Virus record (IMG/VR): IMGVR_UViG_3300008267_000012 | Length of the DNA: 64,000 bases | Origin: a virus | Lineage: Duplodnaviria > Caudoviricetes | Strand: one strand, 5' to 3' | Shown here: positions 1 to 64,000 of the stretch, piece after piece | Numbering within the stretch: position 1 is the stretch's first letter | Layout: each line of letters opens with the position of its first letter | Made by a program: the position numbers and the translations under genes | Notes under the pieces: generated by a model | What the model saw: only the letters and a program-made list of their open reading frames with translations | What the model was told of the DNA's origin: nothing | Database searches by the model: none

Positions 1-117
1 ATAAAAACTATTATAATTTTATATAAATAGTTTTTTAATTATTCTTGATTTATTAAGTATTTTAAAGGGATTATAAATTCCTTTTTTATATGGTTTCCAG
101 ATTTTCCAAAAATACTA

Positions 118-1029
118 TTATCTTCTTCTAGTAAGACTAACATTTGACTTTATTTCATCATATCCTGTCTCAAATACATTTACCATATCTTCATTAATCT
201 TTATAAAATATCTATTATATTTTAATGGATTACAGATAGATAAATATCTCCTTACATTAAATGTAATTGGATATGAATTAATAAACTTTGCTCTTTTATT
301 ATAACTTAATAAAGATAATTTTGAAGATTGTTTTTTCATTTTACAACCCCAAGACTTAGTTCTGTTAAAGTTATTAGAAATAAAAGAGTTTGAAACACCT
401 AAATAGTCTTTATCATCTTCAAAAAGATTTATGCCAAAGTGGTTTGGATTTTCCTTTCTCATTGAATCTCCTTTGGCTCTCTTTTTTTCAATATTATAAC
501 CCCTCTTTAGGTTCTTCTTTGTAGAATCATTACCTAATTCATATCTTTCTAATAACTTATTAGAAACTAAATAATCTTTGAATTTTAACTTATCTTTATG
601 TATTGATTGATGTTTTAATATCAATTGTTCAATAGCAGAAAAAGTTAAAAACTTTAATTTAGCAAAATCAGATACTTTAAGTACAAATGATGTCTTTTGT
701 AATATGCGATAATCATAATCATTAGATTCATATACTAATCTTTTGATTTTATTTAAACCATTTATAAAAAGTGTCTTTGTTTTTGGGTTGTACCCAAAAT
801 AACCTTTTACTATTAAAGATTTTATATGTTTATCTAAAGTTCTTTGACTTATTGATAAGTGATTACAAACTTCATTCTTTATATTTGAATTTAGTTTGCA
901 GTTACCAGAAGTCCTGAACGCAAAACTTAAATATGTTTTAAATTCATTAAAATTATAGGTTGAAGAGGACATGATTACACGGACCATTTCTAATGGTATG
1001 TGCAAATGTGTCTTCTCCCTCGTTTCCAA
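118..1029 (-). CDS. Hypothetical protein with winged-helix-like DNA-binding motifs
   Basis: 303-aa basic ORF (TTG start). The segment NHLSISQRTLDKHIKSLIVKGYF resembles a wHTH. A host-type TATATTTG element lies upstream at 1055-1062. Confidence 0.45.
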   Translation of the reverse strand: METREKTHLHIPLEMVRVIMSSSTYNFNEFKTYLSFAFRTSGNCKLNSNIKNEVCNHLSISQRTLDKHIKSLIVKGYFGYNPKTKTLFINGLNKIKRLVYESNDYDYRILQKTSFVLKVSDFAKLKFLTFSAIEQLILKHQSIHKDKLKFKDYLVSNKLLERYELGNDSTKKNLKRGYNIEKKRAKGDSMRKENPNHFGINLFEDDKDYLGVSNSFISNNFNRTKSWGCKMKKQSSKLSLLSYNKRAKFINSYPITFNVRRYLSICNPLKYNRYFIKINEDMVNVFETGYDEIKSNVSLTRRR

Positions 1030-1054
1030 AAAATTTAAATACGGTTATTGAAAT

Positions 1055-1062
1055 CAAATATA
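1055..1062 (-). promoter_or_regulatory. Bacteroidota-type sigma70 -7 element (TAnnTTTG)
   Basis: TATATTTG on the minus strand, about 25 nt upstream of the 118..1029 ORF. Confidence 0.5.
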
Positions 1063-1081
1063 GACTTTTTTTTTAAATTTC

Positions 1082-3661
1082 CTAAAGAGCATCCCAATCA
1101 ATGCTCCTTGGGTCAAAACCTTTTTTCATAATAATCGGAACAGCCTTCTCAACCTTCTTATAAAACACTTGACCACCAATCTCCATTCTATTATCAATGC
1201 GAATAACAGGATTACCATCAAGCTGAACTTTCATCGTTCCACTTGAAAATAATTTACCAAGTGCATCAAGTTTTGAAGTATCAATAGAGTTAATCTGCGC
1301 TAGTAATGCAGCCATTTGTTTCATATTTTCAATATCCTTATCAACAAATCTTAAATTTTGTAAAGGTGTGACATTACTAAAATCTAATGCACTTATTCCT
1401 GCTAAAGCAAGACTAACAGCACCCAATCCAAGCATTGCTAATGGACTACTCATTAAATATGCAGCACCTCCAATAGCAGCAATACCAGCACCAATCCTTA
1501 ACATATCAACTTTTTCAAGCGAACCTAATCCTTCAGCCATTTTTCCAATACCTAATGTAGCCAAACCAATACCTGCACCTACCATTAATGCAGCAGCACC
1601 AAAAGCAAGTAAACCATAAGAAGTTGCTGTAGTTGCAGCACCTAATAAAACAACACCACCTATAAGTGTTCCACCTATTGTAGCACCAAGTATAGCCATA
1701 GTTGCTATTAATGTTGTTGTTTGGTCGCTGTTTAATTTTGCAATTGAATCGGCTAATGCACTTGCACCTTTTGCTGCAAAATAAAGAGCAGCACCAATAC
1801 CAAGTAAAGTTGTAGCAGTACCTAAACTTGTAAGAAGATTAGCCTTTCCAGCAGCAGCAATTTGTCCTGCACCAATACCTCTTAAATTTCCAAATGGATT
1901 ACCTCCTGAACCTGTCGCACCTGCACCACCCAACAAACCACCACCCATTTTAAACTTAATGGCACTCTTTAACCAACCCCATAAACCTGATAATATTGTA
2001 GGACTAATTAATACAGCACCAATAGCTAAACCACCAAAAAATTTACCCATTGCTGATAATTCTTTTGTTTTTTCGTCTCTAAACCCATCTAAAAACTTAT
2101 TGAATCCTGTTAACATATCATTTATATATGTTAATGCAGGGATAAATGTTGTTTTTAATTGACTTACTAAATTAGTTAAAGTATCATTAAAGTTTTGAGA
2201 TTGTGCTGCTCTTTCTTCTAATGTTTGTGCTTCTATTTTTAATGCTGAAAGATGTTTATCAGTTAAATCTGTTAATTTAACAAATTCACTACCAATTTTA
2301 ATAATACCAATATTACTACCTGCTTTAAATTTAGCTAAATTGGCTATCATTTCTTTATCTTTTGAATCACCAATTAATATTTGTTTTTTTGCTAAATCAA
2401 TTTGATTAAATTGTCTTGCCGATTCAACCAATTTATTAAAATCCATATTTGTTGCATCAGCAACTGCTCTTAATCTATCAAAATCTACATCAGAAATATC
2501 AAATTCACCTGTTTCTTTATTAAAAGAAGCCATACCCTTGGTTAACTTTCCAAGTTCTAATAAAAACTCTTGTGGTTTATTTCTTGCAAGGAATGAAAGT
2601 TTAAATTCATCCATTTTAGCAAATTCACCACCTAATACTCTTAAATTAGCACCTGTTTCAAGTAATCCTTCAAGTGTTCTAAATTTATCAGCAGCAGCAA
2701 AAGCATTCTCCATTGAAACCTTAAATTGTTCAGAATACTTTACCATCTGCTCAAGACCTTTTACACCATTTTGAAATCTATAACTATTAACTTTATCAAT
2801 ATTTGCTGATAATTTTTTTAATACATTATTTGATGAAAGACCTAATCTTGCAGTTGAATTAATACTATCTTCAATAATTTGTTTTGATGCTCCAAGTGTT
2901 GGACCTAATTGCATCATAGTAGAAATTAATCTACCCATTTCATCATTTTGCAATCCAGTACCCTTTACAAGAGCAGCCATCATTATATTTTCATCTTTTG
3001 AAAACTGATATGCTCTACCTGTTTGTGCTGCAATTGCTTGTTGGAAATCAATAACATCTTTTAAAGACGCACCTAAATAAGCAACAGCATTAACAGAATC
3101 TTCAAGTTCTCTTCTCATTAGTGCTGCTCTTTCTCCTGATAAACCAAGAAGAAGATTATTCATCCTAATCTCCTTATCAATTTGTTGCAAATAATTCCAT
3201 ATTAGCATAAAACTAACATGTTGAGAAAGTAATGATTTAGAACTATCGTATAGTGTATTCCCAAAAGCCTTACTTATACTAAGTTTTTGTTTTTGTATAT
3301 CTATTTCCTCACTTAATAATTTAAGATTTTTTTCACTTTCAGCAACAGTCTTTTTTAATACTTCGTAATTTGCTTTTTGTATAGGGTTAAGTTTTACAAG
3401 TAAATTACCATTTTTATCTGTTAATTTATTAAGTTCTTCTTGTAATGGGATTAATGCTTTTGTCGCTCTAGCATGTTCTAATGTTTTTCTTCTAATGCTT
3501 TCTTGACCTTGTAAATACCCTGCTATTGATTTATTTTGATTAGTTAATTCAATACCAAGTCTTTCCTCAAGTTTTATCCTATCTTCTGTTAATAGATACT
3601 GTGCTTTTAAATTATCAAGCATTTTCTCTTGCTCACTAGTAAGCTTTTTTGGTGTTGCCAT
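1082..3661 (-). CDS. Tail tape measure protein
   Basis: 859 aa. Helical coiled-coil N-half, Ala/Gly-rich hydrophobic repeats in the C-half. Lies downstream of the tail chaperone/gp26-like gene. Confidence 0.85.
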   Translation of the reverse strand: MATPKKLTSEQEKMLDNLKAQYLLTEDRIKLEERLGIELTNQNKSIAGYLQGQESIRRKTLEHARATKALIPLQEELNKLTDKNGNLLVKLNPIQKANYEVLKKTVAESEKNLKLLSEEIDIQKQKLSISKAFGNTLYDSSKSLLSQHVSFMLIWNYLQQIDKEIRMNNLLLGLSGERAALMRRELEDSVNAVAYLGASLKDVIDFQQAIAAQTGRAYQFSKDENIMMAALVKGTGLQNDEMGRLISTMMQLGPTLGASKQIIEDSINSTARLGLSSNNVLKKLSANIDKVNSYRFQNGVKGLEQMVKYSEQFKVSMENAFAAADKFRTLEGLLETGANLRVLGGEFAKMDEFKLSFLARNKPQEFLLELGKLTKGMASFNKETGEFDISDVDFDRLRAVADATNMDFNKLVESARQFNQIDLAKKQILIGDSKDKEMIANLAKFKAGSNIGIIKIGSEFVKLTDLTDKHLSALKIEAQTLEERAAQSQNFNDTLTNLVSQLKTTFIPALTYINDMLTGFNKFLDGFRDEKTKELSAMGKFFGGLAIGAVLISPTILSGLWGWLKSAIKFKMGGGLLGGAGATGSGGNPFGNLRGIGAGQIAAAGKANLLTSLGTATTLLGIGAALYFAAKGASALADSIAKLNSDQTTTLIATMAILGATIGGTLIGGVVLLGAATTATSYGLLAFGAAALMVGAGIGLATLGIGKMAEGLGSLEKVDMLRIGAGIAAIGGAAYLMSSPLAMLGLGAVSLALAGISALDFSNVTPLQNLRFVDKDIENMKQMAALLAQINSIDTSKLDALGKLFSSGTMKVQLDGNPVIRIDNRMEIGGQVFYKKVEKAVPIIMKKGFDPRSIDWDAL

Positions 3662-3666
3662 AACAA

Positions 3667-4671
3667 TTAATTAAATTGCAATTCAGATTGAATAAACTCA
3701 TTATTGTTTGTACCAATATAACAATCTATCCTTGCTCTATTTTGTTGATATGTTATAATTTTATCTCTTGTATAAATATGATATCTAATACTGCGAGTTT
3801 GATTTGTAAATATTGTAAGATAAGGATATGTTTGAGCAAGACCTTGCGGTGTATTTGTACCCAATTGAAAATTAGCAGTACCTGTTTCTTGCAATATTCT
3901 TAATTGTCTACCACTAAATGCATTATTAAAAGTATTAATTACAGTTACAGCATTTGCAGGTTGATTTTGTGGTGTATTTCTTGGTTGAAAGAAATCAATA
4001 TTATAATATACATTAGTATTTATATCCTGTTGTTTATTAACAACATTTACAGGCTTACTAACCATAATAAAACTCAAATAATAATTTGTTTGAGATGGTG
4101 ATGATGATGCGTAACTAGGTAAATTTAATATTCCTTGATTTGTAATTTTATTTTCTCTATTGATTTTATCAAAGTTTGGTAATATTTCTAAAGAATAATT
4201 TTTAGTATTAAATTCATTAGCAGAACTTCTACTTTCTGTAAAATCATTAAAAAATATTTGTATATCTTCACGCTGATTTGGATTTCTTTTTTTAAAAATA
4301 CTTAATTTAATATAACTTTTAATTGTACTTAAACCAAGCCTTGGAACATCAACTCCTGTAAATGGATAAAGATAACAATAATCATTTTCATAATATATGA
4401 AAAATCTAAATGACATTTTATTTTCAACACGAACACCATCTTGAAGAATTCTATTCATTAAAAAGTTATTATAAGATTGTTTCTCATAGAATTCCAAACC
4501 AATCAATCTATATGAACTGACAACAGCAGCATCATCCATTGTTGTTGCATTTTTCAAATTTAAACGAACAAGAGCATCTAAATTTTTTTGATTTATACCT
4601 GTTGCTGCACCTGCTTGGGCTAATGATGGTAATATTGCTTCATTTAGATATTTGTAATTTAATATCTTCAT
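3667..4671 (-). CDS. Hypothetical virion-associated protein
   Basis: 334-aa Asn/Gln-rich ORF with a CTATTTATA motif upstream (4683-4691). N-terminal YLNE|A resembles a prohead-protease site. Confidence 0.5.
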   Translation of the reverse strand: MKILNYKYLNEAILPSLAQAGAATGINQKNLDALVRLNLKNATTMDDAAVVSSYRLIGLEFYEKQSYNNFLMNRILQDGVRVENKMSFRFFIYYENDYCYLYPFTGVDVPRLGLSTIKSYIKLSIFKKRNPNQREDIQIFFNDFTESRSSANEFNTKNYSLEILPNFDKINRENKITNQGILNLPSYASSSPSQTNYYLSFIMVSKPVNVVNKQQDINTNVYYNIDFFQPRNTPQNQPANAVTVINTFNNAFSGRQLRILQETGTANFQLGTNTPQGLAQTYPYLTIFTNQTRSIRYHIYTRDKIITYQQNRARIDCYIGTNNNEFIQSELQFN

Positions 4672-4694
4672 ATATTTTTATATATAAATAGATA

Positions 4695-4961
4695 TTAAAC
4701 ATTTTGATAACCTGCTGCTCTTTGTTTTTCAGCAAGCATCTTTTGTTGTTTTTCAAAAAGAATTGTAATTAACTTCTTACGAAGATAAACAGGTATTAAA
4801 TACATTATATCATAGTAAGAATAATTATTCTCAACAAGAAAATTAACTTCTTGTGCTATGAGTTCTTCATATTTACTTTCTTGGATAAAAAAAGTCCAAA
4901 CCGAAGGTAATTGTCTGACGAAAAAAGTCACCTGTGAATTTGCCCTCAAATTCATAATCAT
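4695..4961 (-). CDS. Tail chaperone extension (gp51-like / GT-like frameshift segment)
   Basis: Overlaps the 3' end of the gp26-like gene in the +1 frame across a T7 run (4887-4893). The portion after the run (IQESKYEELIAQEVNFL...YDIMYLIPVYLRKKLI) looks like the short helical tail-chaperone segments that precede tape-measure genes. Confidence 0.6.
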   Translation of the reverse strand: MIMNLRANSQVTFFVRQLPSVWTFFIQESKYEELIAQEVNFLVENNYSYYDIMYLIPVYLRKKLITILFEKQQKMLAEKQRAAGYQNV

Positions 4962-5658
4962 AATCTAAACCTGGTTCAATACTTAAAATATATCTTCTTA
5001 GTTCTAATGAATCTTTAGGAGGCATTAATTTTACAAACTTTTCAATAAATGGTCTATCTGTTTCACCTGCAATTGATTGAACTTGTGCAATAATTCTTTC
5101 TTGCATTTCAAAAATTGAAGTTTCATTTTTATATTTTGTAATTTTTTCAAGTCTTTGGTCTAACTTTTTCTTTTCACCATAAGTTAAAAGTTTAAATTCA
5201 ACTTTATGTTTACAAATTGGTAAATCAAACTCATATAACATATTTTGATTTGGTTTTACCAACTCTTTATATTTAATAGTTGATAAATCAATTGTAGTTT
5301 CATATGTTGAACCATTTGTATCACGAACTTGAACAGGATATTCTTCACCATAAGCAAATCTTCTTAGAAAAAGAAGTACTGCATCTAAATCACCTGATAA
5401 TAAATCTTCAACAGACATTGATGAATTAAATTCAGGGTCTTTAATTTTATTTTTTGCTAATAGTTCAATACCTGTTCCATTCTTAATATAATTTTCAGAT
5501 AAAAGATATTGTTCATCAGCAGCAGTCATATATTCCACCATTAATTTATCAATACCATTATCATAAAAATAACCTTGAGATGGTAATTCAACATAGTCAG
5601 ACACGACTTTAGGTAATAAGCTATCTAGCTTAGATTTTACATTTGATACATTTTCCAT
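4873..5658 (-). CDS. Baseplate hub assembly / tail assembly chaperone, T4 gp26-like
   Basis: Motifs VELPSQG.FY, YMTAADE..L, GDLDAVLLFLRR.AYG.EY and terminal ITFGLDFF. The start is likely MENV at 5658, because the late motif lies inside the longer ORF call. Confidence 0.75.
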   Translation of the reverse strand: MENVSNVKSKLDSLLPKVVSDYVELPSQGYFYDNGIDKLMVEYMTAADEQYLLSENYIKNGTGIELLAKNKIKDPEFNSSMSVEDLLSGDLDAVLLFLRRFAYGEEYPVQVRDTNGSTYETTIDLSTIKYKELVKPNQNMLYEFDLPICKHKVEFKLLTYGEKKKLDQRLEKITKYKNETSIFEMQERIIAQVQSIAGETDRPFIEKFVKLMPPKDSLELRRYILSIEPGLDYDYEFEGKFTGDFFRQTITFGLDFFYPRK

Positions 5659-5675
5659 AAGAGATAAAAATTTTA

Positions 5676-5696
5676 TATAAATAGTCACTATTTAAT
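5676..5696. promoter_or_regulatory. Back-to-back candidate late promoters (CTATTTATA minus / CTATTTAAT plus)
   Basis: tataaatag-tca-ctatttaat lies between the divergent genes starting at 5658(-) and 5711(+). Confidence 0.65.
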
Positions 5697-5710
5697 AGAA
5701 AAATAGATAC

Positions 5711-6592
5711 ATGCATACTGTTTCTGAAATTTGGTTACCTCAAGTAAAAGAAGAAAATGTTAATGAAATCCTTCAAGAACTAAAAGATAATGGGATTATT
5801 GTTAAAAATGTTATGGTTGAACCTAGCTATTTAAAGCCATTACAGAAAAAAGTTTCTAAAATAAAAATTGATGATATCAATGGTGTTATTGATAATGATG
5901 GTTATTTGCCTAAAACTTGGGTAGATGCTAATAATAATATTTTGGATGGACATCATAGAGTTTATGCATACCAGTCAAGACCTGATATTGATAGAGTTGA
6001 ATGTTATAAAATATTCTTAAATTCTAAGGATGCTTGTAGGATTTTAAATAAAATCCAAGATAGACTTGAATTTAAAAAGGAATATGGAATTAAAAGTCCA
6101 AGCACATTTAATATGATGGATACCATTCAACAAGAATTGAGTAGTGTTGCTCAACCTCAACATCAAGCACAATATTTAGGTGCAGATAAAGAACAAGAGC
6201 AAGAAGTAGCAAAAGAAAAATTAGATTTTAATGATGTTACAAATAAAACTTGTACACTTTATTCCGTAAGACCATTTGATAAAGGTAATACTTCAGGTTT
6301 TATTATGTCATTTACAAAAGATAAGGGATATGATAAAGAGTACGAAATTCTTTTTGATAAAGTTTTACATGTACCACAAGAAGAAATGGAATTGCATGAA
6401 CCATTCTATTTATCAGGTATGTATATTCTTGAACCTAACTTTGAAAAAGACCCTACTATGATTAAAAAAATGGCTTCTGATGTAAATCAGGTGTATGCTC
6501 ATTTTATTAAGAACAGATTAAATGGTTTTGCAAAAAGAGCAGGGTATGATGGTATCAATTTTGGTGATAAATTAATGCTTATAATTACCTAA
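5711..6592 (+). CDS. ParB/Sulfiredoxin-like N-terminal domain protein with unknown C-terminal domain
   Basis: LKPLQ...WVDANNNILDGHHRVYA is a ParB/Srx signature. The C-terminus ends in AKRAGYDGINF. Confidence 0.7.
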   Translation: MHTVSEIWLPQVKEENVNEILQELKDNGIIVKNVMVEPSYLKPLQKKVSKIKIDDINGVIDNDGYLPKTWVDANNNILDGHHRVYAYQSRPDIDRVECYKIFLNSKDACRILNKIQDRLEFKKEYGIKSPSTFNMMDTIQQELSSVAQPQHQAQYLGADKEQEQEVAKEKLDFNDVTNKTCTLYSVRPFDKGNTSGFIMSFTKDKGYDKEYEILFDKVLHVPQEEMELHEPFYLSGMYILEPNFEKDPTMIKKMASDVNQVYAHFIKNRLNGFAKRAGYDGINFGDKLMLIIT

Positions 6593-6984
6593 TGGCAAAT
6601 AATAACAGAACCATATCAATTAAATTTCCATTTAGAGATGATACAATAAATGGTAAATTATTTGCAATGAACACAACAACTGTTGATGATGTTCGTTCTT
6701 CATTATATTTTTTTTTAAATACTAAAAAGGGGGAAAGATGGTATGACCCCGATTTTGGAACAAGACTTCATGAATTTTTATTTGAAAAAAATGATGGTGT
6801 TACAGGACTTGCAATTAAGAATTCACTTAAAGCAGATGTTGAAAAATACTTTAGAAATGTTAAAATAGAAGAAATTGTAATTGACCAATCAGAACAAACT
6901 AATAAATTGGCAATAAACATCTCTTTTTCATATACAAACTTATACAATACACTTTTTGATGACATTACTTTAGTTTTCGGTTAA
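6592..6984 (+). CDS. gp25: Baseplate wedge subunit / sheath initiator, gp25-like
   Basis: 130 aa; L.TKKGER.YDPDFGTRL.EFLFE is the GPW/gp25 motif. Confidence 0.9.
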   Translation: MANNNRTISIKFPFRDDTINGKLFAMNTTTVDDVRSSLYFFLNTKKGERWYDPDFGTRLHEFLFEKNDGVTGLAIKNSLKADVEKYFRNVKIEEIVIDQSEQTNKLAINISFSYTNLYNTLFDDITLVFG

Positions 6985-7020
6985 TAAAATTTTGTCGTAT
7001 TATACTTCAAATTTTATTTT

Positions 7021-8424
7021 ATGAGAAAACCAAAGATTTTGATTACTAACATGGATGTTCATGGTGTAAACTTTTATCGTTCCGAACAACCTGCAATCTC
7101 TCTTTCAAAACTTTACGATGATGAATTTGAAATTGATTATATTAAAAATATAAATTGGAATGATGATGAATTTTTAAAACAATATGATGTAATTCATGGT
7201 CATAGAACGCTTTGTGATTTTGCACAAATGCCATATTTAGTTGATAAACTTCATAGTTTTGGAATTAAAGTAATTCTTGATATTGATGATTATTGGGAAG
7301 TATCAAGAGAACATCCTCTTTATCATGCTGTTAAAAAAGATAATTTAAAAGATAAGATTGTTGGTAATCTTAAAATTGTTGATGGTGTTTCAACTACAAC
7401 ATCGGTTTATGCAAATTATATTAAACCATATAATAAAAATATTTTAATTATTCCAAATGGTGTAAATAGAAATCTTAAAGAATGGATTCCTGCTGATGAT
7501 AAATGTTCTTATGAGAAATTAAGAATTCTTTATCTTGCTGGTTCATCTCACTTACAAGACGTTTCTTTATTAAAAGATAGCTTTGAAAGACTTATTGATG
7601 ACGCATCAATTAATAATAAATTTCAAGTACACCTTTCAGGGTTTGACCTTAGAGGAACAACTACAAATTATGTTGTAAATGAAGACTTTATTAAAGAACT
7701 TCAAGCAATGAATTTGTTTACTCAACAACTATATAATAAACTTGTTGCAAATAATTTTGATATTGTAAATACACCTGAAGTTCCAAGACAAATTGTTGAA
7801 AAATACAACGGTAGTGTTTTAAATGAACAAACAAGACCAATTAACCCACAAGAAACGGTTTGGACAAGATATGAAGAGATTTTTACCTCAAATTATAAAC
7901 TTATTAAAGATAAAGATTATTATGATTTTCTAATGAAGTTTGATTTGGATGCTGTTTATGAAAAACAAGCAGAACAAAACTACTTTAGACACAAAACTCA
8001 AGGTCTTTACAAATTTGCAGCAAATTATAAACATGGAGATGTAGCACTTGCACCAATTAGAGTATATGGTAAAGGTGTAATGGATGATAATCCAGATAAT
8101 CGCTATCAATTTGCTAAATCAAATCTTAAAGTAATTGAAGCAGCATTTCATAAAGTACCTGTAATTGCATCAGACGTTCCAATTTATAACCATGATAAGG
8201 ATTGGGTTGATGGAAAAAATATTTTATATATAAATCCTGATAGACAATATAAAGATTGGTATAAAAAAATTAAATATTGTATCAACAATCCAAACCACGT
8301 TAAAGATATGGGTGAAGCAGCTTATGAACTTGCTTGCAAAAGATATGACATAGATGTTCTAAGTCATATTAGGGCAGATTTTTACAGAAGTTTAGTTAAG
8401 CAAGAACAACCTGAACTAGTTTAA
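7021..8424 (+). CDS. Glycosyltransferase (GT-B, GT4-like C-terminal motif)
   Basis: ILDIDDYW, LAGSSHLQD and KSNLKVIEAAFHKVPVIASDVPIY motifs; helical C-terminus DMGEAAYELA. Confidence 0.8.
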   Translation: MRKPKILITNMDVHGVNFYRSEQPAISLSKLYDDEFEIDYIKNINWNDDEFLKQYDVIHGHRTLCDFAQMPYLVDKLHSFGIKVILDIDDYWEVSREHPLYHAVKKDNLKDKIVGNLKIVDGVSTTTSVYANYIKPYNKNILIIPNGVNRNLKEWIPADDKCSYEKLRILYLAGSSHLQDVSLLKDSFERLIDDASINNKFQVHLSGFDLRGTTTNYVVNEDFIKELQAMNLFTQQLYNKLVANNFDIVNTPEVPRQIVEKYNGSVLNEQTRPINPQETVWTRYEEIFTSNYKLIKDKDYYDFLMKFDLDAVYEKQAEQNYFRHKTQGLYKFAANYKHGDVALAPIRVYGKGVMDDNPDNRYQFAKSNLKVIEAAFHKVPVIASDVPIYNHDKDWVDGKNILYINPDRQYKDWYKKIKYCINNPNHVKDMGEAAYELACKRYDIDVLSHIRADFYRSLVKQEQPELV

Positions 8425-8783
8425 GATTGTGAATTTTGGTCAATGGTATTTCCATCAATCACATTTGGGTCTAAAAGATTTGGAATACCATTACCTGTTT
8501 CAACATTATTTCTATTAATATAATTTTTTTGGAAAATTACAGCACTAATGAATGCAAAATCTTCTAACAATAAAGTATGGTCAATCTCTTTCTTTTCAAA
8601 CATTATTTCAATTGCTTTAACATGAAACATAACAACCATAATAAATAAAATGGCTGCTAAAAATCTACTTAATGAGAATTTTTTAGAGTTACTATCTCTA
8701 AAAGAATCAAATAAAAGTTTGTAGAGAAATTTTACAAAAGCATTTTCTGCTAACATATTAAAGAATGAATTAAACATAATCAT
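8421..8783 (-). CDS. Two-TM membrane protein, possible holin
   Basis: 120 aa with hydrophobic stretches FLAAILFIMVVMF and LLLEDFAFISAVIF. A late motif is upstream. Confidence 0.4.
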   Translation of the reverse strand: MIMFNSFFNMLAENAFVKFLYKLLFDSFRDSNSKKFSLSRFLAAILFIMVVMFHVKAIEIMFEKKEIDHTLLLEDFAFISAVIFQKNYINRNNVETGNGIPNLLDPNVIDGNTIDQNSQS

Positions 8784-8789
8784 AATTAT

Positions 8790-8806
8790 CTATTTATATT
8801 AAATAG
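8790..8806. promoter_or_regulatory. Overlapping divergent candidate late promoters
   Basis: ctatttatattaaatag contains the motif on both strands, between the genes starting at 8783(-) and 8815(+). Confidence 0.65.
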
Positions 8807-8814
8807 TATTTCTA

Positions 8815-10866
8815 ATGAGTTTCATACAAAAAAACGATTCAGTTATAATTAATACAAAACTGACAAATATAGGAAGACAATTACTTGCTTCAGGTAATTT
8901 AACATTTAAAAAAATTGAATTTGGGGATTCAGAAGTTGACTACAACTTCCTTAGAGATTTTGATACCACTATTGTAGGTACAGACCTTTCAATTATGCGA
9001 CCAAAAGATGCTAATCCAATTATTAAATATCCTATACCTGTTTTAGAAACAGATGCAACAGGAACAAAATCTGATATAAATAAATTAACACCCGATATTA
9101 GGTTAGTTGTTAATACAGCAAAACAAAGAGGATTTTTTACAGGGTCAACATCATTAGGTTTTACAGCATTAACATCTACTACATATATTTTAAATAAATT
9201 TAATGTAGCAACTAGTAGTGTATCAGGTGGTACAGTTTTGAATGTTCCATCTGTAACAAATATTACAGCAGGTACAATGCTTTTAATTGATTGGAGAAAT
9301 CCAGAATTAACATTTACAGATACAACAGGTACTATTGGAGAAAACTATCCAAGACAATTTCTTTGGTACAAAGTACAGTCTGTTGTAGGTAGTGCCGTTA
9401 CTGTTGATAGAGCGTTACCAAACTTTAATAACGCAATAACAGCAAATGATTCTGTTGTATATGTCTATCCACCAAATAATGCAATTGATAATTATTATAG
9501 TACAGGAACTACAGTAGCTTATTGGAATTACAATACTCTAGCATTTGATTCAACATGTAATATTGGACAAAATGATGATGTGGTTGTTTGGAATATGAAT
9601 ATTGTATATAAAGACACTCCAATTGGAGTGACTAGTGACTATACTTCACAATATTATGATGGTGCAATTTTTTCAGGATTTAAAGAATATATTCAAGGAG
9701 AAACTGATAACTCAGTAAAGTCTCAATTCGCTATAATTCACTATACAAATAAATCAATTTCAAATTATTATGGTGAAGCATTTTATAATGATACATTTAA
9801 ATTGACATTACCAACAATTATGTATCACGGTAAAAAAGATAGAACAATGGGTATTGTTTTATCAGCCTCAACTAAGAGAACAGTATTATCACTTACACTA
9901 CCAAACTTTTCTACAGAATTTTATGACCTTGTTGAAACAACCTCACAAAATGTAGTTGGCAAAGTATTTAATGATTTAAGAATCGCAGTAATTGAGGATG
10001 AAGAGTTAGTAAATGTTCTTGCACTTAAAAGTGATAGGTCACACACCTTACCACCAGCTACTTGGTCTTTAAAAAATGAATTAAGTTCCACAGATGCTTT
10101 ATTGCCACAAAATGGTAATAAATACATTGCTTTAACTTATTTATTTACAAATGAAAATATCTCCAATGGCTACAACTCAAACCGAAGCTTTGGTTTAAAT
10201 GGTGGTATTCATTGTGGATATGTTGAATATCTTTATCCAACAACTACAGAACCAAACAATGTAACCTTTTACTTTAAAGATGCTGATTTAAAATTTATGG
10301 AGTCAAATGTTACAACAAACGTAGATGGTACAGGATTTAATGTAAATAAATTTTATGTTTTAGCACAACTAGTTGATATTAATACTTTCCCAAACCCAAA
10401 AACATGGAGATTAATTGATTATACAGGTAATCTACCTGATGTTACAAACTGGACAGCAACAACAATGCCTGTAACAGCACTTACAAGTGGTTTCAATACA
10501 CTAACAAAAAGTCAATACACAGCAGCAACTATATATAATATTGAAAATTGGATTGGAACTTTACCAACCAACTTCAATTATCTTACAACACCTCAATTAG
10601 GATTTGGTGAAGAAAGTATCTTACTTGGTAATATTAATACCAATATAAAAGCTACCGTTTTTAAAACAAAAATTTCACATACTTTAGGATTTAGCAATTA
10701 TAACACATCAAACAACCCAACTTGGGATGTTGATGATGATATATATGTTACCGAAGCAGCTATTTACGACCAAAACAATTCTTTAGTTGCTGTTGGTAAA
10801 ATAAATAATCCTGTTAAAAAGAATACCAATAAATTATTTACAGTAGAATTAGATATGGATTTTTAA
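8815..10866 (+). CDS. Tail collar/fibre-base protein (DUF3751/P2 gpH N-domain-like termini with large insert)
   Basis: N-terminal KLTNIGRQLLASG..F.KIEFGDSEVDY and C-terminal YVTEAAIYDQNNSLVAVGK. The middle is Thr/Asn-rich and beta-like. Confidence 0.6.
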   Translation: MSFIQKNDSVIINTKLTNIGRQLLASGNLTFKKIEFGDSEVDYNFLRDFDTTIVGTDLSIMRPKDANPIIKYPIPVLETDATGTKSDINKLTPDIRLVVNTAKQRGFFTGSTSLGFTALTSTTYILNKFNVATSSVSGGTVLNVPSVTNITAGTMLLIDWRNPELTFTDTTGTIGENYPRQFLWYKVQSVVGSAVTVDRALPNFNNAITANDSVVYVYPPNNAIDNYYSTGTTVAYWNYNTLAFDSTCNIGQNDDVVVWNMNIVYKDTPIGVTSDYTSQYYDGAIFSGFKEYIQGETDNSVKSQFAIIHYTNKSISNYYGEAFYNDTFKLTLPTIMYHGKKDRTMGIVLSASTKRTVLSLTLPNFSTEFYDLVETTSQNVVGKVFNDLRIAVIEDEELVNVLALKSDRSHTLPPATWSLKNELSSTDALLPQNGNKYIALTYLFTNENISNGYNSNRSFGLNGGIHCGYVEYLYPTTTEPNNVTFYFKDADLKFMESNVTTNVDGTGFNVNKFYVLAQLVDINTFPNPKTWRLIDYTGNLPDVTNWTATTMPVTALTSGFNTLTKSQYTAATIYNIENWIGTLPTNFNYLTTPQLGFGEESILLGNINTNIKATVFKTKISHTLGFSNYNTSNNPTWDVDDDIYVTEAAIYDQNNSLVAVGKINNPVKKNTNKLFTVELDMDF

Positions 10867-10867
10867 T

Positions 10868-12121
10868 ATGGGTTTTATACCAAGTTCATCAACAAGGACA
10901 TTATATGCTTATTTAACACAAACAGGAAGATATAACCTTCTTTTTGGGGATTCTGCTGCTTCTAAAGTTGCAAAATTTACACTACATGATAATGATATAA
11001 ATTATGATATAGCTTCTAATATTATAAATTTTAATTACAATAAATTAGCAAGAGGTTTTGTTCCTGATATTACAGGTGATAATGATGATTGTATTAGAAG
11101 CGTTGCTCAAGCATATATTGTTGATGAGAACAGTTATTTAATTTGGGGAGGTGTACCACCATCAACACCACCTCCACCAACACCAACACCTCCAGGTTCA
11201 GGCCCACCTCCACCTGCAATTCCATATCCTATTGCAGATTTTTCAGCATCAACCAATTCAGGTCTTGTTCCATTAACAGTTGCGTTTACCGATATGTCAG
11301 TAAATATGGCAACAGATTATAACCCACTTACATGGGAATGGGATTTCCAAAATGATGGTACTGTTGATAGTACAGACCAAAATCCAACATTTACATATAA
11401 TACACCAGGTATATATGAGGTATCATTAAAAGCAAGTAATTTCTATGGTATAAATATTAAAACAAAAACTAGCTATATCAATGTTACAGCACCTGTTCTT
11501 AGAAAAATGAGAATAGAATTTGATTATCCAACCAATCTAATTAACGGAGACTCAAGTTGGGATACTGCAAGCGATTGGCTTCATAGGCAAACAGTAACAT
11601 CAACTCCACCTGCGTATAATTCTAGAACAAATTGGGTATTTGGTAGTAAAGTAATAAATCAAGGTCTAAATGGTGGTAGTAAAGACCCTAGATTTTACAT
11701 TAGATTAAAGGTTGACCCATCTGAAGCAGACCAAACATCACCAATTACACAAGCAGAAAAAGAATCCGCAACATTTACTATTAAATTAGAACAACCTTTT
11801 ACTGATTTTAATTATATAACTACTATTCAATCTACTACTTGCTATTTTAATTCTATAGGTGATACTTGTAGTTTAAGTTTTGGAACAATACCAAATCCTC
11901 TTCAGAATATTCTTACTTTTTACATTAACCAAACTTGGATTAATCAAAACTATACAACAATTAATAATAACCCAGTGGTTAATATTAATCAAATTATACA
12001 ACAACCATTTAATATAGATTTTAATTTTAAAATTGAATCTAATTCACCTAACGTGGTAATACCACCTGATAAAAACACTTATAATTATGCAGCACGATTC
12101 CAAGCATTTAGAACAGCATAA
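10868..12121 (+). CDS. Modular tail appendage protein 1 (shared anchor + Pro linker + PKD domain)
   Basis: MGFIPSSST anchor module, Pro-rich linker, then a canonical PKD domain (PIADFSAS...LTVAFTD.S...WEWDF.NDGT.DST.QNPT.TY..PG.Y.V.L). Confidence 0.7.
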   Translation: MGFIPSSSTRTLYAYLTQTGRYNLLFGDSAASKVAKFTLHDNDINYDIASNIINFNYNKLARGFVPDITGDNDDCIRSVAQAYIVDENSYLIWGGVPPSTPPPPTPTPPGSGPPPPAIPYPIADFSASTNSGLVPLTVAFTDMSVNMATDYNPLTWEWDFQNDGTVDSTDQNPTFTYNTPGIYEVSLKASNFYGINIKTKTSYINVTAPVLRKMRIEFDYPTNLINGDSSWDTASDWLHRQTVTSTPPAYNSRTNWVFGSKVINQGLNGGSKDPRFYIRLKVDPSEADQTSPITQAEKESATFTIKLEQPFTDFNYITTIQSTTCYFNSIGDTCSLSFGTIPNPLQNILTFYINQTWINQNYTTINNNPVVNINQIIQQPFNIDFNFKIESNSPNVVIPPDKNTYNYAARFQAFRTA

Positions 12122-12126
12122 ACAAT

Positions 12127-12537
12127 ATGGGATTTATACCAAGTTCATCAACACAATCAGTTAACGCTTACCTAACTCAATCAGGTAGAAAAAAGTTATT
12201 ATATTCATCAGCAAGTGAATCACAAATAACATTTTTTACTTTACATGATAATGATATAAATTATTTAATTTCATCAAAAGTTGATGACATAACTTTAACA
12301 TATAATATACTAAAAAATGGTTTTGTTCCTGATATAACAGGTGACAATGATATTTGTATTAAAAGTGTAGCACAAGCATATGAAGTTAATAAAAATAGTT
12401 ATTTAATCTATGGTGGTGATTTAGTTGTGCTTACGGCAAATACAGGAACAACAACTACAGGTCCAGGTGGTGGAACACCAGGACCAGGACCAGGCACAGG
12501 AACACCAGTAGGGGAAGAGCCACCAATAGGAGGGTAA
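12127..12537 (+). CDS. Modular tail appendage protein 2 (anchor + Gly/Pro tail only)
   Basis: Same anchor module followed only by a TTTGPGGGTPGPGPG tail; 136 aa. Confidence 0.6.
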   Translation: MGFIPSSSTQSVNAYLTQSGRKKLLYSSASESQITFFTLHDNDINYLISSKVDDITLTYNILKNGFVPDITGDNDICIKSVAQAYEVNKNSYLIYGGDLVVLTANTGTTTTGPGGGTPGPGPGTGTPVGEEPPIGG

Positions 12538-12556
12538 AATTTAACTAATTAGTAAT

Positions 12557-13363
12557 ATGGGATTTATACCAAGTTCATCAACAATACAACTTTATGCATA
12601 TTTCACCGATTATGCAAGAGAAAGAATTTTTAATGGTGATGTTCCTGATTTTGAAATTACTCAATTTAGTTTACACGATGAAGATATAGATTATCAAATT
12701 AGTAAAGTAGTTATTGGTCAAGATGCTTCAGGTTATAGCATTTTTAATACATTAAAATCAGGATTTCTACCTGATTATACAGGTGATAATGATATTTGTA
12801 TTAAAAGTAATAAAGGTATGGTTATACTTGGTAAAAACACTTTAACAGGTACAACAACTATACAAGTACCACCTACACCATCTCCAAATCCACCACCATC
12901 TCCAAATCCACCACCATCTAGTAGGTCATTAAATATTGGTTTTGCAAGTGGTACTAATACACCAATTGATGATTATGGTTCATCAGCAAATGTAAATAAA
13001 AAGAATTTTAGTTATAATTTTAATGTTGATTTAGTACAAAATATTGGTGAATCTAATCCAACATCAGCAGAAATAGCAACTACATCATTTATTATTGAAC
13101 TAGTAGAACCACCATTATCACCTGTCGTATTAAACGGAAGTGTTAAAGTTAATAATATTGCATTACCAACAACTGTAAGTTTTACTAATAATGCAACTTT
13201 AATCGCTACATTATCATTTAATAGAGATAGTACTTACAATCCAAATCCAGCAGAGATTGATTATACTGAGATAAAAATTAAATTAACATCAACAAATCCT
13301 AATAGACCAATTGACCCAACAAAATCAATATTTATATACAGAGCAAACATTTATTCGGCATAA
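12557..13363 (+). CDS. Modular tail appendage protein 3 (anchor + Pro linker + Ig-like domain)
   Basis: Same anchor module, PSPNPP x2 linker, beta-rich C-domain of about 140 aa. Confidence 0.6.
   Translation: MGFIPSSSTIQLYAYFTDYARERIFNGDVPDFEITQFSLHDEDIDYQISKVVIGQDASGYSIFNTLKSGFLPDYTGDNDICIKSNKGMVILGKNTLTGTTTIQVPPTPSPNPPPSPNPPPSSRSLNIGFASGTNTPIDDYGSSANVNKKNFSYNFNVDLVQNIGESNPTSAEIATTSFIIELVEPPLSPVVLNGSVKVNNIALPTTVSFTNNATLIATLSFNRDSTYNPNPAEIDYTEIKIKLTSTNPNRPIDPTKSIFIYRANIYSA
12878..12919 (+). repeat. 18-bp tandem repeat encoding a PSPNPP linker
   Basis: ccatctccaaatccacca x2 followed by ccatct. Confidence 0.9.
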
Positions 13364-13365
13364 CT

Positions 13366-14979
13366 ATGGGATATATAAAACAATCAGATAATAAAAAAAT
13401 ATATGCATATCTAACACAATTAGGTAAAGAAAGATTTATTACAGGTGAACTTGAAGATTTTCAAATAAAATATTTTAGCTTGCATGATGATGACATTAAT
13501 TATTATATTGCCTCTAAAAACATTAGCGCAGCAACTTATAATATACCTAAAAGCGGTTTTATATCTGATGTTACAGGTGATGATGATATATGTTTATCAA
13601 ATGTATCTGATGCAACATTATTAAAAAATAAATTAATTTATTTCCCACCAATAGTTGTACCACCAGGAGAATTTGCTGTTTTTACTTCTTGTACAGACAC
13701 TATTGGTAATGAAAGATTTAGTATTACCGTTTATAAAGACCCTGCTCCGCAAGGTTACTCTTGGTTTGTAACAATAGATACAATATCTTTTCCAAATTCA
13801 GATTCAACAATTGATGATGTTATAATAATATCAACAGAAGATAGTGAAAAATATCCACTTAATAGTAATCCTGTATCTTTTAACGCAAGTATGAAAAGAA
13901 CTGTATCGGATGGAAGCGGTGGATTCACTACTGTACTATTAGGTGAAGATTTCTTTCCAAGAGCAGGAGATGCGTATAATTTTACAGTAAAAGTAGTTAA
14001 TGATAATACAGATGAAATTGTGTTTACTAAAGAATTTAAAGACATAAATTGCTCAAAGAAATTATTTGCAATTGGTGTTATCCACCCAGATGATTTAGCT
14101 GCAAGTGATAATAGTGATTATACATATAATTCACCAATGCCTGTAGAGGATTTCATTCCTCTTCTTCCTGATATTAAATTATCAAGAACAAAAACAGGTA
14201 TTGCTCTTTGGGTTATTGATAATGGGAACAGAAGAAGGGATTTAAATTTCACACAAGAAGATTTAGACAAAGATTTAACTGTTAATAGGAGTTTTAATAA
14301 TTTTTTTCTAGACCTTAATACTCAATACGGTAACAGTCTTGGATATACTTATTTTCCGCAAGCAGCAGGACCTGCACAAATATTAACTGTAGGTAGTTTA
14401 TCTCAAAGTGCAATATCAATTGATTGGTTTGATAATAATACAAATGATTACTATCCAAATATAAGTGCTGATAGAGCAATTACTAGACCCTCTTTCATAA
14501 GATTTGATTTAAATGACCAATCGGATTGGTGGAATGGTGGTTATTCACCAGGTACTACTTATGATGATGCATATCAAGCAGTAAGACCACAAAATTACAA
14601 TGGTAATTCATTTACAGAAAAATTTTGCACCTTACACCCAACTGTTAAAATATTTAATGATTGGAAAAATGGTGCGGAAGGGTTTACTTTTAGATACTAC
14701 GAAATAGCATTAAGAGCCGAAAATTATCCACTTCAATCTTATGTAAGCACAATACCCAAAAAAGCTGGGACCACATATAATCATTTTTTAGCAACAAATG
14801 GTATAGGACCATCAGAAACTAGAATCGTTGGTAATACTTATGGTGGTACTGATATTGGTTCTGATTTAGTTAATGGTACTTATCAAAATGTAGGCGAATC
14901 TACAGCGGTATTTGAGTTTAGTTATTGCGTAAACCTTGTAGGTAATTATCTATGTTGTTTCTGGCCACAGCCTTGCTAA
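13366..14979 (+). CDS. Modular tail appendage protein 4 (anchor + large unique domain)
   Basis: MGYIKQSDNKKIYAYLTQLGK...FSLHDDDINY...GFISDVTGDDDICL anchor, then about 430 aa of unrelated Asp/Tyr/Trp-rich sequence ending CCFWPQPC. Confidence 0.6.
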   Translation: MGYIKQSDNKKIYAYLTQLGKERFITGELEDFQIKYFSLHDDDINYYIASKNISAATYNIPKSGFISDVTGDDDICLSNVSDATLLKNKLIYFPPIVVPPGEFAVFTSCTDTIGNERFSITVYKDPAPQGYSWFVTIDTISFPNSDSTIDDVIIISTEDSEKYPLNSNPVSFNASMKRTVSDGSGGFTTVLLGEDFFPRAGDAYNFTVKVVNDNTDEIVFTKEFKDINCSKKLFAIGVIHPDDLAASDNSDYTYNSPMPVEDFIPLLPDIKLSRTKTGIALWVIDNGNRRRDLNFTQEDLDKDLTVNRSFNNFFLDLNTQYGNSLGYTYFPQAAGPAQILTVGSLSQSAISIDWFDNNTNDYYPNISADRAITRPSFIRFDLNDQSDWWNGGYSPGTTYDDAYQAVRPQNYNGNSFTEKFCTLHPTVKIFNDWKNGAEGFTFRYYEIALRAENYPLQSYVSTIPKKAGTTYNHFLATNGIGPSETRIVGNTYGGTDIGSDLVNGTYQNVGESTAVFEFSYCVNLVGNYLCCFWPQPC

Positions 14980-14990
14980 TAATAAATCAA

Positions 14991-14999
14991 CTATTTATA
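14991..14999 (+). promoter_or_regulatory. Candidate late promoter CTATTTATA
   Basis: Motif 13 nt upstream of the ATG at 15013. Confidence 0.65.
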
Positions 15000-15012
15000 A
15001 TAAAAAAATATC

Positions 15013-16440
15013 ATGGCAATAGAATTAGGATTAAAAGCAATTGAAGCGTCAGCAGGTTTTAGAAAACAACCATATACGAACAGTTCAAATTTGTATGGTG
15101 ATAAATTATTATACACTTATGCAGAAAAAAGTTTAAAATCAACACCATATGGAAATTTATTTAAATCTTTTAACTTCCCGATTACAGTTGCAGAAAAAAA
15201 TGACTATACCACAAGATATGGTAATACAGCTTTAAAATGGTTAGATGTTGATAAAATAATTGTTATTGAAATACCGAAAGGTGAATATGGCGAATTAATT
15301 GATGGTAAAACATTTCAACTAACCCTTCCTGTTATACTAAATGGTGTTGAAACAGCCACAACTGTTTATGGAACATATTTTGGTTATGATGGTACAAATG
15401 CTATTAGTTTTCTTGGTAATGAGTTAAATAAAAGAAAAACCGAAAGAAATCCAAGTTATTTTGGTTTTGAACCAACTCAAGATAATGAATTCAATACAAA
15501 TGTGACTTTTTTATATTGTAATGATATTGCACCACCAAAAGATAAAGGAGACCAAATTACCGTTTTAACAGCAACAACTGTTACAATAACAGGTGATATT
15601 AGTAGTAAATTTATTTTTACTAGTGTAACACTTAATTCAAATGAAACAGTAAAAGTTAATTATACTTTAACAAATACCACTCTTGTAGACGATGTTGTAA
15701 TTGATGTTCAAAGTTTTCAATTGGCATCAGCTAATAATAAAAATGTTTTTAAAACAATAACTCAAGCTGGTATTGTATCAGTAAACGTAACTGCATATTT
15801 AATAAATCAAAGTGGACAAAATCCACCACAACCAAAAGAAATTACAATAACTATTGAAAAACAACAATCAGTTAATAATTTATCTTGGAATGTTTGGTCA
15901 GCAAATAATAAATTTCCAAAAACTGAGGGTGATGAAGGGCAAAAAATATATGCAGCATATGATAGTGTTAAATCAAATGGTGTTGTAATACCTGGTTTTG
16001 ACAAACCTGTAGGTATTTTATATCAAGATAAGGGTTTTGCTGTAATTACTGATTCAACTTTAGTAACAAATTTTAGGTATACGGCAGGTACTAGCACAGG
16101 GTTTAATAGCATTCCATCAGGTTCTCCATATAATGGTGATAATAACTTTGCTAAAATATTTTTTTCAACTCCAGGTATATCAAATTCTCAATTTGAGTCA
16201 CTTACAACTGAATTTGAGCAAAATATTGTTTGTCTTGCAAACGCAGGTGAATTTGTATCAACAACAAATTCAACATTTGAGGGTGCATATGAAGATGATG
16301 CTAATGAAAAACCTGTATTTATTACATCAATAGGTTTATATAATGCAGCAGGTGAATTAATTGGTATAGGAAAATTAAGTGAACCTGTTAAAAAACTACC
16401 AACTACTGTTGTACCATTCAATATTAGATTAGTAGTATAA
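15013..16440 (+). CDS. Tail collar/fibre-base protein with gpH-like C-terminal motif
   Basis: The C-terminal FITSIGLYNAAGELIGIGKLSEPVKK is homologous to the C-terminus of 8815..10866. Confidence 0.55.
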   Translation: MAIELGLKAIEASAGFRKQPYTNSSNLYGDKLLYTYAEKSLKSTPYGNLFKSFNFPITVAEKNDYTTRYGNTALKWLDVDKIIVIEIPKGEYGELIDGKTFQLTLPVILNGVETATTVYGTYFGYDGTNAISFLGNELNKRKTERNPSYFGFEPTQDNEFNTNVTFLYCNDIAPPKDKGDQITVLTATTVTITGDISSKFIFTSVTLNSNETVKVNYTLTNTTLVDDVVIDVQSFQLASANNKNVFKTITQAGIVSVNVTAYLINQSGQNPPQPKEITITIEKQQSVNNLSWNVWSANNKFPKTEGDEGQKIYAAYDSVKSNGVVIPGFDKPVGILYQDKGFAVITDSTLVTNFRYTAGTSTGFNSIPSGSPYNGDNNFAKIFFSTPGISNSQFESLTTEFEQNIVCLANAGEFVSTTNSTFEGAYEDDANEKPVFITSIGLYNAAGELIGIGKLSEPVKKLPTTVVPFNIRLVV

Positions 16441-16456
16441 AGCGTATTATATAAAC

Positions 16457-17077
16457 ATGGAAATTATTGATTTTAATGATTTGGGTATAATGATACCCAA
16501 GGATAAGGTATTTTTATCTTTTGACATATCAACAAGTTGCATTGGATTTTCAATGTATAATCAAAATTTTGACCTTATTTCAGTAAAAGCACTTAAAATG
16601 GCAACAAATAAAAATTGCGATGATGACCCTGAAATTATAAAAGGTGATGCGTTCAAAAAATTTGTTGAAGAATTAAAAATTTACGAAATTATTGATATTT
16701 TTGTTGAAGAACCATTGGTTAAGTCAAACAATGTTTATACTGTTAATAAACTATTAAAATTTAATGGAATTTGTTCATATATTTTAAGAGATACACTTGG
16801 TATTATTCCCAAGTTTTTAAGTGTTGACGAAGTTAGGAGAATTTTTTGCCCTGAGATGACCGAATACGATTCAAAAAAAAATAAATTTATTCTTAAATTT
16901 AAATCAAGAAAAATTGACCCAAAAACCTATATATTTGAAAAAGTAGCAATGGAATATGAAAATATTAATTGGATAACAAATAAAAATGGCAAGTTCAAAA
17001 CTGAGAATTATGATATAACAGATTCAATTGCACTTGCAAAAGCATCTTTTAAAAAACATTATGAAAAAGAATACTAA
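16457..17077 (+). CDS. ruvC: RuvC-like Holliday junction resolvase
   Basis: FLSFDISTSCIG (D), IFVEEP (E), YDITDSIALA (DxxD) form the RNase H-fold catalytic set. Confidence 0.8.
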   Translation: MEIIDFNDLGIMIPKDKVFLSFDISTSCIGFSMYNQNFDLISVKALKMATNKNCDDDPEIIKGDAFKKFVEELKIYEIIDIFVEEPLVKSNNVYTVNKLLKFNGICSYILRDTLGIIPKFLSVDEVRRIFCPEMTEYDSKKNKFILKFKSRKIDPKTYIFEKVAMEYENINWITNKNGKFKTENYDITDSIALAKASFKKHYEKEY

Positions 17078-17573
17078 AAAAGACGATAATAAAATTTATG
17101 TAGATTTATTAACAACTATCAACAGATTTTCATATTTTTCATGCGAAATGATTCTTCCCGAAGACATTGATGAATTCTTTGAAGAATATGCAAAAGAATA
17201 TGAAAATCCTGAAACATTCTTTGAATCATTAGACCCAATATTGGAACAGTCACAAAGGGTAATGTATTTAACAGGTACACTTGTTGATACAGAGTTTATT
17301 GACTTTATTAATACTTGGGAGCAAATTCCATTGGAAGATAAGAAAGAGCATGTTAAAAAGGATTTTATTGATTTATTAATTCCTGTTACCGTTCATTATA
17401 GTGGGGGTGACCAATTCACAACTCTATATGTGATTGACCTTTTTAAAATTAAGACAAAGAGAAGAAGAAAAACAGAGATTGAACTTCAATCTGAATTAGA
17501 TGAGGCTCTAAAAACAGAGAATTATGAATTAGCTGTTAAAATAAGAGAAAAAATCAAAAAGATTAAAAAATAA
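17061..17573 (+). CDS. Hypothetical protein with C-terminal UvrB/UvrC coiled-coil motif
   Basis: ELQSELDEALKTENYELAVKIREKIK matches the UVR motif. The start is likely MKKNT at 17061. Confidence 0.65.
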   Translation: MKKNTKKDDNKIYVDLLTTINRFSYFSCEMILPEDIDEFFEEYAKEYENPETFFESLDPILEQSQRVMYLTGTLVDTEFIDFINTWEQIPLEDKKEHVKKDFIDLLIPVTVHYSGGDQFTTLYVIDLFKIKTKRRRKTEIELQSELDEALKTENYELAVKIREKIKKIKK

Positions 17574-17575
17574 GT

Positions 17576-17583
17576 TATATTTG
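17576..17583 (+). promoter_or_regulatory. Bacteroidota-type -7 element TATATTTG
   Basis: Exact TAnnTTTG 4 nt upstream of the ATG at 17588. Confidence 0.55.
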
Positions 17584-17587
17584 TCGT

Positions 17588-19177
17588 ATGATTACCAAAA
17601 ATTATATATCAGCCGAAAACAGGGTTGATACAGCAATTGATGTTCTCAAACTTTGCATTAAGAATAATACATCAATTAATCAGACAGAACAATATGAAGG
17701 ATTTGTAAGAAAAGTTTTGGTTAGTAAAATAACAAAGAACACCAAAAATTACAAAAAATTATTGGATATATACAATGAATATTTAATTTCTAGAAAAAAT
17801 AATAGAAATATTATTGATAAATCAATTCATAAAACTGATGTTGATAAAGAAGAGTCTTATGATAACAGAAGTTCATGGGTAGCTAATCGTGATGATAATA
17901 ATAAAATCATTGACTACTCATTTACAATTTTTATACAAGGAGAAAAACCATACACTGGTAAACTTTCAAGAGAGCAACTTGAAACTATTCATAAATATTA
18001 CCCATATGTAACTATGATGAATGTTTCATCATATTTTCCATATTTAACATTTCAACAATTTAAGAGAATTTTAAGATGTTTTAATATTACAAAAGATATG
18101 TTATTTCCTTTGCATATTCTTGAAGAACATACAGAGGAAGAGATTGCTGAGTTTGCTTTAAAAAATAAAGCAAATATGGCTTTAAATAAAATTGTTGAAA
18201 AGAAAGCATCATTCATTGAAAAGAAATATTTTGAAAGTCAGGAAAAGATTCATGACCTTGAGAATATTCATAGATTTATTGATGAAACCATTGAAAAGTA
18301 TTATTCAAGAACCGAACAAGAACAAACACAATTCAATGATTTTGATTTCTTTGGTAGATATTCAGACATTTGTTATCTTTTCTTTTCAGATATACACTAT
18401 GGAAAGAAATATGAAAATCCTGTATTTGGAAGAGGATATAATAAAGATATTGCACATGAAAGAATGATTCAGATTGCAGAAAAGACAGTTAATTATATTA
18501 AATATAAAAATCTTAATAAACTTTACATTCTTTTTGGTGGTGATTTATTTGAATCTGTTATGACAAGTGGAATGAGAGCAGAGCATCTTAGAACTATGGA
18601 TTTAGTTGGTATTGACCAAATCCTTTTTGGTGTAGATTCTCAAATAGTTTTCTTAGAAACTTTAAGAAAAAATCTTGGAAAAGAATTTCCTATTATTATT
18701 ACATATATTGGCGGTAATCACGATAGAATAGGAAAGGATAGAGATGATGATTCCGAAAGAACAGGTTCAATGATTGCATATCACATGATTCAAAGGGATA
18801 TGAAATATGATGAATTTTTAAAAATAAATATTCCAAGAAAACCTGTATATATAGAAAAGATTCAAAATCATGAATTAAATGATTTGTGTATCATTGCACA
18901 TCATGGTGATGCTGAAATAATTAAAAAGAAAGGACATGAACTTGTTAATCTTTATGGTATTGGTACATCAGGATATCATTTAGTTATTAATGGTCATTGG
19001 CATTCAACGGAAATTTCATTCAATGCAGGTACAAATTATATGGAAATTTCATTACCATCAGTTTGTTCAGTAGATGAATTTATTTTGGATAGACTTGGTA
19101 ATAACCAACTACCAGGATTCCTTTTAGGAATTTGTGAAAATTCAGGGTTTAGTTTTTCAAACGAAGTTTTATATTAA
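17588..19177 (+). CDS. Calcineurin-like metallophosphoesterase with N-terminal extension
   Basis: All five motifs are present: SDIHYG, GGDLFE, GGNHDR, AHHGD, NGHWHS. Confidence 0.85.
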   Translation: MITKNYISAENRVDTAIDVLKLCIKNNTSINQTEQYEGFVRKVLVSKITKNTKNYKKLLDIYNEYLISRKNNRNIIDKSIHKTDVDKEESYDNRSSWVANRDDNNKIIDYSFTIFIQGEKPYTGKLSREQLETIHKYYPYVTMMNVSSYFPYLTFQQFKRILRCFNITKDMLFPLHILEEHTEEEIAEFALKNKANMALNKIVEKKASFIEKKYFESQEKIHDLENIHRFIDETIEKYYSRTEQEQTQFNDFDFFGRYSDICYLFFSDIHYGKKYENPVFGRGYNKDIAHERMIQIAEKTVNYIKYKNLNKLYILFGGDLFESVMTSGMRAEHLRTMDLVGIDQILFGVDSQIVFLETLRKNLGKEFPIIITYIGGNHDRIGKDRDDDSERTGSMIAYHMIQRDMKYDEFLKINIPRKPVYIEKIQNHELNDLCIIAHHGDAEIIKKKGHELVNLYGIGTSGYHLVINGHWHSTEISFNAGTNYMEISLPSVCSVDEFILDRLGNNQLPGFLLGICENSGFSFSNEVLY

Positions 19178-19183
19178 TAATAT

Positions 19184-19903
19184 ATGATTACAAAATTTGA
19201 TATTGATAATGGTATCATCATTGATATTGAAACTGTACCTGAATTTTCTTCATTTGAGGAATGTAAAAAACAAAAACCTGCATTAGCAGAAAGTTTTAAA
19301 AAAAGAGCAAAGTGGTATGCTGATAATGAGTATCGCTGCGATTTAACTGATGAACTTCTAAGTAAAATTTACTTTGAAAAGTCACCATTATATTCAGAAT
19401 ATGGTAAAATCGTTGTAATTACTTGTGGTGGTTTTAAAGATGATGTAGTTGCTACAATTACATTCTCATCTGAAGATAATGAACAGGAAATTATTAACAA
19501 TTTTTTCACATTCATTAACAAAAAGGTACAAAAAAATCCAACAACATGCATTATTGGTTATAATATCAATTCTTTTGATGTTCCTTTTATTATAAAAAGA
19601 GCATTTGTTAACAACATTTTGCAAATACCAACAATTTTTAAGATTTTTGATAAAAAACCTTGGGAATTATCAGCAAAGTTTAAAGATATATTTCTTCTTT
19701 GGCAACTAAATACAAGAAACTTTGTATCATTGGATGCTGTTGCAAGTTGTTTAGGTCTTGAAACACATAAAGATGTGATGGATGGTTCAATGGTTGGTTC
19801 AACATTTCACAAAGAAAAGAATCTACAAAAGATTATTGATTATTGCGAGATGGATGTTATACTAACAGGTAGAGTAATGAAAAGACTGTGTTTAGATGCT
19901 TAA
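19184..19903 (+). CDS. Stand-alone 3'-5' exonuclease (PolB proofreading-like, DEDD)
   Basis: IIDIETVP (ExoI), IGYNINSFDVPF (ExoII), DYCEMDV (ExoIII). Confidence 0.85.
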   Translation: MITKFDIDNGIIIDIETVPEFSSFEECKKQKPALAESFKKRAKWYADNEYRCDLTDELLSKIYFEKSPLYSEYGKIVVITCGGFKDDVVATITFSSEDNEQEIINNFFTFINKKVQKNPTTCIIGYNINSFDVPFIIKRAFVNNILQIPTIFKIFDKKPWELSAKFKDIFLLWQLNTRNFVSLDAVASCLGLETHKDVMDGSMVGSTFHKEKNLQKIIDYCEMDVILTGRVMKRLCLDA

Positions 19904-20468
19904 AGAGATATTAATAAATCCTATTGAAAATTGTGTAAAAGAAAAGAGTAATAAAAAATATATTATTCTTTTAGATACACTTAGATATGATTTTAAAAAA
20001 TATATAATATCTCTTTCAAAAAAAGAATATGCACCTGCTTTTTTAATTAAAAAGAATGGCGATATTCATAAATTTTATGATGAGAGTTATTACAGTAATA
20101 TAACTAATATTGAGAAGATTAATAAAACAGCAATTTTTATAGGAATAGAAAATGCAGGTAAATTAATTAATATGAATGATGAATTTCTTAATTGGTGTAA
20201 TGATGTTGTGGAGAAAAACGATGTTGGGGAGATAAAAATCAATAAAGAAACCGTTTATTATGATAAATACACTAAGTACCAATTACAATCCATTGGTCAT
20301 TTAATCATACATTTGGGTAATAAATATAATTTAAATTTAAAGGAAATATCTTTGAGGAATAAAGAGGACAATGCTATCATTTTTTTAAATGACATTGACA
20401 TTTTTTCTTATTCACCAAATCCAACTTTAAATGTTGAAAAATTAAATTCTATAATTTTTGATAATTAG
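19896..20468 (+). CDS. N-acetylmuramoyl-L-alanine amidase-like protein, apparently degenerate
   Basis: Amidase_2-like scaffold (FLIKKNGDIHKF, AIFIGIENAG, YTKYQLQSIGHLI) without the expected N-terminal His zinc ligand (IILLDT where IxxHHT is expected). Confidence 0.5.
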   Translation: MLKEILINPIENCVKEKSNKKYIILLDTLRYDFKKYIISLSKKEYAPAFLIKKNGDIHKFYDESYYSNITNIEKINKTAIFIGIENAGKLINMNDEFLNWCNDVVEKNDVGEIKINKETVYYDKYTKYQLQSIGHLIIHLGNKYNLNLKEISLRNKEDNAIIFLNDIDIFSYSPNPTLNVEKLNSIIFDN

Positions 20469-20887
20469 AATTTAGTTTGTTTCATATCCATTAATTCCTG
20501 AATCATCTTTTGAACTTCATCTTGGTCTTCTTTAGATAAAGAAGAATCACCTTGAGTAGTATTTTTAGATTTATTAGATTTAATATCCAAATCACCAAAG
20601 ATTTTAACACTATTAAGGTGTTTGGTAATTAGGTCAGTTTTCATTCTTAAATACTCTTTAAAAGCGTTTAAGGAGTTGTTTCTTGATTGTTCAAGTTGAG
20701 CCATCAACTGAAGTCTTACAGGGTCTTCTACGCTATCAGAACCTAATTCTTCAATAATACGGAGTACAAAGTTATAATGTCTAACACCCATTTGCTTATA
20801 GCTTTCTAAAATGCTATAAACTTCGTTCATGTGTTTTTCAATACTTTCCTGAGTTAGAGATAATTTTGAGCGTTTTAATCTAGGCAT
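20465..20887 (-). CDS. Hypothetical late helical protein (possible terminase small subunit)
   Basis: 140-aa helical ORF with its own CTATTTATA motif (20897-20905). The TerS idea is inference only. Confidence 0.35.
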   Translation of the reverse strand: MPRLKRSKLSLTQESIEKHMNEVYSILESYKQMGVRHYNFVLRIIEELGSDSVEDPVRLQLMAQLEQSRNNSLNAFKEYLRMKTDLITKHLNSVKIFGDLDIKSNKSKNTTQGDSSLSKEDQDEVQKMIQELMDMKQTKF

Positions 20888-20896
20888 AATCTTTCT

Positions 20897-20925
20897 TATA
20901 AATAGTTAAATTTTCACTATTTAAG
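20897..20925. promoter_or_regulatory. Back-to-back candidate late promoters
   Basis: tataaatag (20897-20905, read on the minus strand) and ctatttaag (20917-20925). Confidence 0.65.
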
Positions 20926-20941
20926 GAAAATAACTATCTAA

Positions 20942-22759
20942 ATGGCAACAACTTTAAACTATAATAAAAGGAATTTCTTTGAAATAAAAGAGGAGATAAA
21001 AAGCTTTGTAAAACAGAATTATCCTGATGTTTTTCAAAATTTAGAAGATACTTCAGTAGGGTCAGTTTTCATTGATATTCTTGCAGGTACAAGTGAAATG
21101 AACTATTTCAATCTTGACCGTGTATTTCAAGAAACACAACTTGAAAATGCTCAATTAAAAAAATCATTATTTAATATTGCTAAGAATCTTGGTGTTAAGC
21201 TACCAAATAAAAAACCTTCAATTACATTAATTGATATTAGTGCAATTATACCTGCTCAAAATGATAGTTTTAATGATAGTTATTTACCAATTGTTAAAGC
21301 AGGAACACAATTTACAAATGGAAATGTAACATTTGAATTATTAGGTGATTGTGATTTCTCAACAGAATTTTCAATTGAAGGATTGCCCGAAAGTAGAACA
21401 ATAGAACCAATACAAAATAATTTTGATGAAATTGTTGCCTATAGAATAACTAAACAAGAAGTTGTGTATAATGGAACAACAAGGATTGCAAGAAGATATG
21501 TTACGGCAGAAGATTCTGTTCCATTTTATCAAATTATACTACCTGAAGATGATGTTATTGATATTACATCAATTGTTATTAAACAGGGTAATATAACATC
21601 AGTACCAACTGATGATGAATTTAATGACCAAGATTTACAATTTTTTCAAGTTGATTATTTAGCTGAATCAGAAGTATTTGTTGAAACATCCCCTGTAGTT
21701 TCTGAAAATGGAATAAGAAAAGGATATTGGAAAAAAATAAAAAAGAAATTTATTAAAGAATTTAATGAGGATGGATTTTGTAGAATTACTTTTGGTGGTG
21801 GTGATGGTAATGTTGACGCATTTGCTAACGCATTAGAAAACTCTGCAAATTTTTCAAAAATTGAAACATATCTCTATAATACATCATTAGGTCAAAAAGT
21901 ACCTGCAAACTCAACAATTTTTATTAAATATAGAGTAGGTGGTGGCACAAATACAAATTTAGGTCCAAATACTGTAAATATATTTGCAAATAAAAATGTT
22001 GTTGTTAATGGTCCAAAACAAAGTGTGAATCAATCAATTATTAATACAATGACTTGCAATAATTCAATTCCTGCATTAGGTGGCAAAGATGAATTGTCTA
22101 TTGAAGAAATAAGAAATATGATTTCTTATAACTATGGGTCGCAAGGTAGAGGTGTTACATTGGAAGACTACTATTCAATTTTATTTAGAATGCCAGGAAA
22201 ATATGGTGTACCATTTAAATTTGCAACATCATTAAGAAATAATGCAATTGTTTATAATATTATAGGCTTAGATGCTGATGGAAAACTTAATAATACATCA
22301 ACTAATTTATTGAAAGAAAATATTGCTGAATTTTTAACTAAACATAGAATGATTAATGATTATATTAAAGTTGAAGATGGGCAAATTTATAATTTATCAT
22401 ATGAAATAAATGTTTTGGTTGAAAAAACAACTACAAATGATTTTGAAATAATCGCAAAAGTCATTAAAGAAGTATTAGATTTCCATTCTATTTATAAACA
22501 AACAATTGGTCAAAATATCTATATTGGTAGATTATACGAAGCCGTAAATAATGTTCCAAATGTTATTAATATTAATTCTATAAAATGTTATAATAAGACA
22601 GGTGTTTTATATTCTGCAAATAGAATGAATGTAGCATTTTTAGATAATCTTACAGGTGAATTAGATTTATCAGATGGTATTTTATATAATACATATGATG
22701 GTATATTTGAAATAAAAAATAATACAGATGTAAAAATAACAGTTACTAAATTAATGTAA
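20942..22759 (+). CDS. gp6: Baseplate wedge subunit, gp6/Baseplate_J-like
   Basis: LNYNKRNF.EIK, ETQLENAQ...S..NIA..LG, ITFGGG, YRVGGG..TN, GG.DE.S.EEIR and R.VT.EDY motifs. Confidence 0.9.
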   Translation: MATTLNYNKRNFFEIKEEIKSFVKQNYPDVFQNLEDTSVGSVFIDILAGTSEMNYFNLDRVFQETQLENAQLKKSLFNIAKNLGVKLPNKKPSITLIDISAIIPAQNDSFNDSYLPIVKAGTQFTNGNVTFELLGDCDFSTEFSIEGLPESRTIEPIQNNFDEIVAYRITKQEVVYNGTTRIARRYVTAEDSVPFYQIILPEDDVIDITSIVIKQGNITSVPTDDEFNDQDLQFFQVDYLAESEVFVETSPVVSENGIRKGYWKKIKKKFIKEFNEDGFCRITFGGGDGNVDAFANALENSANFSKIETYLYNTSLGQKVPANSTIFIKYRVGGGTNTNLGPNTVNIFANKNVVVNGPKQSVNQSIINTMTCNNSIPALGGKDELSIEEIRNMISYNYGSQGRGVTLEDYYSILFRMPGKYGVPFKFATSLRNNAIVYNIIGLDADGKLNNTSTNLLKENIAEFLTKHRMINDYIKVEDGQIYNLSYEINVLVEKTTTNDFEIIAKVIKEVLDFHSIYKQTIGQNIYIGRLYEAVNNVPNVININSIKCYNKTGVLYSANRMNVAFLDNLTGELDLSDGILYNTYDGIFEIKNNTDVKITVTKLM

Positions 22760-22763
22760 TATC

Positions 22764-24041
22764 ATGGCTATAAACCAAAAGAAATCAAAAATTATAGAAA
22801 AAATTAAACTTTATATGACTATTGCTAATAGTGATATAGATTTAAAAACTTTTGAAACATTTTTATCACAAGATAACAACCCATTAAATTTTTTATTATT
22901 AATATATAAAACTGTTGAAGGTGAAAATCAATTAGAAGCCTTAACAGAATATATGTTAACAAAAATTATAAAACAATCATATTTAGATGAACAACAAAAT
23001 AAGTTTTATAATTTATTATTAAAAAAAATGCCTGAAAATCTTCAAACACCACAACAGTTAAGTAATCCAGGTATAGAAATGCCTGTTAAAAGTTTTGATT
23101 TGAATGATAGTTTTAAAAATACAACAGGTGCAGCAGCGCAAAACGCAAATCGTTTGTTTCAAGATATGCAACAATATGTCTTAGCACAAGCAAATCAAGA
23201 TATCACTATAAGTTTAAATGGAACAGGATTAAATACCGCTATTTTAATGAACTATAATGAACAAAAAGATAATATCAATATAAAATTACCTCAAATTAAT
23301 GCAAAAGATTTATTTTTGGCATTAACAGTTTATATTGGACCATTATTTAGTGCAAGAGTTGTAATTAATGAAATTTTAAATTTACTTTTTCACACTAACT
23401 TCAATGAACAAGATGCAAAAATTACAATAATGACACGTTCATTTTCAAATTATGAAACTAAAGATGTATTTGCATTAGATTTAAAAAAATTATTAGATTT
23501 AGAATTAGATACTGAAAAAAAAGGTTTAAATGTTGATGCAAGTTGTTTTAGAGAAAATATTGAAATAACAACACAACAAATAGAACAAGTTATTAATGAA
23601 CCTACTGTTAATAGTTTTAAATTATTAATACCTGATTTTACAACACAGACAACAACAGGACAATCTAATAATAATTTTGTAAATGATTATTATAAAAATA
23701 TAGTAGATGCCATAAAAGATGCATTATTATCAATGTTTTTAAAACAACCTATTGTGGTTTTTTTAATAAACCTTTTTAATAAAACGGTTGATTTAAATTT
23801 TAATTTTTCTTTAGACATTGAAACATTAATTTTAAATATATCTGAATTTTTAAAAGAATTATGGCTTAAAATTTATGAAGATTTTTTATGTGTATTATTA
23901 AATTATATTGTAAAAGCTTTATTAAAAATAGTAATTTTTGTAACAATAAAACTAATCAAAGAACAGTTAAAGAAAAGACAAGAACTCTTATTATCTCTAT
24001 CTGGTGCTAGATTCGCCTCCTCAATAAAAAATGCATTTTAA
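22764..24041 (+). CDS. Hypothetical structural protein
   Basis: 425-aa ORF co-oriented immediately after gp6 with a 4-nt gap. Confidence 0.5.
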   Translation: MAINQKKSKIIEKIKLYMTIANSDIDLKTFETFLSQDNNPLNFLLLIYKTVEGENQLEALTEYMLTKIIKQSYLDEQQNKFYNLLLKKMPENLQTPQQLSNPGIEMPVKSFDLNDSFKNTTGAAAQNANRLFQDMQQYVLAQANQDITISLNGTGLNTAILMNYNEQKDNINIKLPQINAKDLFLALTVYIGPLFSARVVINEILNLLFHTNFNEQDAKITIMTRSFSNYETKDVFALDLKKLLDLELDTEKKGLNVDASCFRENIEITTQQIEQVINEPTVNSFKLLIPDFTTQTTTGQSNNNFVNDYYKNIVDAIKDALLSMFLKQPIVVFLINLFNKTVDLNFNFSLDIETLILNISEFLKELWLKIYEDFLCVLLNYIVKALLKIVIFVTIKLIKEQLKKRQELLLSLSGARFASSIKNAF

Positions 24042-24043
24042 TT

Positions 24044-24445
24044 ATGATAAGTGAAATATACGATACAATACTAAGCACATTGGATGATGTGTTAAGTATT
24101 AAAGAATTACCAAATTTCGGTGTATTACCACCATTAGTATTACCAAACTCTCAATATAGAGGTGGTATGTCAGCTACAAGGGCTGTTAGCAAAGTTTTAG
24201 AATTTAAAAAATCAAAGGGTCTACCAACAGGAACTTTACCCGATGGTAGTGACAATCTTGATGACCAACTTTGGTTTGTAGCAATTCAAGCAATTATAGA
24301 TGAAATAGTAAATGAAGCTAAAATATCAACATCAATATATCCTGGAATACCAATTCAAGCAGGAGGTTTTGATGCTACAGGAATACCTGTTGCTGTTGTA
24401 GGTTTTACACAATCATATGGGATTGGTGGCACGATAATTGAATAA
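24044..24445 (+). CDS. Hypothetical structural protein
   Basis: 133 aa with a Gly/Pro-rich beta C-terminus; last gene of the gp6 operon. Confidence 0.5.
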   Translation: MISEIYDTILSTLDDVLSIKELPNFGVLPPLVLPNSQYRGGMSATRAVSKVLEFKKSKGLPTGTLPDGSDNLDDQLWFVAIQAIIDEIVNEAKISTSIYPGIPIQAGGFDATGIPVAVVGFTQSYGIGGTIIE

Positions 24446-24452
24446 ATTTTCA

Positions 24453-24460
24453 TATATTTG
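24453..24460 (+). promoter_or_regulatory. Bacteroidota-type -7 element TATATTTG
   Basis: 5 nt upstream of the ATG at 24466. Confidence 0.55.
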
Positions 24461-24465
24461 TTATT

Positions 24466-24762
24466 ATGTTATTGAATGAAATATTGGAAAGGAAGAATGA
24501 ATCTTTCTTAAAAGAAAAAAATGAAAAATTAATTGAAAGTATAAATTTTTTAGTTGATGAATCTGATAAATATCATTCAGAACTAGATGATTTATTATTA
24601 GAAATAGAAAATACAAATATTGAAGATGATTTCTTCTTTAAGAATATTAAAAAAGAAAATTTCAAAAAAAGAGCAGTACTTTTAGAAGATAAGATTACTG
24701 CAATTGAAAAAAAATGGTCTGAATTAATATTGATTCTAGACCAGCGTTTGAATAAAAAATAA
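24466..24762 (+). CDS. Hypothetical coiled-coil protein
   Basis: 98-aa charged helical ORF. Confidence 0.5.
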   Translation: MLLNEILERKNESFLKEKNEKLIESINFLVDESDKYHSELDDLLLEIENTNIEDDFFFKNIKKENFKKRAVLLEDKITAIEKKWSELILILDQRLNKK

Positions 24763-24813
24763 TTTTTTTTCTTTTTTTCGTAAAAAAAGATACTTTTGTA
24801 TCAATCATATCGT

Positions 24814-25656
24814 ATGAAAAGCATAAATTCTAATGCAATTAAGATAACAAAGGATACTAGTGATTCTTTAAAAATGTACCATCAAGAAATTAGGAATCTT
24901 GATGAAATTAATAAGAAAACAGAAATTGAATTATTTGTTGAATATCAGAAAACAAAATGCCCTAAAATAAAAGAATTATTAATTAATAACAATTTAAGAT
25001 TCGTTATTAATGTTGCAAAATATTATCACAATAGTCAATTTTATGAATTAACAGATATTATCTCTTCAGGTAATATTGGTCTAATTAGGGCAGTTGAAGA
25101 CTTTAACCCAAATAAAGGTTATAAATTTAGTACATATGCAATATGGTGGATAAAACAATCAATTTTAGAAGGTATTGCAAAAGAATCAAAGATAATTAAA
25201 CAACCAATCAAACTTCATTCAGTCAATCAAAAGTATTTAAAAGTTAAAAATGATTTTTATAATAAATATGGTTTTGACCCAAACATTGATGACATAAGAG
25301 AAGATTTAGATGAAGAAACGGCAAGTGAAATAATTGCAAAATCAGTCAATGCTATTGATGATAATAACATAATTTCAATTAAATCATTTTTCAATAATGA
25401 TGAAAATTTAAATTATGAAGATATGTTACCAAGTAGTATATTGAATGATGAATTCATATACATGAATTCTGATTTAAAATCATTAAATTTTAAATCTCTG
25501 AATAAAATTGAAAAACTAATCATAAGTTATTCTTATGGATTTGATGATAAACCTGAACTTAGTTTTAATCAAATATCCAATCTGTTAAATATGACAGAAA
25601 GGGAGATAAAGAAAATTCACGATAAATCTTTAAAGAAAATCAAAAATGATTTATAA
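24814..25656 (+). CDS. RNA polymerase sigma factor, sigma70 group 1/2-like
   Basis: NLRFVINVAK, DIISSGNIGLIRAVEDF.P.KGYKFSTYAIWWIKQSI (region 2) and a C-terminal region-4 HTH. The start is likely MKSIN at 24814; TACTTTTG lies at 24791-24798. Confidence 0.92.
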   Translation: MKSINSNAIKITKDTSDSLKMYHQEIRNLDEINKKTEIELFVEYQKTKCPKIKELLINNNLRFVINVAKYYHNSQFYELTDIISSGNIGLIRAVEDFNPNKGYKFSTYAIWWIKQSILEGIAKESKIIKQPIKLHSVNQKYLKVKNDFYNKYGFDPNIDDIREDLDEETASEIIAKSVNAIDDNNIISIKSFFNNDENLNYEDMLPSSILNDEFIYMNSDLKSLNFKSLNKIEKLIISYSYGFDDKPELSFNQISNLLNMTEREIKKIHDKSLKKIKNDL

Positions 25657-26608
25657 TCTTCTTGAAGATGTTTTTGGTCATCCCAAAAATAATGCATCAA
25701 CTCAGATGCAATTTAATTGTCCTGAATGCGCTAAAATGAATTATGGTGTTTCGGATAATAAATATAATCTTGAGGTCAATATTGCATCAAATAATAAAGG
25801 AAAATACAATAAGGTTTGTAAATGTTGGAAATGTGGATTATCAGGTCCACTTTTTTTTGTATTTAAAAAATACGCAACAAAAAAACAGATTGCAGAATTT
25901 ATAAAATATGAAAATGAACCTGTAATATTATCACAGATAAAAAAGTATAAAATCTTTGGTCTTCCAAAAGAGTTTATATCATTTCAAAAAATGGATATAA
26001 ACAACTCAATACATATGGAAGCATATAATTATCTTAAAAATAGAAAAGTATCTGACTTTTTAATAAAAAGAGATAATGTTGGTTTTTGTCTTGAAGGTTA
26101 TTATAAAGATAGGATTGTTATACCATCATATGACTTAGATGGTAAAATTAATTTTTACATTACTAGAGCATTTACAAACGATGTTGAAAAACATCAAGCA
26201 TATAAACTACCACAAGCGGATAAAAAAGAAATAATCTTCAATGAAAAACACATAAATTGGAATTCAACTGTTTATATTGTTGAAGCGTATTTTGAATACA
26301 CCACTATACCAATTAACACTATAGTATTATTAGGTAAATCTCTTCAAGATAATATCTTATCAAAATTAATAAAATATAAACCTAATGTTATAATAATGTT
26401 AAATCCTGATGCAATAGAAAAAAGACAGGATTTTAATTATTCAAAGACACCTAATTCATCCTTAGAGATTAAGGAACGATTATTGAGTTTAGGTTTAGAA
26501 AATGTAATGATTCAAACATATGAAAATAATGATGATTTAAATACAAATATGCAAAAACACGAAAAAAATCATATATTTGAATTAATGAAATCAAATTTAA
26601 AACAATAA
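25646..26608 (+). CDS. DnaG-like primase (Zn finger + TOPRIM-like)
   Basis: CPEC...CWKC zinc finger, YLKNRKV, RIVIPSYD..G.INFYITR, then a TOPRIM-like YIVEAYFE and LLGK.L. Confidence 0.75.
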   Translation: MIYNLLEDVFGHPKNNASTQMQFNCPECAKMNYGVSDNKYNLEVNIASNNKGKYNKVCKCWKCGLSGPLFFVFKKYATKKQIAEFIKYENEPVILSQIKKYKIFGLPKEFISFQKMDINNSIHMEAYNYLKNRKVSDFLIKRDNVGFCLEGYYKDRIVIPSYDLDGKINFYITRAFTNDVEKHQAYKLPQADKKEIIFNEKHINWNSTVYIVEAYFEYTTIPINTIVLLGKSLQDNILSKLIKYKPNVIIMLNPDAIEKRQDFNYSKTPNSSLEIKERLLSLGLENVMIQTYENNDDLNTNMQKHEKNHIFELMKSNLKQ

Positions 26609-26634
26609 AACAAAAAGTATAATGGAAAAATTGA

Positions 26635-27156
26635 ATGTTAAATATAGAAAAAGAAAAGTTAGACAAAGAAATCTACAAAAAGTATGAAAAATTAGTATTG
26701 AATTATTTTTATTCAAAAACTTCTGACGCACAATTATCAAGAGATTTAAGTGCTGAAACAATGAGTAAAATTATTATAAATTACCATAAGAAACTCAATA
26801 AGAAAACTTTAGATAATTGGGTTTATACTGTTACTCAAAATCATTTTTATGATTATGTAAGAAAAATCAATAGAAAAAAATATAAAAAATATACTTCATT
26901 AGAAGGTAATTCTCAATCTATTGAACCTGTATATATTAATGTTGATTATGAAAAACAATTTGATTCTGTAAATGAAATTATGAAAATTTGTCAAGATGAA
27001 ACTCTAAAAAATTTTTATGAATATAAATATTTGAAACACTATGACAATAAGACGATTATAAAAAAGATGAATTTTTCTTATCAAAAAATAAAAGATTTTG
27101 ATGAAAAATTAATAGTATTTTTAAAGACTAACATATCTGATGACCTATTTACATGA
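26635..27156 (+). CDS. ECF-type sigma factor
   Basis: 173 aa; SRDLSAETMSKI and LDNWVYTVTQNHFYDYVRK match ECF region 2. Confidence 0.75.
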   Translation: MLNIEKEKLDKEIYKKYEKLVLNYFYSKTSDAQLSRDLSAETMSKIIINYHKKLNKKTLDNWVYTVTQNHFYDYVRKINRKKYKKYTSLEGNSQSIEPVYINVDYEKQFDSVNEIMKICQDETLKNFYEYKYLKHYDNKTIIKKMNFSYQKIKDFDEKLIVFLKTNISDDLFT

Positions 27157-27162
27157 AACTAA

Positions 27163-27915
27163 ATGAACGTGAATAGGAAATTAAAAAAATACAATGTTGA
27201 AGAAACAGAAGAAGACAAATTAAGGGAAAGGAAGAACGAGATTAGAAAAAAAGTCGGTAAGCCGTATTTAAAAATTTCCCCTAAAACTGAAAACCAAGAA
27301 AAATTTGTTAAAGACATCTTGGACAAAGAATCAATGTATGTGATTGCAACAGGTATTGCAGGAGCAGGTAAAACCTTTATAGCATTGGTTCAGGCAATAA
27401 ACCTATTATTAAACGAAAACAATACATATACAAAGATTAGAATATTTAAACCATTAAAACAATTACAACATGAAGATGTTGGTATATTACCAGGTGGTGT
27501 TGAAGAAAAACTTGAATATGTTTTAATGTCTTACTCAATGCAATTAAATAAACTATTATCACCAATTGCATTGGAGGTTCTTTTTAAAGAAAAAATCATT
27601 GAAGTAATACCAATGGGTAATTTAAGAGGTTTATCATTAGATAATATTAATATCTTTGATGAATTTCAAAATGTATCTGTTGATAATGCTGAAACAGTAT
27701 TAACTCGTTTGGAAGAAGGTGGTAAAATGATTATCATTGGTGATATTCGCCAAAGAGATTTTAAAGATAAAGATGATAATGGATTAATGTTCTTAACAGA
27801 ACATTTTAAAGATTTTGATGACCATGTTAAAGTTATTGAATTTGTTGATTCTGATTGCGTCAGAAGTCCATTAATCCAAAAAATCACTAAATTATTTGAT
27901 GAAAAGAAAAAATAA
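27163..27915 (+). CDS. phoH: PhoH-family ATPase
   Basis: PKTENQ, TGIAGAGKTF (Walker A), G.LPGGVEEK, LRGLS, IFDEFQN, LTRL, IGD..Q.D, VRSPL motifs. Confidence 0.92.
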   Translation: MNVNRKLKKYNVEETEEDKLRERKNEIRKKVGKPYLKISPKTENQEKFVKDILDKESMYVIATGIAGAGKTFIALVQAINLLLNENNTYTKIRIFKPLKQLQHEDVGILPGGVEEKLEYVLMSYSMQLNKLLSPIALEVLFKEKIIEVIPMGNLRGLSLDNINIFDEFQNVSVDNAETVLTRLEEGGKMIIIGDIRQRDFKDKDDNGLMFLTEHFKDFDDHVKVIEFVDSDCVRSPLIQKITKLFDEKKK

Positions 27916-28169
27916 TGAAAAAGTTTTTAAATAACATTACCCACAGTAAATTAGGTAAAAATTTAGACCAACTTTTTCTTGGTTTTTCTTTTGGTTTACC
28001 TAAATTTGTCCTATATTTGATTGTACCAACATTTATATTGTCATTTATGCAATTCTTTGGAGTTCAATGGGTAACCGACATGTTATTACTGAAATTGACA
28101 TTAACTATCTTACCAATTTTCCTTTTAGGGGCATTTTGGTTCATCTATAGAACAACAAGATTAGACTAA
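27915..28169 (+). CDS. Small two-TM membrane protein
   Basis: 84 aa with two hydrophobic helices. Confidence 0.5.
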   Translation: MKKFLNNITHSKLGKNLDQLFLGFSFGLPKFVLYLIVPTFILSFMQFFGVQWVTDMLLLKLTLTILPIFLLGAFWFIYRTTRLD

Positions 28170-28183
28170 CAATAAAAAAACAT

Positions 28184-28217
28184 ATCCTGTTTGTAGTAGT
28201 ATAAACAGGATTTTTTT
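28184..28217 (+). terminator. Rho-independent terminator
   Basis: atcctgttt-loop-aaacaggat stem followed by a T run; an A run precedes it, so it may be bidirectional. Confidence 0.75.
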
Positions 28218-28236
28218 ATACTTATAAATTTATAAA

Positions 28237-29099
28237 ATGATTACACAAGAAAGATTAGAATTCAAACCATTTGAGTATCAATGGGCTTACGAAGCATGGT
28301 TTAAACAACAGAATGCACAACACAAACAGAAACTGTTGTTAATGATTATTGGTCAACCTATGTAACCAAATGGTTTCCTGTACCTGAAGTTAAAATGATG
28401 GCAAGTACATTTGGTGCGTTTGAAACAATCCATGCTGTTGCTTATTCATATCTTAATGATACATTAGGTTTAACAGATTTTAAATCATTTATGGAAGATG
28501 AGGCTACTATGGCTAAACTAGAAGCATTGATGGAAATTGACCCTAATGATACTAATCTTTCTAATATTGCTAGAAGTCTTGCATTATTCTCTGCTTGTGC
28601 AGAAGGTATGCAATTATATTCTTCATTTGCAGTTCTTCTTTCATTTAGAAAAAAGAATATGATGACAGGTATTGGTCAACAAATGATTTTCTCAATTCGT
28701 GATGAATCTTTACATTCTGAATCAGGTTGTAAATTATTTAGAACACTTGTTGAAGAAAATCCTTATATTTGGACTGATGAATTAAAAGATACAATCTATC
28801 AAGGTGTAGATTTAGCTTTAATGAATGAGTTCAACTATATTGATAAAATATTTGAACTTGGTGATTTGGAAACAATCACAAAAGCTACCCTTAAAAACTT
28901 TATGTATGATAGGGCAAACAGAAAATTAAAAGAATTGATGTTAACACCTGTCTATACTGTTAATGATGATTTGCTTATGGATATGGAATGGTTTTATATT
29001 GCAACATCAGGTGAGCAACAGACTGATTTCTTTGCTAATAGAGAAACTTCATACTCTAAACCAAATGAGGATTGGAACTTTGTAGATGATTTATTTTAA
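28237..29099 (+). pseudogene. nrdB: Ribonucleotide reductase class Ia beta subunit, disrupted as assembled
   Basis: The N-terminus MITQERLEFKPFEYQWAYEAWFKQQNA starts at 28237 but stops at 28365. The body QTETVVNDYW...ETIH...EGMQLYSSF...DESLH is in another frame from about 28323. The conserved segment between KQQNA and QTE is missing. Confidence 0.8.
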
Positions 29100-29106
29100 A
29101 TAAAAA

Positions 29107-30843
29107 ATGAAAATAGAAACGCACGACATAGCAAGAAACATGGGATGGAAAGTAGGTACTGACTTTCCTGAATGGGGCAACAATGGTCTTTATTTAACCA
29201 CAATTAAAGGTGGATATCTTCTTGATGGTGAAACACCAAAAGATGGATATGTAAGAGTATCATCAAGAGCAGCAGAGTTGTTAAATAAACCTGAACTACA
29301 AGAAAGATTCTTTGATATTCTTTGGAAAGGATGGTTAATTCCTTCAACACCTGTAATGGCTAATTTAGGTACAGATAATGCATTACCAATTAGTTGTTTT
29401 TCTTCTCATGTCGGTGATTCTATGTATGAAATCTACCGTAAAAATCTTGAAATGGCAATGCTATCAAAATATGGTGGAGGTACTGCTTATGATTTTTCCG
29501 CTATTAGAGCAATCGGTGCTAAAATCAAAGATGGTAGAGGTGGAAGTTCAGATGGCATTATACCATTCATTAAATCATTTGATTCAACTATTTTAGCATC
29601 TAAGCAAGGAAAGACAAGAAGAGGTGCTGTAGCGATTTATTTGAATGCAGAACATGGTGAATTCAAAGAATTTCTTGAAGTAAGAGAACCAAAAGGTGAT
29701 GTGAATCGCCAATCACATAACATTCATCAAGGAGCAATCTTTACGGATGAATTTATGAATAAAGTAGTTGAAAAAAATGGTAAAGAAAGAGAAATTTGGC
29801 TTGAAACTTTGAAGAAAAGAGTAAAGACAGGTGAACCTTATACTATGTTCATTGATAATGCTAATAATACTGTACCTGAATGGTGGAAACAAAATGATTT
29901 AAAAATTAGACATTCAAATCTTTGTTCCGAAATCTTTTTACCTACTGATGAAAATCATACTTTAGTATGTTGCCTTTCTTCTTTAAATCTTGTAAAGTTT
30001 GATGAATGGAAAGATACTGATACCGTATATCTTTCTATAATGTTTTTAGATGCTGTTATGGAGGACTTTCTTCAAAAGGGTAACTCAGATGAGTATAAAG
30101 GAATTGAAGATGCTGTGCGCTTCGCTACAAAGTCAAGAGCATTAGGATTAGGTGCTTTAGGATGGCATAGTTTCCTTCAAAGTAAAATGATTCCATTTGT
30201 TTCTATTGAAGCGAATGCTTGGACAAATATTATCTTTAAACGCATTAAAGATGAATCGGAAAGAGCAACAATGGATTTAGCTAAAGAATATGGTGAACCT
30301 GAATGGTGTCAAGGAACAGGAAGAAGAAACTTAACCCTTCTTGCTATTGCACCTAATAGGTCTTCATCAAAACTTGCAGGTGGATATTCACAAGGTGTAG
30401 AACCACTTGCAGCAAATCTTTATATGGATGATGATGCAAAAGGATTGCACATTAGAAAAAATCCATTCTTAGAACAATTACTTGAATCAAAAGGTAAAAA
30501 TTTACCACAAGTTTGGGATGCAATTTCTGAAGATAGAGGTTCAGTTGTTAATGTTAGATGTATGAGTGCTGAAGAAAAGTCAGTATTCAAAACATTTAAA
30601 GAAATCAATCAACTTGAACTTGTTAGACAAGCAGGAATTAGACAAAAATATATTGACCAAGGACAGTCATTGAATCTTGCATTCTTTAGTGATGCACCTG
30701 CTAAATTTATTAATCAAGTCCATATTGAGGCATGGAAACTTGGATTGAAATCACTTTATTACTTGAGGTCTGAATCGGTATTAAGAGCAGATACAAAACA
30801 ACAAAGAGATTTATATTCAGAATGTTTAATGTGCGAAGGATAA
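29107..30843 (+). CDS. nrdA: Ribonucleotide reductase class Ia alpha subunit (no ATP cone)
   Basis: PSTPV..N.G, PISCF, KYGGG, RRGA, SNLCSE (NxCxE), LAIAP, YYLR and C-terminal CLMCEG. Confidence 0.95.
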   Translation: MKIETHDIARNMGWKVGTDFPEWGNNGLYLTTIKGGYLLDGETPKDGYVRVSSRAAELLNKPELQERFFDILWKGWLIPSTPVMANLGTDNALPISCFSSHVGDSMYEIYRKNLEMAMLSKYGGGTAYDFSAIRAIGAKIKDGRGGSSDGIIPFIKSFDSTILASKQGKTRRGAVAIYLNAEHGEFKEFLEVREPKGDVNRQSHNIHQGAIFTDEFMNKVVEKNGKEREIWLETLKKRVKTGEPYTMFIDNANNTVPEWWKQNDLKIRHSNLCSEIFLPTDENHTLVCCLSSLNLVKFDEWKDTDTVYLSIMFLDAVMEDFLQKGNSDEYKGIEDAVRFATKSRALGLGALGWHSFLQSKMIPFVSIEANAWTNIIFKRIKDESERATMDLAKEYGEPEWCQGTGRRNLTLLAIAPNRSSSKLAGGYSQGVEPLAANLYMDDDAKGLHIRKNPFLEQLLESKGKNLPQVWDAISEDRGSVVNVRCMSAEEKSVFKTFKEINQLELVRQAGIRQKYIDQGQSLNLAFFSDAPAKFINQVHIEAWKLGLKSLYYLRSESVLRADTKQQRDLYSECLMCEG

Positions 30844-31235
30844 TAAAATTAATCCCCATAATTTGGGGATTTTTTATTTTAGATAGTTATGGTCAAAAGA
30901 TAGGGAAACCTAGTGTTTCACTTAATAATTATATCAACGTAGAGATACATAACCTAAGAATGGTTGATGTACTTGAAAAGATTCAAATAGAAGACTTAAA
31001 TAAAGAAAAAATATATAATATATTGTGTCACGAAAATGACTATTATATGGGTGAGAACGATGAAGGTATTATCTTTGAAAAGAAAACAATACAACTAAAA
31101 CAATTAAAAGAAAAAGGAGGGAAATTCAAGTTTAATGTAAAAGTAATTAGCAGAACAAGCAGAGAACTTTATATTAAACAATTCAATCCCTCCGTAGAAA
31201 GATTAGAAAAAGTAATTAAAATTAAATTTATTTAA
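30822..31235 (+). CDS. Hypothetical protein (start uncertain)
   Basis: 137-aa ORF whose 5' part overlaps the nrdA terminator; the true start may be at 30960 (MVDVLEK). Confidence 0.4.
   Translation: MFNVRRIIKLIPIIWGFFILDSYGQKIGKPSVSLNNYINVEIHNLRMVDVLEKIQIEDLNKEKIYNILCHENDYYMGENDEGIIFEKKTIQLKQLKEKGGKFKFNVKVISRTSRELYIKQFNPSVERLEKVIKIKFI
30851..30876 (+). terminator. Rho-independent terminator after nrdA
   Basis: aatcccca-taatt-tggggatt followed by a T run. Confidence 0.75.
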
Positions 31236-31608
31236 TTATAATCCTCATTACTTTTGATTCTTTCTCTTCTTTCAATTTGCATTCAATAGTAAGAATACAT
31301 TTCTCAAATTTTACATTAATATTATCAACATCATAATATTTTGATGGTAGATAATATTTTTTAGTATACTGACTATTTAACATACTTGATTTACCTTCAA
31401 CTGTCAAATAGTCATTCTCATATGATACAGAAACTTCTTCTTTATCATATCCTGCAAATTGTAATTGTTTTTTAAAGTCTTTATACATATATAGACTTTC
31501 GTTATTGATGAATTTTTTATCATCAAGCCATTTTTCAACTAATGAAAATGAATCACTAGTATTCCACCAATTATCTTTTAAGTGTTTTTCAAAATTATAT
31601 TTTATCAT
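31228..31608 (-). CDS. Small heat-shock protein (Hsp20/alpha-crystallin)
   Basis: AGYDKEEVSVSYENDYLTVEG...Y.LP...DVDNI..KFEKCILTI. The start is likely MIKYN at 31608. Confidence 0.8.
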   Translation of the reverse strand: MIKYNFEKHLKDNWWNTSDSFSLVEKWLDDKKFINNESLYMYKDFKKQLQFAGYDKEEVSVSYENDYLTVEGKSSMLNSQYTKKYYLPSKYYDVDNINVKFEKCILTIECKLKEEKESKVMRIIIK

Positions 31609-31650
31609 AGTATTAATTGTTTTAATTATAAATATACAACTTTTATACCA

Positions 31651-31683
31651 AAAAAAATCCCATCGGATACCAATGGGATTTTT
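31651..31683 (-). terminator. Terminator downstream of the tail tube gene
   Basis: aaaaaaatcccat-loop-atgggattttt: a hairpin flanked by A and T runs. Confidence 0.8.
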
Positions 31684-31706
31684 CACATTTTAAGTTATTA
31701 CTATTA

Positions 31707-32207
31707 TTAGTAATTATTTTCTGCGTAATCGTAACTCATTGTTACGGCAATTTTTTGAACATCATCACTAGTATATTCATTTTTACCAAAATCAATATTA
31801 CTAATGAATGCACCAAAAAGTGTAAACTGTTGAACACCTACAAGAGTTGGGTCAAGAGCAACAAGTCTAATTTCTTTCTTGTAACCTGAAGCATAACCCA
31901 TTCTACCTGTTATATTTTCAGCACACAGTCTATACCATTCCATCAACAATTGAGCTGAAGATGGTCCTTGCAAGTCAATGAATTCCATCTGAAGGTCATC
32001 AAATGTTACATGACCTGCAACTTTTTGTTCATAGTTTAAGTATTTAATTGGTACTGAGTTAACTTTCATTTTAGGTCTATCAACAGCGTTGACAATCCAA
32101 GTATAATTACTTAAACCTAATGTATTATCAACGAAGAACAACTCAAATCTATTAGGTCTTAGTGGTTCATAATAATTGGGTACATTTCTAAATCCTGATT
32201 GTGGCAT
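31707..32207 (-). CDS. gp19: Tail tube protein, gp19-like
   Basis: YEPLRPNRF, VDRPK, G..L.GAFI..IDFG...Y motifs; 166 aa; directly after the sheath gene. Confidence 0.9.
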   Translation of the reverse strand: MPQSGFRNVPNYYEPLRPNRFELFFVDNTLGLSNYTWIVNAVDRPKMKVNSVPIKYLNYEQKVAGHVTFDDLQMEFIDLQGPSSAQLLMEWYRLCAENITGRMGYASGYKKEIRLVALDPTLVGVQQFTLFGAFISNIDFGKNEYTSDDVQKIAVTMSYDYAENNY

Positions 32208-32245
32208 ATGTTTATCTTTTATTTAATTAGTCTTTTTTTAATTGT

Positions 32246-35011
32246 TTAAGCATTAAAATCAATTGCATTTGTTGATTTATTTACTACAAATGTTAAGCCA
32301 ATAAACTCAACTGCACCTATTGGTAAGAGTTCAATTACAAAGTAGATTTCATTTCTATCCCTACTTTCAGCAGTATTTAAACTATTATCTAATCTAACTC
32401 TGAATGTTTGTAAACCTCTATTATCTTGAATAACTTTAAGTTTAGCATTAGTTTGTGCAATAAAGCTAGTAGCCAATACATCATCATTAGGTTCAAACAA
32501 ATATGTTCTAGCTTGAGAAGAAATGATTTGTTTTGCATAAAGAAGAAGTCTTCTTACATCAATTCTATCAAGTTTAGAATCGGCAATTTGTAAAGTCTTT
32601 TGACCATATACGAATACTCCAGGAGTGTTGTTAGAGAATTTAACAATTGGATTTAATCTTGCAAGATATAAAACATCTCTATCAGTTTCTTTAAATGTTT
32701 TTCTTACATCTCTAGCATTTGGAAGACCACCTCTATTCAAACCTGCTGTTGCAAACCAAATAAATGATGTTCTATCAGCAAGAGCCATTGCTCTTAAAAT
32801 TTCACCTGTTGGTGGAATGTAAATGTTTGTATTTGAATCAGGGTCTTTTCTTCTAATGTATGGTACATAAGTAGCAGCATAAGAAGAATCAATTCCTGTT
32901 GACTCTAAACTATTAGCATAATCACCTGCTACAACTGTTGGTGTAAAATTAATATTTGCATCGGGAGCATCAATAATATAAAGAGCATCTTGACGAATTT
33001 CTTCAATAATTTGAATGGTATCTTCAACAAGACTTAAATTATCTTGCCAATTTATACCAGGAGTTGAAAATAAATTAATTGCTGTTCTTTCGGTATCCTC
33101 ATAAATTTGATATGCTTCAAGATATGCATTATAATCTGATTCATCAAACTCATAAGCACCACCAGGAGCAAAATCAACACCTATTGACCTACCAACTGTA
33201 CTAGTTGCTTCATAATAAATATCCCAACCATCAAAACCACCGTAAGGAACTACAACGAATTTTCTTCTAGTAATATCATTATAATATGTACCTGTTCCAA
33301 CACTAGCAGAATTTGTTATTGAACCTGCACCTACCTCAAATTCACCAATCACTAAACCTTCAGAAACATAATTTCCTGTTGCATCTTGGTCTAAATGGAA
33401 ACCTTTTGATTTAACTGCTGCTTCTCCACCAAATGTGATTGCACCACCATAATATTTAAATAAATCATCATTAATTGATAATCCTTTTGTTGCTGGTGTA
33501 TCAAACGCTTTTTCAGAAATACCTAAGTATGTTTTTAGTGGTTTATCTGTTCCAGAATAACTAGTTTTATAAACCATTAATGGTGTTACTGCTGTATAAG
33601 CATTAGCCATTGTACTATTATCAAATAATGGTAACTCATAACCTTCAAATCCACAAGGAATTGAACTACTAGGTGCTGTTACATTAACATTTACATAAAT
33701 ATACATTGATTTAGCATCCTCTAAGAATGTATCTGTATTATCACTATAAACACCACCAATTCTTCTCATAACAAAGTTATTACTATTTGGATTCATATTA
33801 CATCTTCCAAATCTTTCAAGAGTTGAAGGGTTAGAATCGGTATCATTATAATCTCTTACAACAACATCAAATTCTTTAGTTGTTGGATTAATATTTTCAA
33901 TTGCAATTTTTACTTCTTTATTTGCTGAATCACCATCCGAATAAGAGATAACTTTAAATAATCTAGATATTTTATTACCATTTATTTCAGAAACAATCCA
34001 AGGTGTTTCAGGATTTGTATATGTATTGTCATATGTATCAAAACCACTATTTTGATTAATATGAATAATATCTTTAACATGGTAAATTAAATTATCTCCA
34101 TCTAATTTTCTAATCAAATCAGGATATGCAGCCTCACAATATAGTGATGCTTTAGTATCAGTAACTTTTCTACCCATTGCTTTAGTAATAAAGCTTGAGG
34201 AAGTCACATCTAAGTTAAAGTTTAATACTTCTAAACCACCAACATCAGTACCTGCACTTAAAGTAAAATTACCCAAAGGGTTACCAATTGTATTTGAAAA
34301 ATCTCCTGTTATACCTGTAATTCTAAAATCACCACCACCTGTAGTAAGTGAACCACCATTTTGTCCTGGTCTACTTCTCAATAAAGCAACAACCATGTTT
34401 TCATATTTAGGGTCAGTATCTGCTGTATATGTAAATGCAGTATATAATGTAAATCCTGTGGTTGCTGAAGCAGTATAAACAGTTACATCTAAATAAAGTA
34501 ATGTTCCTAAAAACATATTACCTGTTTTTGTAAGTGTAAAAGCTGTTGAATTATCAAAAGGACCTGTAGCATCAACAGCAATACTAATACCTGATAATGT
34601 AAATGTGCTACTACTAAAAAATGTAGAAGCAGTTTCAATATATGTACTAGAAAGTCCACTTGATATAGGACCACTACCAACAGTAATTGCCCAAGCAGGA
34701 CCTGCATCATAACCTGATTTTCCAAGGATTCTAGTATAATAAAGTTGATTACCTTCTTCTAAAAATGCATTTGCATATGTTGGTCCTAAATATTTAAGTT
34801 TTGAACTTCCTGGATATTTTTCAGTAGAAGTACCACCAAAATATTTTCTAAATGCAGATTTATCTGTAATTAAAATTGGTGAAAAGGCAGGACCTTTTAA
34901 TGCCTCACCAGCCATACCAACTGAGGTGATGCCTAATGATGGGGTTGAAGCGAAACTTCTGTCAACTTCTTGGAATTTAACGCTAGGTGATTTAAAATTA
35001 AAATTTGCCAT
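32246..35011 (-). CDS. gp18: Tail sheath protein, gp18-like
   Basis: N-terminal FKSPSVKFQEVD and GPAF.P; C-terminal WFA.AGLNRG, RD.LY..R.NP, GQKTLQ..S.LDRI.VRRLL, LFEPND. Confidence 0.95.
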   Translation of the reverse strand: MANFNFKSPSVKFQEVDRSFASTPSLGITSVGMAGEALKGPAFSPILITDKSAFRKYFGGTSTEKYPGSSKLKYLGPTYANAFLEEGNQLYYTRILGKSGYDAGPAWAITVGSGPISSGLSSTYIETASTFFSSSTFTLSGISIAVDATGPFDNSTAFTLTKTGNMFLGTLLYLDVTVYTASATTGFTLYTAFTYTADTDPKYENMVVALLRSRPGQNGGSLTTGGGDFRITGITGDFSNTIGNPLGNFTLSAGTDVGGLEVLNFNLDVTSSSFITKAMGRKVTDTKASLYCEAAYPDLIRKLDGDNLIYHVKDIIHINQNSGFDTYDNTYTNPETPWIVSEINGNKISRLFKVISYSDGDSANKEVKIAIENINPTTKEFDVVVRDYNDTDSNPSTLERFGRCNMNPNSNNFVMRRIGGVYSDNTDTFLEDAKSMYIYVNVNVTAPSSSIPCGFEGYELPLFDNSTMANAYTAVTPLMVYKTSYSGTDKPLKTYLGISEKAFDTPATKGLSINDDLFKYYGGAITFGGEAAVKSKGFHLDQDATGNYVSEGLVIGEFEVGAGSITNSASVGTGTYYNDITRRKFVVVPYGGFDGWDIYYEATSTVGRSIGVDFAPGGAYEFDESDYNAYLEAYQIYEDTERTAINLFSTPGINWQDNLSLVEDTIQIIEEIRQDALYIIDAPDANINFTPTVVAGDYANSLESTGIDSSYAATYVPYIRRKDPDSNTNIYIPPTGEILRAMALADRTSFIWFATAGLNRGGLPNARDVRKTFKETDRDVLYLARLNPIVKFSNNTPGVFVYGQKTLQIADSKLDRIDVRRLLLYAKQIISSQARTYLFEPNDDVLATSFIAQTNAKLKVIQDNRGLQTFRVRLDNSLNTAESRDRNEIYFVIELLPIGAVEFIGLTFVVNKSTNAIDFNA

Positions 35012-35026
35012 TTTATAATAGTTTAT

Positions 35027-35035
35027 TATAAATAG
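35027..35035 (-). promoter_or_regulatory. Candidate late promoter CTATTTATA (sheath)
   Basis: Motif 15 nt upstream of the sheath ATG. Confidence 0.65.
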
Positions 35036-35051
35036 TTTTTAATTTCAAACT

Positions 35052-36005
35052 TTAGTTAATTTTAATGTTTTTAGCTAATAAATTTTGAATATCTCTTAAT
35101 TGTGCTTCAAGTGCAACTACACTTTCTACTTTAACAGGTGTAGCACCTGGATGTTGATGAATATGGTTAAGAAATGCATTTGTTAATATTTGAAGATACT
35201 TAACGGTTAATTCACCATATAACATTGATTGAGAATTTTCTCTTAAATCTTTAATATCTTCATTTGTTAATATTTTTTTGAATCTATATCTACCTTTATG
35301 AGATATTAAAAATATTTCATTACTTGCTGTTAACCCATAAGATGTATTTTCATCAATCAATTCTAAAATAGAATATGATGGATTTAAAAAATTTTGTTGT
35401 GTGGGTATATTTTTTTTATGTTTACCTGCTCTTATAATTACTTTATCTTTGGATTGAATAATATCTGTATTATTTCTACCAACAATAGTTACATTATCTA
35501 AATCACTTTCAGGTTTTGTTGCAAGTGATGAATCTACAGGAAATATATCTTTTTCACTTTCTTTTTTTGGTTGAGATTTTTTTTGTAATGGGTCATATGT
35601 TAAATTTTTTGTTATTGGAACATCAAAATCAACTGTTGAACCACCTGGTATATCATGATTATCATTTTTTACATATTCATAATTTGAAATTATTGGACCA
35701 ATCCAAAACCTATTTGCATAAAAACTATTTGCATATTTTTTATCACTATCAGCCAATACAACCAATACCGCTTCACCAACTTTTGGCATAATATGTACTA
35801 TTCTTGACATTAAAGGATAGGCAAATGGAATATCAGGGTCATCCGTACTTGGACTATCAATACCATCTATAAAAACTTTAATTCTACCAACATTTAAAGT
35901 GTCATCAACATTAATGACTTTAGCCATATAAATATTTTTATTAAACCCAATAGGCACATTAGTGCCTCTTGATTCACTTTGATGGTCTTTTAAAAAATTT
36001 ATCAT
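35052..36005 (-). CDS. Baseplate central spike, gp5/gpV/VgrG OB-fold type
   Basis: AKVINVDD.L.VGRIKV, AYPL...PKVGEAVLV OB-fold and a C-terminal HIHQHPG (HxH apex motif). No lysozyme domain. Confidence 0.75.
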   Translation of the reverse strand: MINFLKDHQSESRGTNVPIGFNKNIYMAKVINVDDTLNVGRIKVFIDGIDSPSTDDPDIPFAYPLMSRIVHIMPKVGEAVLVVLADSDKKYANSFYANRFWIGPIISNYEYVKNDNHDIPGGSTVDFDVPITKNLTYDPLQKKSQPKKESEKDIFPVDSSLATKPESDLDNVTIVGRNNTDIIQSKDKVIIRAGKHKKNIPTQQNFLNPSYSILELIDENTSYGLTASNEIFLISHKGRYRFKKILTNEDIKDLRENSQSMLYGELTVKYLQILTNAFLNHIHQHPGATPVKVESVVALEAQLRDIQNLLAKNIKIN

Positions 36006-39000
36006 ACAGGTAATCTAACTTTAATTGTATCACTATAGGTTGTTGATGTAAACCCTATATTATTTATTGTTGTAAAATATTTTTCAGATTTTATTCTGTA
36101 AAAATAAGTTCCTCCAGGTGTTAATGGTGTAAGTGACCATGTTAAATCTTGACTAAAATCATAAGTATTATATAAATAACTAGTATTAATTGAATATAAA
36201 CTATTGCCTGTCAATCCTGTATTTGGTAAATCATAAAATTGATGCGTAAAATTACCTGTTACATTTGATGGTATTAATGAATTAATTCTCCAAAACATTG
36301 CATATGACGAACCACCTGTTAGATTTATAACATCAGTACCTAGACTAGGTGTAAAATAAACAACTGAAATTACATCACCATCTAAAAGAACAACATCACT
36401 ATCTAAAACTATATTTTGAGAATTAAAAACTGAAATTGTATAATCAGGGCCATTTGTCAACATAACACCATTTATATATACAACAACATCAGAATTATTT
36501 ATTGCTCTACCATAATTTAAATTAACCGTGTAATTCAAACCATTAGATGTAATATTTGGTGAACCACTATATTGAAAATTTTCTTTTATTAATTTTTGAT
36601 TATTTGCTGTATTTTTATAATATGCAACTGTAAGTACGTCACCATAGTCTGATGTCAATGGTTCACTTAATACAAAACTTCTTACTCGTATTGAAGGTAT
36701 ATTTATTGAAGTATCAGCACTATACTCAAGTCCTTCTAATAAAGTTACACCATTAGCTGCAACAACAATATCACCAACAGGTTCATTTATTAAATTAAAT
36801 TTAGTAAATCCTGTATCATTAACAGGAATTGTTTCAACTACTAAACCATCAGTTTCAATAGAAACAGGGAATGTAAATAAAGGTTTTTCCGCATCACAAG
36901 TGGAAACAAAATAATAATCACTTAATGTATTATAATTTCTGAATAATGGTGTATATTCTGTATTTGATAAAAGTGTTGAAACGCTTGAACCTGTAGATAA
37001 ACTAAATTTAGTAGGGTCAAAAAATCTTTCAGTTTGTGGATTATTATAAAGAATAGAGTAATCATTATAAACAAAATTTTCATACATTGTATATGGTGTT
37101 TTTGCAGTAAATATTAACCCTTCTTGAGGGCAAACATCATATTTAAAGTATGGTTTTATTATATATTCAGTATCACATGTTAATAAAGAATCTGATATTA
37201 GTGTTGTTATTTCTGTTGTTGACGTAAACGAAGAAGATAAAGCACTAAATGTATATACAGGTGTGTCAGAAAAACCATCAAAACTTGGTGTATAATCATA
37301 ATTATGTAAATTAAAATAAAATACTGTTGATGATGCTGATAAAGTTTCTGTTCCTGATGTAAAATTAAAAGAGACAGTATGACCTGTTCCTATTTCTTTA
37401 TTATATAAGGAATTATTTGTTAAACTTGATAATTCTATTTTGGTTGCACCTGTTATATTAAATGAAGGGTTTTCATTATCACATACAAGACCATCCCAAG
37501 TAGGTTCAATATTTTTAGCCCTATAAACATATGCAAATGGGTCGGTATCAATATTACCTGAATTACTACTTTTAACTTCTGTAGTAATTGTTGCAACACT
37601 TAAACTATCTTCATATGTATCAAATAATTCTGTTTGAATTATAATAACATTTTGTTGTTTTAGTTGTTCACTATCTTTAACACTACCTTCAAACTCAGAA
37701 CCATCATCAATACCTTGTTTATAAACATATTTTTGAGGTGTGAATTCAGTATTTCTAATTTTAATTAAACCATCGTAAATTGTAGTTGCAGGTATAAACT
37801 GTTCCACAAAAACAGTAAATATAGCATCAATATTACTTACAAAATCATATAATGGTCTATATGTTTTTTTATTAGTTGATAGTGGACTTTCTAAATAATC
37901 ATAATAGAGTTTTGTTAACGATGGATAATATGAACCAATTGCAGAATCACTAACTTTTCTATTTTGTGCATTAATAAATGAAGAATAAACTCTATCTATA
38001 TATTCAGCAAATGTTAGACCTGATACTAAAAAATTATTTGATTCTCTTTGAGGGTATGGTATTGTACTTCCTGTATCAATTACAGGATAATTAAATTGAA
38101 CATTAAATTGATATACATCATATTCAATTGCTCTAGCTATATCAATACCAATATCAATTTCTTTTGTATTTATAATTAATCTAGAATCATTAGACTTATA
38201 TCTCGTATTTCTATTAACAGATGAATATGTTGTTGCTGTTTCAACATAAACCCAAGATTTTTTATTATCAATAGTTTTAGTAACAGCAAAACCTTCTTTT
38301 CTAAAAATATCAATATATTTTTGACCAAAATCTTCATTTCCATCAACTTGGAAAAACTCTAAATCATATGGAGATGGTGCAGCAGGATATCCATTTTCAT
38401 CATATGGTGGTCTAGCAATTAATCCTGTTGAATTATCGGATTCCGTAATTGAAAATGTTTTACCAATAGGTGCATCAACAACATAAACATGTTCAGTAAG
38501 GTCAACTAAAGATTCAGGTGCGCCAATAAAAGCAAATATAGTTTCAATAGCGGTTCTTGTTCCTTTTGATTTTAAGAAAAATGCTGTGTTATTAACAATT
38601 CTTCTCCATAACTCAATATCAATTTCAGCAAGTGATGCTGATACATCTGTATCATTGGTTTTATCTGTTTTAAAAATACTTTTTACTAAATCTTTATCAT
38701 TAATAATATTTTGTGCTTTCCAAGATAATGTTCTTGCTAAATTCTTAATTAATGTATCAGGTATATTATTAATCTTATCATATGATACTGTATTAATGTG
38801 CATTAAGGAATCAAAAAACATTTTGATTTCATCAATTTTATTACCATAAATTTTTAATATGGATTCCGTTTTAAAAGAATCAGTACCATCAAAATCAATT
38901 AAAGAATTTGGTGTAAATTTTCTAATGATAAGATTTGATTTATAATCATCATATAAATTAGCAATTTCAAATACTTTATCTAAAAAAGTAATATATCTTA

Positions 39001-39907
39001 TTGATATAGTATCTAAATTATAACCATCAAAAGCTAATGGAAAATTTAATGTATAATCAATAAATTCTAATTCATCATCCTCATTAACTTGAGGAATTTT
39101 AAATTGAAATGTATATTTAGGTGTCGTATCTCTATTTAAAAAATATCTCTCAAGTTCATTTAGACTACCATAAAATTTATTAAACTCAATATCATTTGGT
39201 GTAATTAAAAATCTGTCACTAATATTTTGCGGTGTAGAATTACCAGAAAATGGATTACCATCTATTATTAAATATAAATAAGATGAGTTTGTATTACTTA
39301 TACCTGTAAATCCTTCTATTCCATATATTATACCATTATATGTTAAAACGTAATCATTAAATCTTACAGGAATATTATATAAATCCCTTGATTCCAATAA
39401 TTTATTTGCGGATAAGTTTAAAAAGAACGGATTCTCAATAACATTTATTGGAATTCTAAAAGATGAAATATTTGTACTATCATCATATGTATAATCCAAT
39501 ACATTGTAATATGTTACACCACTTACAAAATCATTTATATGTAAACCACCAGGAAATTTATTAATAATATTATTAATAGTTATTCTAAATTTTTCCTTTA
39601 GTGAACCATAAACAGCATGTGCGGATAAATTAGTTTTATCAATATTTAATTTTAATTTATCAGCAATTTTAATGTAACTGTTAAGTTCATTAATATTGTA
39701 AATTTTTAAATCGCTAAGTGTGACATTTCTTCTCGTTATTAATAATTTCTTATCTCTTTTTATTGTGTTAGAGATAGAAAAACTTGTTGACAAATCAATT
39801 CCACCATTAAAAATGGTAGTTGAATAACTATCATTAAATGTTGAAAATGATGGTAATGAATATTTGTTTACAGGCTCATTCCCAATATATTTTATCTTTT
39901 TTGCCAC
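36002..39907 (-). CDS. Large baseplate wedge protein (gp7/P2 gpI-like core with beta/FN3-like C-terminal domains)
   Basis: 1301 aa, GTG start. FLKSKGTRTAIETIFAFIG motif, NGV.L..G..Y repeats, terminal LTPGGTYFYRIKS. Confidence 0.65.
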   Translation of the reverse strand: MAKKIKYIGNEPVNKYSLPSFSTFNDSYSTTIFNGGIDLSTSFSISNTIKRDKKLLITRRNVTLSDLKIYNINELNSYIKIADKLKLNIDKTNLSAHAVYGSLKEKFRITINNIINKFPGGLHINDFVSGVTYYNVLDYTYDDSTNISSFRIPINVIENPFFLNLSANKLLESRDLYNIPVRFNDYVLTYNGIIYGIEGFTGISNTNSSYLYLIIDGNPFSGNSTPQNISDRFLITPNDIEFNKFYGSLNELERYFLNRDTTPKYTFQFKIPQVNEDDELEFIDYTLNFPLAFDGYNLDTISIRYITFLDKVFEIANLYDDYKSNLIIRKFTPNSLIDFDGTDSFKTESILKIYGNKIDEIKMFFDSLMHINTVSYDKINNIPDTLIKNLARTLSWKAQNIINDKDLVKSIFKTDKTNDTDVSASLAEIDIELWRRIVNNTAFFLKSKGTRTAIETIFAFIGAPESLVDLTEHVYVVDAPIGKTFSITESDNSTGLIARPPYDENGYPAAPSPYDLEFFQVDGNEDFGQKYIDIFRKEGFAVTKTIDNKKSWVYVETATTYSSVNRNTRYKSNDSRLIINTKEIDIGIDIARAIEYDVYQFNVQFNYPVIDTGSTIPYPQRESNNFLVSGLTFAEYIDRVYSSFINAQNRKVSDSAIGSYYPSLTKLYYDYLESPLSTNKKTYRPLYDFVSNIDAIFTVFVEQFIPATTIYDGLIKIRNTEFTPQKYVYKQGIDDGSEFEGSVKDSEQLKQQNVIIIQTELFDTYEDSLSVATITTEVKSSNSGNIDTDPFAYVYRAKNIEPTWDGLVCDNENPSFNITGATKIELSSLTNNSLYNKEIGTGHTVSFNFTSGTETLSASSTVFYFNLHNYDYTPSFDGFSDTPVYTFSALSSSFTSTTEITTLISDSLLTCDTEYIIKPYFKYDVCPQEGLIFTAKTPYTMYENFVYNDYSILYNNPQTERFFDPTKFSLSTGSSVSTLLSNTEYTPLFRNYNTLSDYYFVSTCDAEKPLFTFPVSIETDGLVVETIPVNDTGFTKFNLINEPVGDIVVAANGVTLLEGLEYSADTSINIPSIRVRSFVLSEPLTSDYGDVLTVAYYKNTANNQKLIKENFQYSGSPNITSNGLNYTVNLNYGRAINNSDVVVYINGVMLTNGPDYTISVFNSQNIVLDSDVVLLDGDVISVVYFTPSLGTDVINLTGGSSYAMFWRINSLIPSNVTGNFTHQFYDLPNTGLTGNSLYSINTSYLYNTYDFSQDLTWSLTPLTPGGTYFYRIKSEKYFTTINNIGFTSTTYSDTIKVRLPV

Positions 39908-39921
39908 TTAAATGTATTTTA

Positions 39922-39946
39922 TATAAATAGTTATGAACTATTTATT
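39922..39946. promoter_or_regulatory. Back-to-back candidate late promoters
   Basis: tataaatag (39922-39930) and ctatttatt (39938-39946). Confidence 0.6.
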
Positions 39947-39956
39947 AAAAACTATC

Positions 39957-42116
39957 ATGAGAAATTTAAATTTCTTAAATTCAAATAACAGTAACCACAA
40001 ATCTTTAAGAGTAAGAACAAATATGGGTGACACTTTTCTTAGTGTTAATCTTGACCAAACTTATGAATCTTTAGATATTTTATCTTTAAAAATATATCAA
40101 AAAGATGTTTATAGATTATTTGATGCTGATTATTCTGTTATTGTTGGTAGAGTTACAGGACAAGATGTTGGTATACCAAATGCTAGAATATCAGTTTTTA
40201 TTGAGACAGATGAAGATACTATTATTGGACCGACAAATATTGATGATATTAAAAAAATAGAAGCAGCAGCAATCTATCCTTACAAGACAGTTTTTGATAA
40301 AGATGGTAATGGTAAAATTTATAATCTATTACCCAAATATTCAAGAAACAGAGGTTTTAATGGTTATCCTGCAAATGAAAATGGTATTGGCGCAACACCA
40401 AAAACACCTGTTGGAACACTTCCTGAAAAAGAAGAAATTTTATCAAATGAAACGCTTGCATATGTTTATGAAAAATATTATAAGTTTTCAACATTTACAA
40501 ATGAAAGTGGTGATTATATATTAGTTGTTCCTTCTAATAGGACATATACTGTTAATATGTCTTGTGATATTACAGATATTGGTAAATTTTCAACAACTGC
40601 TGCTTTGTTAAAAGCTGAAGGAGGATTACCAGATTTTTATTTCATGGATGATAATGGTGTTCCAAGTATTAATCCTGAAATACCTTTAGAAAGATTACCA
40701 AATATTGATATACAAAATCAAACCATTTATACTAAACCATTATGGTCACAAAATCCCGATAACAATAATGTTGGTATTAATAGATTAGATTTTAAACTTC
40801 AAAAAAAGATACAACCATTTACTACTGTAATTGGTAATTTTTTTACACAAGCTAAAAATCGTTGGTGGACAAGACCTACCCTTTCAAATACTAATGAAGG
40901 TCAAACAAGAAATGGAGGTGATGATATTAAAATAAATACACATGCCAAAGGGTCATTAAGTATTAGAATTTTCACACTCAAAAATACTGTATTAGAATCA
41001 CATGCAAGTGCTGGGTCTTATGGACCTTATGATGTTAATCAAGATATTGAATTATTACAACAAAGCAAATATCAATTTTTTCAAAATAATGGAAACGCAT
41101 TAATTACAATTACTTGTAATAGAAATAAAGTTGTGACAAATGAATTTGGTGAAATAGTTTCTGTGGCAGATGATAATGAAACAGGTGCATTTACTTCTTT
41201 TAGAGGTTATTTTTTTGTTAATAATAACGAACCTATTGATAATCCACCTGGTGGTGAACAAGCAAATAAAATAGTTCTTAGGATACCACATCTCAGATAT
41301 TATGGCGCATATGATGTATCTAATAGTTATAAACATTTAATATTTTCACATTATAAATTTGATTACGGTGAAATATATAGTTGGGCGCAAAAAAATACAG
41401 TAAAAGCAGTAACACGACCACCAGAAGATGAATATGATGGTGAGCAAACAAATATATTATATTTTGGTGAAAATGGTTTTGGAAATATATCTAGAAGTTC
41501 TTATTTAAATAAATATCCAAATGCTAACTATAGTAATAGTTATGGGCAAGGTCAATCATATTTAAATTTTTATAACCATTTAAAAGAAGGAACTTCAGCC
41601 GATGCATCAACAGGTAATGGCAATAATAACGCAAGATTAATTTTTGCAATTAAAAATCAATGGATGAATTTTTCTATATATTTTATAAATTTTGAATATA
41701 GACAGGATGCATCACTTATTTATCCAATTCGTGTAGATTCAGATATTGTTCCTGAAACTGATGCTGATGTAAATTTTTTAGACCACAATACTATGCCATT
41801 AGGTGGGGGTCAATATGATAGTAGATTTTTAGCAAATGGAGTGACAATAAATACAACTTTTTTTAAAGTTGATAAAGAAGACTTATTTAAATTTGCAGAT
41901 TATAGAATTAATAATGTAACTCAGCTTGGATTTAGAATACCCAAATCTCAACTAAAAGGTAGTTACCCTAGATATAATAATAGTAATTATGGTCTTAGTG
42001 GTACACAAACACCATCTTGGTTAAATCAAGATAATGGTGATGATGTAAGTGAAAGATATTTTTTAATAGGACAAATGAATAACAATTGCATTCAGTATTT
42101 ATTCAGTTATTTATAA
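39957..42116 (+). CDS. Structural protein with carboxypeptidase-regulatory-like (beta-sandwich) N-domain
   Basis: VIVGRVTGQDVGIPNARISVF and TFTNESGDYILVVP motifs. The start is likely 39957, because the late motif lies inside the longer ORF call. Confidence 0.55.
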   Translation: MRNLNFLNSNNSNHKSLRVRTNMGDTFLSVNLDQTYESLDILSLKIYQKDVYRLFDADYSVIVGRVTGQDVGIPNARISVFIETDEDTIIGPTNIDDIKKIEAAAIYPYKTVFDKDGNGKIYNLLPKYSRNRGFNGYPANENGIGATPKTPVGTLPEKEEILSNETLAYVYEKYYKFSTFTNESGDYILVVPSNRTYTVNMSCDITDIGKFSTTAALLKAEGGLPDFYFMDDNGVPSINPEIPLERLPNIDIQNQTIYTKPLWSQNPDNNNVGINRLDFKLQKKIQPFTTVIGNFFTQAKNRWWTRPTLSNTNEGQTRNGGDDIKINTHAKGSLSIRIFTLKNTVLESHASAGSYGPYDVNQDIELLQQSKYQFFQNNGNALITITCNRNKVVTNEFGEIVSVADDNETGAFTSFRGYFFVNNNEPIDNPPGGEQANKIVLRIPHLRYYGAYDVSNSYKHLIFSHYKFDYGEIYSWAQKNTVKAVTRPPEDEYDGEQTNILYFGENGFGNISRSSYLNKYPNANYSNSYGQGQSYLNFYNHLKEGTSADASTGNGNNNARLIFAIKNQWMNFSIYFINFEYRQDASLIYPIRVDSDIVPETDADVNFLDHNTMPLGGGQYDSRFLANGVTINTTFFKVDKEDLFKFADYRINNVTQLGFRIPKSQLKGSYPRYNNSNYGLSGTQTPSWLNQDNGDDVSERYFLIGQMNNNCIQYLFSYL

Positions 42117-43630
42117 TGGAAAATATAAAACCAAATAAACGACACTTACTTGCAACTGATGCTAATTTAAATATAAATTTAGCATTAAAGAACACACATA
42201 AAGAAATAGATGAATTCAATAATAGTAAAGTTGTATCTTTATCTGAATTATCCGTAGAAGAAAGGAATAATTCTTCAAATTTTAGAATATATGGTAACAT
42301 AAATTATTTATCTTTTTTAAGAAATAAAAAAATTGGATATACTATATCAAATCAACTTGGTAGTGTATATTATCCAAATGATATATTAGGTGGGATTGAA
42401 AATTTATTTACAGAAAGTTTTTCAAATATTAGTTTTAATTTAGAAGAATTTTTTGATATCAGAATTTTTAGACTAAAAGAAGTACAAGATATTACAGGAG
42501 ATACATATATAGAAAAATTAGAAGTTGTATCAAACCCATCAGATTATGTTTTAACATATTTTTCATATTCAAAAAATATTTATAATGAAAGAAATTATCA
42601 TTTTAAAATTAACACTTTAGAATTAGACCCATACAAATTAATATCACTTTCATCCCAAACAGGTAATGATGTGGTATATGATAATAAAGTTTATTTAGGT
42701 TTTATACCTAAAGTTGATTTAAATATGGGAACATATGAAAAATTATTTTATAATAGTGAGTATATTAATGAAATAGATTTAAATAGTGAATTTAATTATT
42801 CAGCAGTTTCATTTACAGATGCACAAATTGATTTAATTAATCAAGGAAGTTATTTTTTTACAAGGGATGATATTAAAAAATATTTATTACCAAAATTAAA
42901 TAATTTATTTAGAATTTATAATTTACAAGTTAATGATTATAATATAAATTTAAATTTAAGATTTATTAAAAACTATCTTAATATCGGAAATGGTGATTAT
43001 AATAAAAAGGGAGCAAATGTTCATATAAAGTCATTTAATTCATCAACAAGAGATTTAACAAATATACAAGGAAATCTAATAAAATTTGATAGAGAAAATT
43101 ATACATTTAATGAAATACTAAAAAAAGAATATACAATACAAATTACAATATTTGATTATCCACCAACAAATAATCAAAGTAGTTTTGATGCATATTTAAA
43201 TGAAAATTATAGTGCATATTCATACAGTACTGATGGTGGTTCATATATAAGAGTTGGGTTTTGGTTTATATTTAAACCATTCCATGAAATTGAATTAAAG
43301 AAATTTAGTCAATTTTTAAATGAGGTTGATGTTACAAACACAAATACAATAATTGGGGAAAATGCTATTATTAATAATGGAAAATATGTATGGAGAGACA
43401 TATTAACATATGGTGACCCTGATAATTATGATAGACCGTTTATAAACAATAATCACTATGTTTTTGAAGATATTTTATTTTATCTTAAACCTGATTTATC
43501 AGATAAAAATACAACAGTTTTAGTTAATGAATTCTTATCTAATACTAGAGATAGAGGATTTCTTTTTGATAAAGATAGTTTGAAACCAAGACAAATAAAA
43601 AGAGAAGGATGTACAATTACAATATTTTAA
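42116..43630 (+). CDS. Hypothetical structural (baseplate/tail) protein
   Basis: Asn-rich ORF translationally coupled (TAATG) to the previous gene; start MENIK at 42116. Confidence 0.5.
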   Translation: MENIKPNKRHLLATDANLNINLALKNTHKEIDEFNNSKVVSLSELSVEERNNSSNFRIYGNINYLSFLRNKKIGYTISNQLGSVYYPNDILGGIENLFTESFSNISFNLEEFFDIRIFRLKEVQDITGDTYIEKLEVVSNPSDYVLTYFSYSKNIYNERNYHFKINTLELDPYKLISLSSQTGNDVVYDNKVYLGFIPKVDLNMGTYEKLFYNSEYINEIDLNSEFNYSAVSFTDAQIDLINQGSYFFTRDDIKKYLLPKLNNLFRIYNLQVNDYNINLNLRFIKNYLNIGNGDYNKKGANVHIKSFNSSTRDLTNIQGNLIKFDRENYTFNEILKKEYTIQITIFDYPPTNNQSSFDAYLNENYSAYSYSTDGGSYIRVGFWFIFKPFHEIELKKFSQFLNEVDVTNTNTIIGENAIINNGKYVWRDILTYGDPDNYDRPFINNNHYVFEDILFYLKPDLSDKNTTVLVNEFLSNTRDRGFLFDKDSLKPRQIKREGCTITIF

Positions 43631-44367
43631 GTCAAAATACAAGTGGAAATGGTTATAGTGTCAATATTGATATTAATCAATCTTTTAATTTATTACCTAA
43701 AAGTGAATCAATTAAAAAATATATTGATTCTGAAACAAAAAAAGCATTTGCTCAAACATTAATAGATGATAAAGATGAAGAATATGTAACCTTTATACCA
43801 AGAGATAATTTTAATTTAGTACCATATTTTAATAATGTGGCAGATTATGGTGCTGCTGGGATAACAAATTTTGCATTTACTAAAGAATCATATTATATTT
43901 TTGATTTATATGATAATTATTCGGAAGGAAATCAAAAATTACTATCTAGAAATTATGTAAAATTATTTAGAGTTTTTTCGGCATTTACTGCTACAACTAT
44001 AAGTTTTAAAAATTCTAAATTATCAAAAGAGTTTAGTAATATTTATATACCATCAGATATTATTGTAAATACAAATAAAACAACATTCTTTTTAAAAATT
44101 TCTTTTTTTAACTCTGCGAATGGTAAATTAAGATTTTTTGAATGTAGTCCAGGTAGTATAGACAGTTCAAAAAATTATTTCAAAATTTTTATTGATAAAG
44201 TCAATAAATTATATTATATTTATAATGGTTTTCCTTCATACGACATATATGAAGTTATACAAGAAAAACTAGAAAAATCACAAGTAAATCAAGATGCAAT
44301 AGGTAGGGTTGCACCACCTGAAATAAAAACTAAAAAAACAATTACATCAAGAGGCAAATTTATATGA
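43609..44367 (+). CDS. Hypothetical structural protein
   Basis: 252-aa ORF overlapping its neighbours in the late operon. Confidence 0.5.
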   Translation: MYNYNILSQNTSGNGYSVNIDINQSFNLLPKSESIKKYIDSETKKAFAQTLIDDKDEEYVTFIPRDNFNLVPYFNNVADYGAAGITNFAFTKESYYIFDLYDNYSEGNQKLLSRNYVKLFRVFSAFTATTISFKNSKLSKEFSNIYIPSDIIVNTNKTTFFLKISFFNSANGKLRFFECSPGSIDSSKNYFKIFIDKVNKLYYIYNGFPSYDIYEVIQEKLEKSQVNQDAIGRVAPPEIKTKKTITSRGKFI

Positions 44368-44567
44368 TAGAATTATTAATAAAATTTTTTGGTACATTTA
44401 TACCGAAATTTATGTTTTGTGGGTCAGTATTTTATTTTATCTACATTATGTATATTTTTTTTAGATGCATGAGAAGACAAGAAAAATTATCTGAATCTTT
44501 AACACAAAGAGAAAAACAATATTTTTATTTAGCAATAACTTATATATTTACATTTATTATTATATGA
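44364..44567 (+). CDS. Small membrane protein
   Basis: 67 aa, two hydrophobic segments, ATGA overlaps on both sides. Confidence 0.5.
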   Translation: MIELLIKFFGTFIPKFMFCGSVFYFIYIMYIFFRCMRRQEKLSESLTQREKQYFYLAITYIFTFIII

Positions 44568-45031
44568 AATTTAAAAAAATAATTGAAGAACTTAAAAACT
44601 ATATCGTTCAAATTAACTTTGACGATTTTGTTGATGTTTATATGTCATTTCCATCTGATTGGGATATGACCCCATTCTTTGAAGAGAATGAAGTTTACAT
44701 ATTAGAAAATCCTAAAAAAACTTTTGAGGATAATGGAAGACAATACAATATCTATCAGTTTCTTTTAAAATCTGTTGATTATACAGATGAGTTATTTAAT
44801 ATTCTAGTTCAAATAAAAAATACTTTTCTAGAAAGAGAAAAAATGATTTTTGAATTAAATCAAAAACTTGAACAAGAAAAGAAAGAACTTGAAGAAAGTA
44901 TTAATAAAAAAATTAATTCAATTCGTACTACTCCATCACCTAAAAAACCTAAGAATGAAATTGTGGAAAAGATTGAAGAAGTGAATGAATTAAAGAATAT
45001 AGATGATATTATGACTACTTATAGTAAATAA
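44564..45031 (+). CDS. Hypothetical coiled-coil protein
   Basis: 155-aa ORF. Confidence 0.5.
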   Translation: MKFKKIIEELKNYIVQINFDDFVDVYMSFPSDWDMTPFFEENEVYILENPKKTFEDNGRQYNIYQFLLKSVDYTDELFNILVQIKNTFLEREKMIFELNQKLEQEKKELEESINKKINSIRTTPSPKKPKNEIVEKIEEVNELKNIDDIMTTYSK

Positions 45032-45037
45032 GTCATA

Positions 45038-46162
45038 ATGATTTTTAAAGATTCACAAGAGCAATTAAAACTTTATAAACAAATTAGAGTATCAATAGGT
45101 GAACCTGTTCGTGATTATAATGATTGGGTTACTGATGATGTTATTGATACCTATGTTGAAATGGCTTTAGAAGATTATATCTCTTATTTGGATAATTGGT
45201 TAATTGAACAACAATGGTCAACCTTAGAAGGTCTTAGTATTAGTTCAGCTAACTTTGTTGAAGCATTTACAACTAAAACACTTGATTTTGAAAAATCCTT
45301 TGCTGTTGCTTATGGCAAACAAACAGGTATTTCTACATTAGGAGAATGGGAACTAAAAAGTGATTATGTAGTCATCTCTGCTGATACACAAGTTTATACA
45401 ATACCATCAGGAAGAGAAATAAATGAAATTCTTTGGTATACACCTCCACAAATTGCAACTAATATTCTTGACCCTATTGGTATGGGTGGTGGTTGGTTTG
45501 GCGCACCAACAGGTTGGTATTATGGTAATGTACCTGCACAATCAATGTTACCATCATTTTCATTGATTCTATCTACTATGGATAGATTACAAAAGAAAAA
45601 GATTATACAAAGTGAATTAACATATAGAATAGCACCAGGACCAAATAAAACAAAGAAACTTTTCTTATATCCAATACCAGGGAGTAGGGAAGAAATTGTT
45701 GGTAAATTTGGTAAATCATATGAAGGTTCTAAAGTATGGTATTTTTATTATGATACATTTGATAATGAACAAAGAGATAAATGTTTAGAAGAAAATGAAG
45801 ATATTGTAAAACTTCCTTCTGATGTTCCAATTAGAATGAAAAAATGGGAAAACTTAAATGCACCTTCTAAAAACAAAGTAAGAAGATTAGCGGTAGCATA
45901 TGTTAAAAAATTCCTTGCAACTATTTGGGCAAAAACATCAGGTAAAATTAAATTACCTCAAAGAGATGAAGTTCTTGAAATAGATTATAAATATTTTGCT
46001 GAAGATTATGATAAAGAAAAAGAAGCTATATTTAAAGAATTACAAGAACAATTAGCAGATTTTACATATCAAAAGATTATGGAAAAGAAAGCATCAATTG
46101 GTGAAAATCTAAATAAAGTTTTATCATATGCTCCTGCACAAACTCAAATAATTTGGAAATAA
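45038..46162 (+). CDS. Neck / head-tail adaptor protein, gp13-like
   Basis: QIRVSIGEP...TDD.ID..V.MALEDY and KIKLP...LEIDY...ED..KEKE motifs; adjacent to the gp14-like gene. Confidence 0.75.
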   Translation: MIFKDSQEQLKLYKQIRVSIGEPVRDYNDWVTDDVIDTYVEMALEDYISYLDNWLIEQQWSTLEGLSISSANFVEAFTTKTLDFEKSFAVAYGKQTGISTLGEWELKSDYVVISADTQVYTIPSGREINEILWYTPPQIATNILDPIGMGGGWFGAPTGWYYGNVPAQSMLPSFSLILSTMDRLQKKKIIQSELTYRIAPGPNKTKKLFLYPIPGSREEIVGKFGKSYEGSKVWYFYYDTFDNEQRDKCLEENEDIVKLPSDVPIRMKKWENLNAPSKNKVRRLAVAYVKKFLATIWAKTSGKIKLPQRDEVLEIDYKYFAEDYDKEKEAIFKELQEQLADFTYQKIMEKKASIGENLNKVLSYAPAQTQIIWK

Positions 46163-46657
46163 ATGGCAAAAACACCGTATTATAATCAAAAAGATTACTT
46201 AATTGACCTTAGAATGTCAAAAGACTATATTGATGAAGATATGGGTTTATTTATATATTTATTCTCAATAAATATTACAGCATCTAAAAAAGATATCTAT
46301 GGTGAAAGCTTACCAACAGAAAAAGAATTTGCTGACCCTGTTAAATTAAGTGCATTCGTTTCATTAAGTAAATCAGAAACATCTAAGTTAGGAAATAATA
46401 TGCTTATTAATGAAACAATGGAATCAGTTAAATTTGGTATATTTTTAGATGAATTGGAAAAAACACAAGCAGACCCTAAAAAGGGGGATTTTCTTTTGTA
46501 TGATGATAATCAAACAAAAAGATTTTATGAAATAAATACAATAACTAATATACTCAGCAATAATCAAATGTATAATTATAATCCATTTTTTAAAGAGATT
46601 AGTGCAAGTTATGTTAGAGATTACAGATTACCTCAAAACCTTAAAAATTATGTATAG
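46163..46657 (+). CDS. Neck / head closure protein, gp14-like
   Basis: DIYGES...EF.DPV.L and DPKKGDFL motifs. Confidence 0.7.
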   Translation: MAKTPYYNQKDYLIDLRMSKDYIDEDMGLFIYLFSINITASKKDIYGESLPTEKEFADPVKLSAFVSLSKSETSKLGNNMLINETMESVKFGIFLDELEKTQADPKKGDFLLYDDNQTKRFYEINTITNILSNNQMYNYNPFFKEISASYVRDYRLPQNLKNYV

Positions 46658-46715
46658 ATGTGGATGTCAAGGTACTAAAAAACCATCAGTAACCGTTAGA
46701 AGACCTAGAAGATAA
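46650..46715 (+). CDS. 21-aa Cys/basic micro-protein MYRCGCQGTKKPSVTVRRPRR
   Basis: Not in the ORF track. It fills the 46657-46715 gap; its start overlaps the end of the gp14-like gene and its TAA overlaps the next ATG (TAATG). Confidence 0.55.
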   Translation: MYRCGCQGTKKPSVTVRRPRR

Positions 46716-47008
46716 TGTACGAATTATTTTTATCAATAGCAATTGGCTTTTGTTCAGCTCAATTGACTAGAGTATTAGATTTTTCTTTTAATGAAGGAAA
46801 TATATTAGATTGGTATTATATACTTTTATTAAAGTATGTTGAACCTATATCAAAAAAAGTAGCAAAACCTCTTGGTACTTGCATTAAATGCTTTTCCGTA
46901 TGGGTTTGTTTTTTTATCTTTGGAGTATTTTGTTTATTTACAACACTCCCTTGGTTCTTTATATTTCTATCTCAAGGCATTAGTGCTTTTATAATCTATA
47001 GAGAGTAA
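46715..47008 (+). CDS. Membrane protein, DUF1360-like
   Basis: Hydrophobic protein with a LGTCIKCFSVW (CxxC.SxW) motif. Confidence 0.5.
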   Translation: MYELFLSIAIGFCSAQLTRVLDFSFNEGNILDWYYILLLKYVEPISKKVAKPLGTCIKCFSVWVCFFIFGVFCLFTTLPWFFIFLSQGISAFIIYRE

Positions 47009-47394
47009 ATATCTCTAGCCTCATATTTCTTTACATACATCTTAACCAATCTACCTGCAATAGCATTGGCTGTATCTTCTATTACACCACCTATATCAGG
47101 TATATTACCTGTAATTTTTCCTTGTAAATCTTGTTTCTGATGAACAAGTTCATGCGCCAATGTTCTAAGTACATCAGCAATTTGTCTTCCTTCAGCAATT
47201 GTATAAACACATTTATCCGATGGATTATAACCTCCTGTTGTTATATCTAATTTATTTTTTCTTGTCAGTAAAAATACTCTTATATCATTAGTAATATCTA
47301 ATTCATCCCTACAAAATTTTAAAAACATTGTTAAATGTTTAAACTTAGCAGGATTTAAATTGTCTATTTTTTTTGAAAAAGAAACTTTAATCAT
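46996..47394 (-). CDS. Zincin-like metallopeptidase
   Basis: RTLAHELVHQKQ (HExxH) plus a downstream EDTANAIAG third ligand. A late motif is at 47400-47408. Confidence 0.7.
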   Translation of the reverse strand: MIKVSFSKKIDNLNPAKFKHLTMFLKFCRDELDITNDIRVFLLTRKNKLDITTGGYNPSDKCVYTIAEGRQIADVLRTLAHELVHQKQDLQGKITGNIPDIGGVIEDTANAIAGRLVKMYVKKYEARDIYSL

Positions 47395-47413
47395 TTTATT
47401 ATAAATAGTAAAT

Positions 47414-47441
47414 AAAAAAGGGGTAGAAAAATCTACCCCTT
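47414..47441 (-). terminator. Terminator after the major capsid gene
   Basis: aaggggtaga-aaaa-tctacccctt hairpin with an A6 run (U tail on the minus strand). Confidence 0.8.
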
Positions 47442-47462
47442 AATTTTTTATTCTAATCTATA

Positions 47463-49220
47463 TTAGATAGTGTCTAACATAAATTCAGCAGGTGAAGCAG
47501 ATGGAAGACCATTTACTAACACTTTACCATAGAACCTGTTGTTAACGACTTTCTTCGCATAACGAGTCATGATACCCATTACAGGTTTGAAGTCAGCAGG
47601 GTTAATGGTTTTTGGCATAAGCATCAACGGAACGTATGGAGCGTAGATGTAACCTGCGTGGAAGATTGAATCTCCTTTGTGTCCAATAAGAACAACACCA
47701 GCAGGAGCATAAGCATCAACATATACTGTGTATCTGTTAGCAACTGAACCAACTTTCTCAATACCTAAAGAGAACTTAGTTTCTTCAGCAGAAGCATCAG
47801 AAGCATGGAAGTACTCAAGGTCATTAAGAACAGCAGCAACTTCAGGAGAACATACAACCCAGTTTGCACCACCACGAAGAGTGAATTTCATGATACGAGC
47901 AGAGATTTGATTAATCTTGGTAATCAACTCTTGGTTGTAATCCTTACGAGTGATTGCAATGTTGTTAGCAGCACTTTGGAATCTTCTATCATAGGCTGAG
48001 TAATCCCAATATTCAACATGTGAAGCAGACTTACGAAGGTCACGAAGGATTTCACGGTCAATTTCACCTGATACAACTTCAGAAAGAAGTGCAGTTAATT
48101 CAGCCTCAACATCAATTGAGTGGAATGCGTTAACATCTTGCTGAAGTTCAGGAGTGAAGGTAGCACCTAACATTCTCTTTTCAACAGAAACGTCAATAAA
48201 GTCAAATGTGAAAGTTACTTGTGGAATTTCAGCATCTTCTTCTAAAGAAGAGTATTCTTTCCATGAAGCAGTAAGGTTAGCAGCAGTAAATGAAACAGTA
48301 GACTTTAAACCTGTACCATTTGCAGCATAAGGATTATTTCCATATACAGTACCACCACTTAAAGGTGAATTAAGAATTAAGTCAACAAGAATGTAATCAG
48401 TTCCTTTAGCAACGATTTCTTTTGCATAAGCTTGCATTGGAAGTCTAAAAGGAATTGGGTCACCAGCTGCAATGATAGTAGAACCATCAGCCTGAGAAGT
48501 AAGTGCAGAAGATGCAGTAACTTTTAAGCTCATTAAAAATGATTCAGTATCAATGATTTGACCTGAAGGACCAGTTAATTTACCTTCGTTAGTAGTGCTA
48601 AATCCTGAGATTCTAATTAAACATCTCTGAGAACCACTTGCACTACCAGGAACACCTGAAATAATTGCAGCAGCAGCAATAGACCTGTTGGTAATTCTAC
48701 CTTTAGTTCTATCAAAAAGACCACCAACATCTTCAAAATCACTTCCTTGATTGTAGAAAGAATCATACAATGAAGTTTGCTGATATTGAGTACCAGCAAC
48801 TTTTACACCGTTAACATAGTTAGCAGCAGCATTGCTATACACACCATCAAATGCTGTGTGAGCAGTAGTACCAACTCTTGTAGAAATTTTAGGGTTAATG
48901 AAATACAAACGACCAATCGGCATGTTCATAGCCTGAACTGATACGATTTCGTTTGCAAGTAATTTTTGGAAAACACGTCTGATGATTGGAAACGCAACTG
49001 TTTCAAATGAACCTGAAGATGTAGCATCAGTTGATTCATTGATTAAGTAAGACGCTTGGTTCTCATACAATTGAGCAATGTTTTCTGCCATGTGACCTTC
49101 AAGGCCATCAAGCAAGCCGAACTGATTCCACTTTTCGGTAATCAATTCACGCTGTTCTCTAAGTTGTCTGTATTCTTGACCAACTTTTCCAGAGTTAAGG
49201 ATTTCGGTAATTCCGTACAT
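47463..49220 (-). CDS. gp23: Major capsid protein, T4 gp23-like
   Basis: KW...GLL, YENQ..YLINE|S, FPIIRRVF..LLANEIVSVQ.M..P.G, ELQQD.NAFHS.DVEAEL..LLSE...EIDREI, GYIYAPYVPL, MTRY. Confidence 0.95.
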   Translation of the reverse strand: MYGITEILNSGKVGQEYRQLREQRELITEKWNQFGLLDGLEGHMAENIAQLYENQASYLINESTDATSSGSFETVAFPIIRRVFQKLLANEIVSVQAMNMPIGRLYFINPKISTRVGTTAHTAFDGVYSNAAANYVNGVKVAGTQYQQTSLYDSFYNQGSDFEDVGGLFDRTKGRITNRSIAAAAIISGVPGSASGSQRCLIRISGFSTTNEGKLTGPSGQIIDTESFLMSLKVTASSALTSQADGSTIIAAGDPIPFRLPMQAYAKEIVAKGTDYILVDLILNSPLSGGTVYGNNPYAANGTGLKSTVSFTAANLTASWKEYSSLEEDAEIPQVTFTFDFIDVSVEKRMLGATFTPELQQDVNAFHSIDVEAELTALLSEVVSGEIDREILRDLRKSASHVEYWDYSAYDRRFQSAANNIAITRKDYNQELITKINQISARIMKFTLRGGANWVVCSPEVAAVLNDLEYFHASDASAEETKFSLGIEKVGSVANRYTVYVDAYAPAGVVLIGHKGDSIFHAGYIYAPYVPLMLMPKTINPADFKPVMGIMTRYAKKVVNNRFYGKVLVNGLPSASPAEFMLDTI

Positions 49221-49245
49221 AATTTTTTAATGTTTTTTAATTTAA

Positions 49246-49254
49246 TTTAAATAG
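49246..49254 (-). promoter_or_regulatory. Candidate late promoter CTATTTAAA (capsid)
   Basis: Motif 25 nt upstream of the MCP ATG. Confidence 0.6.
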
Positions 49255-49272
49255 TAAGATTTTTTCTGTTTT

Positions 49273-51285
49273 TTATTTTTTCTTACCAAAATTATAGTTA
49301 AGTAATTGTTTAAACCTATTAGATTCATCACTTTCATTGATTAAATCCTTTTCTTTGACAAGTGCATTGTCAGTTCTATGAATTTTACCAACTTTATTTT
49401 GTACTGATTCATTCAACATTGAACCATCTTTAACTGTTTGCCCTTTTGCAAACTCATTTGTTAGTGAAATATAGGTCTCTTTAATTTGTTCTTTTGTTTG
49501 TGCATTTGTAAAGCGATGAATAATTTGTAATTTTTCATTCTCTCTAAGAGGATGTTCAAGTAAAAACTTGTTTACAAATCCTGCTTTCAATGCACTAATT
49601 GTTACATCATAGACTTTATTCTCTAATGATTTAACTTTATTTGTAAAACCTTCATTTAAGGCTTTATTTTCTGCTTTAAGTTTTTTAACTTGCTCTTGTA
49701 AAGATTCAAATTCTTCATTTTCCATATCTTCTTCTGAAACAAGAGTAGGTTTTGAGCGTCTGTCAGGTCTTCCTTGAGCAGATTCATCAGCACCCATGTT
49801 TCTTGCTGATTTTTGGGTGCGACTATTAATAGCACTACTTTCTTCTAATTCATCTTCTTCTTTCATTGAATGTAACATTTCTTCAATTTCAGCTTCAGTT
49901 AAATTAGAATAATCTTCTTCCATTGGATAATCTTCTCTAGGGTCAACATCAATTTTCATTCCATCTTTATTTTTATTCATAAAAGTCATTGATTCACCAT
50001 CACCTTCTTCTTGAAGCATTTCATTCATTTCTTCAAGTTCTTCCATTGTCATTTCTTCAAACATTTCTTCAAGTTCAGATACAGATTTTTTTGGTTGCAT
50101 TCTATCCATACCACTTACTTCTTCAACATCGTGCATTGTTTCTTCAGCACCCATTTCAGCAAGCATTTCATTGATTTGCTCATCGGTTAATTCCATTTCA
50201 TTCATGTTCCAATTTTCATCATGCATTTCAACTTCATACATAATATCTTCATCTTGTGAGCCAAACATTTCTTCTTCTGAAGATGGATAATTTTTGATTA
50301 CAGTATCACGACCCATTTTTTCATAAGAATAACGACTACCATCAGGAGCATTTCTTACAGAAGGTTTTTCAGAATCCATAGAAGGATTACCTCCACGTCT
50401 ATATGAAATTTCATGACTCATTGGAGTTTCTTCATATTCTTCATCATATAAATCTTCATCCATCATTGAATGAAAACCTTCTTCATATGTATCATCTTCT
50501 TCCATATATTCATTTTCTTTAATGATGAAAGAATCATTATCACCCATATTATAATATGCTTCAACTAATTTATTAAAGCTTACATCTCTTAAATCTTTTA
50601 AAACTTGTTTTTTTGTATTTCTCATTTTAGTATTATTTCTTTTAAAATTTTCATTTATTTTTTGAAAGCTTTCTTCTTCTTCCCCTTCTTCCTCATCACT
50701 TGGTTCAGCTAAGACTTTATCATCAACATTGACATCAGAAAATTCATCATCATTTGATTCTTCATCACCAAATTCAATATCTTCTTCATCATCTGAATCA
50801 TCCATTTCTTCTTCATCAGAATCCATTTCTTCATCATCTGAATCATCCATTTCTTCTTCATCATCTGAATCTGCTTGAACTAATTTAAAACCATGTTCTT
50901 CTGCTGCTTTTCTTAAATCATCTAAAGACATTTCTTCTTCAGAATCTTCCATATTTTCTTCATCATCTGATTCTTCATCAGAGTCAACACCTTCTAAATC
51001 ATTAAGTTCACTTAAAATTTCATTAAGTGAAACTGATTCCTCAATAGATTCTTCCTTTTTTTCTTCTCCCTCTTTTTCTTTGGATTCTTCTTCTTTTTCT
51101 TTAGACTCTTCTACTTCTTCAACATCTTCACCTGCAATTATCTTTTCAAATAATGCAGCAGATTTTTTTTCAAGTAAATCAGCACTTTCATTAATCAGTT
51201 GTTCTTTGGCAAGTTCCAAAGATTCATTCTTGATATTTTCTAGTTCTTGCAAACTATCTTGTAATAAAGACTTTTTATTATTCAT
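49273..51285 (-). CDS. Prohead core scaffold protein, gp22-like
   Basis: 670 aa, extremely acidic with a coiled-coil C-terminus, located between the protease and MCP genes; many (L/I)xE sites. Confidence 0.75.
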   Translation of the reverse strand: MNNKKSLLQDSLQELENIKNESLELAKEQLINESADLLEKKSAALFEKIIAGEDVEEVEESKEKEEESKEKEGEEKKEESIEESVSLNEILSELNDLEGVDSDEESDDEENMEDSEEEMSLDDLRKAAEEHGFKLVQADSDDEEEMDDSDDEEMDSDEEEMDDSDDEEDIEFGDEESNDDEFSDVNVDDKVLAEPSDEEEGEEEESFQKINENFKRNNTKMRNTKKQVLKDLRDVSFNKLVEAYYNMGDNDSFIIKENEYMEEDDTYEEGFHSMMDEDLYDEEYEETPMSHEISYRRGGNPSMDSEKPSVRNAPDGSRYSYEKMGRDTVIKNYPSSEEEMFGSQDEDIMYEVEMHDENWNMNEMELTDEQINEMLAEMGAEETMHDVEEVSGMDRMQPKKSVSELEEMFEEMTMEELEEMNEMLQEEGDGESMTFMNKNKDGMKIDVDPREDYPMEEDYSNLTEAEIEEMLHSMKEEDELEESSAINSRTQKSARNMGADESAQGRPDRRSKPTLVSEEDMENEEFESLQEQVKKLKAENKALNEGFTNKVKSLENKVYDVTISALKAGFVNKFLLEHPLRENEKLQIIHRFTNAQTKEQIKETYISLTNEFAKGQTVKDGSMLNESVQNKVGKIHRTDNALVKEKDLINESDESNRFKQLLNYNFGKKK
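50781..50871 (-). repeat. Degenerate tandem repeat encoding (D)SDDEEEM units in the scaffold
   Basis: Repeated tcatctgaatcatccatttcttc units. Confidence 0.75.
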
Positions 51286-51320
51286 TTTATTTTATTATCT
51301 ATATTTAATTAGTAAAAAAA

Positions 51321-52022
51321 TTAATTCCCAATTATTTTTCTTATAGAATCATCATATTTTTTTACATTATTGTTTTGTATTACTACTGATTCTTGCAATG
51401 ATTGGTCTTTTGTTTCCAAAAATAGATAAGCGTTAGGTGTAGATGGTGTAGCAACTAAGTCAAAACAAATAAGTTCAAAATCATCTTGAACAATATTTTT
51501 TCCACCTACTTTTTTAACACTACCTAATCCTCTTGAAGAGATACCAAGTTTAAGATTTCTTTGTAAGTATAATGCAATTTTATCGCCAATACACCAACCA
51601 TGACCATCTCTCATGAATGAATCGCTAACGATAATATCAAGAGTTCCATATACTGCGTTACCTGACCACCATGTTTTGGCAATTCTGTGTGAAATGTTTT
51701 GTAAAGAAATTGTAACTGATTCAGGATGGTCTGCTTCATTAAGTGCTGCATAATCATTAATAAGTTTTTGATATTCGTCTATTTGCTTTGCTAATATTTC
51801 TCTTGGATAAACTCTTCCGTTACGATTTAAAACATCAGCTTCCTGAAGTTTACAATCAATATAGAAATGACCATCAAAATCATTTCTTCTAAATTTTGAA
51901 TTTAAATCTTCAAATATTTTTTTATTATTTGTGGTTAAATCATTTGAAATAAGACCTGCATCAGTTTCTACTAATAAACCATATCCTTCTTGTCCTTCTT
52001 TTAGTAGTTGTACTTCTTTCAT
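51321..52022 (-). CDS. gp21: Prohead core protease, gp21-like
   Basis: LQEADVLNRNGRVYP, ALNEADHP, LGISSRGLGS, DDFELICFDLV.TPST. Confidence 0.93.
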   Translation of the reverse strand: MKEVQLLKEGQEGYGLLVETDAGLISNDLTTNNKKIFEDLNSKFRRNDFDGHFYIDCKLQEADVLNRNGRVYPREILAKQIDEYQKLINDYAALNEADHPESVTISLQNISHRIAKTWWSGNAVYGTLDIIVSDSFMRDGHGWCIGDKIALYLQRNLKLGISSRGLGSVKKVGGKNIVQDDFELICFDLVATPSTPNAYLFLETKDQSLQESVVIQNNNVKKYDDSIRKIIGN

Positions 52023-52786
52023 TATTTGTTTGAGTTTAGATTTTTAATCTCAAAAAGTTTGGACAAATTATCAATTGCACTTTCAGATTCATATTCTAGT
52101 GTATCAATAAAATCAAATGTTTCTGTTAATACTTCTGAACTGATATTATCTTTTTCATTCAAAAGAAAATTCTTTGTTGATTTCTTATAACTTTCAAATA
52201 CAGTTTTTTTCTTTTTTTCATCACCTTTAATAAAGGTTGAGATAACTTCCACTTCATCAGGCTGAAGATTTGAAAATCTTTCTTCTAATTTCTTTTTAGC
52301 TAGATGAAAAATATGACTAACTTTAAACCCTTTATCAGTTTTTTCTAATTTTGCATCTTCTTTTTTAGTTAATGATTCAATTAAGAAATTTACTGATTCG
52401 TGTAATTTATTAACATTAGTTATTTTTTTATAAACGCTTTCATTAATAACATTTTCAATGTTCTGATTAAGTGTAATTTTATCTTCAGATAATTCTATTT
52501 CTTTTAAATCAAACTTTTGAAGTTTTTTATTTTCTTTTAGTAATTCGGTTTTGTCAATTTTTGATAAAGCTGAGATATTAGCCTCAATGAATCTTAATGA
52601 TTCATTATATTCAAGATTATGTTTTTTTAGATTCTCATAAATCGTATATTCTAACATTAGAATTGGAGATGATTTAATTGTTTTTAAAAACTCTTCATAT
52701 AGTTTTTTATACTTGCTAGTATTTTCAATTAAATCTTGAGAATATGCTTTATTTAATTTTGACTTGACATTACCAAAATTTACCAT
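52022..52786 (-). CDS. Hypothetical head-module protein
   Basis: 254-aa helical ORF between portal and protease; CTATTTATA motif at 52803-52811. Confidence 0.55.
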   Translation of the reverse strand: MVNFGNVKSKLNKAYSQDLIENTSKYKKLYEEFLKTIKSSPILMLEYTIYENLKKHNLEYNESLRFIEANISALSKIDKTELLKENKKLQKFDLKEIELSEDKITLNQNIENVINESVYKKITNVNKLHESVNFLIESLTKKEDAKLEKTDKGFKVSHIFHLAKKKLEERFSNLQPDEVEVISTFIKGDEKKKKTVFESYKKSTKNFLLNEKDNISSEVLTETFDFIDTLEYESESAIDNLSKLFEIKNLNSNK

Positions 52787-52820
52787 TTTTTTTAGTGTTT
52801 AATATAAATAGTATAAATTA

Positions 52821-54635
52821 TTATTCTTTTATTAATCTATCTAATTCCGCAGTCTTTTTAAATATTTCTTCACTTAAAAAACCAGCACCACCTGTAGCAC
52901 CACCACCACCTGCTTCAGCACCACCCATTGGAGGTGTACCACCGCCCATATCAGCACCGCCACCCATAGGAGGTGCGCCACCTCCCATATCAGCACCACC
53001 TAATCCACCACCAAGACTATTATCTAATTGTTGTTGTTCTGTATTAGCTTGTTGCCCTTGTGCATCGGCAACACTAAATCCTGCATTTTTATACTTAATC
53101 ATTTTATCCATTAATCCTGATGATTTAAGTAACATACCAGAACTCTTAACTTCTTCACCAATCTTAGATTCAAGCATTTGTTCTTGAAGGTCATTAATAA
53201 TATCTTCTTCAGACATATGGAAAAATTTCTTTTTACCCATAAGTTCTGACATTGGTTTTAATCCTGTATTTTGATTTGGTGTTGTAGCAGCTTGATATAC
53301 TTCTAATTTTGTTTTCCAAATTTCAAGTTGTAATAAGTCAGATGCTGTTGATGGGTTATTAAGAGATAATTTAAAATCATCAATATATGATTCATAATCA
53401 CCACCAAGCAATCCCAAATGTATAATAGCAATCTTATTAAGTTCACCAAGTAATGCTTGTTGAATACGATTTACTTTTCTTGCAAAACGAATATCAAGCA
53501 TTGATAAATTTTTACCTCCACCTTCACCTGTTGAATCAGATGAAAAACCAAGCAATGTTTTATGAATACCTAAACCTGTAAATAAATTATCACGAAGATA
53601 ATTAATATCAGATATTGCCTCAAGATTAGATGCACCTGGAAGTGTATCAACAAAATTACCCGATGTATTACCTCTGTCAGCAATGAAGATATCTTCATCC
53701 ATTGAAGCAATATTATATTTAAAGTTAATATCACCTGTCTTAGGGTCAACTAATTTCTTTTTCTTTACATTGTTAGCGAATGCTTCAAGAATTTGTGGAA
53801 CATCTTCAGGTGGAACATTACCAACAGGAACTTTATAAATTCTTCTTTCTGCTGCTCTTGTGATACGATACACCATCATAGCATCTTCCATCATAAAAAG
53901 TTGCTTATATGTTCTTCTTACTTTTTCATATACACTACAACCATATGGAAGTCTATCACCTGTACCCAATAATCTAAAGTGTGCAACTTGATAATCTAAA
54001 TATTCTTCTTCACCACCAGAATTTGGGTCTTTGTATTTAAAGAATGCTCTAAATCTATTTTTAGCATCATACTTTTCATTTCTTTCAACAAATTGTGATG
54101 CAAGTTGTCTAAAATCCACAATACCATTTTCTTTTGATAATTCTAAAAAAATAAAATTATCCCCATATTGGCACATATTTCTACACCAATAAAATATATT
54201 TGTATTGATATCCATAACTTTATAAAAGAATCTTTCAAGTTCTTTTTTAACTTTATCAGATGAACAATAAATATTTAAAATTTGTCCTGTATCACTTTTA
54301 GTTGTTGTTGCTTCTTCAGATAATAAATCTAATGCTGCACCTAAAATTGGATACCCATCCATTGATAAATAATCATAGTAGAGCATCATTCTACTAGATT
54401 CATACATCAATTTACGTTGGTCGTTACCCTTATCAATTTTGGTGCTTTGAGTTCTATAAAACTTTATCGCACCATCTTCCACAGCTTTTTTTGTAGCTTC
54501 TTCTTGAGAAGCAGCAGTAATAAATTCTTTTTGAACAGGTGCTTCATATCTACCTTGTGTGCTATCCAAAGCATCAGTTGCTCTTCTAAAGAAAGTATTA
54601 ATGTTTGAAAATAAGCCTTTATTATCTTCTGCCAT
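52821..54635 (-). CDS. gp20: Portal protein, gp20-like
   Basis: EDAM.VYRITRA.ERRIYKVPVGN.P, MDEDIFI, VDTLPGA.NL..I.DI.Y, DIRFAR; Gly/Met/Pro-rich tail. Confidence 0.95.
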   Translation of the reverse strand: MAEDNKGLFSNINTFFRRATDALDSTQGRYEAPVQKEFITAASQEEATKKAVEDGAIKFYRTQSTKIDKGNDQRKLMYESSRMMLYYDYLSMDGYPILGAALDLLSEEATTTKSDTGQILNIYCSSDKVKKELERFFYKVMDINTNIFYWCRNMCQYGDNFIFLELSKENGIVDFRQLASQFVERNEKYDAKNRFRAFFKYKDPNSGGEEEYLDYQVAHFRLLGTGDRLPYGCSVYEKVRRTYKQLFMMEDAMMVYRITRAAERRIYKVPVGNVPPEDVPQILEAFANNVKKKKLVDPKTGDINFKYNIASMDEDIFIADRGNTSGNFVDTLPGASNLEAISDINYLRDNLFTGLGIHKTLLGFSSDSTGEGGGKNLSMLDIRFARKVNRIQQALLGELNKIAIIHLGLLGGDYESYIDDFKLSLNNPSTASDLLQLEIWKTKLEVYQAATTPNQNTGLKPMSELMGKKKFFHMSEEDIINDLQEQMLESKIGEEVKSSGMLLKSSGLMDKMIKYKNAGFSVADAQGQQANTEQQQLDNSLGGGLGGADMGGGAPPMGGGADMGGGTPPMGGAEAGGGGATGGAGFLSEEIFKKTAELDRLIKE

Positions 54636-54655
54636 AATTAATAAAATACGTTTTT

Positions 54656-54664
54656 CTTAAATAG
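54656..54664 (-). promoter_or_regulatory. Candidate late promoter CTATTTAAG (portal)
   Basis: Motif 20 nt upstream of the portal ATG. Confidence 0.6.
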
Positions 54665-54675
54665 ATATAAATATT

Positions 54676-56454
54676 TTATCTGACAAATATGTAAGGATTA
54701 TTATTAATCTTTGGTGTTTGACGTTCAGGTACATCTATACTATTACCATTTGTATACCAATCCTTTCCTTTAAGCATGTCATTCTTTCTTTCATAGTTTG
54801 CATCTTGACCATCTTGACTTAACATTTTCTTTTGGAATTCAGTACTTGCATCAGTAAATTCATCACCTTTTCTTACTATTGCTGATTTAGCATAATTCAA
54901 ATAAATATTGAATTCATTCCCAATTGTTTTAGAAAACATATATACAGCAAATAACATACCTGTTGCAATCAACAAGTCATCGTGTGCTGAACGCATGTGG
55001 TCATATCTATTTGTATTATCATTAAATACAAATGTCTTGATTTCACTAAGTAATCTAATTGAGTGAATTAATGCTTCACCCTCTCTTAATCTTCTTTCAA
55101 ATTCTCTAATAACATAATCACGAATAGCACCACTCTTCATTGTGAAACCTGGCTGTAACTCACCTCTTTGTAAATTCTTTAATTGAATTTTTACATCGTT
55201 TTGTCTTGGTCTATCGTAATGTATTTTTTTATATTTATTATTTACCAAATATCTAATAACTGATATACCCCAACCCCCTGTAACATCTATAATTACATAT
55301 GCATTATTATACTTTTGACCATATTGTAAACATAACTCACCCATTACTTCAAGTGGAACTCTTGATTGATATTCCGCTACTTGAACAAGTAACATGTTTA
55401 CAGCATCATTTTTAAATATTTGAATTGTAGAATAGTCACCATCACCACTACCTTTTGCAACGTCACAAGATAAATAATAATCATATCCAAATATTGGGTC
55501 TTCCCATATCCAAAAATTATTATCATATTCAGTTCTAATTGGTTCTTTACAAGTTTTTTCAATTCTCATAATGGTTTCCTCATCAACAAGGTTACCACCT
55601 GAACCCAAGAATTTATTTTCTAATTCTTGTGCAATTTTTCTTGGGTCATTGTTAAAGGTTTGACACATATCCCTAAACCAAGAAGATGATGGTCTATAAC
55701 CACCAACTCTTAATTGCATATATTTTTCAGGGTCTTTTTCTTCAACAAATTCATCACCTCTAATCCAAATCAAATCTTCATTGTAACGAGGGTCTTCAAA
55801 CCAATTGATTTCAACAACTTTAAAGTTATTCTTACCTGTTCTTGCCCCTTCATAACGAGCATAATATGTTGGGTCAAGACCTCTTGGTGTAGAGTTTAAT
55901 ATAATCTGACCACCTGCTGACATTGTACCTGATGCAGATGACATAAATTCTTCACCTTCTTCAAGGAACGCTGCTTCATCTATAAATAATATATCAGGTG
56001 TAAATCCCCTTAGACCATCGGCAGATGCTGCGAAAGCCTGTAGTGTTGCGCCATTGTTATAAATCTTAATCTCTTTTGTATCTGAATCAGTTGGTATTCT
56101 ACCAAATATTTCTCTTGGTAGATTATTAATAATGGATGCAATCTGATAGAAGATACTTTCCTTTGCAAGTTTTAATTTGTTAGCTGCAACACCAACTTTA
56201 ATATCCTTTCTAAAAACAATTGAATGTGCTAAATAAAGACAAGTCACAGTAGTAATGCCACCCTGACGATATTTTGCAACTAAAACTCTGTTACTTTCTT
56301 TGTATGTTTCTAATACTTGACTTTGTTGTGGCAATAATTGAAAAGAAACATACTGTTGTTTTTTCTTATCCCAAACTTTACAATATTTTCTTGCAAAGTA
56401 CTCTATATCAATAGCGCACTTGGCATACTCCATCATTAACTCATTTTTAGTCAT
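54676..56454 (-). CDS. terL: Terminase large subunit, gp17-like
   Basis: KYRQGGITT (Walker A), LFIDEAAF (Walker B), STPRG, LSCDVAKG.G.GDYS, HDDLL nuclease motifs. Confidence 0.95.
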   Translation of the reverse strand: MTKNELMMEYAKCAIDIEYFARKYCKVWDKKKQQYVSFQLLPQQSQVLETYKESNRVLVAKYRQGGITTVTCLYLAHSIVFRKDIKVGVAANKLKLAKESIFYQIASIINNLPREIFGRIPTDSDTKEIKIYNNGATLQAFAASADGLRGFTPDILFIDEAAFLEEGEEFMSSASGTMSAGGQIILNSTPRGLDPTYYARYEGARTGKNNFKVVEINWFEDPRYNEDLIWIRGDEFVEEKDPEKYMQLRVGGYRPSSSWFRDMCQTFNNDPRKIAQELENKFLGSGGNLVDEETIMRIEKTCKEPIRTEYDNNFWIWEDPIFGYDYYLSCDVAKGSGDGDYSTIQIFKNDAVNMLLVQVAEYQSRVPLEVMGELCLQYGQKYNNAYVIIDVTGGWGISVIRYLVNNKYKKIHYDRPRQNDVKIQLKNLQRGELQPGFTMKSGAIRDYVIREFERRLREGEALIHSIRLLSEIKTFVFNDNTNRYDHMRSAHDDLLIATGMLFAVYMFSKTIGNEFNIYLNYAKSAIVRKGDEFTDASTEFQKKMLSQDGQDANYERKNDMLKGKDWYTNGNSIDVPERQTPKINNNPYIFVR

Positions 56455-56469
56455 GGGATTTTATCTTAA

Positions 56470-56907
56470 TTAGTCCTCAAACTTGATATCATTGTTTCTT
56501 AATACCTCACGAACATCATAATATGAATCGCCATATCTAAAAACAACAAGACTTTTGTTTAATGAAGACATCTTTCTATAATCCTCAACATATTCCCAAG
56601 CAAGAGCAACAACACCAAATACTGCATCAAGCATTCTAAATTCTGAAGAATCCACAATACAATCAAATTCAATTGAATCTGATGTAACTTCCATTACCTT
56701 TTTAATGAATCCCTTTCTTGGTGGATATACACCTAAGTCACATACATCTTCCCATTGAGGACCAATACAATCATCAGGATTATTTGAAAAAATAAATTCT
56801 AATTTTTGTGAACCATTATGAGTTTCACCGACAGGATTTACATAAACTAATTTTAAATCACTTTCTTGAACCTTAATAGGTTCAATATTAATATATTCTT
56901 TTTCCAT
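56470..56907 (-). CDS. Hypothetical protein
   Basis: 145-aa ORF directly upstream of terL. Confidence 0.55.
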   Translation of the reverse strand: MEKEYINIEPIKVQESDLKLVYVNPVGETHNGSQKLEFIFSNNPDDCIGPQWEDVCDLGVYPPRKGFIKKVMEVTSDSIEFDCIVDSSEFRMLDAVFGVVALAWEYVEDYRKMSSLNKSLVVFRYGDSYYDVREVLRNNDIKFED

Positions 56908-56919
56908 AAATAATAATAA

Positions 56920-57330
56920 TTAAGATTTCTTTTCTAAGAATCTAGTAAAGAAATCATCTAATTTCTTAGTGTGTTCATTTAAGTTTTGAAGCGTTGCTTC
57001 TAATTTAGTAATAGCTTCTGTATTTTTTTGAATCATTAACTGAAACTTATCATTATTTTCTTTTTCAGAATCAAACAATTCATCAATTAAATTAGTCATC
57101 TTAGTATCAGAATTTTCTAATATTGCAATCCTTGTTTTAATTTCACTAATATCTTCGGCTATCTTATCAAAACTTGTTTTTTGATTTTTTTTATCTTCTT
57201 CTAAACTATTAATTTTATTTTGTAATACAGGTATTACAAAAACATAAGTTAAAATAGTACCAACTATTGCTGACAATGCAGCAAAAATTATTTGTGTACT
57301 TGGTACTATTTGTAAAAGAATTAAAAACAT
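56920..57330 (-). CDS. Membrane-anchored coiled-coil protein (possible lysis function)
   Basis: N-terminal TM (IIFAALSAIVGTILTYVFVIPVL) followed by a long coiled coil. Confidence 0.45.
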   Translation of the reverse strand: MFLILLQIVPSTQIIFAALSAIVGTILTYVFVIPVLQNKINSLEEDKKNQKTSFDKIAEDISEIKTRIAILENSDTKMTNLIDELFDSEKENNDKFQLMIQKNTEAITKLEATLQNLNEHTKKLDDFFTRFLEKKS

Positions 57331-57331
57331 A

Positions 57332-58480
57332 TTAAACTAATTTTCTTTTAATATTTTCAATTAAAATAGTTCTCTTTCTTTTTTGAATTTCTTGTTGCAA
57401 CTGTTCTTTTAATAATTTTTTAGATTCGGCTTTTAATTGCTTCAAGAAACTTTCATCCAATTTTTCCGTTGATTCTTCTTCAGCAGCAGGTTCTTCAGCA
57501 GGTAATTCTTCAATAGGTGCTTCCTCTTCAGCATCATTAGTACTAATTTCCGAACCTTGCATTTTTTTGTAGAATGATTCAACAACTTTATCACCAACTA
57601 ATTTAAATCCTTCAGGACCAATAGCAGTAATAAGACTATTCATTGCATTTTTAATATCTTTTTCATCAAATTGCTCTTTATCTTGAAGGTCATTAATAGT
57701 TTGACCAAGTTTACCAACAGCTTCTTGGAATTCTTTTTTAGGGTCAGCCTCTTCAGCAGGTGCTTCAGGAGTTGCAGTAGTATCAGCAGCAGGTTCTTCA
57801 ACAGCAGTAGCATCACCTTCAGGAGCAGCAGTAGCATCACCTTCAGGAGCAGCAGTAGCATCGGCAGTAGGAGTAGCACCACCTTCAGGAGCAGCAGTAG
57901 TTTCTGCATCAGGTTCATTCATACCACCTAAAATATCATCTGCTATTTTTGTTGTTGATTCAGCACCTGTTTGAGTTGTATTAACAGGAGCAGCAGGTTC
58001 AGCAGCAGCATCAGCGGTTGCATCAGCAGCAGGTTCAGCAGCAGGTGTTTCTTTTTGTTTATCTAAATCACTTAAAAGTTTAGATTCAGGGTCTTCTTTT
58101 TCTGTATCTTCATCTTTTTCAAGAAGTAGTCTTAATTTGTGTGCATTATTTTGCGCTTCACAAATGAAAGACATTTTATTAGTTGCCTTTTCAAAAGAAT
58201 TAAATTTCTCAATACCAAAAGTAGTATTCAATCCATCCAAGTGTTTAAAATCAGTAGGATTAGTACTTCCCTTTTTAGAAGTATACTTTAAATAATAAGT
58301 TTTATTTTCATGAATAATACCAAAAGTATTACCATCCAAAGTTTTTTGAATCTTTAATAGAGAAGGTTTTAATTCTACCTTTTTATCAGTATCAATAGCT
58401 AACCTTTTAAAGTTTTCAGCAATCTGTTCTTTAGTTGCTTTCTCTCTACTAATTCTACTTGCGTCTGCTCTTTTAATCAT
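57332..58480 (-). CDS. Hypothetical head-associated protein with Ala/Pro/Glu/Thr low-complexity linker
   Basis: 382 aa with a TAAPEGDA-repeat linker and (L/I)xE sites. Confidence 0.55.
   Translation of the reverse strand: MIKRADASRISREKATKEQIAENFKRLAIDTDKKVELKPSLLKIQKTLDGNTFGIIHENKTYYLKYTSKKGSTNPTDFKHLDGLNTTFGIEKFNSFEKATNKMSFICEAQNNAHKLRLLLEKDEDTEKEDPESKLLSDLDKQKETPAAEPAADATADAAAEPAAPVNTTQTGAESTTKIADDILGGMNEPDAETTAAPEGGATPTADATAAPEGDATAAPEGDATAVEEPAADTTATPEAPAEEADPKKEFQEAVGKLGQTINDLQDKEQFDEKDIKNAMNSLITAIGPEGFKLVGDKVVESFYKKMQGSEISTNDAEEEAPIEELPAEEPAAEEESTEKLDESFLKQLKAESKKLLKEQLQQEIQKRKRTILIENIKRKLV
57802..57862 (-). repeat. 24-bp tandem repeat (TAAPEGDA)
   Basis: cagcagtagcatcaccttcaggag x2.5, with a further partial copy near 57880-57900. 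Confidence 0.9.
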
Positions 58481-58510
58481 TTTATTATAAATTTTTATTT
58501 ATTTTATTTA

Positions 58511-59035
58511 TTAATACCTTCTTCTTTTTTTACTTTCATTTAAAGTTTCACCTCTAACACCAGTTTCTCTTAAAGCTTCTAATACAGCTTTTGTTAGTGA
58601 CATTCTACCTAATTTAGGGGCTAAATTTCTAGTAAACACACTAGCTTCTAATCCATCACTTAATTTACCTGATTTAATTAAACCCTTTTCAATTACACTA
58701 AGTAAAGAATCTCTATTACCTCCTGCTGCAAGACCTTTATCAATTAAATCAAATAACCAATCCATTAGTTTACTATTACCACTACCTAAACCACCTTGTG
58801 TATCAACAATTCCTTCTTTTAAACTTTTTATTTTAGAAAGTTTTCCTTTCAACATTTCATTTTCTCTTTGAAGAGACTTCACTTTTTCTTCAAGCATTTT
58901 CTTCTTTGTTTGTTCAAAAATTTGATTAAAATCAACTTCATCTAAATGTTTTTTTGTGTAACCTTCTTTAAAGAGTTCTCTCTTAGCTTGAACGAAATTT
59001 TCAAAAACTAAATTATATAGCTGTTTGTTAGTCAT
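58511..59035 (-). CDS. Hypothetical late protein
   Basis: 174 aa; CTAATTATA at 59049-59057; LKE|G and LNE|S sites. Confidence 0.55.
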   Translation of the reverse strand: MTNKQLYNLVFENFVQAKRELFKEGYTKKHLDEVDFNQIFEQTKKKMLEEKVKSLQRENEMLKGKLSKIKSLKEGIVDTQGGLGSGNSKLMDWLFDLIDKGLAAGGNRDSLLSVIEKGLIKSGKLSDGLEASVFTRNLAPKLGRMSLTKAVLEALRETGVRGETLNESKKRRRY

Positions 59036-59053
59036 AACAATATTTTATTATAA

Positions 59054-60022
59054 TTAGTTAGAATTTATAGAAAATACGTTATTTACTATTTCTTTTTTAT
59101 TATCCTTGATAATATCAAATAGTTTATTATTTCTCAATACTTTAAAAACTAAGTTATTTACTGAAAACTCACCTTCTGTCTGTGTTGCTTCACCACGTTC
59201 TTTCTTAATCTTTTTAAGTACTTTATTATAACTCTCCATCTTCTTTAATGAATCTTCCATCATTGATATCTTATTAAAGATATCTAAATACTTGTTAACT
59301 TTTTGGGTAACTAAATGCCTATCAACTTCAGGTAATTTATACTTTGGTTTCTTAATCCATTTGTTATCAATTATTGAATACATTGCGCTTTTACCCACAG
59401 TCTGTTCATTTATATCTTGAACATATATTTCAACAGGATATGAACCAATCTTTACATCATTTGATACTTCCCATGCTGCTCTCTTTTGTAAAAAATAATT
59501 CATTACAAAATCAACATCATCTGAAACATCTTTATAATCAATAACAATATGTAAATCAATATCAGATGAATCTGTATAATTATAATTTGCTAAACTACCT
59601 GTAAAGATTATATCTTTTAATTTTACCTTTGAATCTAATTCTAAACTATTAAAATAGTATTTACCAAGATTTAAAAGATTTTTTCTGATATTACTTTTTA
59701 AATGATTATTCAACCAAAATTGAGGATTTAAACTTTTATGATATTCAATCTCAACATCTGATTTTAATTTAGATGGGATATTTTCTTCTTCTAATTGTTT
59801 ATAAATTGTTTCTTCCAACTTTGCTTTTTTAAGTTTAGTATAGTATTTTGGATTCTCAGATAAATGGTCCATAGCAATTTCTTTTGCTTGTTTTTTATTA
59901 TCAGTATGTTCCATTTCAGTTTTAATACCCAACTTTAGTTGTGATGTTAAATCCACAATAGAAACTTTATGTTTTTTAGCAATTTTTGGCAATGTTAATT
60001 TGTCTGCTTTACCTCCTTTCAT
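59054..60022 (-). CDS. DUF5661-like domain fused to a Pol-beta-superfamily nucleotidyltransferase
   Basis: N-terminal QLKLGIKTEMEHT...AKEIAMDHLSENPKYYTKL; C-terminal FTGSLANYNY..SSDIDLHI...PVEIYVQD (GS, DxD and a third acidic residue). Confidence 0.75.
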   Translation of the reverse strand: MKGGKADKLTLPKIAKKHKVSIVDLTSQLKLGIKTEMEHTDNKKQAKEIAMDHLSENPKYYTKLKKAKLEETIYKQLEEENIPSKLKSDVEIEYHKSLNPQFWLNNHLKSNIRKNLLNLGKYYFNSLELDSKVKLKDIIFTGSLANYNYTDSSDIDLHIVIDYKDVSDDVDFVMNYFLQKRAAWEVSNDVKIGSYPVEIYVQDINEQTVGKSAMYSIIDNKWIKKPKYKLPEVDRHLVTQKVNKYLDIFNKISMMEDSLKKMESYNKVLKKIKKERGEATQTEGEFSVNNLVFKVLRNNKLFDIIKDNKKEIVNNVFSINSN

Positions 60023-60060
60023 TTGAAAAATCGTATTTTATACATATAACTAGAAAAAAA

Positions 60061-60069
60061 CTATTTATA
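60061..60069 (+). promoter_or_regulatory. Candidate late promoter CTATTTATA
   Basis: 11 nt upstream of the ATG at 60081. Confidence 0.65.
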
Positions 60070-60080
60070 ATAAAAATAAT

Positions 60081-60548
60081 ATGTTTAGATATAATCAAAA
60101 AAATGCAAATAGAGAGGTTGATGAACTTAAAAAATTGTTAGCAATAACAAAAGGTATGAGAACACCTACTAAATCAATCTCTTCATCCTTTTTAAGAGAA
60201 GCTGTTGATATGTTAGGTCAACCAACTGACCCTGCTGCTACACAAGGTACTCAAGATGCACCTGCTGTTGATATGACAACACCAGAAGAAATGGCTGATA
60301 CTGATGCACAAAGTAAATTTGAAAAAGCAACAAATGATTCAAAAGTAACTGAATTATCCGATAAACTTGTTAAAGCTGAAAAATATGAAGGTAAGTTAAA
60401 ATTTACATATGATATTGAAAAAGATAAACCTACAGTTACAATTCCCGATGAACTTGAATTAGATGATGATGCATTTACAACATTACAAAAGGTTAAAGAA
60501 TATTTTAAAATTTGGAAAGACGAGAGCGAAAAAACACCATCTGCATAA
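60081..60548 (+). CDS. Hypothetical late protein
   Basis: 155 aa; FLRE|AV site followed by an Ala/Thr/Pro linker. Confidence 0.55.
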   Translation: MFRYNQKNANREVDELKKLLAITKGMRTPTKSISSSFLREAVDMLGQPTDPAATQGTQDAPAVDMTTPEEMADTDAQSKFEKATNDSKVTELSDKLVKAEKYEGKLKFTYDIEKDKPTVTIPDELELDDDAFTTLQKVKEYFKIWKDESEKTPSA

Positions 60549-60899
60549 ATGAATAATAATATTTTACAAATAGTTTTATTAATTATTGTTACAATAATAC
60601 TATCTGTATTACTTTATTTTGTAAATGATAAAACTGATAAAAATACTGATGATGTTGTAAAGACTTCTCAAGAAGTTGAAAACATTAAAAAAGAAACAAG
60701 TGATTTTAAAATCAGATATCAAATTTTAAAGAAAGTAAATGATTCAATATTTTTACTTATTGATAAACAAAATATTAAAATAATTACATACAATAAAAGA
60801 ATAGCACAATTAGAAAAAAATGAAGAAGATATTAAAAAGATTGTTGGTAGTATTGATGATAGTACCCTTTATAAGTTACTCTCAGAAGTTCCCTACTAA
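60549..60899 (+). CDS. Inner-membrane-anchored coiled-coil protein (i-spanin/Rz-like)
   Basis: N-terminal TM (ILQIVLLIIVTIILSVLLYFV) plus a coiled coil; overlaps the next gene by 80 nt. Confidence 0.45.
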   Translation: MNNNILQIVLLIIVTIILSVLLYFVNDKTDKNTDDVVKTSQEVENIKKETSDFKIRYQILKKVNDSIFLLIDKQNIKIITYNKRIAQLEKNEEDIKKIVGSIDDSTLYKLLSEVPY

Positions 60900-61263
60900 A
60901 ACATTAAAACCTATAACTTTTACAAAAGAAAAGGATAATTATTTATATACTTTTAATACTGACCAAACTAAATTTTTTTATGAAACTAAAATGTTATACG
61001 ACATTTGTAATAAAAAAACTTTATATAAAGATTCCATAATTAATGCTAAAGATAAAGTAATTGAACAAATAACTACCTTAAATAAAGATAATAAAATAGA
61101 ATTAGATACTTGTAATTCATTAGTGATTAGACAATATAATTTAATAAATAAACAAGATAGTCTAATTACTGCTCAACATGACATTATTGATAAAAAGAAT
61201 ATTAAACTATCCTTTCTTGGTGGCACAACTTTAGCAATTATAATAGCTATGTTGCTTCTTTAA
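60820..61263 (+). CDS. Secreted/membrane coiled-coil protein (spanin-partner-like)
   Basis: Signal-peptide-like MKKILKRLLVVLMIVPFISYS|Q, a coiled coil and a C-terminal TM. Confidence 0.4.
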   Translation: MKKILKRLLVVLMIVPFISYSQKFPTKTLKPITFTKEKDNYLYTFNTDQTKFFYETKMLYDICNKKTLYKDSIINAKDKVIEQITTLNKDNKIELDTCNSLVIRQYNLINKQDSLITAQHDIIDKKNIKLSFLGGTTLAIIIAMLLL

Positions 61264-61454
61264 ACAGCATCACCCCAAGTACCTTTCCTATTCCAAAGTA
61301 CTCTAAATAAATTAGATAAAGTTTTTACTGTAACCTTTTTGATTTCATTTTCAGTAAATTTACCTTTAACGACTTTCTCAATTTCTTTTTCAAGAAATGG
61401 TTTAAGTTCTTTTACAATCTCTCTTTTTAAAGATTCTTCCTCTTTTTTAGTCAT
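61260..61454 (-). CDS. Small hypothetical late protein
   Basis: 64 aa; CTAATTATA motif at 61474-61482. Confidence 0.55.
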   Translation of the reverse strand: MTKKEEESLKREIVKELKPFLEKEIEKVVKGKFTENEIKKVTVKTLSNLFRVLWNRKGTWGDAV

Positions 61455-61473
61455 TTAAACTTTATTATTTTAA

Positions 61474-61501
61474 TATAATTAGTTGTTTGTAACTATTTAA
61501 T
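61474..61501. promoter_or_regulatory. Back-to-back candidate late promoters
   Basis: tataattag (61474-61482, read on the minus strand) and ctatttaat (61493-61501). Confidence 0.6.
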
Positions 61502-61512
61502 AAAAACCTTAT

Positions 61513-63957
61513 ATGGAAAATCAGCAAGTACAACCAACAACTGTTGATACTAGAGTTCAAGGTGGTGCAACAAAGAAAACAAAGAAACGAGAATTTAAAA
61601 ATCGTAAAACTTTTTCTTTGAAGGCAATGGAAGCTTTAGTTGACAAAGTTGGTTTTCTTAAAAATAAATATGAAGCATTAGCTATCAATGCTCAAGAAAA
61701 ATTGGGATATCATTATAATGAAATCTTGAATATCTTACTTTTCCATAAATATGTTAAAGGAAATAAAAAATTATTTAACATGTACAAAAAAGTAAAAGAT
61801 GCAATAAATAAAGGTTATGAATTTGAAAAGAAAAAATTAAAAGAAAATACCATGAAAAATAAAAGTAATAAAACTCATTTTGCAATTAATAAAAATACTA
61901 ACAAAATTCTAGAATCTTGGAATTATGAAGGTTATGAACATGATGAGTTAAAAAAATATAAAGATGAATATTTTACAAAAGATGTGAAAAGAAATTATCC
62001 ATTCTTGAATGAAAATGACATTGTAGTTGTTTCAGCTAAAAATTTAGAAAAAAGAGAACTTAATGAAAGTAATAAAAAAGATTGGCAGAAATATAACTAT
62101 TCTCATTTTGCTTTATTAAAAGAAACTAACCATATTCTATATGGTTTTGATTATTCTAATGTAGATTCAGAAGAATTAAAAGAAAATAAAAATCATTATT
62201 TCTTAAATGTTATATCTGAAGAATATGGTAATGAAATATCTCCAAAAGATGTTGTAGTTGTTAAATCTAGTAAACTTGATAAATTAGGTATTAAAGATTA
62301 TTTAAATGAATCTAATTGGGTTGGATTAATCAATGAAGCATATTGTGGAGACAATAAAGAAGAAATGATTGATGAAGTTAGTAGAGATAGAAATTTGATT
62401 AACAGTCTTGTAAATGGAGATATTTATGAATATGAAGTTCCAAGTTGGGCTTTAGGTGCTTTAATTAATGGTGATTATAGTGGATTAAGTGATGAAGATG
62501 AACAAAAAATAAATAACTTTGTTCAAAGCGTTGTATCTGAAGTTGGTAATGCTAATTTCTATGGAGGTGAAGAAGAAGATAGAATAGGTTTTAGTGGATT
62601 TAATGACATTGATAAATTAGGTAGTGAAGTATATAAAGTTTATGTTAGAAAGTCTAATATTGAAGAATCAACTGCAATGAGTAATGCATTCCCTGTTGGT
62701 AATCAACCTACAGGTGGATATCCTGTTGCTAATCCAAAAAAGAAAGGTAAGAAAAGAGGATTTGATTTAAAGAGTGGACAGAATATGTTTGACCCACCTA
62801 GTAATGATTTAGGTGGTTTAGATGATTTTTATAGTAGATGGTCAAACCCTGCATTTAAGAGTAATAAAGGACCTGTAAAAGTTGATAAAGCAGGTCGTGT
62901 TAAAGTTAATACTAAAACACATTATTCAGGTACAAATAAAAGTGTAAAAGGTGTAAATGAAAATTATAATTTAGTTGATTTAGATGCTTTAATGAATGAT
63001 GAGATTGTAGAATACAAAAAGATATCAGCACCTAGTAATGTATTTAAAAGTCCTAAGATTGAATTAATCAGAGAAAATAATAGAGATAGCATTACTGATT
63101 TTATTTTAAAACACCAAGGTCGTGAATTACCTGAAGTATATAATAAAAGACAGTTAGATACATTAGCATTAAAAACTTTAAATGAATATTATAATAGATT
63201 AGTTCAAAGACTTGGTTTACTAGCAGAAGAAAAAAGACCTGATGCATTAGTTAGAATTGATGCTCTTAAAAAACAATCTCAAAAAGATACTAATAACTAC
63301 TATAAAAAAGATGCAAGTAACAAAACCACTACTATGCTTGTTCAAAAAGGTGAAGGAGATGGTTTAGAATATGATAAAGATTCAAGAGAAAGAAAAGATA
63401 TTCCAATGTATAAGTTTCAATCTGACCATCAAAAACAATATCTTGAAAAAGGTCATAGAGGATTAGAAGATTTTGTTCCCGATAATAATCCAAATGGTGA
63501 AGTTGACCCTGTATGGGAAGCAAGAAAGAAAGCATTAATGAGTACACAAGAAGTTGGTGCAAAAGCATATGATTCAGCTAAGAAAAGAATTCAATACAAA
63601 AAAGATAATAAACTTGGTACAGGTAGAAATAGAGCAGTCCTTAATCAGGAGACCTTACCTAAAGTTGATAAAGCAGATGAATTATTAAAAGAAAATACAT
63701 TTACCGTTATAAATGAAGAAAATATCTTAAATCAGATACAATCTTATTACATTGATGACGAAAATAGAAAAAAACCTGTTATATTTGATTCAAACAATAT
63801 CGTTGAAATGCAAAAAATCAATGAAAATAAACTTTCGGGTTGTAAAGAATTAATATATAAAGGTTTAGGTCAAACTTTATCTGAAGACTTTAAAAATAGA
63901 GTTTTAAACAAGAAACTTCTTTACTCACCTGATAGTAAAAAAGTTTTCTTAGTTTAA
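61513..63957 (+). CDS. Large multi-domain late protein with duplicated HFA..K.T..I...Y module (polyvalent-like)
   Basis: 814 aa with two copies of a roughly 70-aa module, a VPSWALGALINGDYSGLSDED domain and many (L/I/V)xE sites. Confidence 0.6.
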   Translation: MENQQVQPTTVDTRVQGGATKKTKKREFKNRKTFSLKAMEALVDKVGFLKNKYEALAINAQEKLGYHYNEILNILLFHKYVKGNKKLFNMYKKVKDAINKGYEFEKKKLKENTMKNKSNKTHFAINKNTNKILESWNYEGYEHDELKKYKDEYFTKDVKRNYPFLNENDIVVVSAKNLEKRELNESNKKDWQKYNYSHFALLKETNHILYGFDYSNVDSEELKENKNHYFLNVISEEYGNEISPKDVVVVKSSKLDKLGIKDYLNESNWVGLINEAYCGDNKEEMIDEVSRDRNLINSLVNGDIYEYEVPSWALGALINGDYSGLSDEDEQKINNFVQSVVSEVGNANFYGGEEEDRIGFSGFNDIDKLGSEVYKVYVRKSNIEESTAMSNAFPVGNQPTGGYPVANPKKKGKKRGFDLKSGQNMFDPPSNDLGGLDDFYSRWSNPAFKSNKGPVKVDKAGRVKVNTKTHYSGTNKSVKGVNENYNLVDLDALMNDEIVEYKKISAPSNVFKSPKIELIRENNRDSITDFILKHQGRELPEVYNKRQLDTLALKTLNEYYNRLVQRLGLLAEEKRPDALVRIDALKKQSQKDTNNYYKKDASNKTTTMLVQKGEGDGLEYDKDSRERKDIPMYKFQSDHQKQYLEKGHRGLEDFVPDNNPNGEVDPVWEARKKALMSTQEVGAKAYDSAKKRIQYKKDNKLGTGRNRAVLNQETLPKVDKADELLKENTFTVINEENILNQIQSYYIDDENRKKPVIFDSNNIVEMQKINENKLSGCKELIYKGLGQTLSEDFKNRVLNKKLLYSPDSKKVFLV

Positions 63958-63958
63958 A

Positions 63959-64000
63959 ATGATGGATTTAAAAGATAAGGATAAAATATCAAAAGATAAT
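63959..64000 (+). CDS. Start of next ORF (truncated by window end)
   Basis: ATG ATG GAT TTA AAA... stays open to the end of the window, 1 nt after the previous stop. Confidence 0.4.
   Translation, partial: MMDLKDKDKISKDN

Follow-up and report, generated by a model that had tools for sequence, protein, structure and literature searches.

What do four neighbouring phage genes that begin alike and end differently do for the phage that carries them, and how did their ends come to differ? The genes lie within 64,000 nucleotides of viral DNA (the window). The genome is that of an uncultured, very divergent T4-like giant myovirus. By profile match it contains a T4-like marker set, namely a gp23-type major capsid protein (PF07068, 5e-69), a T4-type portal (PF07230, 1e-67), a large terminase (PF03237, 8e-9), a contractile sheath (PF17482, 1e-9), and a gp25 baseplate wedge protein (PF04965, 7e-11), and its genes also include a gp26-like hub. 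The major capsid protein is only 31% identical to that of the nearest isolate. The array sits in the baseplate cluster, flanked by a 683-aa protein and a 475-aa protein, and in five whole contigs of 93-313 kb the shared N-terminal module, here called the anchor, occurs at the array locus and nowhere else.

The first-pass annotation had placed four genes with a common N-terminal module here, and this is borne out. Four co-directional ORFs on the + strand, starting at 10868, 12127, 12557, and 13366, encode 417, 136, 268, and 537 aa; all end in TAA, and they lie in different frames with gaps of 1-20 nt. Over their first ~95 aa the identity is 41-66%, and 24 columns of the alignment are invariant, among them those of G-F-x-P-D-x-T-G-D-x-D-x-C, a similarity that by sequence comparison is far above chance. 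The features of the locus are as follows.

8790..8803, + strand: late-promoter-like motif CTATTTATATTAAA, upstream of the 683-aa gene
8815..10866, + strand: 683-aa protein; predicted complete docking barrel, both halves in one chain
8830-8964, + strand: predicted N-terminal half of the 683 barrel, residues ~6-50
10630-10863, + strand: predicted C-terminal half of the 683 barrel, residues ~606-683
10868..12121, + strand: gene 1 (417 aa); clade I anchor, linker, PKD domain, distal domain
10868-11155, + strand: gene 1 anchor (clade I), residues 1-96, ending at 11155
11228-11485, + strand: gene 1 PKD domain, residues 121-206 (PF18911, E 9e-11)
12127..12537, + strand: gene 2 (136 aa); clade I anchor and a 36-aa Gly/Pro/Thr tail
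12557..13363, + strand: gene 3 (268 aa); clade II anchor, linker, Ig-like sandwich
12557-12850, + strand: gene 3 anchor (clade II), residues 1-98
12929-13360, + strand: gene 3 Ig-like sandwich payload, residues 125-268 (AF2 model)
13366..14979, + strand: gene 4 (537 aa); clade III anchor, linker, ~430-aa payload
13366-13641, + strand: gene 4 anchor (clade III), residues 1-92
14991..15004, + strand: second late-promoter-like motif CTATTTATAATAAA, upstream of the 475-aa gene
15013..16440, + strand: 475-aa protein; predicted barrel C-half only; proposed scaffold for the four anchors
16207-16437, + strand: predicted barrel C-half of the 475-aa protein, residues 399-475

Beyond the anchor, each gene has the linker and the distinct C-terminus that had been noted. 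The Pro-rich linker of gene 1 (PPSTPPPPTPTPPGSGPPPPA) leads to a PKD domain (PF18911/PF00801; 42.1 bits, above the curated cut-off of 27) and a distal domain at residues ~260-417. Gene 3 also has a Pro-rich linker (PPTPSPNPPPSPNPPPSS), and its payload reaches an AF2 pLDDT of ~90, with 56-82 for the anchor alone. A VIA match of this payload (Z 10.1, rmsd 3.0, 117 aligned) is a putative carbohydrate-binding protein of Bacteroides; Calx-beta domains score Z 9-10 and CFA/I pilins 8.5. The short linker PPIVVPPG of gene 4 precedes a ~430-aa payload (family C) that ends in a Cys-rich tail, has no Pfam or PHROG match, and gives a poor ESM Atlas model (pLDDT 0.33); all 16 members of family C are joined to a clade III or an unassigned anchor. 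Gene 2 has no payload after its Gly/Pro/Thr tail. The payloads had been called unrelated, and for one pair this fails: payload-only hhalign aligns the gene 1 distal domain with the gene 3 payload (probability 96.7%, E 4.6e-10, 127 columns), and on this profile comparison the two are homologous.

Searching 1.84 billion proteins with an anchor profile (E<=1e-3) gave 343 cluster representatives, in which the match nearly always starts at residue 1; the anchors match no Pfam or PHROG family. They form three position-specific clades (support 96/97, 92/86, and 98/93), and their being kept apart through evolutionary time hints that the sites are non-equivalent or that a further partner exists.

The upstream 683-aa protein suggests how an anchor might be held. 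In its AF2 model (pLDDT 84, pTM 0.79), the N-terminus and the C-terminal ~80 residues come together as a single beta-barrel, with large domains inserted between the two halves. Structural matches to the model cover 92-133 residues and span model residues 6..683, the N- and C-terminal segments jointly matching single small tail or baseplate domains of solved phages. These include the HFTV1 tail chain 9h4p_BD (Z 10.4, rmsd 2.5, 118 aligned), the phi812 baseplate chain 9euf_b (Z 7.1), and the GP4 fibre-tail adaptor 8jou_a (Z 6.6), all superposing over 111-118 residues at scores of Z 6-10 that generic beta-barrels also reach. None of the three has sequence similarity to the 683-aa protein, and we know of none that is split between two genes. 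T4 baseplate proteins are absent from the 50 best structural matches of the model. Homologues of the 683-aa protein are found at no fewer than 575 loci in IMG/VR and at none among 50,697 isolate phage records. As in the 683-aa protein, the matched HFTV1 domain is interrupted by a long insertion; from its 953-aa length, this chain is probably the gp44 baseplate hub (PMC12494034).

Each half of this barrel has a counterpart elsewhere in the locus. Anchor residues 1-50 align with residues 1-47 of the 683-aa protein, both from residue 1, with an hhalign E of 4.5e-4 and a probability of 33%, weak when taken singly; the anchor profile matches the 683 N-terminus at 9e-5 in the window and at 2.6e-7 to 2.3e-4 in the five whole contigs. 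The C-terminus of the 475-aa protein aligns with the 683 C-terminus (probability 95.6%, E 1e-8), and the anchor profile does not match the 475-aa protein. The docking domain appears to be split between two proteins, with the anchor as one half and the other half on the 475-aa protein. Both arrangements are found among 83 distinct related loci. In 55 of these, the anchor, a 475-like body, and the C-half form one ~400-aa gene located after a 683 homologue, as in L017 (anchor at residues 1-84, 475-like body at 95-399), while 16 have the split form with 1-4 anchor genes and a C-only gene. One further locus, L012, carries the anchor, a 230-aa insert, and the 475-like body within a single 837-aa chain. 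The split locus is the two-gene counterpart of a form that is a single chain at the same genomic position in relatives.

Prediction of the complex between the 475-aa protein and an anchor gave an ipSAE of 0.62, against 0.00 for the best control; the ipSAE mark is reached by 58 of 80 solved complexes and by 2 of 110 mismatched pairs. At least 69% of contacts were common to three runs, and partner pLDDT was at least 54. The predicted interface joins anchor residues 6-50 to residues 399-475 and 3-18 of the 475-aa protein, with predicted strand pairing between anchor residues 34-40 and residues 437-445. This score could come from a habit of the model to complete a barrel known to it as a single chain, and may therefore reflect likeness to the one-chain form, not binding. 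Docking of the anchor on the 475-aa protein is suggested by the complex prediction together with gene-fusion logic.

Transcription signals place the array among structural genes. The motif CTATTTATWWTAAA occurs 20 times where 2.2 are expected, and promoter-like copies lie directly 5′ of the major capsid, sheath, and other structural genes. The copy upstream of 683 homologues is kept in relatives. No copy lies within the four-gene array, and the one at 8790..8803 probably drives 683-g1-g2-g3-g4 as a single late transcript. Gene context, promoter motif, and fold matches point to a location in the virion; the domain types suggest adhesion to a host or to the environment.

The reading we favour, with a probability of about 0.55, is that the four products would be accessory proteins at the tail or baseplate periphery that dock by completing a half-barrel of the 475-aa protein in trans, and that the array evolves by duplication, loss, and payload replacement. 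Each protein would consist of a ~95-aa N-terminal adaptor (the anchor) that a flexible linker rich in Pro and Gly joins to a distal domain (PKD plus Ig-like in gene 1, none in gene 2, Ig-like in gene 3, and ~430 aa of unknown type in gene 4). The first ~50 residues of the adaptor, a predicted strand-helix-strand-helix unit, would supply the N-terminal half of a docking domain built as a beta-barrel. Both halves would be present in one chain in the 683-aa paralogue upstream, and the C-terminal half only in the 475-aa protein downstream, so that an adaptor would dock by completing the half-barrel of the latter in trans, and several different payloads would thus be mounted on one common scaffold. 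Four adaptors here, and one to four elsewhere, would share one 475-aa partner, a stoichiometry that counts against this reading. The array would change by gene duplication, gene loss, and replacement of all sequence after adaptor residue ~100, and relatives would therefore carry 1-4 adaptors with reshuffled payloads. More tentatively, we suggest that the locus could be a natural split-domain plug-in, in which a half-barrel scaffold takes any of several adaptor halves, each with a different surface domain.

The four genes could instead encode a classical multi-fibre set, akin to those of phages with several receptor-binding proteins. Homo-oligomers, probably trimers, would then use the anchor to bind directly to some baseplate protein, for example the 683-aa protein or a wedge protein, but not to the 475-aa protein, which would be just one more paralogue. 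A common N-terminal anchor with a variable distal part is the usual design of phage receptor-binding proteins (PMC6872550), and three anchor clades conserved by array position would be consistent with three separate sites. In addition, the predicted interface with the 475-aa protein does not extend to the second half of the anchor, where the conserved GFxPDxTGDxDxC is found. However, anchor and 475-like body are one polypeptide in most of the related loci, and the C-half strands by which the barrel is completed in the 683 model are missing from the anchor, which gives a poor model alone. The payloads, moreover, are small Ig and PKD domains of monomer type, carried by Pro-rich linkers, rather than beta-helices or coiled coils, and we consider a multi-fibre set unlikely.

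Docking in trans with payload replacement also leads to the question of where payloads are exchanged. In close relatives the array flanks are 49-72% identical, and the array itself comprises 1-4 genes whose payloads have been reshuffled. Within the clade to which the window belongs, nine split relatives have 1, 3, or 4 anchor genes between conserved flanks, and no fixed, invariant payload set emerged from the comparison of copy number and payloads across relatives that the first-pass annotation had proposed. The 130 payloads fall into 34 groups, and payload families cross anchor clades, with family AB on clades I and II and family D on II and III. Between orthologous anchors, identity ends abruptly at residue ~98-111: for gene 3 and L001_10213, 76% identity over residues 1-98 gives way to unrelated sequence, and for gene 4 and L002_9715 the same happens after 69% identity over residues 1-111. 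The array had been described as a plug-in repertoire of adhesins or receptor-binding proteins, and variable gene number, crossing payload families, and sharp breakpoints support the plug-in part, with the swap site at the 3′ end of the anchor because the breakpoints are observed there and not at the gene start. For the adhesin part, the PKD and Ig-like payloads are compatible with adhesins, and such domains are also common in purely structural roles.

The swap site had originally been sought at the starts of genes 1-3, whose near-identical DNA was proposed as a recombination site for exchanging payloads between genes and genomes. The near-identity itself is confirmed: genes 2 and 3 share 27 identical nt from the ATG, and gene 1 differs by one base. 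Within the window, synonymous-codon identity is raised in codons 1-9 (22/24 vs 79/122, Fisher p 0.008), and unequal crossing-over between gene starts could yield the variable gene number. However, the breakpoints fall after residue ~98-111, the synonymous excess over 22 genes is modest (0.75 in codons 1-9 vs 0.67), and exact repeats of 22-27 nt are on the short side for efficient homologous exchange. Distant genomes, among them L007 at 36% protein identity, have the same stretch in their orthologues as well, which points to constraint on the peptide or the message start; such constraint fits the stretch better than recent gene conversion does. Payload swapping through the gene starts is thus improbable, and the stretch could at most have a role in whole-gene duplication or loss.

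Gene 2 could be a plug without cargo or a copy that has been truncated. Anchors without a payload are also found in L002 (96 aa) and L004 (134 aa), and L004 has a 90-aa fragment of one more copy. These copies would suit a reading in which the proteins do not belong to the particle: the paralogues would work within the infected cell, for instance as decoys or by helping the 475-aa or 683-aa proteins to assemble, or else some copies, gene 2 among them, would be decaying remnants. We regard this as very improbable. The anchors show a dN/dS of 0.16-0.53 overall (0.25-0.53 without payload, the same range as payload-bearing copies), and the genes belong to a late transcription unit of structural genes. 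PKD and Ig-like domains carried by Pro-rich linkers are typical of proteins exposed at a surface, and fusion to a protein with tail/baseplate-type domains is common.

Several known systems resemble the array. Anchor-and-branch systems of receptor-binding proteins are present in CBA120 (TSP1-4), G7C (gp66/gp63.1), and phiKp24. The Klebsiella phages KP32, K11, and KP34 have such systems as well (PMC6872550). As in these phages, neighbouring genes of the array begin with a conserved attachment part at the N-terminus and continue into distal parts that can be exchanged; one protein would be the docking platform for the others, and the repertoire varies among related phages. Docking in anchor-and-branch systems relies on branching domains like those of T4 gp10 or on a conserved short peptide, whereas the array anchor is apparently half of a split beta-barrel. 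Neither device was found here, either among Pfam and PHROG families for the anchors or among the top 50 matches of the 683 model. Their payloads are trimeric tailspikes or depolymerases, in contrast to the small Ig/PKD-type domains on Pro-rich linkers of the array.

We also considered P2 gpH-type fibres (PF12571, Phage_tail_fib), whose motifs resemble those of the locus, with an N-terminal T-x-x-G-R/K...G-D and a C-terminal G-L-Y-D...L-x-A-x-G-K. This likeness does not establish membership: six pieces of window proteins gave no HMM match at E<=10, nor did a six-frame search of two relatives' contigs (170 and 129 kb). No P2-type fibre appeared among structural matches in PDB, BFVD, and Swiss-Prot, searches for which a split domain is hard.

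The mechanistic analogue of the proposed joint is donor-strand complementation in chaperone-usher pili, in which an incomplete beta-sandwich is completed by strands of another chain to give a stable non-covalent joint. Those proteins are unrelated and act in a bacterial pilus, and the unit predicted here is a ~45-residue strand-helix-strand-helix element, not a single strand. T4 Hoc, a single-gene, capsid-borne Ig-like decoration protein thought to adhere weakly to surfaces or glycans, displays Ig/PKD-type domains at the particle surface as the array proteins would, whereas the array domains are a variable multi-gene set in a baseplate gene cluster.

An anchor with an exchangeable distal part is a familiar theme in phage host recognition, but to our knowledge only a few docking devices are known, each from a cultured phage, and the hosts of these phages are few as well. 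With this locus comes an anchor family that has no name so far, from a widespread group of uncultured T4-like phages, and the one-gene and two-gene forms of the docking domain that both exist in nature give a clear, testable picture of the joint. If the barrel is completed in trans, the principle by which these tail accessories attach would be new, and it could provide a compact, natural tag-and-dock pair with which to display domains on phage particles. If the plug-in system holds, one phage could build particles with a mixed or switchable adhesin set, payloads could be added, dropped, or swapped without changing the baseplate, and the three adaptor clades might sit at non-equivalent sites of a trimeric scaffold. 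The locus illustrates how a structural gene may become a variable multi-gene repertoire through one fission followed by duplications.

The array consists of four genes, g1-g4, lying between a gene for a 683-aa protein (8815-10866) and one for a 475-aa protein (15013-16440). All four open reading frames claimed by the first-pass annotation were found, each on the plus strand:

10868-12121 (+), g1, 417 aa
12127-12537 (+), g2, 136 aa
12557-13363 (+), g3, 268 aa
13366-14979 (+), g4, 537 aa

Each gene ends in a TAA stop, and they are read in differing frames with a spacing of 1-20 nt. The common N-terminal module described for them, here called the anchor, was recovered: the first ~95 residues are 41-66% identical, with 24 invariant columns in the g1-g4 alignment that take in the terminal G-F-x-P-D-x-T-G-D-x-D-x-C motif, and a Pro- or Gly/Pro-rich linker follows in every case, as reported. 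Beyond the linker lies a variable distal part, the payload. Residues 121-206 of g1 are a PKD domain (PF18911, E 9e-11), followed by a further domain; g2 has no domain after the linker; residues 125-268 of g3 form a confidently modelled Ig-like sandwich; and the distal ~430 aa of g4 are without a family match. The payloads had been described as unrelated to each other, which fails for the distal domain of g1, since it is homologous to the g3 payload (payload-only hhalign probability 96.7%, E 4.6e-10). With this one correction the original observation is real, and its interpretation is supported in part.

Pfam and PHROG scans of the anchors and of the 683-aa and 475-aa proteins matched the PKD domain alone, even at E<=10 on cut pieces, and PDB sequence searches with the anchor and 683 profiles returned chance-level rows or none. 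The 683-aa protein had no tblastn match in 50,697 isolate phage records, and g1 matched such records via its PKD domain only. In the ESM Atlas the 683-aa, g4 and 475-aa proteins led to unnamed viral clusters only, and in two cases the model was too poor for use (pLDDT 0.33 for g4 and 0.47 for the 475-aa protein).

Using an anchor profile built from 22 anchors, we found 343 cluster representatives at E<=1e-3, 146 of them also at the stricter E<=1e-10; matches nearly always begin at residue 1, and the proteins are 49-863 aa long. DUF5977 occurs in 15 of the 104 longer members, and PKD, InlB-type B-repeat, LapA and intein/HINT domains in 2 members each; the remainder of the 104 had no domain match. 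The intein/HINT-type domains of two representatives (among P0001-P0150, from the profile search) are PF14890 and PF07591. We set aside P0068 (863 aa, 10 stretches), a repeat protein matching only the D-x-T-G-x-x-D-x-C motif. Payload clustering yielded 12 multi-member groups and 22 singletons. Single-linkage at a loose threshold merged payload families A, B and D, a merger partly driven by the Pro-rich linkers; stricter settings separate D, and the A-B link holds in payload-only profile comparison. Anchors are confined to the array locus in five whole contigs of 93-313 kb (one 96% complete). Payload-less anchors recur (g2 and members in the related loci L002, 96 aa, and L004, 134 aa); their dN/dS of 0.25-0.53 falls in the same range as that of other anchors, and they are probably functional.

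Searching IMG/VR with the anchor profile led to seven loci. The 683-aa homologue is 64-72% identical in the five closest of these, the 475-aa homologue 49-64%, and the glycosyltransferase encoded upstream ~90% across relatives. Between these flanks the seven loci have 4, 3, 3, 3, 3, 1 and 1 anchor genes, the fourth with a 90-aa fragment in addition. A fixed, invariant payload set in relatives, named beforehand as evidence against a plug-in repertoire, was not seen: anchor number and payloads both vary between kept flanks. In a tree of 22 anchors, clade I holds the first array position(s) (support 96/97), clade II the middle position (92/86) and clade III the last (98/93). Payload families do not track these clades, and g3, with a family B payload, is sister (98/92) to L001_10213, which bears family D. 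Among 130 payloads, the AB family sits on 10 clade I and 8 clade II anchors, family D on 6 clade II and 7 clade III anchors, and family C on clade III anchors only (14). Residues 1-98 of g3 and L001_10213 are 76% identical, and residues 1-111 of g4 and L002_9715 are 69% identical, with no homology beyond in either pair. Such an abrupt loss of homology is the signature left when everything distal to the anchor is replaced. At 7151-7423 of L004, a 90-aa ORF keeps no more of a clade I anchor than its first ~57 residues, and the ~580 nt after it contain no long ORF; the first gene of the array seems to be broken in this relative. Several relatives' proteins have a Cys-flanked repeat motif, C-T-D-P-x-A-x-N-Y-N...D-G-S-C, after the anchor (L002 9715-11094, residues ~100-150; payload family B consensus, alignment A10), which appears to be an alternative linker replacing the Pro-rich stretches.

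The near-identical DNA stretch noted at the start of the first three genes is present, with 27 identical nt in g2 and g3 and one base different in g1. It had been put forward as the site of payload swapping, and payload exchange does not occur there: homology breaks after residues 98 and 111 in the g3 and g4 pairs. Among the 22 anchors, identical residues share their codon in 75% of pairs within codons 1-9 versus 67% elsewhere, and synonymous-codon identity among g1-g3 is 22/24 in codons 1-9 versus 79/122 elsewhere (Fisher p 0.008). The same 5′ nucleotides stand at the starts of orthologues in other genomes, distant ones included, and exact repeats shared by paralogues are at most 22-27 nt long. 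The stretch does not look like a recent conversion tract; it looks like a constraint on the first codons, acting on the peptide MGFIPSSST or on the initiation region of closely packed genes without an obvious Shine-Dalgarno. Even so, it might now and then promote the duplication or loss of a whole gene.

The joint that holds these proteins looks like a barrel divided between two genes, with the anchor as its N-half, the C-half carried at the end of the 475-aa protein, and both halves present in the 683-aa protein. An alignment beginning at residue 1 pairs anchor residues 1-50 with 683 residues 1-47 (hhalign E 4.5e-4, probability only 33%), and the anchor profile matches the 683 N-terminus in the window (9e-5) and in 5/5 contigs tested (2.6e-7 to 2.3e-4). 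The 475-aa and 683-aa proteins have homologous C-termini, covering the last ~75 residues of the former and the last ~70 of the latter (probability 95.6%, E 1e-8), and comparison with the anchor found no anchor-like N-terminus in the 475-aa protein. AF2 modelled the 683-aa protein well (pLDDT 84, pTM 0.79, 64-sequence alignment). The structures that match this model best are either small single domains or portions of larger chains, and they align to 92-133 residues that span model positions 6..683. Because these small-domain matches span the model in this way, both ends of the chain are predicted to form one domain enclosing large insertions. Every match to this domain is a component of a tail or baseplate:

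HFTV1 tail chain 9h4p_BD, Z 10.4, rmsd 2.5, 118 aligned
phi812 baseplate protein, Z 7.1
GP4 fibre-tail adaptor, Z 6.6
further matches: KP1 baseplate protein, Sf14 neck protein, phiKZ gp139

Chain 9h4p_BD is probably the baseplate hub gp44 of PMC12494034, as judged from its 953-aa length. With Z values in a moderate range, the fold class hints at a function and does not prove it. Against PDB and Swiss-Prot, Foldseek with the whole 683 model had no match below E 1e-3 and aligned only locally, to an inserted barrel, and a BFVD search returned uncharacterised phage proteins. The anchor modelled within g3 is poorly ordered (pLDDT 56-82), with its first strand missing. A presumed likeness of the locus to the P2 gpH fibre's N-terminal domain failed every sequence test run and found no support among the structural matches, and PF12571 (P2-type fibre) had no match in the contigs of two relatives.

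Natural fused forms provide further evidence. At least 575 IMG/VR stretches are related to the 683 family; the best 80 in the search represent 78 distinct loci, and we scanned 83 distinct loci with the anchor, 683-aa and 475-aa profiles. In 55/83 loci the gene straight after the 683 homologue encodes one ~400-aa protein with the anchor (residues 1-~85), then a 475-like body, then the C-half; in L017, for example, the anchor occupies 1-84 and the 475-like parts 95-256, 262-316 and 320-399. The split form, with 1-4 anchor-only genes and a C-only gene, occurs in 16/83 loci. In L012 one 837-aa chain comprises the anchor and the 475-like part together with a 230-aa insert, which has no relation to the window payloads. 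A 683-homologue tree (quick method, midpoint root, root not established) has one large clade that is wholly fused, with split forms opposite it and in one further clade. Whichever the direction of change, anchor and 475-like protein are elsewhere two parts of a single polypeptide, and this is classical evidence for their physical cooperation. L066, L074 and L084 (11413-16631) form a separate split lineage, in which the C-only gene (368-390 aa) is preceded by very long anchor proteins of 1111-1145 aa and 558-564 aa, so the split design also bears large payloads. Two 683 homologues are read as two adjoining ORFs (L013 9001-11088, 434+259 aa; L058 9001-11037, 432+241 aa), which could reflect a frameshift, a sequencing error or a real split.

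Complex prediction paired the 475-aa protein (alignment of 49 rows) with the anchor (146 usable rows) and gave an ipSAE of 0.62 versus 0.00 in the best of three controls. This speaks for the geometry and not for binding in the cell, since split-protein halves tend to pass by likeness to the one-chain form. In benchmarking, the 0.62 mark was reached by 58/80 solved complexes and 2/110 mismatched pairs. At least 69% of contacts were common to three runs, and partner pLDDT was at least 54. The predicted interface joins anchor residues 6-50 to 475 residues 399-475 and 3-18, with strand pairing of 34-40 with 437-445 and of 14-17 with 450-453, and includes the invariant anchor residues Y15, T17, F37, L39, D41, D43 and Y46. 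This modelled interface is what a split barrel predicts.

The window is part of a very divergent T4-like myovirus. It has a G+C of ~28%, encodes a gp23-type capsid protein (nearest isolate only 31% identical), T4-type portal, terminase, prohead protease, sheath, gp25 and a gp26-like hub protein, and contains no tRNA genes; contigs encoding the 683-aa protein reach up to 244 kb. The genes around the array run in the order gp26-like, 293-aa gene, gp25, glycosyltransferase, 683-aa gene, g1-g4, 475-aa gene and DNA-metabolism genes. The glycosyltransferase-like gene, 7021-8424 (+), encodes 467 aa (phrog_7162, E 2e-28), and the Ser/Thr/Pro-rich linkers of the adjoining array proteins may be targets of glycosylation. 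The motif CTATTTATWWTAAA occurs 20 times in the window versus 2.2 expected; it lies directly upstream of the genes for capsid and sheath, of further structural genes, and of those for the 683-aa and 475-aa proteins. Five of the sites are:

35022-35035 (-), copy of the motif
49241-49254 (-), copy of the motif
47395-47408 (-), copy of the motif
52798-52811 (-), copy of the motif
60061-60074 (+), copy of the motif

It is probably the late promoter of this phage group. Since it stands ahead of the 683-aa gene and has no copy within the array, the array is most simply read as a late transcript running on from the 683-aa gene. A copy of this promoter-like motif at 5671-5684 (-) falls in the first codons of the gp26-like ORF (4873-5688) as called from a GTG start; the true start probably lies further downstream. 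Across the six genes of 8790-16440, stops and starts are closely spaced (the 683-aa gene/g1 junction is TAA-T-ATG), and the A/T-rich upstream regions hold no purine-rich Shine-Dalgarno-like stretch, which suggests coupled or SD-independent initiation.

In its design the array resembles, as a variant, the anchor-and-branch receptor-binding systems found in Klebsiella phages (PMC6872550). It differs from anchor-and-branch systems in that its anchor is without a known family, there is no gp10-like branching domain, the payloads are small Ig/PKD domains on Pro-rich linkers, and the joint is apparently a barrel split between two genes. CBA120, G7C and phiKp24 carry further systems of like design. 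The nearest mechanistic analogue of the split-barrel joint is donor-strand complementation in pili. The main addition to the original interpretation is the apparent split docking domain, which is supported by the natural fused forms.

Follow-up and report, generated by a model that had tools for sequence, protein, structure and literature searches.

Cleavage of the T4 major capsid protein gp23 after Glu65 is established, and DarA and DdrB of phage P1 are head proteins that are likewise proteolytically processed. T4 IPI-III and Alt carry a 10-residue capsid-targeting sequence (PMC9026906), and in the head and ejection proteins of the giant phages phiKZ, 201phi2-1 and SPN3US the propeptides exceed 100 residues and contain several cut motifs (PMC5694885, PMC9026906). 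Here we analyzed a 64,000-nt stretch of DNA (the window) from a distant T4-like giant phage, uncultured and with Bacteroidota-type hosts, in which the portal, TerL, a gp23-type major capsid protein (MCP) and an S77 protease were all identified.

A preliminary description of this DNA had read the late genes at positions 57,332 to 63,957, together with ORF 3667, as a cargo cluster marked by (L/I)-x-E prohead-protease sites. Every tripeptide it quoted was found in the sequence, LINE↓S of the MCP included (the arrow marks the cut), and the phage does encode a T4-type prohead protease, 51321, which we assume to be the enzyme acting on (L/I)xE sites. The MCP also has its (L/I)xE↓S at the gp23 position, with LINE↓S at residue 62 and INE↓S 17 residues ahead of an IIRR that aligns with T4 gp23 MVRR. 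The interval itself sits on the margin of the phage's late head/packaging module and is not a uniform cargo cluster, and replication genes lie at its border (Table 1).

Table 1. Features of the prohead-core genes and of the studied interval (window positions; sites are [LI].E[SAGNT] matches, observed vs. expected)
Feature	Position	Strand	Detail
Predicted MCP maturation site INE↓S, residues 60-63	49032..49043	-	gp23-position alignment
Scaffold-like 670-aa protein, gp22 position, positive control	49273..51285	-	Glu 20.6%
Prohead protease, T4 gp21-type (Peptidase_S77)	51321..52022	-	Pfam PF03420 E 3e-23
Prohead-core 254-aa protein, between portal and protease, positive control	52022..52786	-	
382-aa acidic protein, second-best candidate	57332..58480	-	5 sites vs. 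2.3, z 1.9
174-aa coiled-coil protein, basic KKRRRY tail	58511..59035	-	signal non-specific
DUF5661 + Pol-beta-type nucleotidyltransferase	59054..60022	-	Pfam DUF5661 E 9e-15
155-aa acidic protein, perfect late-type motif upstream	60081..60548	+	one SFL(R/K)E↓ site
Late-promoter-like motif ACTATTTAATAAA, ~20 nt upstream of 61513 ATG	61492..61504	+	
814-aa modular precursor, strongest candidate prohead-protease substrate	61513..63957	+	12 sites vs. 2.7 expected
N-terminal helical domain of 61513, aa 30-105	61600..61827	+	pLDDT > 90
~70-aa module x2, aa 118-188 and 196-269, each ending LNE↓S	61864..62319	+	copies aligned
DUF6926-like module, aa 293-381	62389..62655	+	Pfam PF21977 E 6.5e-8
Family-conserved junction IEE↓STAMS, type hydrophobic-x-E↓(S/T)TT..G..F	62659..62682	+	
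Predicted mature C-terminal part, aa 386-814	62668..63954	+	site-poor, conserved in distant relatives

For each protein, residues were shuffled with composition preserved and [LI].E[SAGNT] was counted alongside six control motifs, including reversed, shifted, Asp ([LI].D), Lys ([LI].K[SAGNT]) and Val/Met/Phe ([VMF].E) versions. Within the window, z exceeded 2.5 only in 61513 (z 5.9, p about 1e-5; at least 12 sites in 2 of 200,000 shuffles) and, to the same degree, in three prohead-core genes, namely 49273 (12 sites vs. 3.7 expected, z 4.7), 52022 (7 vs. 1.8, z 4.0) and the protease 51321 (5 vs. 0.7, including LKE↓G at its residue 9); control motifs were at chance in all four. T4 run through the same test gave z values of 5.9 for gp22, 4.5 for gp68, 4.3 for Inh, 2.9 for gp23 and 2.5 for gp21, with its sheath, tube, portal, UvsW and Seg proteins near 0. 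The signature that had been described across the cluster is by this measure specific in 61513, suggestive in 57332 and at chance level in the other four ORFs listed, of which 59054, 60081 and 3667 showed no excess and 58511 a non-specific one.

Our preferred reading, held with slightly better than even confidence and drawn from sequence, is that 61513 is a late, head-targeted polyprotein, probably a precursor cut inside the phage head. Its sites include LKE↓N at residues 111, 224 and 727, LNE↓S at 185 and 266, INE↓A at 275, IEE↓S at 385 and IRE↓N at 521; residues 1-385 hold nine of the 12 (z 6.2), and the C-terminal part has 3 vs. 1.05 expected. In the structure model, sites lie in or beside predicted disordered linkers that separate folded modules, six of the 12 within linkers of pLDDT < 50 and one at a domain edge. 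Because about four would be expected in such linkers, placement alone is not significant. A motif-specific excess of sites at domain boundaries, as described earlier, is supported for 61513.

It could be argued that this excess is a by-product of composition, of helix or linker sequence habits or of repeat ancestry, in a protein that never meets the prohead protease (e.g., a cytoplasmic late or middle protein). We consider this distinctly unlikely. The protein is indeed rich in Lys, Glu and Asn, contains an internal duplication, has some sites (134, 167 and 771) buried within confidently folded domains of the model, and is encoded next to replication genes, but the shuffles keep composition while the reversed, shifted, Asp, Lys and Val/Met/Phe controls stay at chance, and removing one copy of the duplicated module still leaves 9 sites vs. 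2.3 expected (p = 2e-4). The by-product reading is also opposed by the restriction of other z values above 2.5 to the three prohead-core genes, by the derived state of the module-end sites (see below), and by replication of the ranking in a distant genome: in G005, which is complete and independent, a distant member of the 61513 family ranks 3rd of 246 ORFs. In a relative, G001, the 61513 homologue ranks 2nd of 152 for motif excess. Family-wide, we counted 339 sites where 137 were expected, control motifs reached 1.0-1.4 times expectation, and S77 is present in four of the five distant records bearing the family, both complete ones included. Across four relatives, an otherwise variable linker of 61513 retains IEE, LDE, LEE and IDE with S as the next residue in every case, which argues for selection on the sites.

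The core of the late-promoter-like motif, CTATTTAWA, occurs 16 times vs. 7 expected and lies upstream of sheath, MCP, core and baseplate genes. Its late-type copy ahead of 61513 is kept in all four relatives (4/4) and scores 7.9 bits, below most structural genes (15-20 bits). The gene is transcribed divergently from the head operon, and in relatives it adjoins GMP-reductase-like and DNA-polymerase genes.

The N-terminal helical domain of 61513 has a basic tail before it and LKE↓N at residue 111 after it. This domain is present in 39 proteins, in 30 of which it is N-terminal, and [LI].E straight after it shows no excess in distant relatives (16 of 39 vs. a 50% null). Distant copies of the ~70-aa module end in GINPxDxxNW in 63 of 64 cases, with the [LI].E site absent there, so the LNE↓S module ends are derived in this lineage. 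The DUF6926-like module is flanked by IDE↓V at 288 and IEE↓S at 385, is missing in relatives L002 and L003 (alignment A1), and has fold matches solely to small phage proteins; no domain of 61513 yielded a match of known function, and, among viral folds, the 814-aa model is matched best (E 8e-5) by a protein that bears the name PolyVal ADP-ribosyltransferase. The junction that follows was recovered in 32 of 39 distant relatives by a regular expression with Glu fixed, with L, I or V at P3 in 22 of those 32. A junction profile built from 27 distant members matches the predicted cleavage site of the window's MCP, best of 61 ORFs (E 3.5e-4), and misses 61513's own copy, which has diverged; by BLASTP, the family junction and the MCP cleavage region share 54% identity over 26 residues. 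Beyond it, the modeled C-terminal part consists, in order, of a disordered stretch, a helical region and a C-terminal alpha/beta domain.

In the series of events that we propose, the basic tail and conserved N-terminal helical domain would bring 61513 into the prohead core, where the phage's S77 (gp21-type) protease would, as the motif statistics suggest, cut the linkers at (L/I)xE sites, directly behind the Glu. These cuts would release the N-domain, the two ~70-aa modules and the DUF6926 module, and a last cut at the capsid-protein-like junction IEE↓ST (residue 385) would leave the C-terminal 429 residues as a separate product. In this scheme the small, variable modules resemble passengers between the cut sites of a long propeptide, and the pieces would be either expelled like scaffold fragments or retained and ejected with the DNA. 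We regard it as unlikely that 61513 serves in assembly alone, in the manner of T4 gp22 and gp68 (core/scaffold) or Inh (a protease-regulating substrate), with its small pieces exiting the capsid or staying inert and nothing functional delivered to the host. In T4, multi-site enrichment is a property of core proteins and Inh (gp22, gp68, Inh; degraded) and not of the injected internal proteins, the 2.3 sites per 100 aa in residues 1-385 equal the density of this phage's core genes, and extra propeptide sites have been read as an aid to clearing the capsid of fragments (PMC5694885). Yet the N-terminal modules of 61513 are well folded (pLDDT > 90), also occur by themselves as small phage proteins and come and go among relatives, behavior not expected of a mere spacer, and the C-terminal 429 residues are conserved and site-poor.

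Among the remaining ORFs, 57332 may encode another head protein that undergoes light processing. In its model, a small N-domain is joined by a long Pro/Ala/Glu-rich disordered linker to a helical domain, and the C-terminal helix is basic; control motifs are not raised. Conservation covers IAE↓N at 22, LDE↓S at 343 and the boundary site LLE↓K at 121, which reads LNE↓A or LNE↓S in relatives and LQE↓A in a 29%-identical homologue. A late-like motif accompanies ORF 58511 at 59044-59058, and its 3 sites (vs. 0.9 expected, z 2.4) include LKE↓G at 74 and LNE↓S at 167. ORF 60081 has a conserved LRE↓A at 40 as its single site vs. 0.5 expected, and 3667, which had been said to fit the pattern, has LNE↓A at 11 and 2 sites vs. 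0.8; the sites of 58511, 60081 and 3667 are indistinguishable from chance. The enzyme anticipated among the listed ORFs is present, as 59054 joins DUF5661, a domain known in polyvalent proteins, to a Pol-beta nucleotidyltransferase (NTP_transf_2, 21.7 bits vs. a cut-off of 21; phrog_36119 also matched), and is, judged by these domains, a minimal polyvalent-type enzyme. The shuffle test gave it no motif excess (2 sites vs. 1.0 expected; the quoted tripeptides are LEE↓T, residue 71, and LEE↓E, residue 79), and the one hint of its packaging comes from the partners to which DUF5661 is fused elsewhere (ART-PolyVal, Kinase-PolyVal, LPD1, Zeta_toxin and Tad3).

Packaging and ejection of these proteins with the DNA are hypothetical. 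That 57332, 58511, 59054, 60081, 61513 and 3667 are all packaged, processed and ejected as a pre-loaded counter-defence kit, as first proposed, strikes us as very improbable. Pooling the remaining four focal ORFs (61513 aside) does give 11 sites vs. 4.6 expected, and the sites of 57332 are conserved; however, 59054, 60081 and 3667 are each at chance, the excess in 58511 is shared equally by its [LI].D, [VMF].E and [LI].K[SAGNT] controls and its sites are lost in relative L003, 3667 sits in the baseplate region, and membrane proteins 60549 and 60820 are interspersed in the interval, so that no coherent cluster emerges. DUF5661 is a polyvalent-protein domain that in one case is fused to Tad3, a Thoeris inhibitor, the motif is mildly but specifically enriched in long DUF5661 proteins (1.49 times expectation), relatives of 59054 have other, variable modules inserted between KLEE↓ and [LI]xE↓EN junctions, and Iyer et al. 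(PMC5512222) argue for packaging of phage polyvalent proteins, but a 901-aa homologue of 59054 is not in the best 22 of 152 G001 ORFs (lowest listed z 1.6). Nor did any of the tools used detect an anti-restriction domain for the supposed anti-restriction-like protein, where Pfam gives DUF6926 only and ArdA, ArdC and DarA were not matched. The focal ORFs have no short shared N-terminal leader; the leader of this lineage (MKKVRITESQL...MIKE, T4-style) is absent from 61513 and sits on other small genes, located outside the window.

Like the gp21-processed T4 proteins gp22, gp67, gp68 and Inh, to none of which it has sequence similarity, 61513 shares its head module with an S77-type protease and has a late-type promoter context, and its multi-site (L/I)xE excess is similar to that of gp22, gp68 and Inh; unlike them, it is 814 aa long, with exchangeable folded modules and a C-terminal half that is conserved and poor in sites, and it is encoded outside the portal-to-MCP block. 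The family junction resembles T4 gp24 LRE↓STTTNSNSIG and this phage's MCP site LINE↓STDATSSGSFE, although the likeness to gp23/gp24 spans only ~26 residues and the 61513 model has no HK97-like fold elsewhere. Polyvalent proteins, which occur in phages and conjugative elements (PMC5512222), are, as here, multi-domain and encoded beside packaging genes, whereas their MPTase (metallopeptidase) domain is absent here, processing would be by the head protease at (L/I)xE, and 59054 has two domains only. With T4 IPI-III and Alt, 61513 would share a logic of core targeting, removal of the targeting part after Glu and possible co-delivery with DNA, but its putative targeting part is a ~75-residue folded domain and its cuts would be internal and multiple. 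Finally, phiKZ, 201phi2-1 and SPN3US offer a parallel in their long, multi-motif N-terminal propeptides and a gp21-related protease that cuts after Glu, with the motif (S/A/G)-x-E there and (L/I)-x-E here and with unrelated proteins; unlike theirs, the predicted 61513 propeptide holds independently folding passenger modules.

We counted [LI].E[SAGNT], the predicted cut site of the prohead protease (cleavage after Glu, written |), in each of the 62 ORFs called in the window and compared each count with 1,000-200,000 shuffles of that ORF's own residues, using as controls the reversed motif, [LI]E, [LI]..E, [LI].D, [LI].K, [VMF].E and [AGS].E, each followed by S/A/G/N/T. Four proteins stand out, three of which lie between the portal and major capsid protein (MCP) genes: the scaffold-like 49273 (670 aa, 20.6% Glu; 12 sites vs. 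3.7 expected), the protease 51321 (5 vs. 0.7) and the core protein 52022 (7 vs. 1.8). The fourth is the 814-aa protein 61513, whose 12 sites (2.7 expected) were reached in 2 of 200,000 shuffles (p ~1e-5). Every control motif is at chance in all four. The preliminary description had proposed that 57332, 58511, 59054, 60081 and 61513, together with 3667 in the baseplate region, carry such sites and form a packaged, processed and ejected counter-defence set. All the tripeptides that it quoted are present in the sequence, and the enrichment holds for 61513 alone, whereas 59054 (z = 1.0), 60081 (z = 0.75) and 3667 (z = 1.5) are not above chance. Neither 57332 (z = 1.9) nor 58511 (z = 2.4) is clearly enriched, and in 58511 the control motifs are as raised as the test motif, so that its excess reflects a general sequence habit. 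The four smaller focal ORFs together hold 11 sites vs. 4.6 expected, which is suggestive and not decisive; most of the proposed cluster is ordinary, or beyond the reach of the site-excess signature.

Applied to T4 (locus L016), the same shuffle script scored gp22 (z = 5.9), gp68 (4.5), Inh (4.3), gp23 (2.9), gp21 (2.5) and gp67 (2.0), and gave z near 0 for sheath, tube, portal, SegD/E, UvsW, UvsY and gp25, indicating that the fingerprint recovers established substrates of gp21, mainly those that are heavily processed. Judged by this T4 control, a multi-site excess alone is as good a sign of degraded core proteins as of delivered cargo, and for this reason we consider an ejected counter-defence kit improbable. 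Pfam detected no anti-restriction domain (ArdA, ArdC, DarA or Ocr) in the focal ORFs, which leaves the "anti-restriction-like" protein of the earlier proposal without a domain match; fold searches list no anti-restriction protein, the 814-residue model being a poor search object, and no search result supports the DarA C-terminal domain that had been suggested for the duplicated module.

Genome-wide ranking in two relatives, a 170-kb contig (G001) and a distant complete genome of 266 kb (G005), replicated the signal. G001 encodes an 815-aa homologue of 61513 (75% identity), which is among the top 7 of 152 ORFs; six of these have a clear context—the homologue itself, the protease, the scaffold-like and core proteins, a leader-tagged protein and the 58511 homologue—and the highest scorer is an unexplained 467-aa ORF (contig 4399-5802 (-), locus L007; 8 sites vs. 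1.5 expected, z = 5.6). That ORF, which has FINE|T at residue 19 and combines an acidic middle with a C-terminal domain that is basic, is a further candidate head-processed protein. The G005 family member, ~39% identical and in the N-domain only, ranks third of 246 ORFs (z = 3.9). G005 also carries a 265-aa ORF (contig 66620-67417 (-), locus L041) with 12 sites vs. 1.4 expected, by far the most extreme z seen (9.9), far from its protease gene (216 kb). In a set of 79 family-related proteins, each 300 aa or longer, the test motif occurs at 2.5 times expectation and the controls at 1.0-1.4 times.

An AlphaFold2 model of 61513 (mean pLDDT 68) resolves a series of confident units connected by disordered linkers, most of which carry a site: those at 111, 204, 266, 275, 385 and 727 fall within linkers of pLDDT <50, and that at 521 at a domain edge. 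Residues 1-385 hold 9 of the 12 sites (1.6 expected, z = 6.2), and the C-terminal 429 residues hold 3 (1.05 expected). In four relatives, conservation is poor in the linker that precedes residue 386, but each of them has IEE|S, LDE|S, LEE|S or IDE|S there. The DUF6926 unit, present in two of these relatives and absent from two, is inserted exactly between MIDE| and the residue-385 site. Of 64 distant copies of the ~70-aa module, 63 end in GINPxDxxNW, but both 61513 copies end in LNE|S, so the site was gained in 61513 and is not a property of the module fold; an intrinsic module-end site is ruled out by its occurrence in 1 of 64 distant copies. The conserved linker site, the DUF6926 insertion point and the derived module ends argue for selection on predicted cut sites. 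A cut site directly after the N-domain throughout the family was considered and ruled out (16 of 39 vs. a 50% null).

Features of the window, of the 814-aa protein 61513 and of related loci (strand in parentheses where given)
Feature	Position	Remarks
TerL	54676-56454	best named match Flavobacterium phage immuto, 29% identity, then gp17 of T4-like phages
Portal	52821-54635	
gp23-type MCP	47463-49220 (-)	
Peptidase_S77 (T4 gp21-type) prohead protease	51321-52022	PF03420, E 3e-23
61513, helical N-domain behind basic tail	aa 30-105	confident in model
61513, module 1	aa 120-190	confident in model
61513, module 2, weaker	aa 197-258	model
61513, DUF6926-like unit	aa 293-381	model; Pfam E 6.5e-8
61513, helical region	aa 518-700	model
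61513, C-terminal alpha/beta domain	aa 735-814	model
Late-promoter-like motif, example copies	35027-35035, 49246-49254, 52803-52811, 60061-60069	
59054 homologues	L001 5899-8604 (-), L002 7197-8504 (-), L003 6662-8518 (-)	322-901 aa; 1317 aa in a further contig

The ~70-aa module (THFA...W.Y...EL...YF...GINPxDxxNW; 61864-62319 (+) in the window) is found in 113 proteins, alone or in many architectures, and constitutes a widespread unnamed phage domain for which Pfam has no model. On 61513, Pfam returned DUF6926 and nothing for the other segments, even at E up to 1; tblastn of the whole protein against 50,697 deposited phage genomes gave no homologue. Foldseek (PDB, AFDB clusters) and VIA wide searches with the full model gave chance-level rows only, besides DUF6926-like small phage proteins; PDB sequence-profile searches gave nothing useful, the ESM Atlas no usable match to module 1, and the literature found no paper mentioning DUF5661 or DUF6926.

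An exhaustive profile search yielded 239 relatives, in which the N-domain and the ~70-aa module occur in many architectures and every named member is "hypothetical". Using a regular expression with the Glu fixed, we found that in 32 of 39 N-domain proteins the variable region is followed by a junction of the form hydrophobic-x-E|(S/T)TT..S.G.(F/Y)..P, often then FPIMRG(A/V)F. This junction resembles the maturation region of the MCP itself: BLASTP aligns MCP residues 60-85 with a relative (P0004) at 54% identity over 26 residues, and a profile of 27 distant junctions searched against 61 window ORFs has MCP residues 59-74 as its top match (E 3.5e-4; next 0.25). The corresponding T4 gp24 junction reads LRE|STTTNSNSIG. 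The junction of 61513, IEE|STAMSNAFPVG, has diverged and is missed by the 27-member profile, so the link rests on an alignment series through closer relatives. Another relative, P0012, lies at a contig end, where genomic context is uninformative.

The window (28% G+C) contains a distant T4-type structural module, in which a tail sheath gene was also identified. The S77 protease also occurs in relatives and is encoded by 4 of 5 distant family-bearing viral records, both complete genomes included. In T4, gp23 is cleaved after Glu65. The predicted MCP cut region here is ...ASYLINE|STDATSSGSFETVAFPIIRR, in which IIRR aligns with MVRR of T4 gp23, whose propeptide ends LTE|AEIGG; the LINE|S reference site from which the preliminary description had argued is therefore sound. 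Pfam's Gp23 match spans only residues 300-571 of the 585-aa MCP, and the ~200 residues between the N-arm and this matched core, which have no family assignment, may be an insertion domain. Two membrane proteins are encoded at 60549-61263 (+): ORF 60549 (N-terminal membrane helix and coiled coil) and ORF 60820 (signal-like N-terminus, C-terminal membrane helix) overlap by 80 nt in different frames, an arrangement reminiscent of spanin pairs. ORF 56920 (56920-57330, -) likewise has a membrane helix and a coiled coil, with a weak match to an Rz-like spanin PHROG (E 4e-4). Pfam and PHROGs gave no family for 57332, 58511, 60081 or most of 61513, and megablast of the region found no match among the 50,697 deposited phage genomes.

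Structural genes, among them those for sheath, MCP, core and baseplate, have a late-promoter-like motif, aACTATTTATAWTAAA, 18-34 nt before their start codons; the motif core occurs 16 times vs. 7 expected. Upstream of 61513, ACTATTTAATAAA stands at the right distance (7.9 bits), is of much the same type as the motif of the portal gene and is kept in four relatives. A perfect copy (19.5 bits) precedes 60081, and a one-mismatch copy precedes 58511, where it could act as promoter for 58511, 57332, 56920, 56470 and terL. These promoter-like motifs fit late transcription and are no proof of it. Copies also stand back-to-back in divergent intergenic regions (8790/8798, 20897/20905 and 39922/39930).

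Among the other focal ORFs, 57332 is a reasonable second candidate for a processed protein. Its product is acidic; in the model, a disordered linker of ~120 residues, rich in Pro, Ala and Glu, connects a small N-domain to a helical domain, and the C-terminal helix, which is basic, is confidently predicted. The sites at 22 (IAE|N), at the N-domain boundary (121) and at 343 (LDE|S) are conserved. The boundary site is LNE|A or LNE|S in relatives and LQE|A in a 29%-identical homologue; BFVD and VIA wide searches with the model returned uncharacterised phage proteins and generic long helices only. In 60081, SFL(R/K)E| is kept at the end of a conserved 40-residue N-part, a single site and as such beyond statistical testing.

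ORF 59054 combines DUF5661 with a Pol-beta-type nucleotidyltransferase (PF01909, NTP_transf_2, 21.7 bits against a cut-off of 21; phrog_36119, E 9e-41), and the GS...DxD signature is visible as GSLANY...DIDLH. Its homologues of 435, 618, 901 and 1317 aa insert other modules (110-300 residues, one fixed junction) between KLEE| and [LI]xE|EN or, in one form, have a CCA-adding enzyme and an HD domain fused before DUF5661. Elsewhere DUF5661 is joined to Kinase-PolyVal, ART-PolyVal, LPD1, Zeta_toxin, Eco57I methylase, DUF4314 and the Thoeris inhibitor Tad3, which identifies it as a domain of polyvalent proteins, a class that Iyer et al. argued is often capsid-packaged (PMC5512222). Packaging of 59054 would be guilt by association, 59054 itself having no site excess. 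Taken together, long DUF5661 proteins have a mild specific excess (1.49 times expectation); in G001, the 22 highest-scoring ORFs (lowest listed z = 1.6) do not include the 901-aa homologue.

Collectively, the best-supported reading is that 61513 would be a polyprotein made late, targeted to the head and cut by the S77 protease, with a long N-terminal part that would carry exchangeable modules between cut sites and a mature C-terminal product that would begin at the capsid-like junction. The analysis establishes the protease gene, the site excess and its motif specificity, junction sites that are derived and conserved, the recurrence of the signal in other genomes and the promoter-like motif; recruitment through the N-domain, cutting itself, what becomes of the fragments and any effect in the host are steps that we infer for this protein. 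A broader scenario, to which we give little credence, is that in this lineage of T4-like giant phages a conserved head protein serves as a carrier, with exchangeable modules, some of them also present in polyvalent proteins, spliced in at (L/I)xE sites between an N-terminal prohead-targeting domain and the capsid-like junction, and that the protease releases mini-proteins in the capsid for ejection with the DNA. If true, this would be a polyprotein route for swappable cargo, distinct from T4's one-leader-per-gene route. By injecting ready-made proteins, a phage can act on its host before expressing any gene; to our knowledge, the detection of such proteins in uncultured phages has until now depended on shared N-terminal leaders. 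A motif-specific site excess over control motifs, validated on T4, offers a statistical fingerprint for head-processed proteins from sequence alone, and it indicates a second architecture, in which a modular polyprotein carries predicted cut sites where its modules meet and a capsid-like junction for maturation. If this is confirmed, the processed head proteome of T4-like giant phages could be listed from sequence, and a natural scaffold would be at hand for loading foreign domains into capsids.

Compared with known systems, no T4-style short N-terminal leader (~10-20 aa, ending (L/I)xE) is common to the focal ORFs, and no ITESQL-type leader occurs anywhere in the window. The lineage's leader, MKKVRITESQLRGLVKKMIKE, is found on four small unrelated genes of G001 that by position lie beyond the window end (contig 48638-51389, L009-L010); they share ~21 residues, MKKV(R/L)(I/V)TESQL...M(I/L)(K/M)E, and one repeats the leader internally. 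In this lineage it looks like the counterpart of the T4-type leader for capsid targeting and protease cutting, and the leader-tagged set, not the 57332-63957 interval, comes closest to the T4 ip genes. In the T4 capsid-targeting sequence, replacing Glu by Asp has been shown to block cutting. With polyvalent proteins, 59054 shares DUF5661, which is recurrent in their architectures; a built-in MPTase is common, not universal, there, whereas Pfam finds no peptidase domain in 59054 or 61513, and the sole, tentative polyvalent-type match for 61513 is a BFVD fold match to a "PolyVal ADP-ribosyltransferase". For long multi-site propeptides, direct precedent exists in giant phages (PMC5694885, PMC9026906).

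Follow-up and report, generated by a model that had tools for sequence, protein, structure and literature searches.

A predicted DUF5661-nucleotidyltransferase fusion heads the packaging and head gene block of a phage

P0001, a protein encoded in a 64-kb stretch of phage DNA (64,000 nucleotides, here called the window), is predicted from its sequence to be a catalytically intact, two-lobed Pol-beta nucleotidyltransferase (NTase) joined to a DUF5661 domain. Comparison with relatives reveals a hypervariable 'polyvalent protein' locus at the head of a terminase/portal/protease/scaffold/capsid block, with P0001 as its shortest version, and places the NTase module in a family that is very large, phage-restricted and uncharacterised. 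The explanation that best fits the whole, with a probability of about 0.4, is that an intact NTase at a modular locus is made late, cut by the prohead protease, carried in the head and active at RNA 3' ends. The open reading frame (ORF) and its parts are as follows.

59054..60022, minus strand: whole P0001 ORF (322 aa plus stop), comprising DUF5661, a short linker and the NTase module
59810..60022, minus strand: DUF5661 module, residues 1-71 (Pfam PF18905, E 9.2e-15; 76-sequence alignment; model)
59057..59779, minus strand: NTase module, residues 82-322 (PHROG 36119 and purpose-built family HMM)
59594..59599, minus strand: G142-S143, the hG[GS] motif of the Pol-beta fold (alignment)
59549..59563, minus strand: D154-I-D156-L-H158, two metal-binding aspartates and a family-specific invariant histidine (alignment)
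59429..59431, minus strand: E198, the third acidic residue, in strand 195-203 (alignment and model)
59072..59320, minus strand: C-terminal helical lobe, residues 235-317 (alignment, model and profile scan)

A fusion of DUF5661 to a Pol-beta NTase with a full catalytic set had been proposed in the first-pass annotation of this DNA, and is borne out by Pfam and by alignment. Pfam DUF5661 matches residues 13-66 with 55.2 bits against a cut-off of 27, and NTP_transf_2 (PF01909) matches residues 128-209 marginally (21.7 bits against a cut-off of 21); 55 of 74 NTase-family members match it at E<=0.01. Among the sequence evidence, the NTase assignment rests far better on PHROG 36119, which matches residues 89-315 (E 9e-41), and on thousands of homologues than on Pfam; the purpose-built family HMM matches the module at E 2e-86. 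Across an alignment of 74 family sequences five residues never vary (G142, S153, D154, D156 and H158), and at least 90% of the sequences retain S143 and E198. The core is laid out as GS-x(9)-SDIDL, and the three marks of the Pol-beta fold (hG[GS], [DE]x[DE] and a third carboxylate on a later strand) are present on model strands placed as expected. Statements on structure use an alignment-based model (pLDDT 90.4) with an alpha/beta core and a helical lobe; a single-sequence AlphaFold model (pLDDT 35.7) was set aside. The description of the enzyme as a minimal NTase does not hold, as residues 235-317 form a conserved second, four-helix lobe with invariant R276, N290, K294 and R297 and a conserved G284-E285-x-S287 in the same alignment; the NTase unit measures approximately 235 aa. 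No Pfam family matches this lobe in scans of P0001 and the 74 family members.

A search with the whole protein returned 8,473 clusters (50% identity) at E<=1e-3 and 3,295 at E<=1e-10. Atlas clusters of the NTase family are 92-100% viral, and its members include proteins of Lak megaphages, other huge phages, cyanophages and flavobacterial phages. The family has no dedicated Pfam model, and no characterised member or close solved structure was found among its matches. Those in AlphaFold DB and in the viral-structure collection reach E 1e-20 to 1e-21, and every one is an unnamed phage protein. The P0001 sequence has no match in the PDB, and the NTase profile finds only core-motif matches among PDB sequences (E 0.015 or worse); Foldseek ranks CD-NTases (CdnE, CdnD) and AadA/ANT enzymes highest in the PDB (E 4e-3 or worse, TM about 0.2), and the structure searches yielded no solved structure convincingly like either NTase lobe. 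A wide search of viral structures was swamped by generic helical bundles resembling the C-terminal lobe. Megablast against a phage collection found no near relative. One GenBank homologue carries an automatic annotation as an aminoglycoside nucleotidyltransferase. Besides DUF5661, which partners the NTase in 28 of 68 multidomain family members in either order, the partners in these proteins are ART-PolyVal, GNAT, 2H/Acb1, CTP_transf_like, NUDIX, RES, amidoligase and metallopeptidase domains; none of the 68 is fused to MuF or portal, which counts against the best-fitting explanation.

The neighbourhood of the ORF comprises the following.

52821..56454, minus strand: portal (52821-54635) and large terminase (54676-56454) genes, downstream, separated by short gaps
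51321..52022, minus strand: T4 gp21-type prohead protease (Peptidase_S77, E 3e-23)
60023..60080, no strand assigned: divergent intergenic region of 58 bp, nearly identical in relatives whose proteins are just 65-90% identical

The ORF lies five genes upstream of the large terminase gene (TerL), in the same orientation, and opens a tightly packed packaging and head block that runs into TerL, portal, T4-type prohead protease, scaffold-like and capsid genes. The earlier placement in the head module needs correcting, as the ORF stands at the start of this block and not inside the head genes proper. Between the P0001 and portal genes the gaps are short and contain no terminator-like intergenic site, and the same gene order recurs unchanged in L001, L002, the P0270 contig and L047. 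P0001 is encoded beside portal, terminase and virion genes, as is characteristic of polyvalent proteins. Versions in the same slot measure 322, 423-438, 512, 815, 891 (with CCA-adding enzyme and HD domain), 1,177 and 2,398 aa; they keep DUF5661 and NTase and add unknown inserts, a CCA-adding enzyme with HD, or ART, RES-like and 2H modules. The 2,398-aa version carries CCA-adding, ART, RES-like and 2H domains. P0001 has two modules, whereas other versions have up to six recognisable domains (ART-PolyVal, RES-like, 2H, CCA-adding). In the closest long relative, which is 89% identical, a 906-aa frame includes a PolyA_pol head domain. The PolyA_pol head and the RNA-binding neck are confined to the extra N-terminal part of relatives P0270, P0277 and P0123. 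The relatives' inserts have no significant Pfam match; a 'DGRHR' ParB/Srx-like motif spotted by eye in the insert of P0003 was not confirmed. The locus amounts to a natural experiment, in which a promoter-proximal slot swaps enzymes while DUF5661 and NTase stay constant.

In the 58-bp region, ACTATTTATAA serves the plus-strand gene for a 155-aa protein, and a one-mismatch copy, CTAGTTATAT, faces the P0001 ORF. A T4-type late promoter at TATAAATA, 40 nt upstream of the ATG, was considered and rejected, the sequence being barely enriched (32 occurrences against 21 expected). TATAAATA is the reverse complement of the ACTATTTAWAW element that precedes structural genes, and here it serves the divergent 155-aa gene; for the P0001 ORF only the one-mismatch copy of this element is present. 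P0001 would be made together with the packaging and head proteins, and may perhaps be made late and carried into the host.

The first-pass annotation regarded DUF5661 as a removable packaging tag. That it is a mere tag is unlikely in view of its invariant polar residues, its occurrence as a solo protein, its variable position and its single copy per genome fragment. An alignment of 76 sequences gives G32, E36, E38, H39, T40, H53, Y60 and Y61 as invariant. The domain has four helices, which span residues 11-79 in the model, and the module ends in K-A-K-L-E-E. Phages also encode solo DUF5661 proteins of 67-86 aa, and among relatives the domain may precede, follow or separate other modules, and can flank the NTase on either side. 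The window holds one copy, as does each of three relatives of 130-170 kb whose records are 40-55% complete, so that a targeting tag common to several cargo proteins, as in T4-type heads, is not seen in these fragments. DUF5661 would instead be an autonomous ligand- or metal-binding module. A DUF5661-bearing protein of S-SRM01 is encoded between the small and large terminase genes (TerS and TerL), and in Vibrio phage VPs20 the domain occurs in a DUF2213 protein encoded between terminase and capsid genes. A search of PDB sequences with the DUF5661 profile gave no match, and no mention of the domain was found in the literature searched. A relationship to the NAD-binding Ia domain of NAD-dependent ligases, an idea underlain by a motif resemblance and prompted by PMC9503650, was rejected (hhalign against the E. 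coli LigA N-terminus, probability 0.2). A complex prediction of the NTase module with DUF5661 in trans scored 0.00 and gives no verdict either way.

Two [LI]xE motifs separate the modules.

59810..59818, minus strand: L69-E70-E71 at the conserved DUF5661 end, first candidate prohead-protease site
59786..59794, minus strand: L77-E78-E79, second candidate prohead-protease site

The NTase module begins with a conserved IPSKL, and the second site lies five residues ahead of it. LEE or LDE follows DUF5661 in 18 of 19 proteins with the NTase-then-DUF5661 order and in all close relatives, and 41 of 50 distinct relatives have [LI]xE at the exact offset of the second site, irrespective of what is inserted upstream. 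The two LEE sites noted earlier between the domains are accordingly present and positionally conserved, but their number alone is that of chance, P0001 having five [LI]xE motifs against 3.8 expected and no overall enrichment. The motif is enriched in scaffold-like proteins and the capsid propeptide of the same phage; z is 3.3 for a 254-aa protein, 3.4 for an acidic protein of 670 aa and 3.1 for the protease, and five of the seven motifs of the capsid protein fall within its first 62 residues. The combination that marks cargo of gp21, a protease of that family with L/I-x-E between tag and cargo, is present in Peptidase_S77, L69-E-E71 and L77-E-E79, though [LI]xE is a short motif in K/E/L-rich proteins. 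Peptidase_S77 is the presumed enzyme for any such cleavage. By cutting after Glu at the conserved boundaries, it would free an NTase of approximately 243 aa, and the product would then be cargo of the head, much as T4 Alt and the internal proteins are. Conservation of [LI]xE at the boundary could also simply reflect conserved module ends.

Somewhat less probable is a cytoplasmic P0001 that works inside the infected cell and undergoes neither packaging nor cleavage, with DUF5661 as a permanent ligand-, metal- or substrate-binding accessory and [LI]xE as conserved helix ends. The invariant E36, E38, H39, T40, H53, Y60 and Y61 are typical of a binding or catalytic site, and the frequent pairing of DUF5661 with NTase in either order, the common occurrence of solo DUF5661 proteins in phages and the single copy per fragment, which argues against a tag common to several cargo proteins, all agree with a stable accessory. 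Cr30 encodes DUF5661 and the NTase separately, as neighbours of each other and of a cytidylyltransferase-like gene, among tRNA genes and a DNA polymerase gene, and solo NTases adjoin cytidyltransferase or NUDIX genes in S-CRM01 and Molly. None of the solo NTases of these three phages and of two metagenomic giant phages lies in a head module; their surroundings are early, metabolic or unannotated regions. However, in the P0001 lineage the locus always heads the terminase-portal-protease block, DUF5661 proteins occur inside the packaging and head modules of the unrelated S-SRM01 and VPs20, and the boundary [LI]xE fits the specificity inferred for the phage's own protease.

The two-metal GS/DxD/E site would transfer a nucleotide from an NTP to an acceptor hydroxyl, and basic residues of the C-terminal lobe may hold the triphosphate or the acceptor. 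The most likely acceptor would be an RNA 3' end, and the enzyme may restore or modify tRNA ends alongside CCA addition, against host RNA-targeting defences. A role at RNA or tRNA 3' ends is the leading inference. The tRNA-end idea gains a real lead because same-locus relatives fuse the cassette to a full CCA-adding enzyme with HD; further leads to RNA are the 2H fusions, the Cr30 solo homologue amid tRNA genes and weak MTPAP-like palm matches in 34 of 74 family members. The CCA-adding fusion is nevertheless weak evidence for a shared substrate, because polyvalent-protein domains are usually independent effectors, and it is seen in one lineage only. The 64-kb window contains no tRNA gene, and tblastn with the CCA-adding part of the relatives found nothing in it. 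P0001 also lacks the PolyA_pol head (PF01743) and RNA-binding neck of class II CCA-adding enzymes and poly(A) polymerases. RlaP, the RNA-ligase-associated Pol-beta NTase that is presumably Pfam PF10127, is not listed for P0001 at E<=0.1 or for the 74 relatives at E<=0.01, although weak matches can be lost to the filters of HMMER. The gene contexts examined showed no RNA ligase.

Other acceptors are less favoured. It is improbable that the NTase nucleotidylates a protein, whether phage-encoded or a host factor of defence or translation, in the manner of MntA, DrrA/SidM or Fic-type AMPylators. Weak profile matches to DrrA and SidM_N and co-occurrence with protein-modifying ART, kinase and GNAT modules point that way, as does the prediction that polyvalent-protein NTases are protein modifiers (Iyer et al. 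2017). However, the similarities go no further than the universal GS...DxD core, the score of 14.2 bits for the NCBIfam MntA model is far below its cut-off of 60, no HEPN match was found in the adjacent proteins of 174 and 155 aa, and the NTases of the 2017 study are a different, minimal family of Firmicute conjugative elements. Also improbable is a nucleotide signal or metabolite made or diverted by the NTase, whether as a CD-NTase-like synthase or decoy, in an NAD/ADP-ribose-linked role or as an aminoglycoside-type small-molecule NTase: the top Foldseek rows share the two-lobed layout, partners such as Acb1/2H, NUDIX, cytidylyltransferase-like, ART and RES centre on nucleotides and NAD, and a homologue is annotated as an aminoglycoside enzyme, but that annotation is automatic, the Foldseek matches are weak, PADLOC matched no CD-NTase model and gave just weak PDC-S09 and PDC-M70A hits (E 2e-3 or worse), Pfam scans of P0001 and 74 relatives gave no SMODS or KNTase_C match, and no CBASS-type effector was found nearby.

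The preferred reading, an NTase carried in the head and acting at RNA 3' ends, can be pushed further. DUF5661 and NTase might be undescribed core modules of an effector polyprotein that is cut by the prohead protease and delivered from the head, with the NTase as an injected RNA-end enzyme of a new kind that, together with CCA-adding, HD and 2H modules, mends tRNA 3' ends which host defences have damaged just as infection begins, at a locus common in large aquatic phages; this fuller version is unlikely. If the modules are indeed released by the protease and carried in the head, the model of T4 Alt and the internal proteins would extend to modular multi-enzyme cargo and point to a new counter-defence activity at RNA ends. 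The NTase module defines thousands of 50%-identity phage clusters without a characterised member, and even if P0001 is not packaged, an enzyme assay of one member would annotate thousands of phage genes.

P0001 resembles several known systems in part. Polyvalent proteins encoded beside portal and terminase genes are predicted to be packaged in the capsid and to undergo processing into individual units (Iyer et al. 2017, PMC5512222). P0001 is likewise a phage protein made of shuffled modules and encoded near terminase and portal genes, versions of its locus carry ART-PolyVal, 2H, metallopeptidase, GNAT and ParB-type neighbours, and the partner domains of the NTase family are of the types found in phage polyvalent proteins (PMC5512222). 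In contrast, P0001 is limited to two modules, that study describes neither DUF5661 nor this NTase family, and the Pol-beta NTases that it covers are a minimal family from Firmicute conjugative elements (PMC5512222). There is no zincin peptidase hub at the P0001 locus, so any processing would fall to the prohead protease.

In T4, Alt and the internal proteins IPI-III are head cargo from which gp21 removes a capsid-targeting sequence at L/I-x-E, and the targeting tag comprises about 10 poorly conserved residues common to several cargo proteins. P0001 shares with them a gp21-family protease, L/I-x-E between an N-terminal piece and an enzyme, and a gene located with late genes. Unlike the T4 tag, DUF5661 is a folded domain of 65-70 aa with invariant polar residues that also occurs solo and C-terminally, once per fragment.

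Enzymes of the MNT/KNTase type (MntA; PDB 1ylq and 2rff; ANT(4'), AadA) have the same GS-x(9)-SDIDL core, and ANT and AadA, of about 250-260 aa, also have a helical second lobe. The P0001 family differs from them in its own invariants (H158, W222, R276, N290, K294 and R297) and in a C-terminal lobe outside the Pfam families. Jumbo phages are known to repair RNA with NTases and CCA-adding enzymes (Iyer et al. 2021, PMC7824862). The P0001 NTase differs from these enzymes in having no PolyA_pol head match, no RlaP match and no RNA ligase seen nearby; however, like RlaP and the class II CCA-adding enzymes of jumbo phages, it is a predicted Pol-beta NTase of a large phage, and its relatives fuse the cassette to CCA-adding/HD and 2H phosphoesterase modules.

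The open reading frame at 59054-60022 (minus strand) is genuine, and its 322-aa product is near certainly a fusion of DUF5661 to a Pol-beta nucleotidyltransferase (NTase), as claimed in the first-pass annotation and now confirmed by Pfam, PHROG 36119, homologue searches and alignment. In Pfam, residues 13-66 match DUF5661 (E 9.2e-15; 55 bits, where the cut-off is 27), and residues 128-209 score marginally for NTP_transf_2 (21.7 bits, cut-off 21); the NTase assignment is much stronger through PHROG 36119 (residues 89-315, E 9e-41), a family annotated as of unknown function. A word-indexed search recovered 1,081 NTase homologues and an exhaustive search 8,473 clusters at E<=1e-3 (3,295 at E<=1e-10), and clusters of both modules are 92-100% viral (Atlas). 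Across a 74-sequence alignment, G142, S153, D154, D156 and H158 are invariant, and S143 and E198 are kept in at least 90% of sequences; the catalytic set originally named (GS, DxD and a third acidic residue) is therefore correct.

An alignment-based AlphaFold model (pLDDT 90.4) predicts the following organization:

Residues 11-79: four-helix DUF5661 module
About residues 70-85: linker, lower confidence
Residues 110-225: N-terminal helix and alpha/beta NTase core
Residues 235-317: four-helix C-terminal lobe

The C-terminal lobe matches no Pfam family; in the 74-sequence alignment, R276, N290, K294 and R297 are invariant and G284-E285-x-S287 is conserved. Because this second lobe is conserved, the modelled enzyme is two-lobed, and its earlier description as 'minimal' does not hold. 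A Foldseek search of the PDB found no close solved relative, with CD-NTases, AadA and MNT matching weakly (E 4e-3 or worse), while the good matches (best E 1e-20 to 1e-21; AlphaFold DB and a viral structure library) are all unnamed phage proteins.

A disposable tag is expected to be short, poorly conserved and common to several cargo proteins. The proposal that DUF5661 is a mere removable packaging tag finds no support, since it forms a folded, roughly 70-aa domain in which G32, E36, E38, H39, T40, H53, Y60 and Y61 are invariant, also occurs as solo phage proteins of 67-86 aa, may be N-terminal, internal or C-terminal, and is present once per fragment searched (the window and each of three 130-170-kb relatives). 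From these residues and contexts we read it as a putative autonomous ligand- or metal-binding module; no mention of DUF5661 was found in the literature searched.

The gene heads a minus-strand block, in this order:

DUF5661-NTase ORF, then 174-aa, 382-aa (acidic), 136-aa (membrane and coiled coil) and 145-aa genes
TerL, T4-type portal, 254-aa gene and Peptidase_S77 prohead protease
49273-51285, minus: 670-aa hyper-acidic protein, between protease and capsid protein; no Pfam match
47463-49220, minus: gp23-type capsid protein

Late co-expression of the ORF with the packaging and head genes is plausible from sequence, because gaps are short throughout the block, none of the intergenic gaps from the ORF to the portal gene holds a terminator-like site, the 58-bp divergent upstream region is near-identical between relatives even where the proteins share only 65-90% identity, and the ORF has a near-exact copy (one mismatch; exact in four relatives) of an ACTATTTAWAW element. 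This element (CTATTTAWAW, usually ACTATTTATAA/T) has 15 copies where 5.0 are expected, a count reached in 0 of 100 shuffles, and precedes the sheath, 1301-aa, 132-aa, capsid, 254-aa and 155-aa genes by 10-25 nt, making it a candidate promoter of structural or late genes:

35026-35035, 39921-39930, 47399-47408, 49245-49254 and 52802-52811, minus: CTATTTAWAW copies
60061-60070, plus: CTATTTAWAW copy serving the opposite-strand 155-aa gene

TATAAATA, considered as a T4 late promoter in the 58-bp region, was rejected, being the reverse complement of the element.

The 322-aa protein contains five [LI]xE motifs, the site cut by T4 gp21-type proteases, against 3.8 expected, so its two LEE sites (L69-E70-E71 and L77-E78-E79) by themselves mean little. 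The motif is more abundant in the 254-aa protein (13 against 6.3 expected), the 670-aa protein (26 against 14.5, z 3.4), which is probably a scaffold or core protein, and the protease itself (7 against 2.5); in the capsid protein (region of residues 1-75), five of seven fall within the first 62 residues, ending ...YLINE, then STDATSSGSFETV. This distribution suggests that the protease keeps T4-like specificity. The strongest enrichment in the region (22 against 8.9, z 4.8) is in an ORF that may encode another protease-processed head protein:

61513-63957, plus: 814-aa ORF with a DUF6926 match, in the divergent gene cluster

The positions of such sites are conserved. In the NTase-associated branch, DUF5661 ends on a conserved motif, here L69-E-E71 (LEE or LDE in 18 of 19 NTase-then-DUF5661 proteins), the conserved IPSKL NTase start is preceded at a distance of exactly five residues by an [LI]xE in 41 of 50 distinct relatives regardless of insert, and a 2,398-aa relative has comparable sites, single or paired, at module flanks. 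These boundaries would fit prohead-protease cutting into separate units, and would equally fit conserved module ends. A cytoplasmic enzyme that is never cleaved is the leading alternative, somewhat less probable than the reading preferred below. Separately, in some low-complexity phage proteins (P0285, P0300 and P0304), DUF5661 is immediately followed by a KEATGASSSGSYETP-like repeated peptide resembling the capsid [LI]xE region.

Gene order is the same in the related phage loci L001 and L002 (protein 71% identical) and in the contig encoding the related protein P0270, while the contents of the slot differ among such close relatives, and again in a more distant one listed last:

322 aa: DUF5661-NTase
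423-438 aa: DUF5661, unknown insert of ~100 aa, NTase
415-815 aa: DUF5661, hydrophobic segment and repeated unknown domains, NTase
512 aa: weak GNAT-like domain, DUF5661, NTase
891 aa: CCA-adding enzyme and HD, DUF5661, NTase
1,177 aa: CCA-adding enzyme and HD, DUF5661, NTase, with insert
L047:2595-9791, plus: 2,398-aa polyvalent protein in the slot upstream of TerL of a more distant relative (NTase 50% identical)

The last comprises CCA-adding, ART-PolyVal, DUF5661, RES/DUF3990-like, 2H/Acb1 and NTase domains. Among the long relatives, the nearest (89% identical, on a 170-kb IMG/VR contig) contains a 906-aa frame that includes a PolyA_pol head domain; no CCA-adding sequence was found within the 64-kb window. 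In two related proteins, P0003 and P0022, the insert between DUF5661 and NTase (residues about 72-195) holds 'SDGRHRAIAAKELGI', ParB/Srx-like by eye, with no ParB match in Pfam and a weak Rotamase match (E 0.002) as the sole hit.

DUF5661 is present in 28 of 68 multidomain NTase-family members, whose further partners are ART-PolyVal, GNAT, 2H/Acb1, cytidylyltransferase-like, NUDIX, RES, amidoligase, metallopeptidase and GH19+LysM domains. Elsewhere it is fused to Kinase-PolyVal, ART-PolyVal with Zeta toxin, and ParB_N, lies within a head-module DUF2213 protein of the unrelated Vibrio phage VPs20, and occurs in the packaging region of another unrelated phage:

L044:4881-6710 (Synechococcus phage S-SRM01 gp206): 609 aa, N-terminal DUF5661 and C-terminal DUF6321, between TerS and TerL amid virion structural genes

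In contrast to these head-adjoining versions, NTase genes standing alone occupy early, metabolic or unannotated regions. In Cr30 the gene sits amid tRNA genes, with solo DUF5661 and cytidylyltransferase-like genes close by; nearby genes include a cytidyltransferase gene in S-CRM01 and a NUDIX gene in Molly. The context of the solo gene in two metagenomic giant phages is uninformative.

The analysis shows an intact Pol-beta active site, a conserved basic second lobe, a modular packaging-adjacent locus whose gene block also encodes a gp21-type protease, and positionally conserved [LI]xE boundaries. In the reading we tentatively prefer (probability about 0.42), it would be synthesized late, cleaved after E71 and E79 and associated with the head, and its NTase would transfer a nucleotide to an RNA 3' end. 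The RNA 3'-end lead draws on fusions to CCA-adding/HD and 2H modules, on the tRNA genes around the Cr30 homologue, on weak matches to an MTPAP-like palm in 34 of 74 family members, and on the precedent of jumbo phages, which are known to repair RNA with NTases and CCA-adding enzymes (PMC7824862). Nucleotidylation of a protein is an unlikely role for the same active site, and action on a signal or small molecule, towards which the CD-NTase matches are weak, is slightly less likely still. The original observation is confirmed and its interpretation supported in part; the locus is of interest because the uncharacterized family is large and the experiments suggested are clear.

Polyvalent proteins of phages are predicted to be head-packaged when encoded beside portal and terminase genes (Iyer et al. 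2017, PMC5512222), and they share domain types and contexts with the DUF5661/NTase fusions, although the Pol-beta NTases of that study are another, minimal family from conjugative elements. The DUF5661-NTase protein is a Pol-beta NTase and, having two modules itself, a putative member of the phage polyvalent effectors; both are known kinds.
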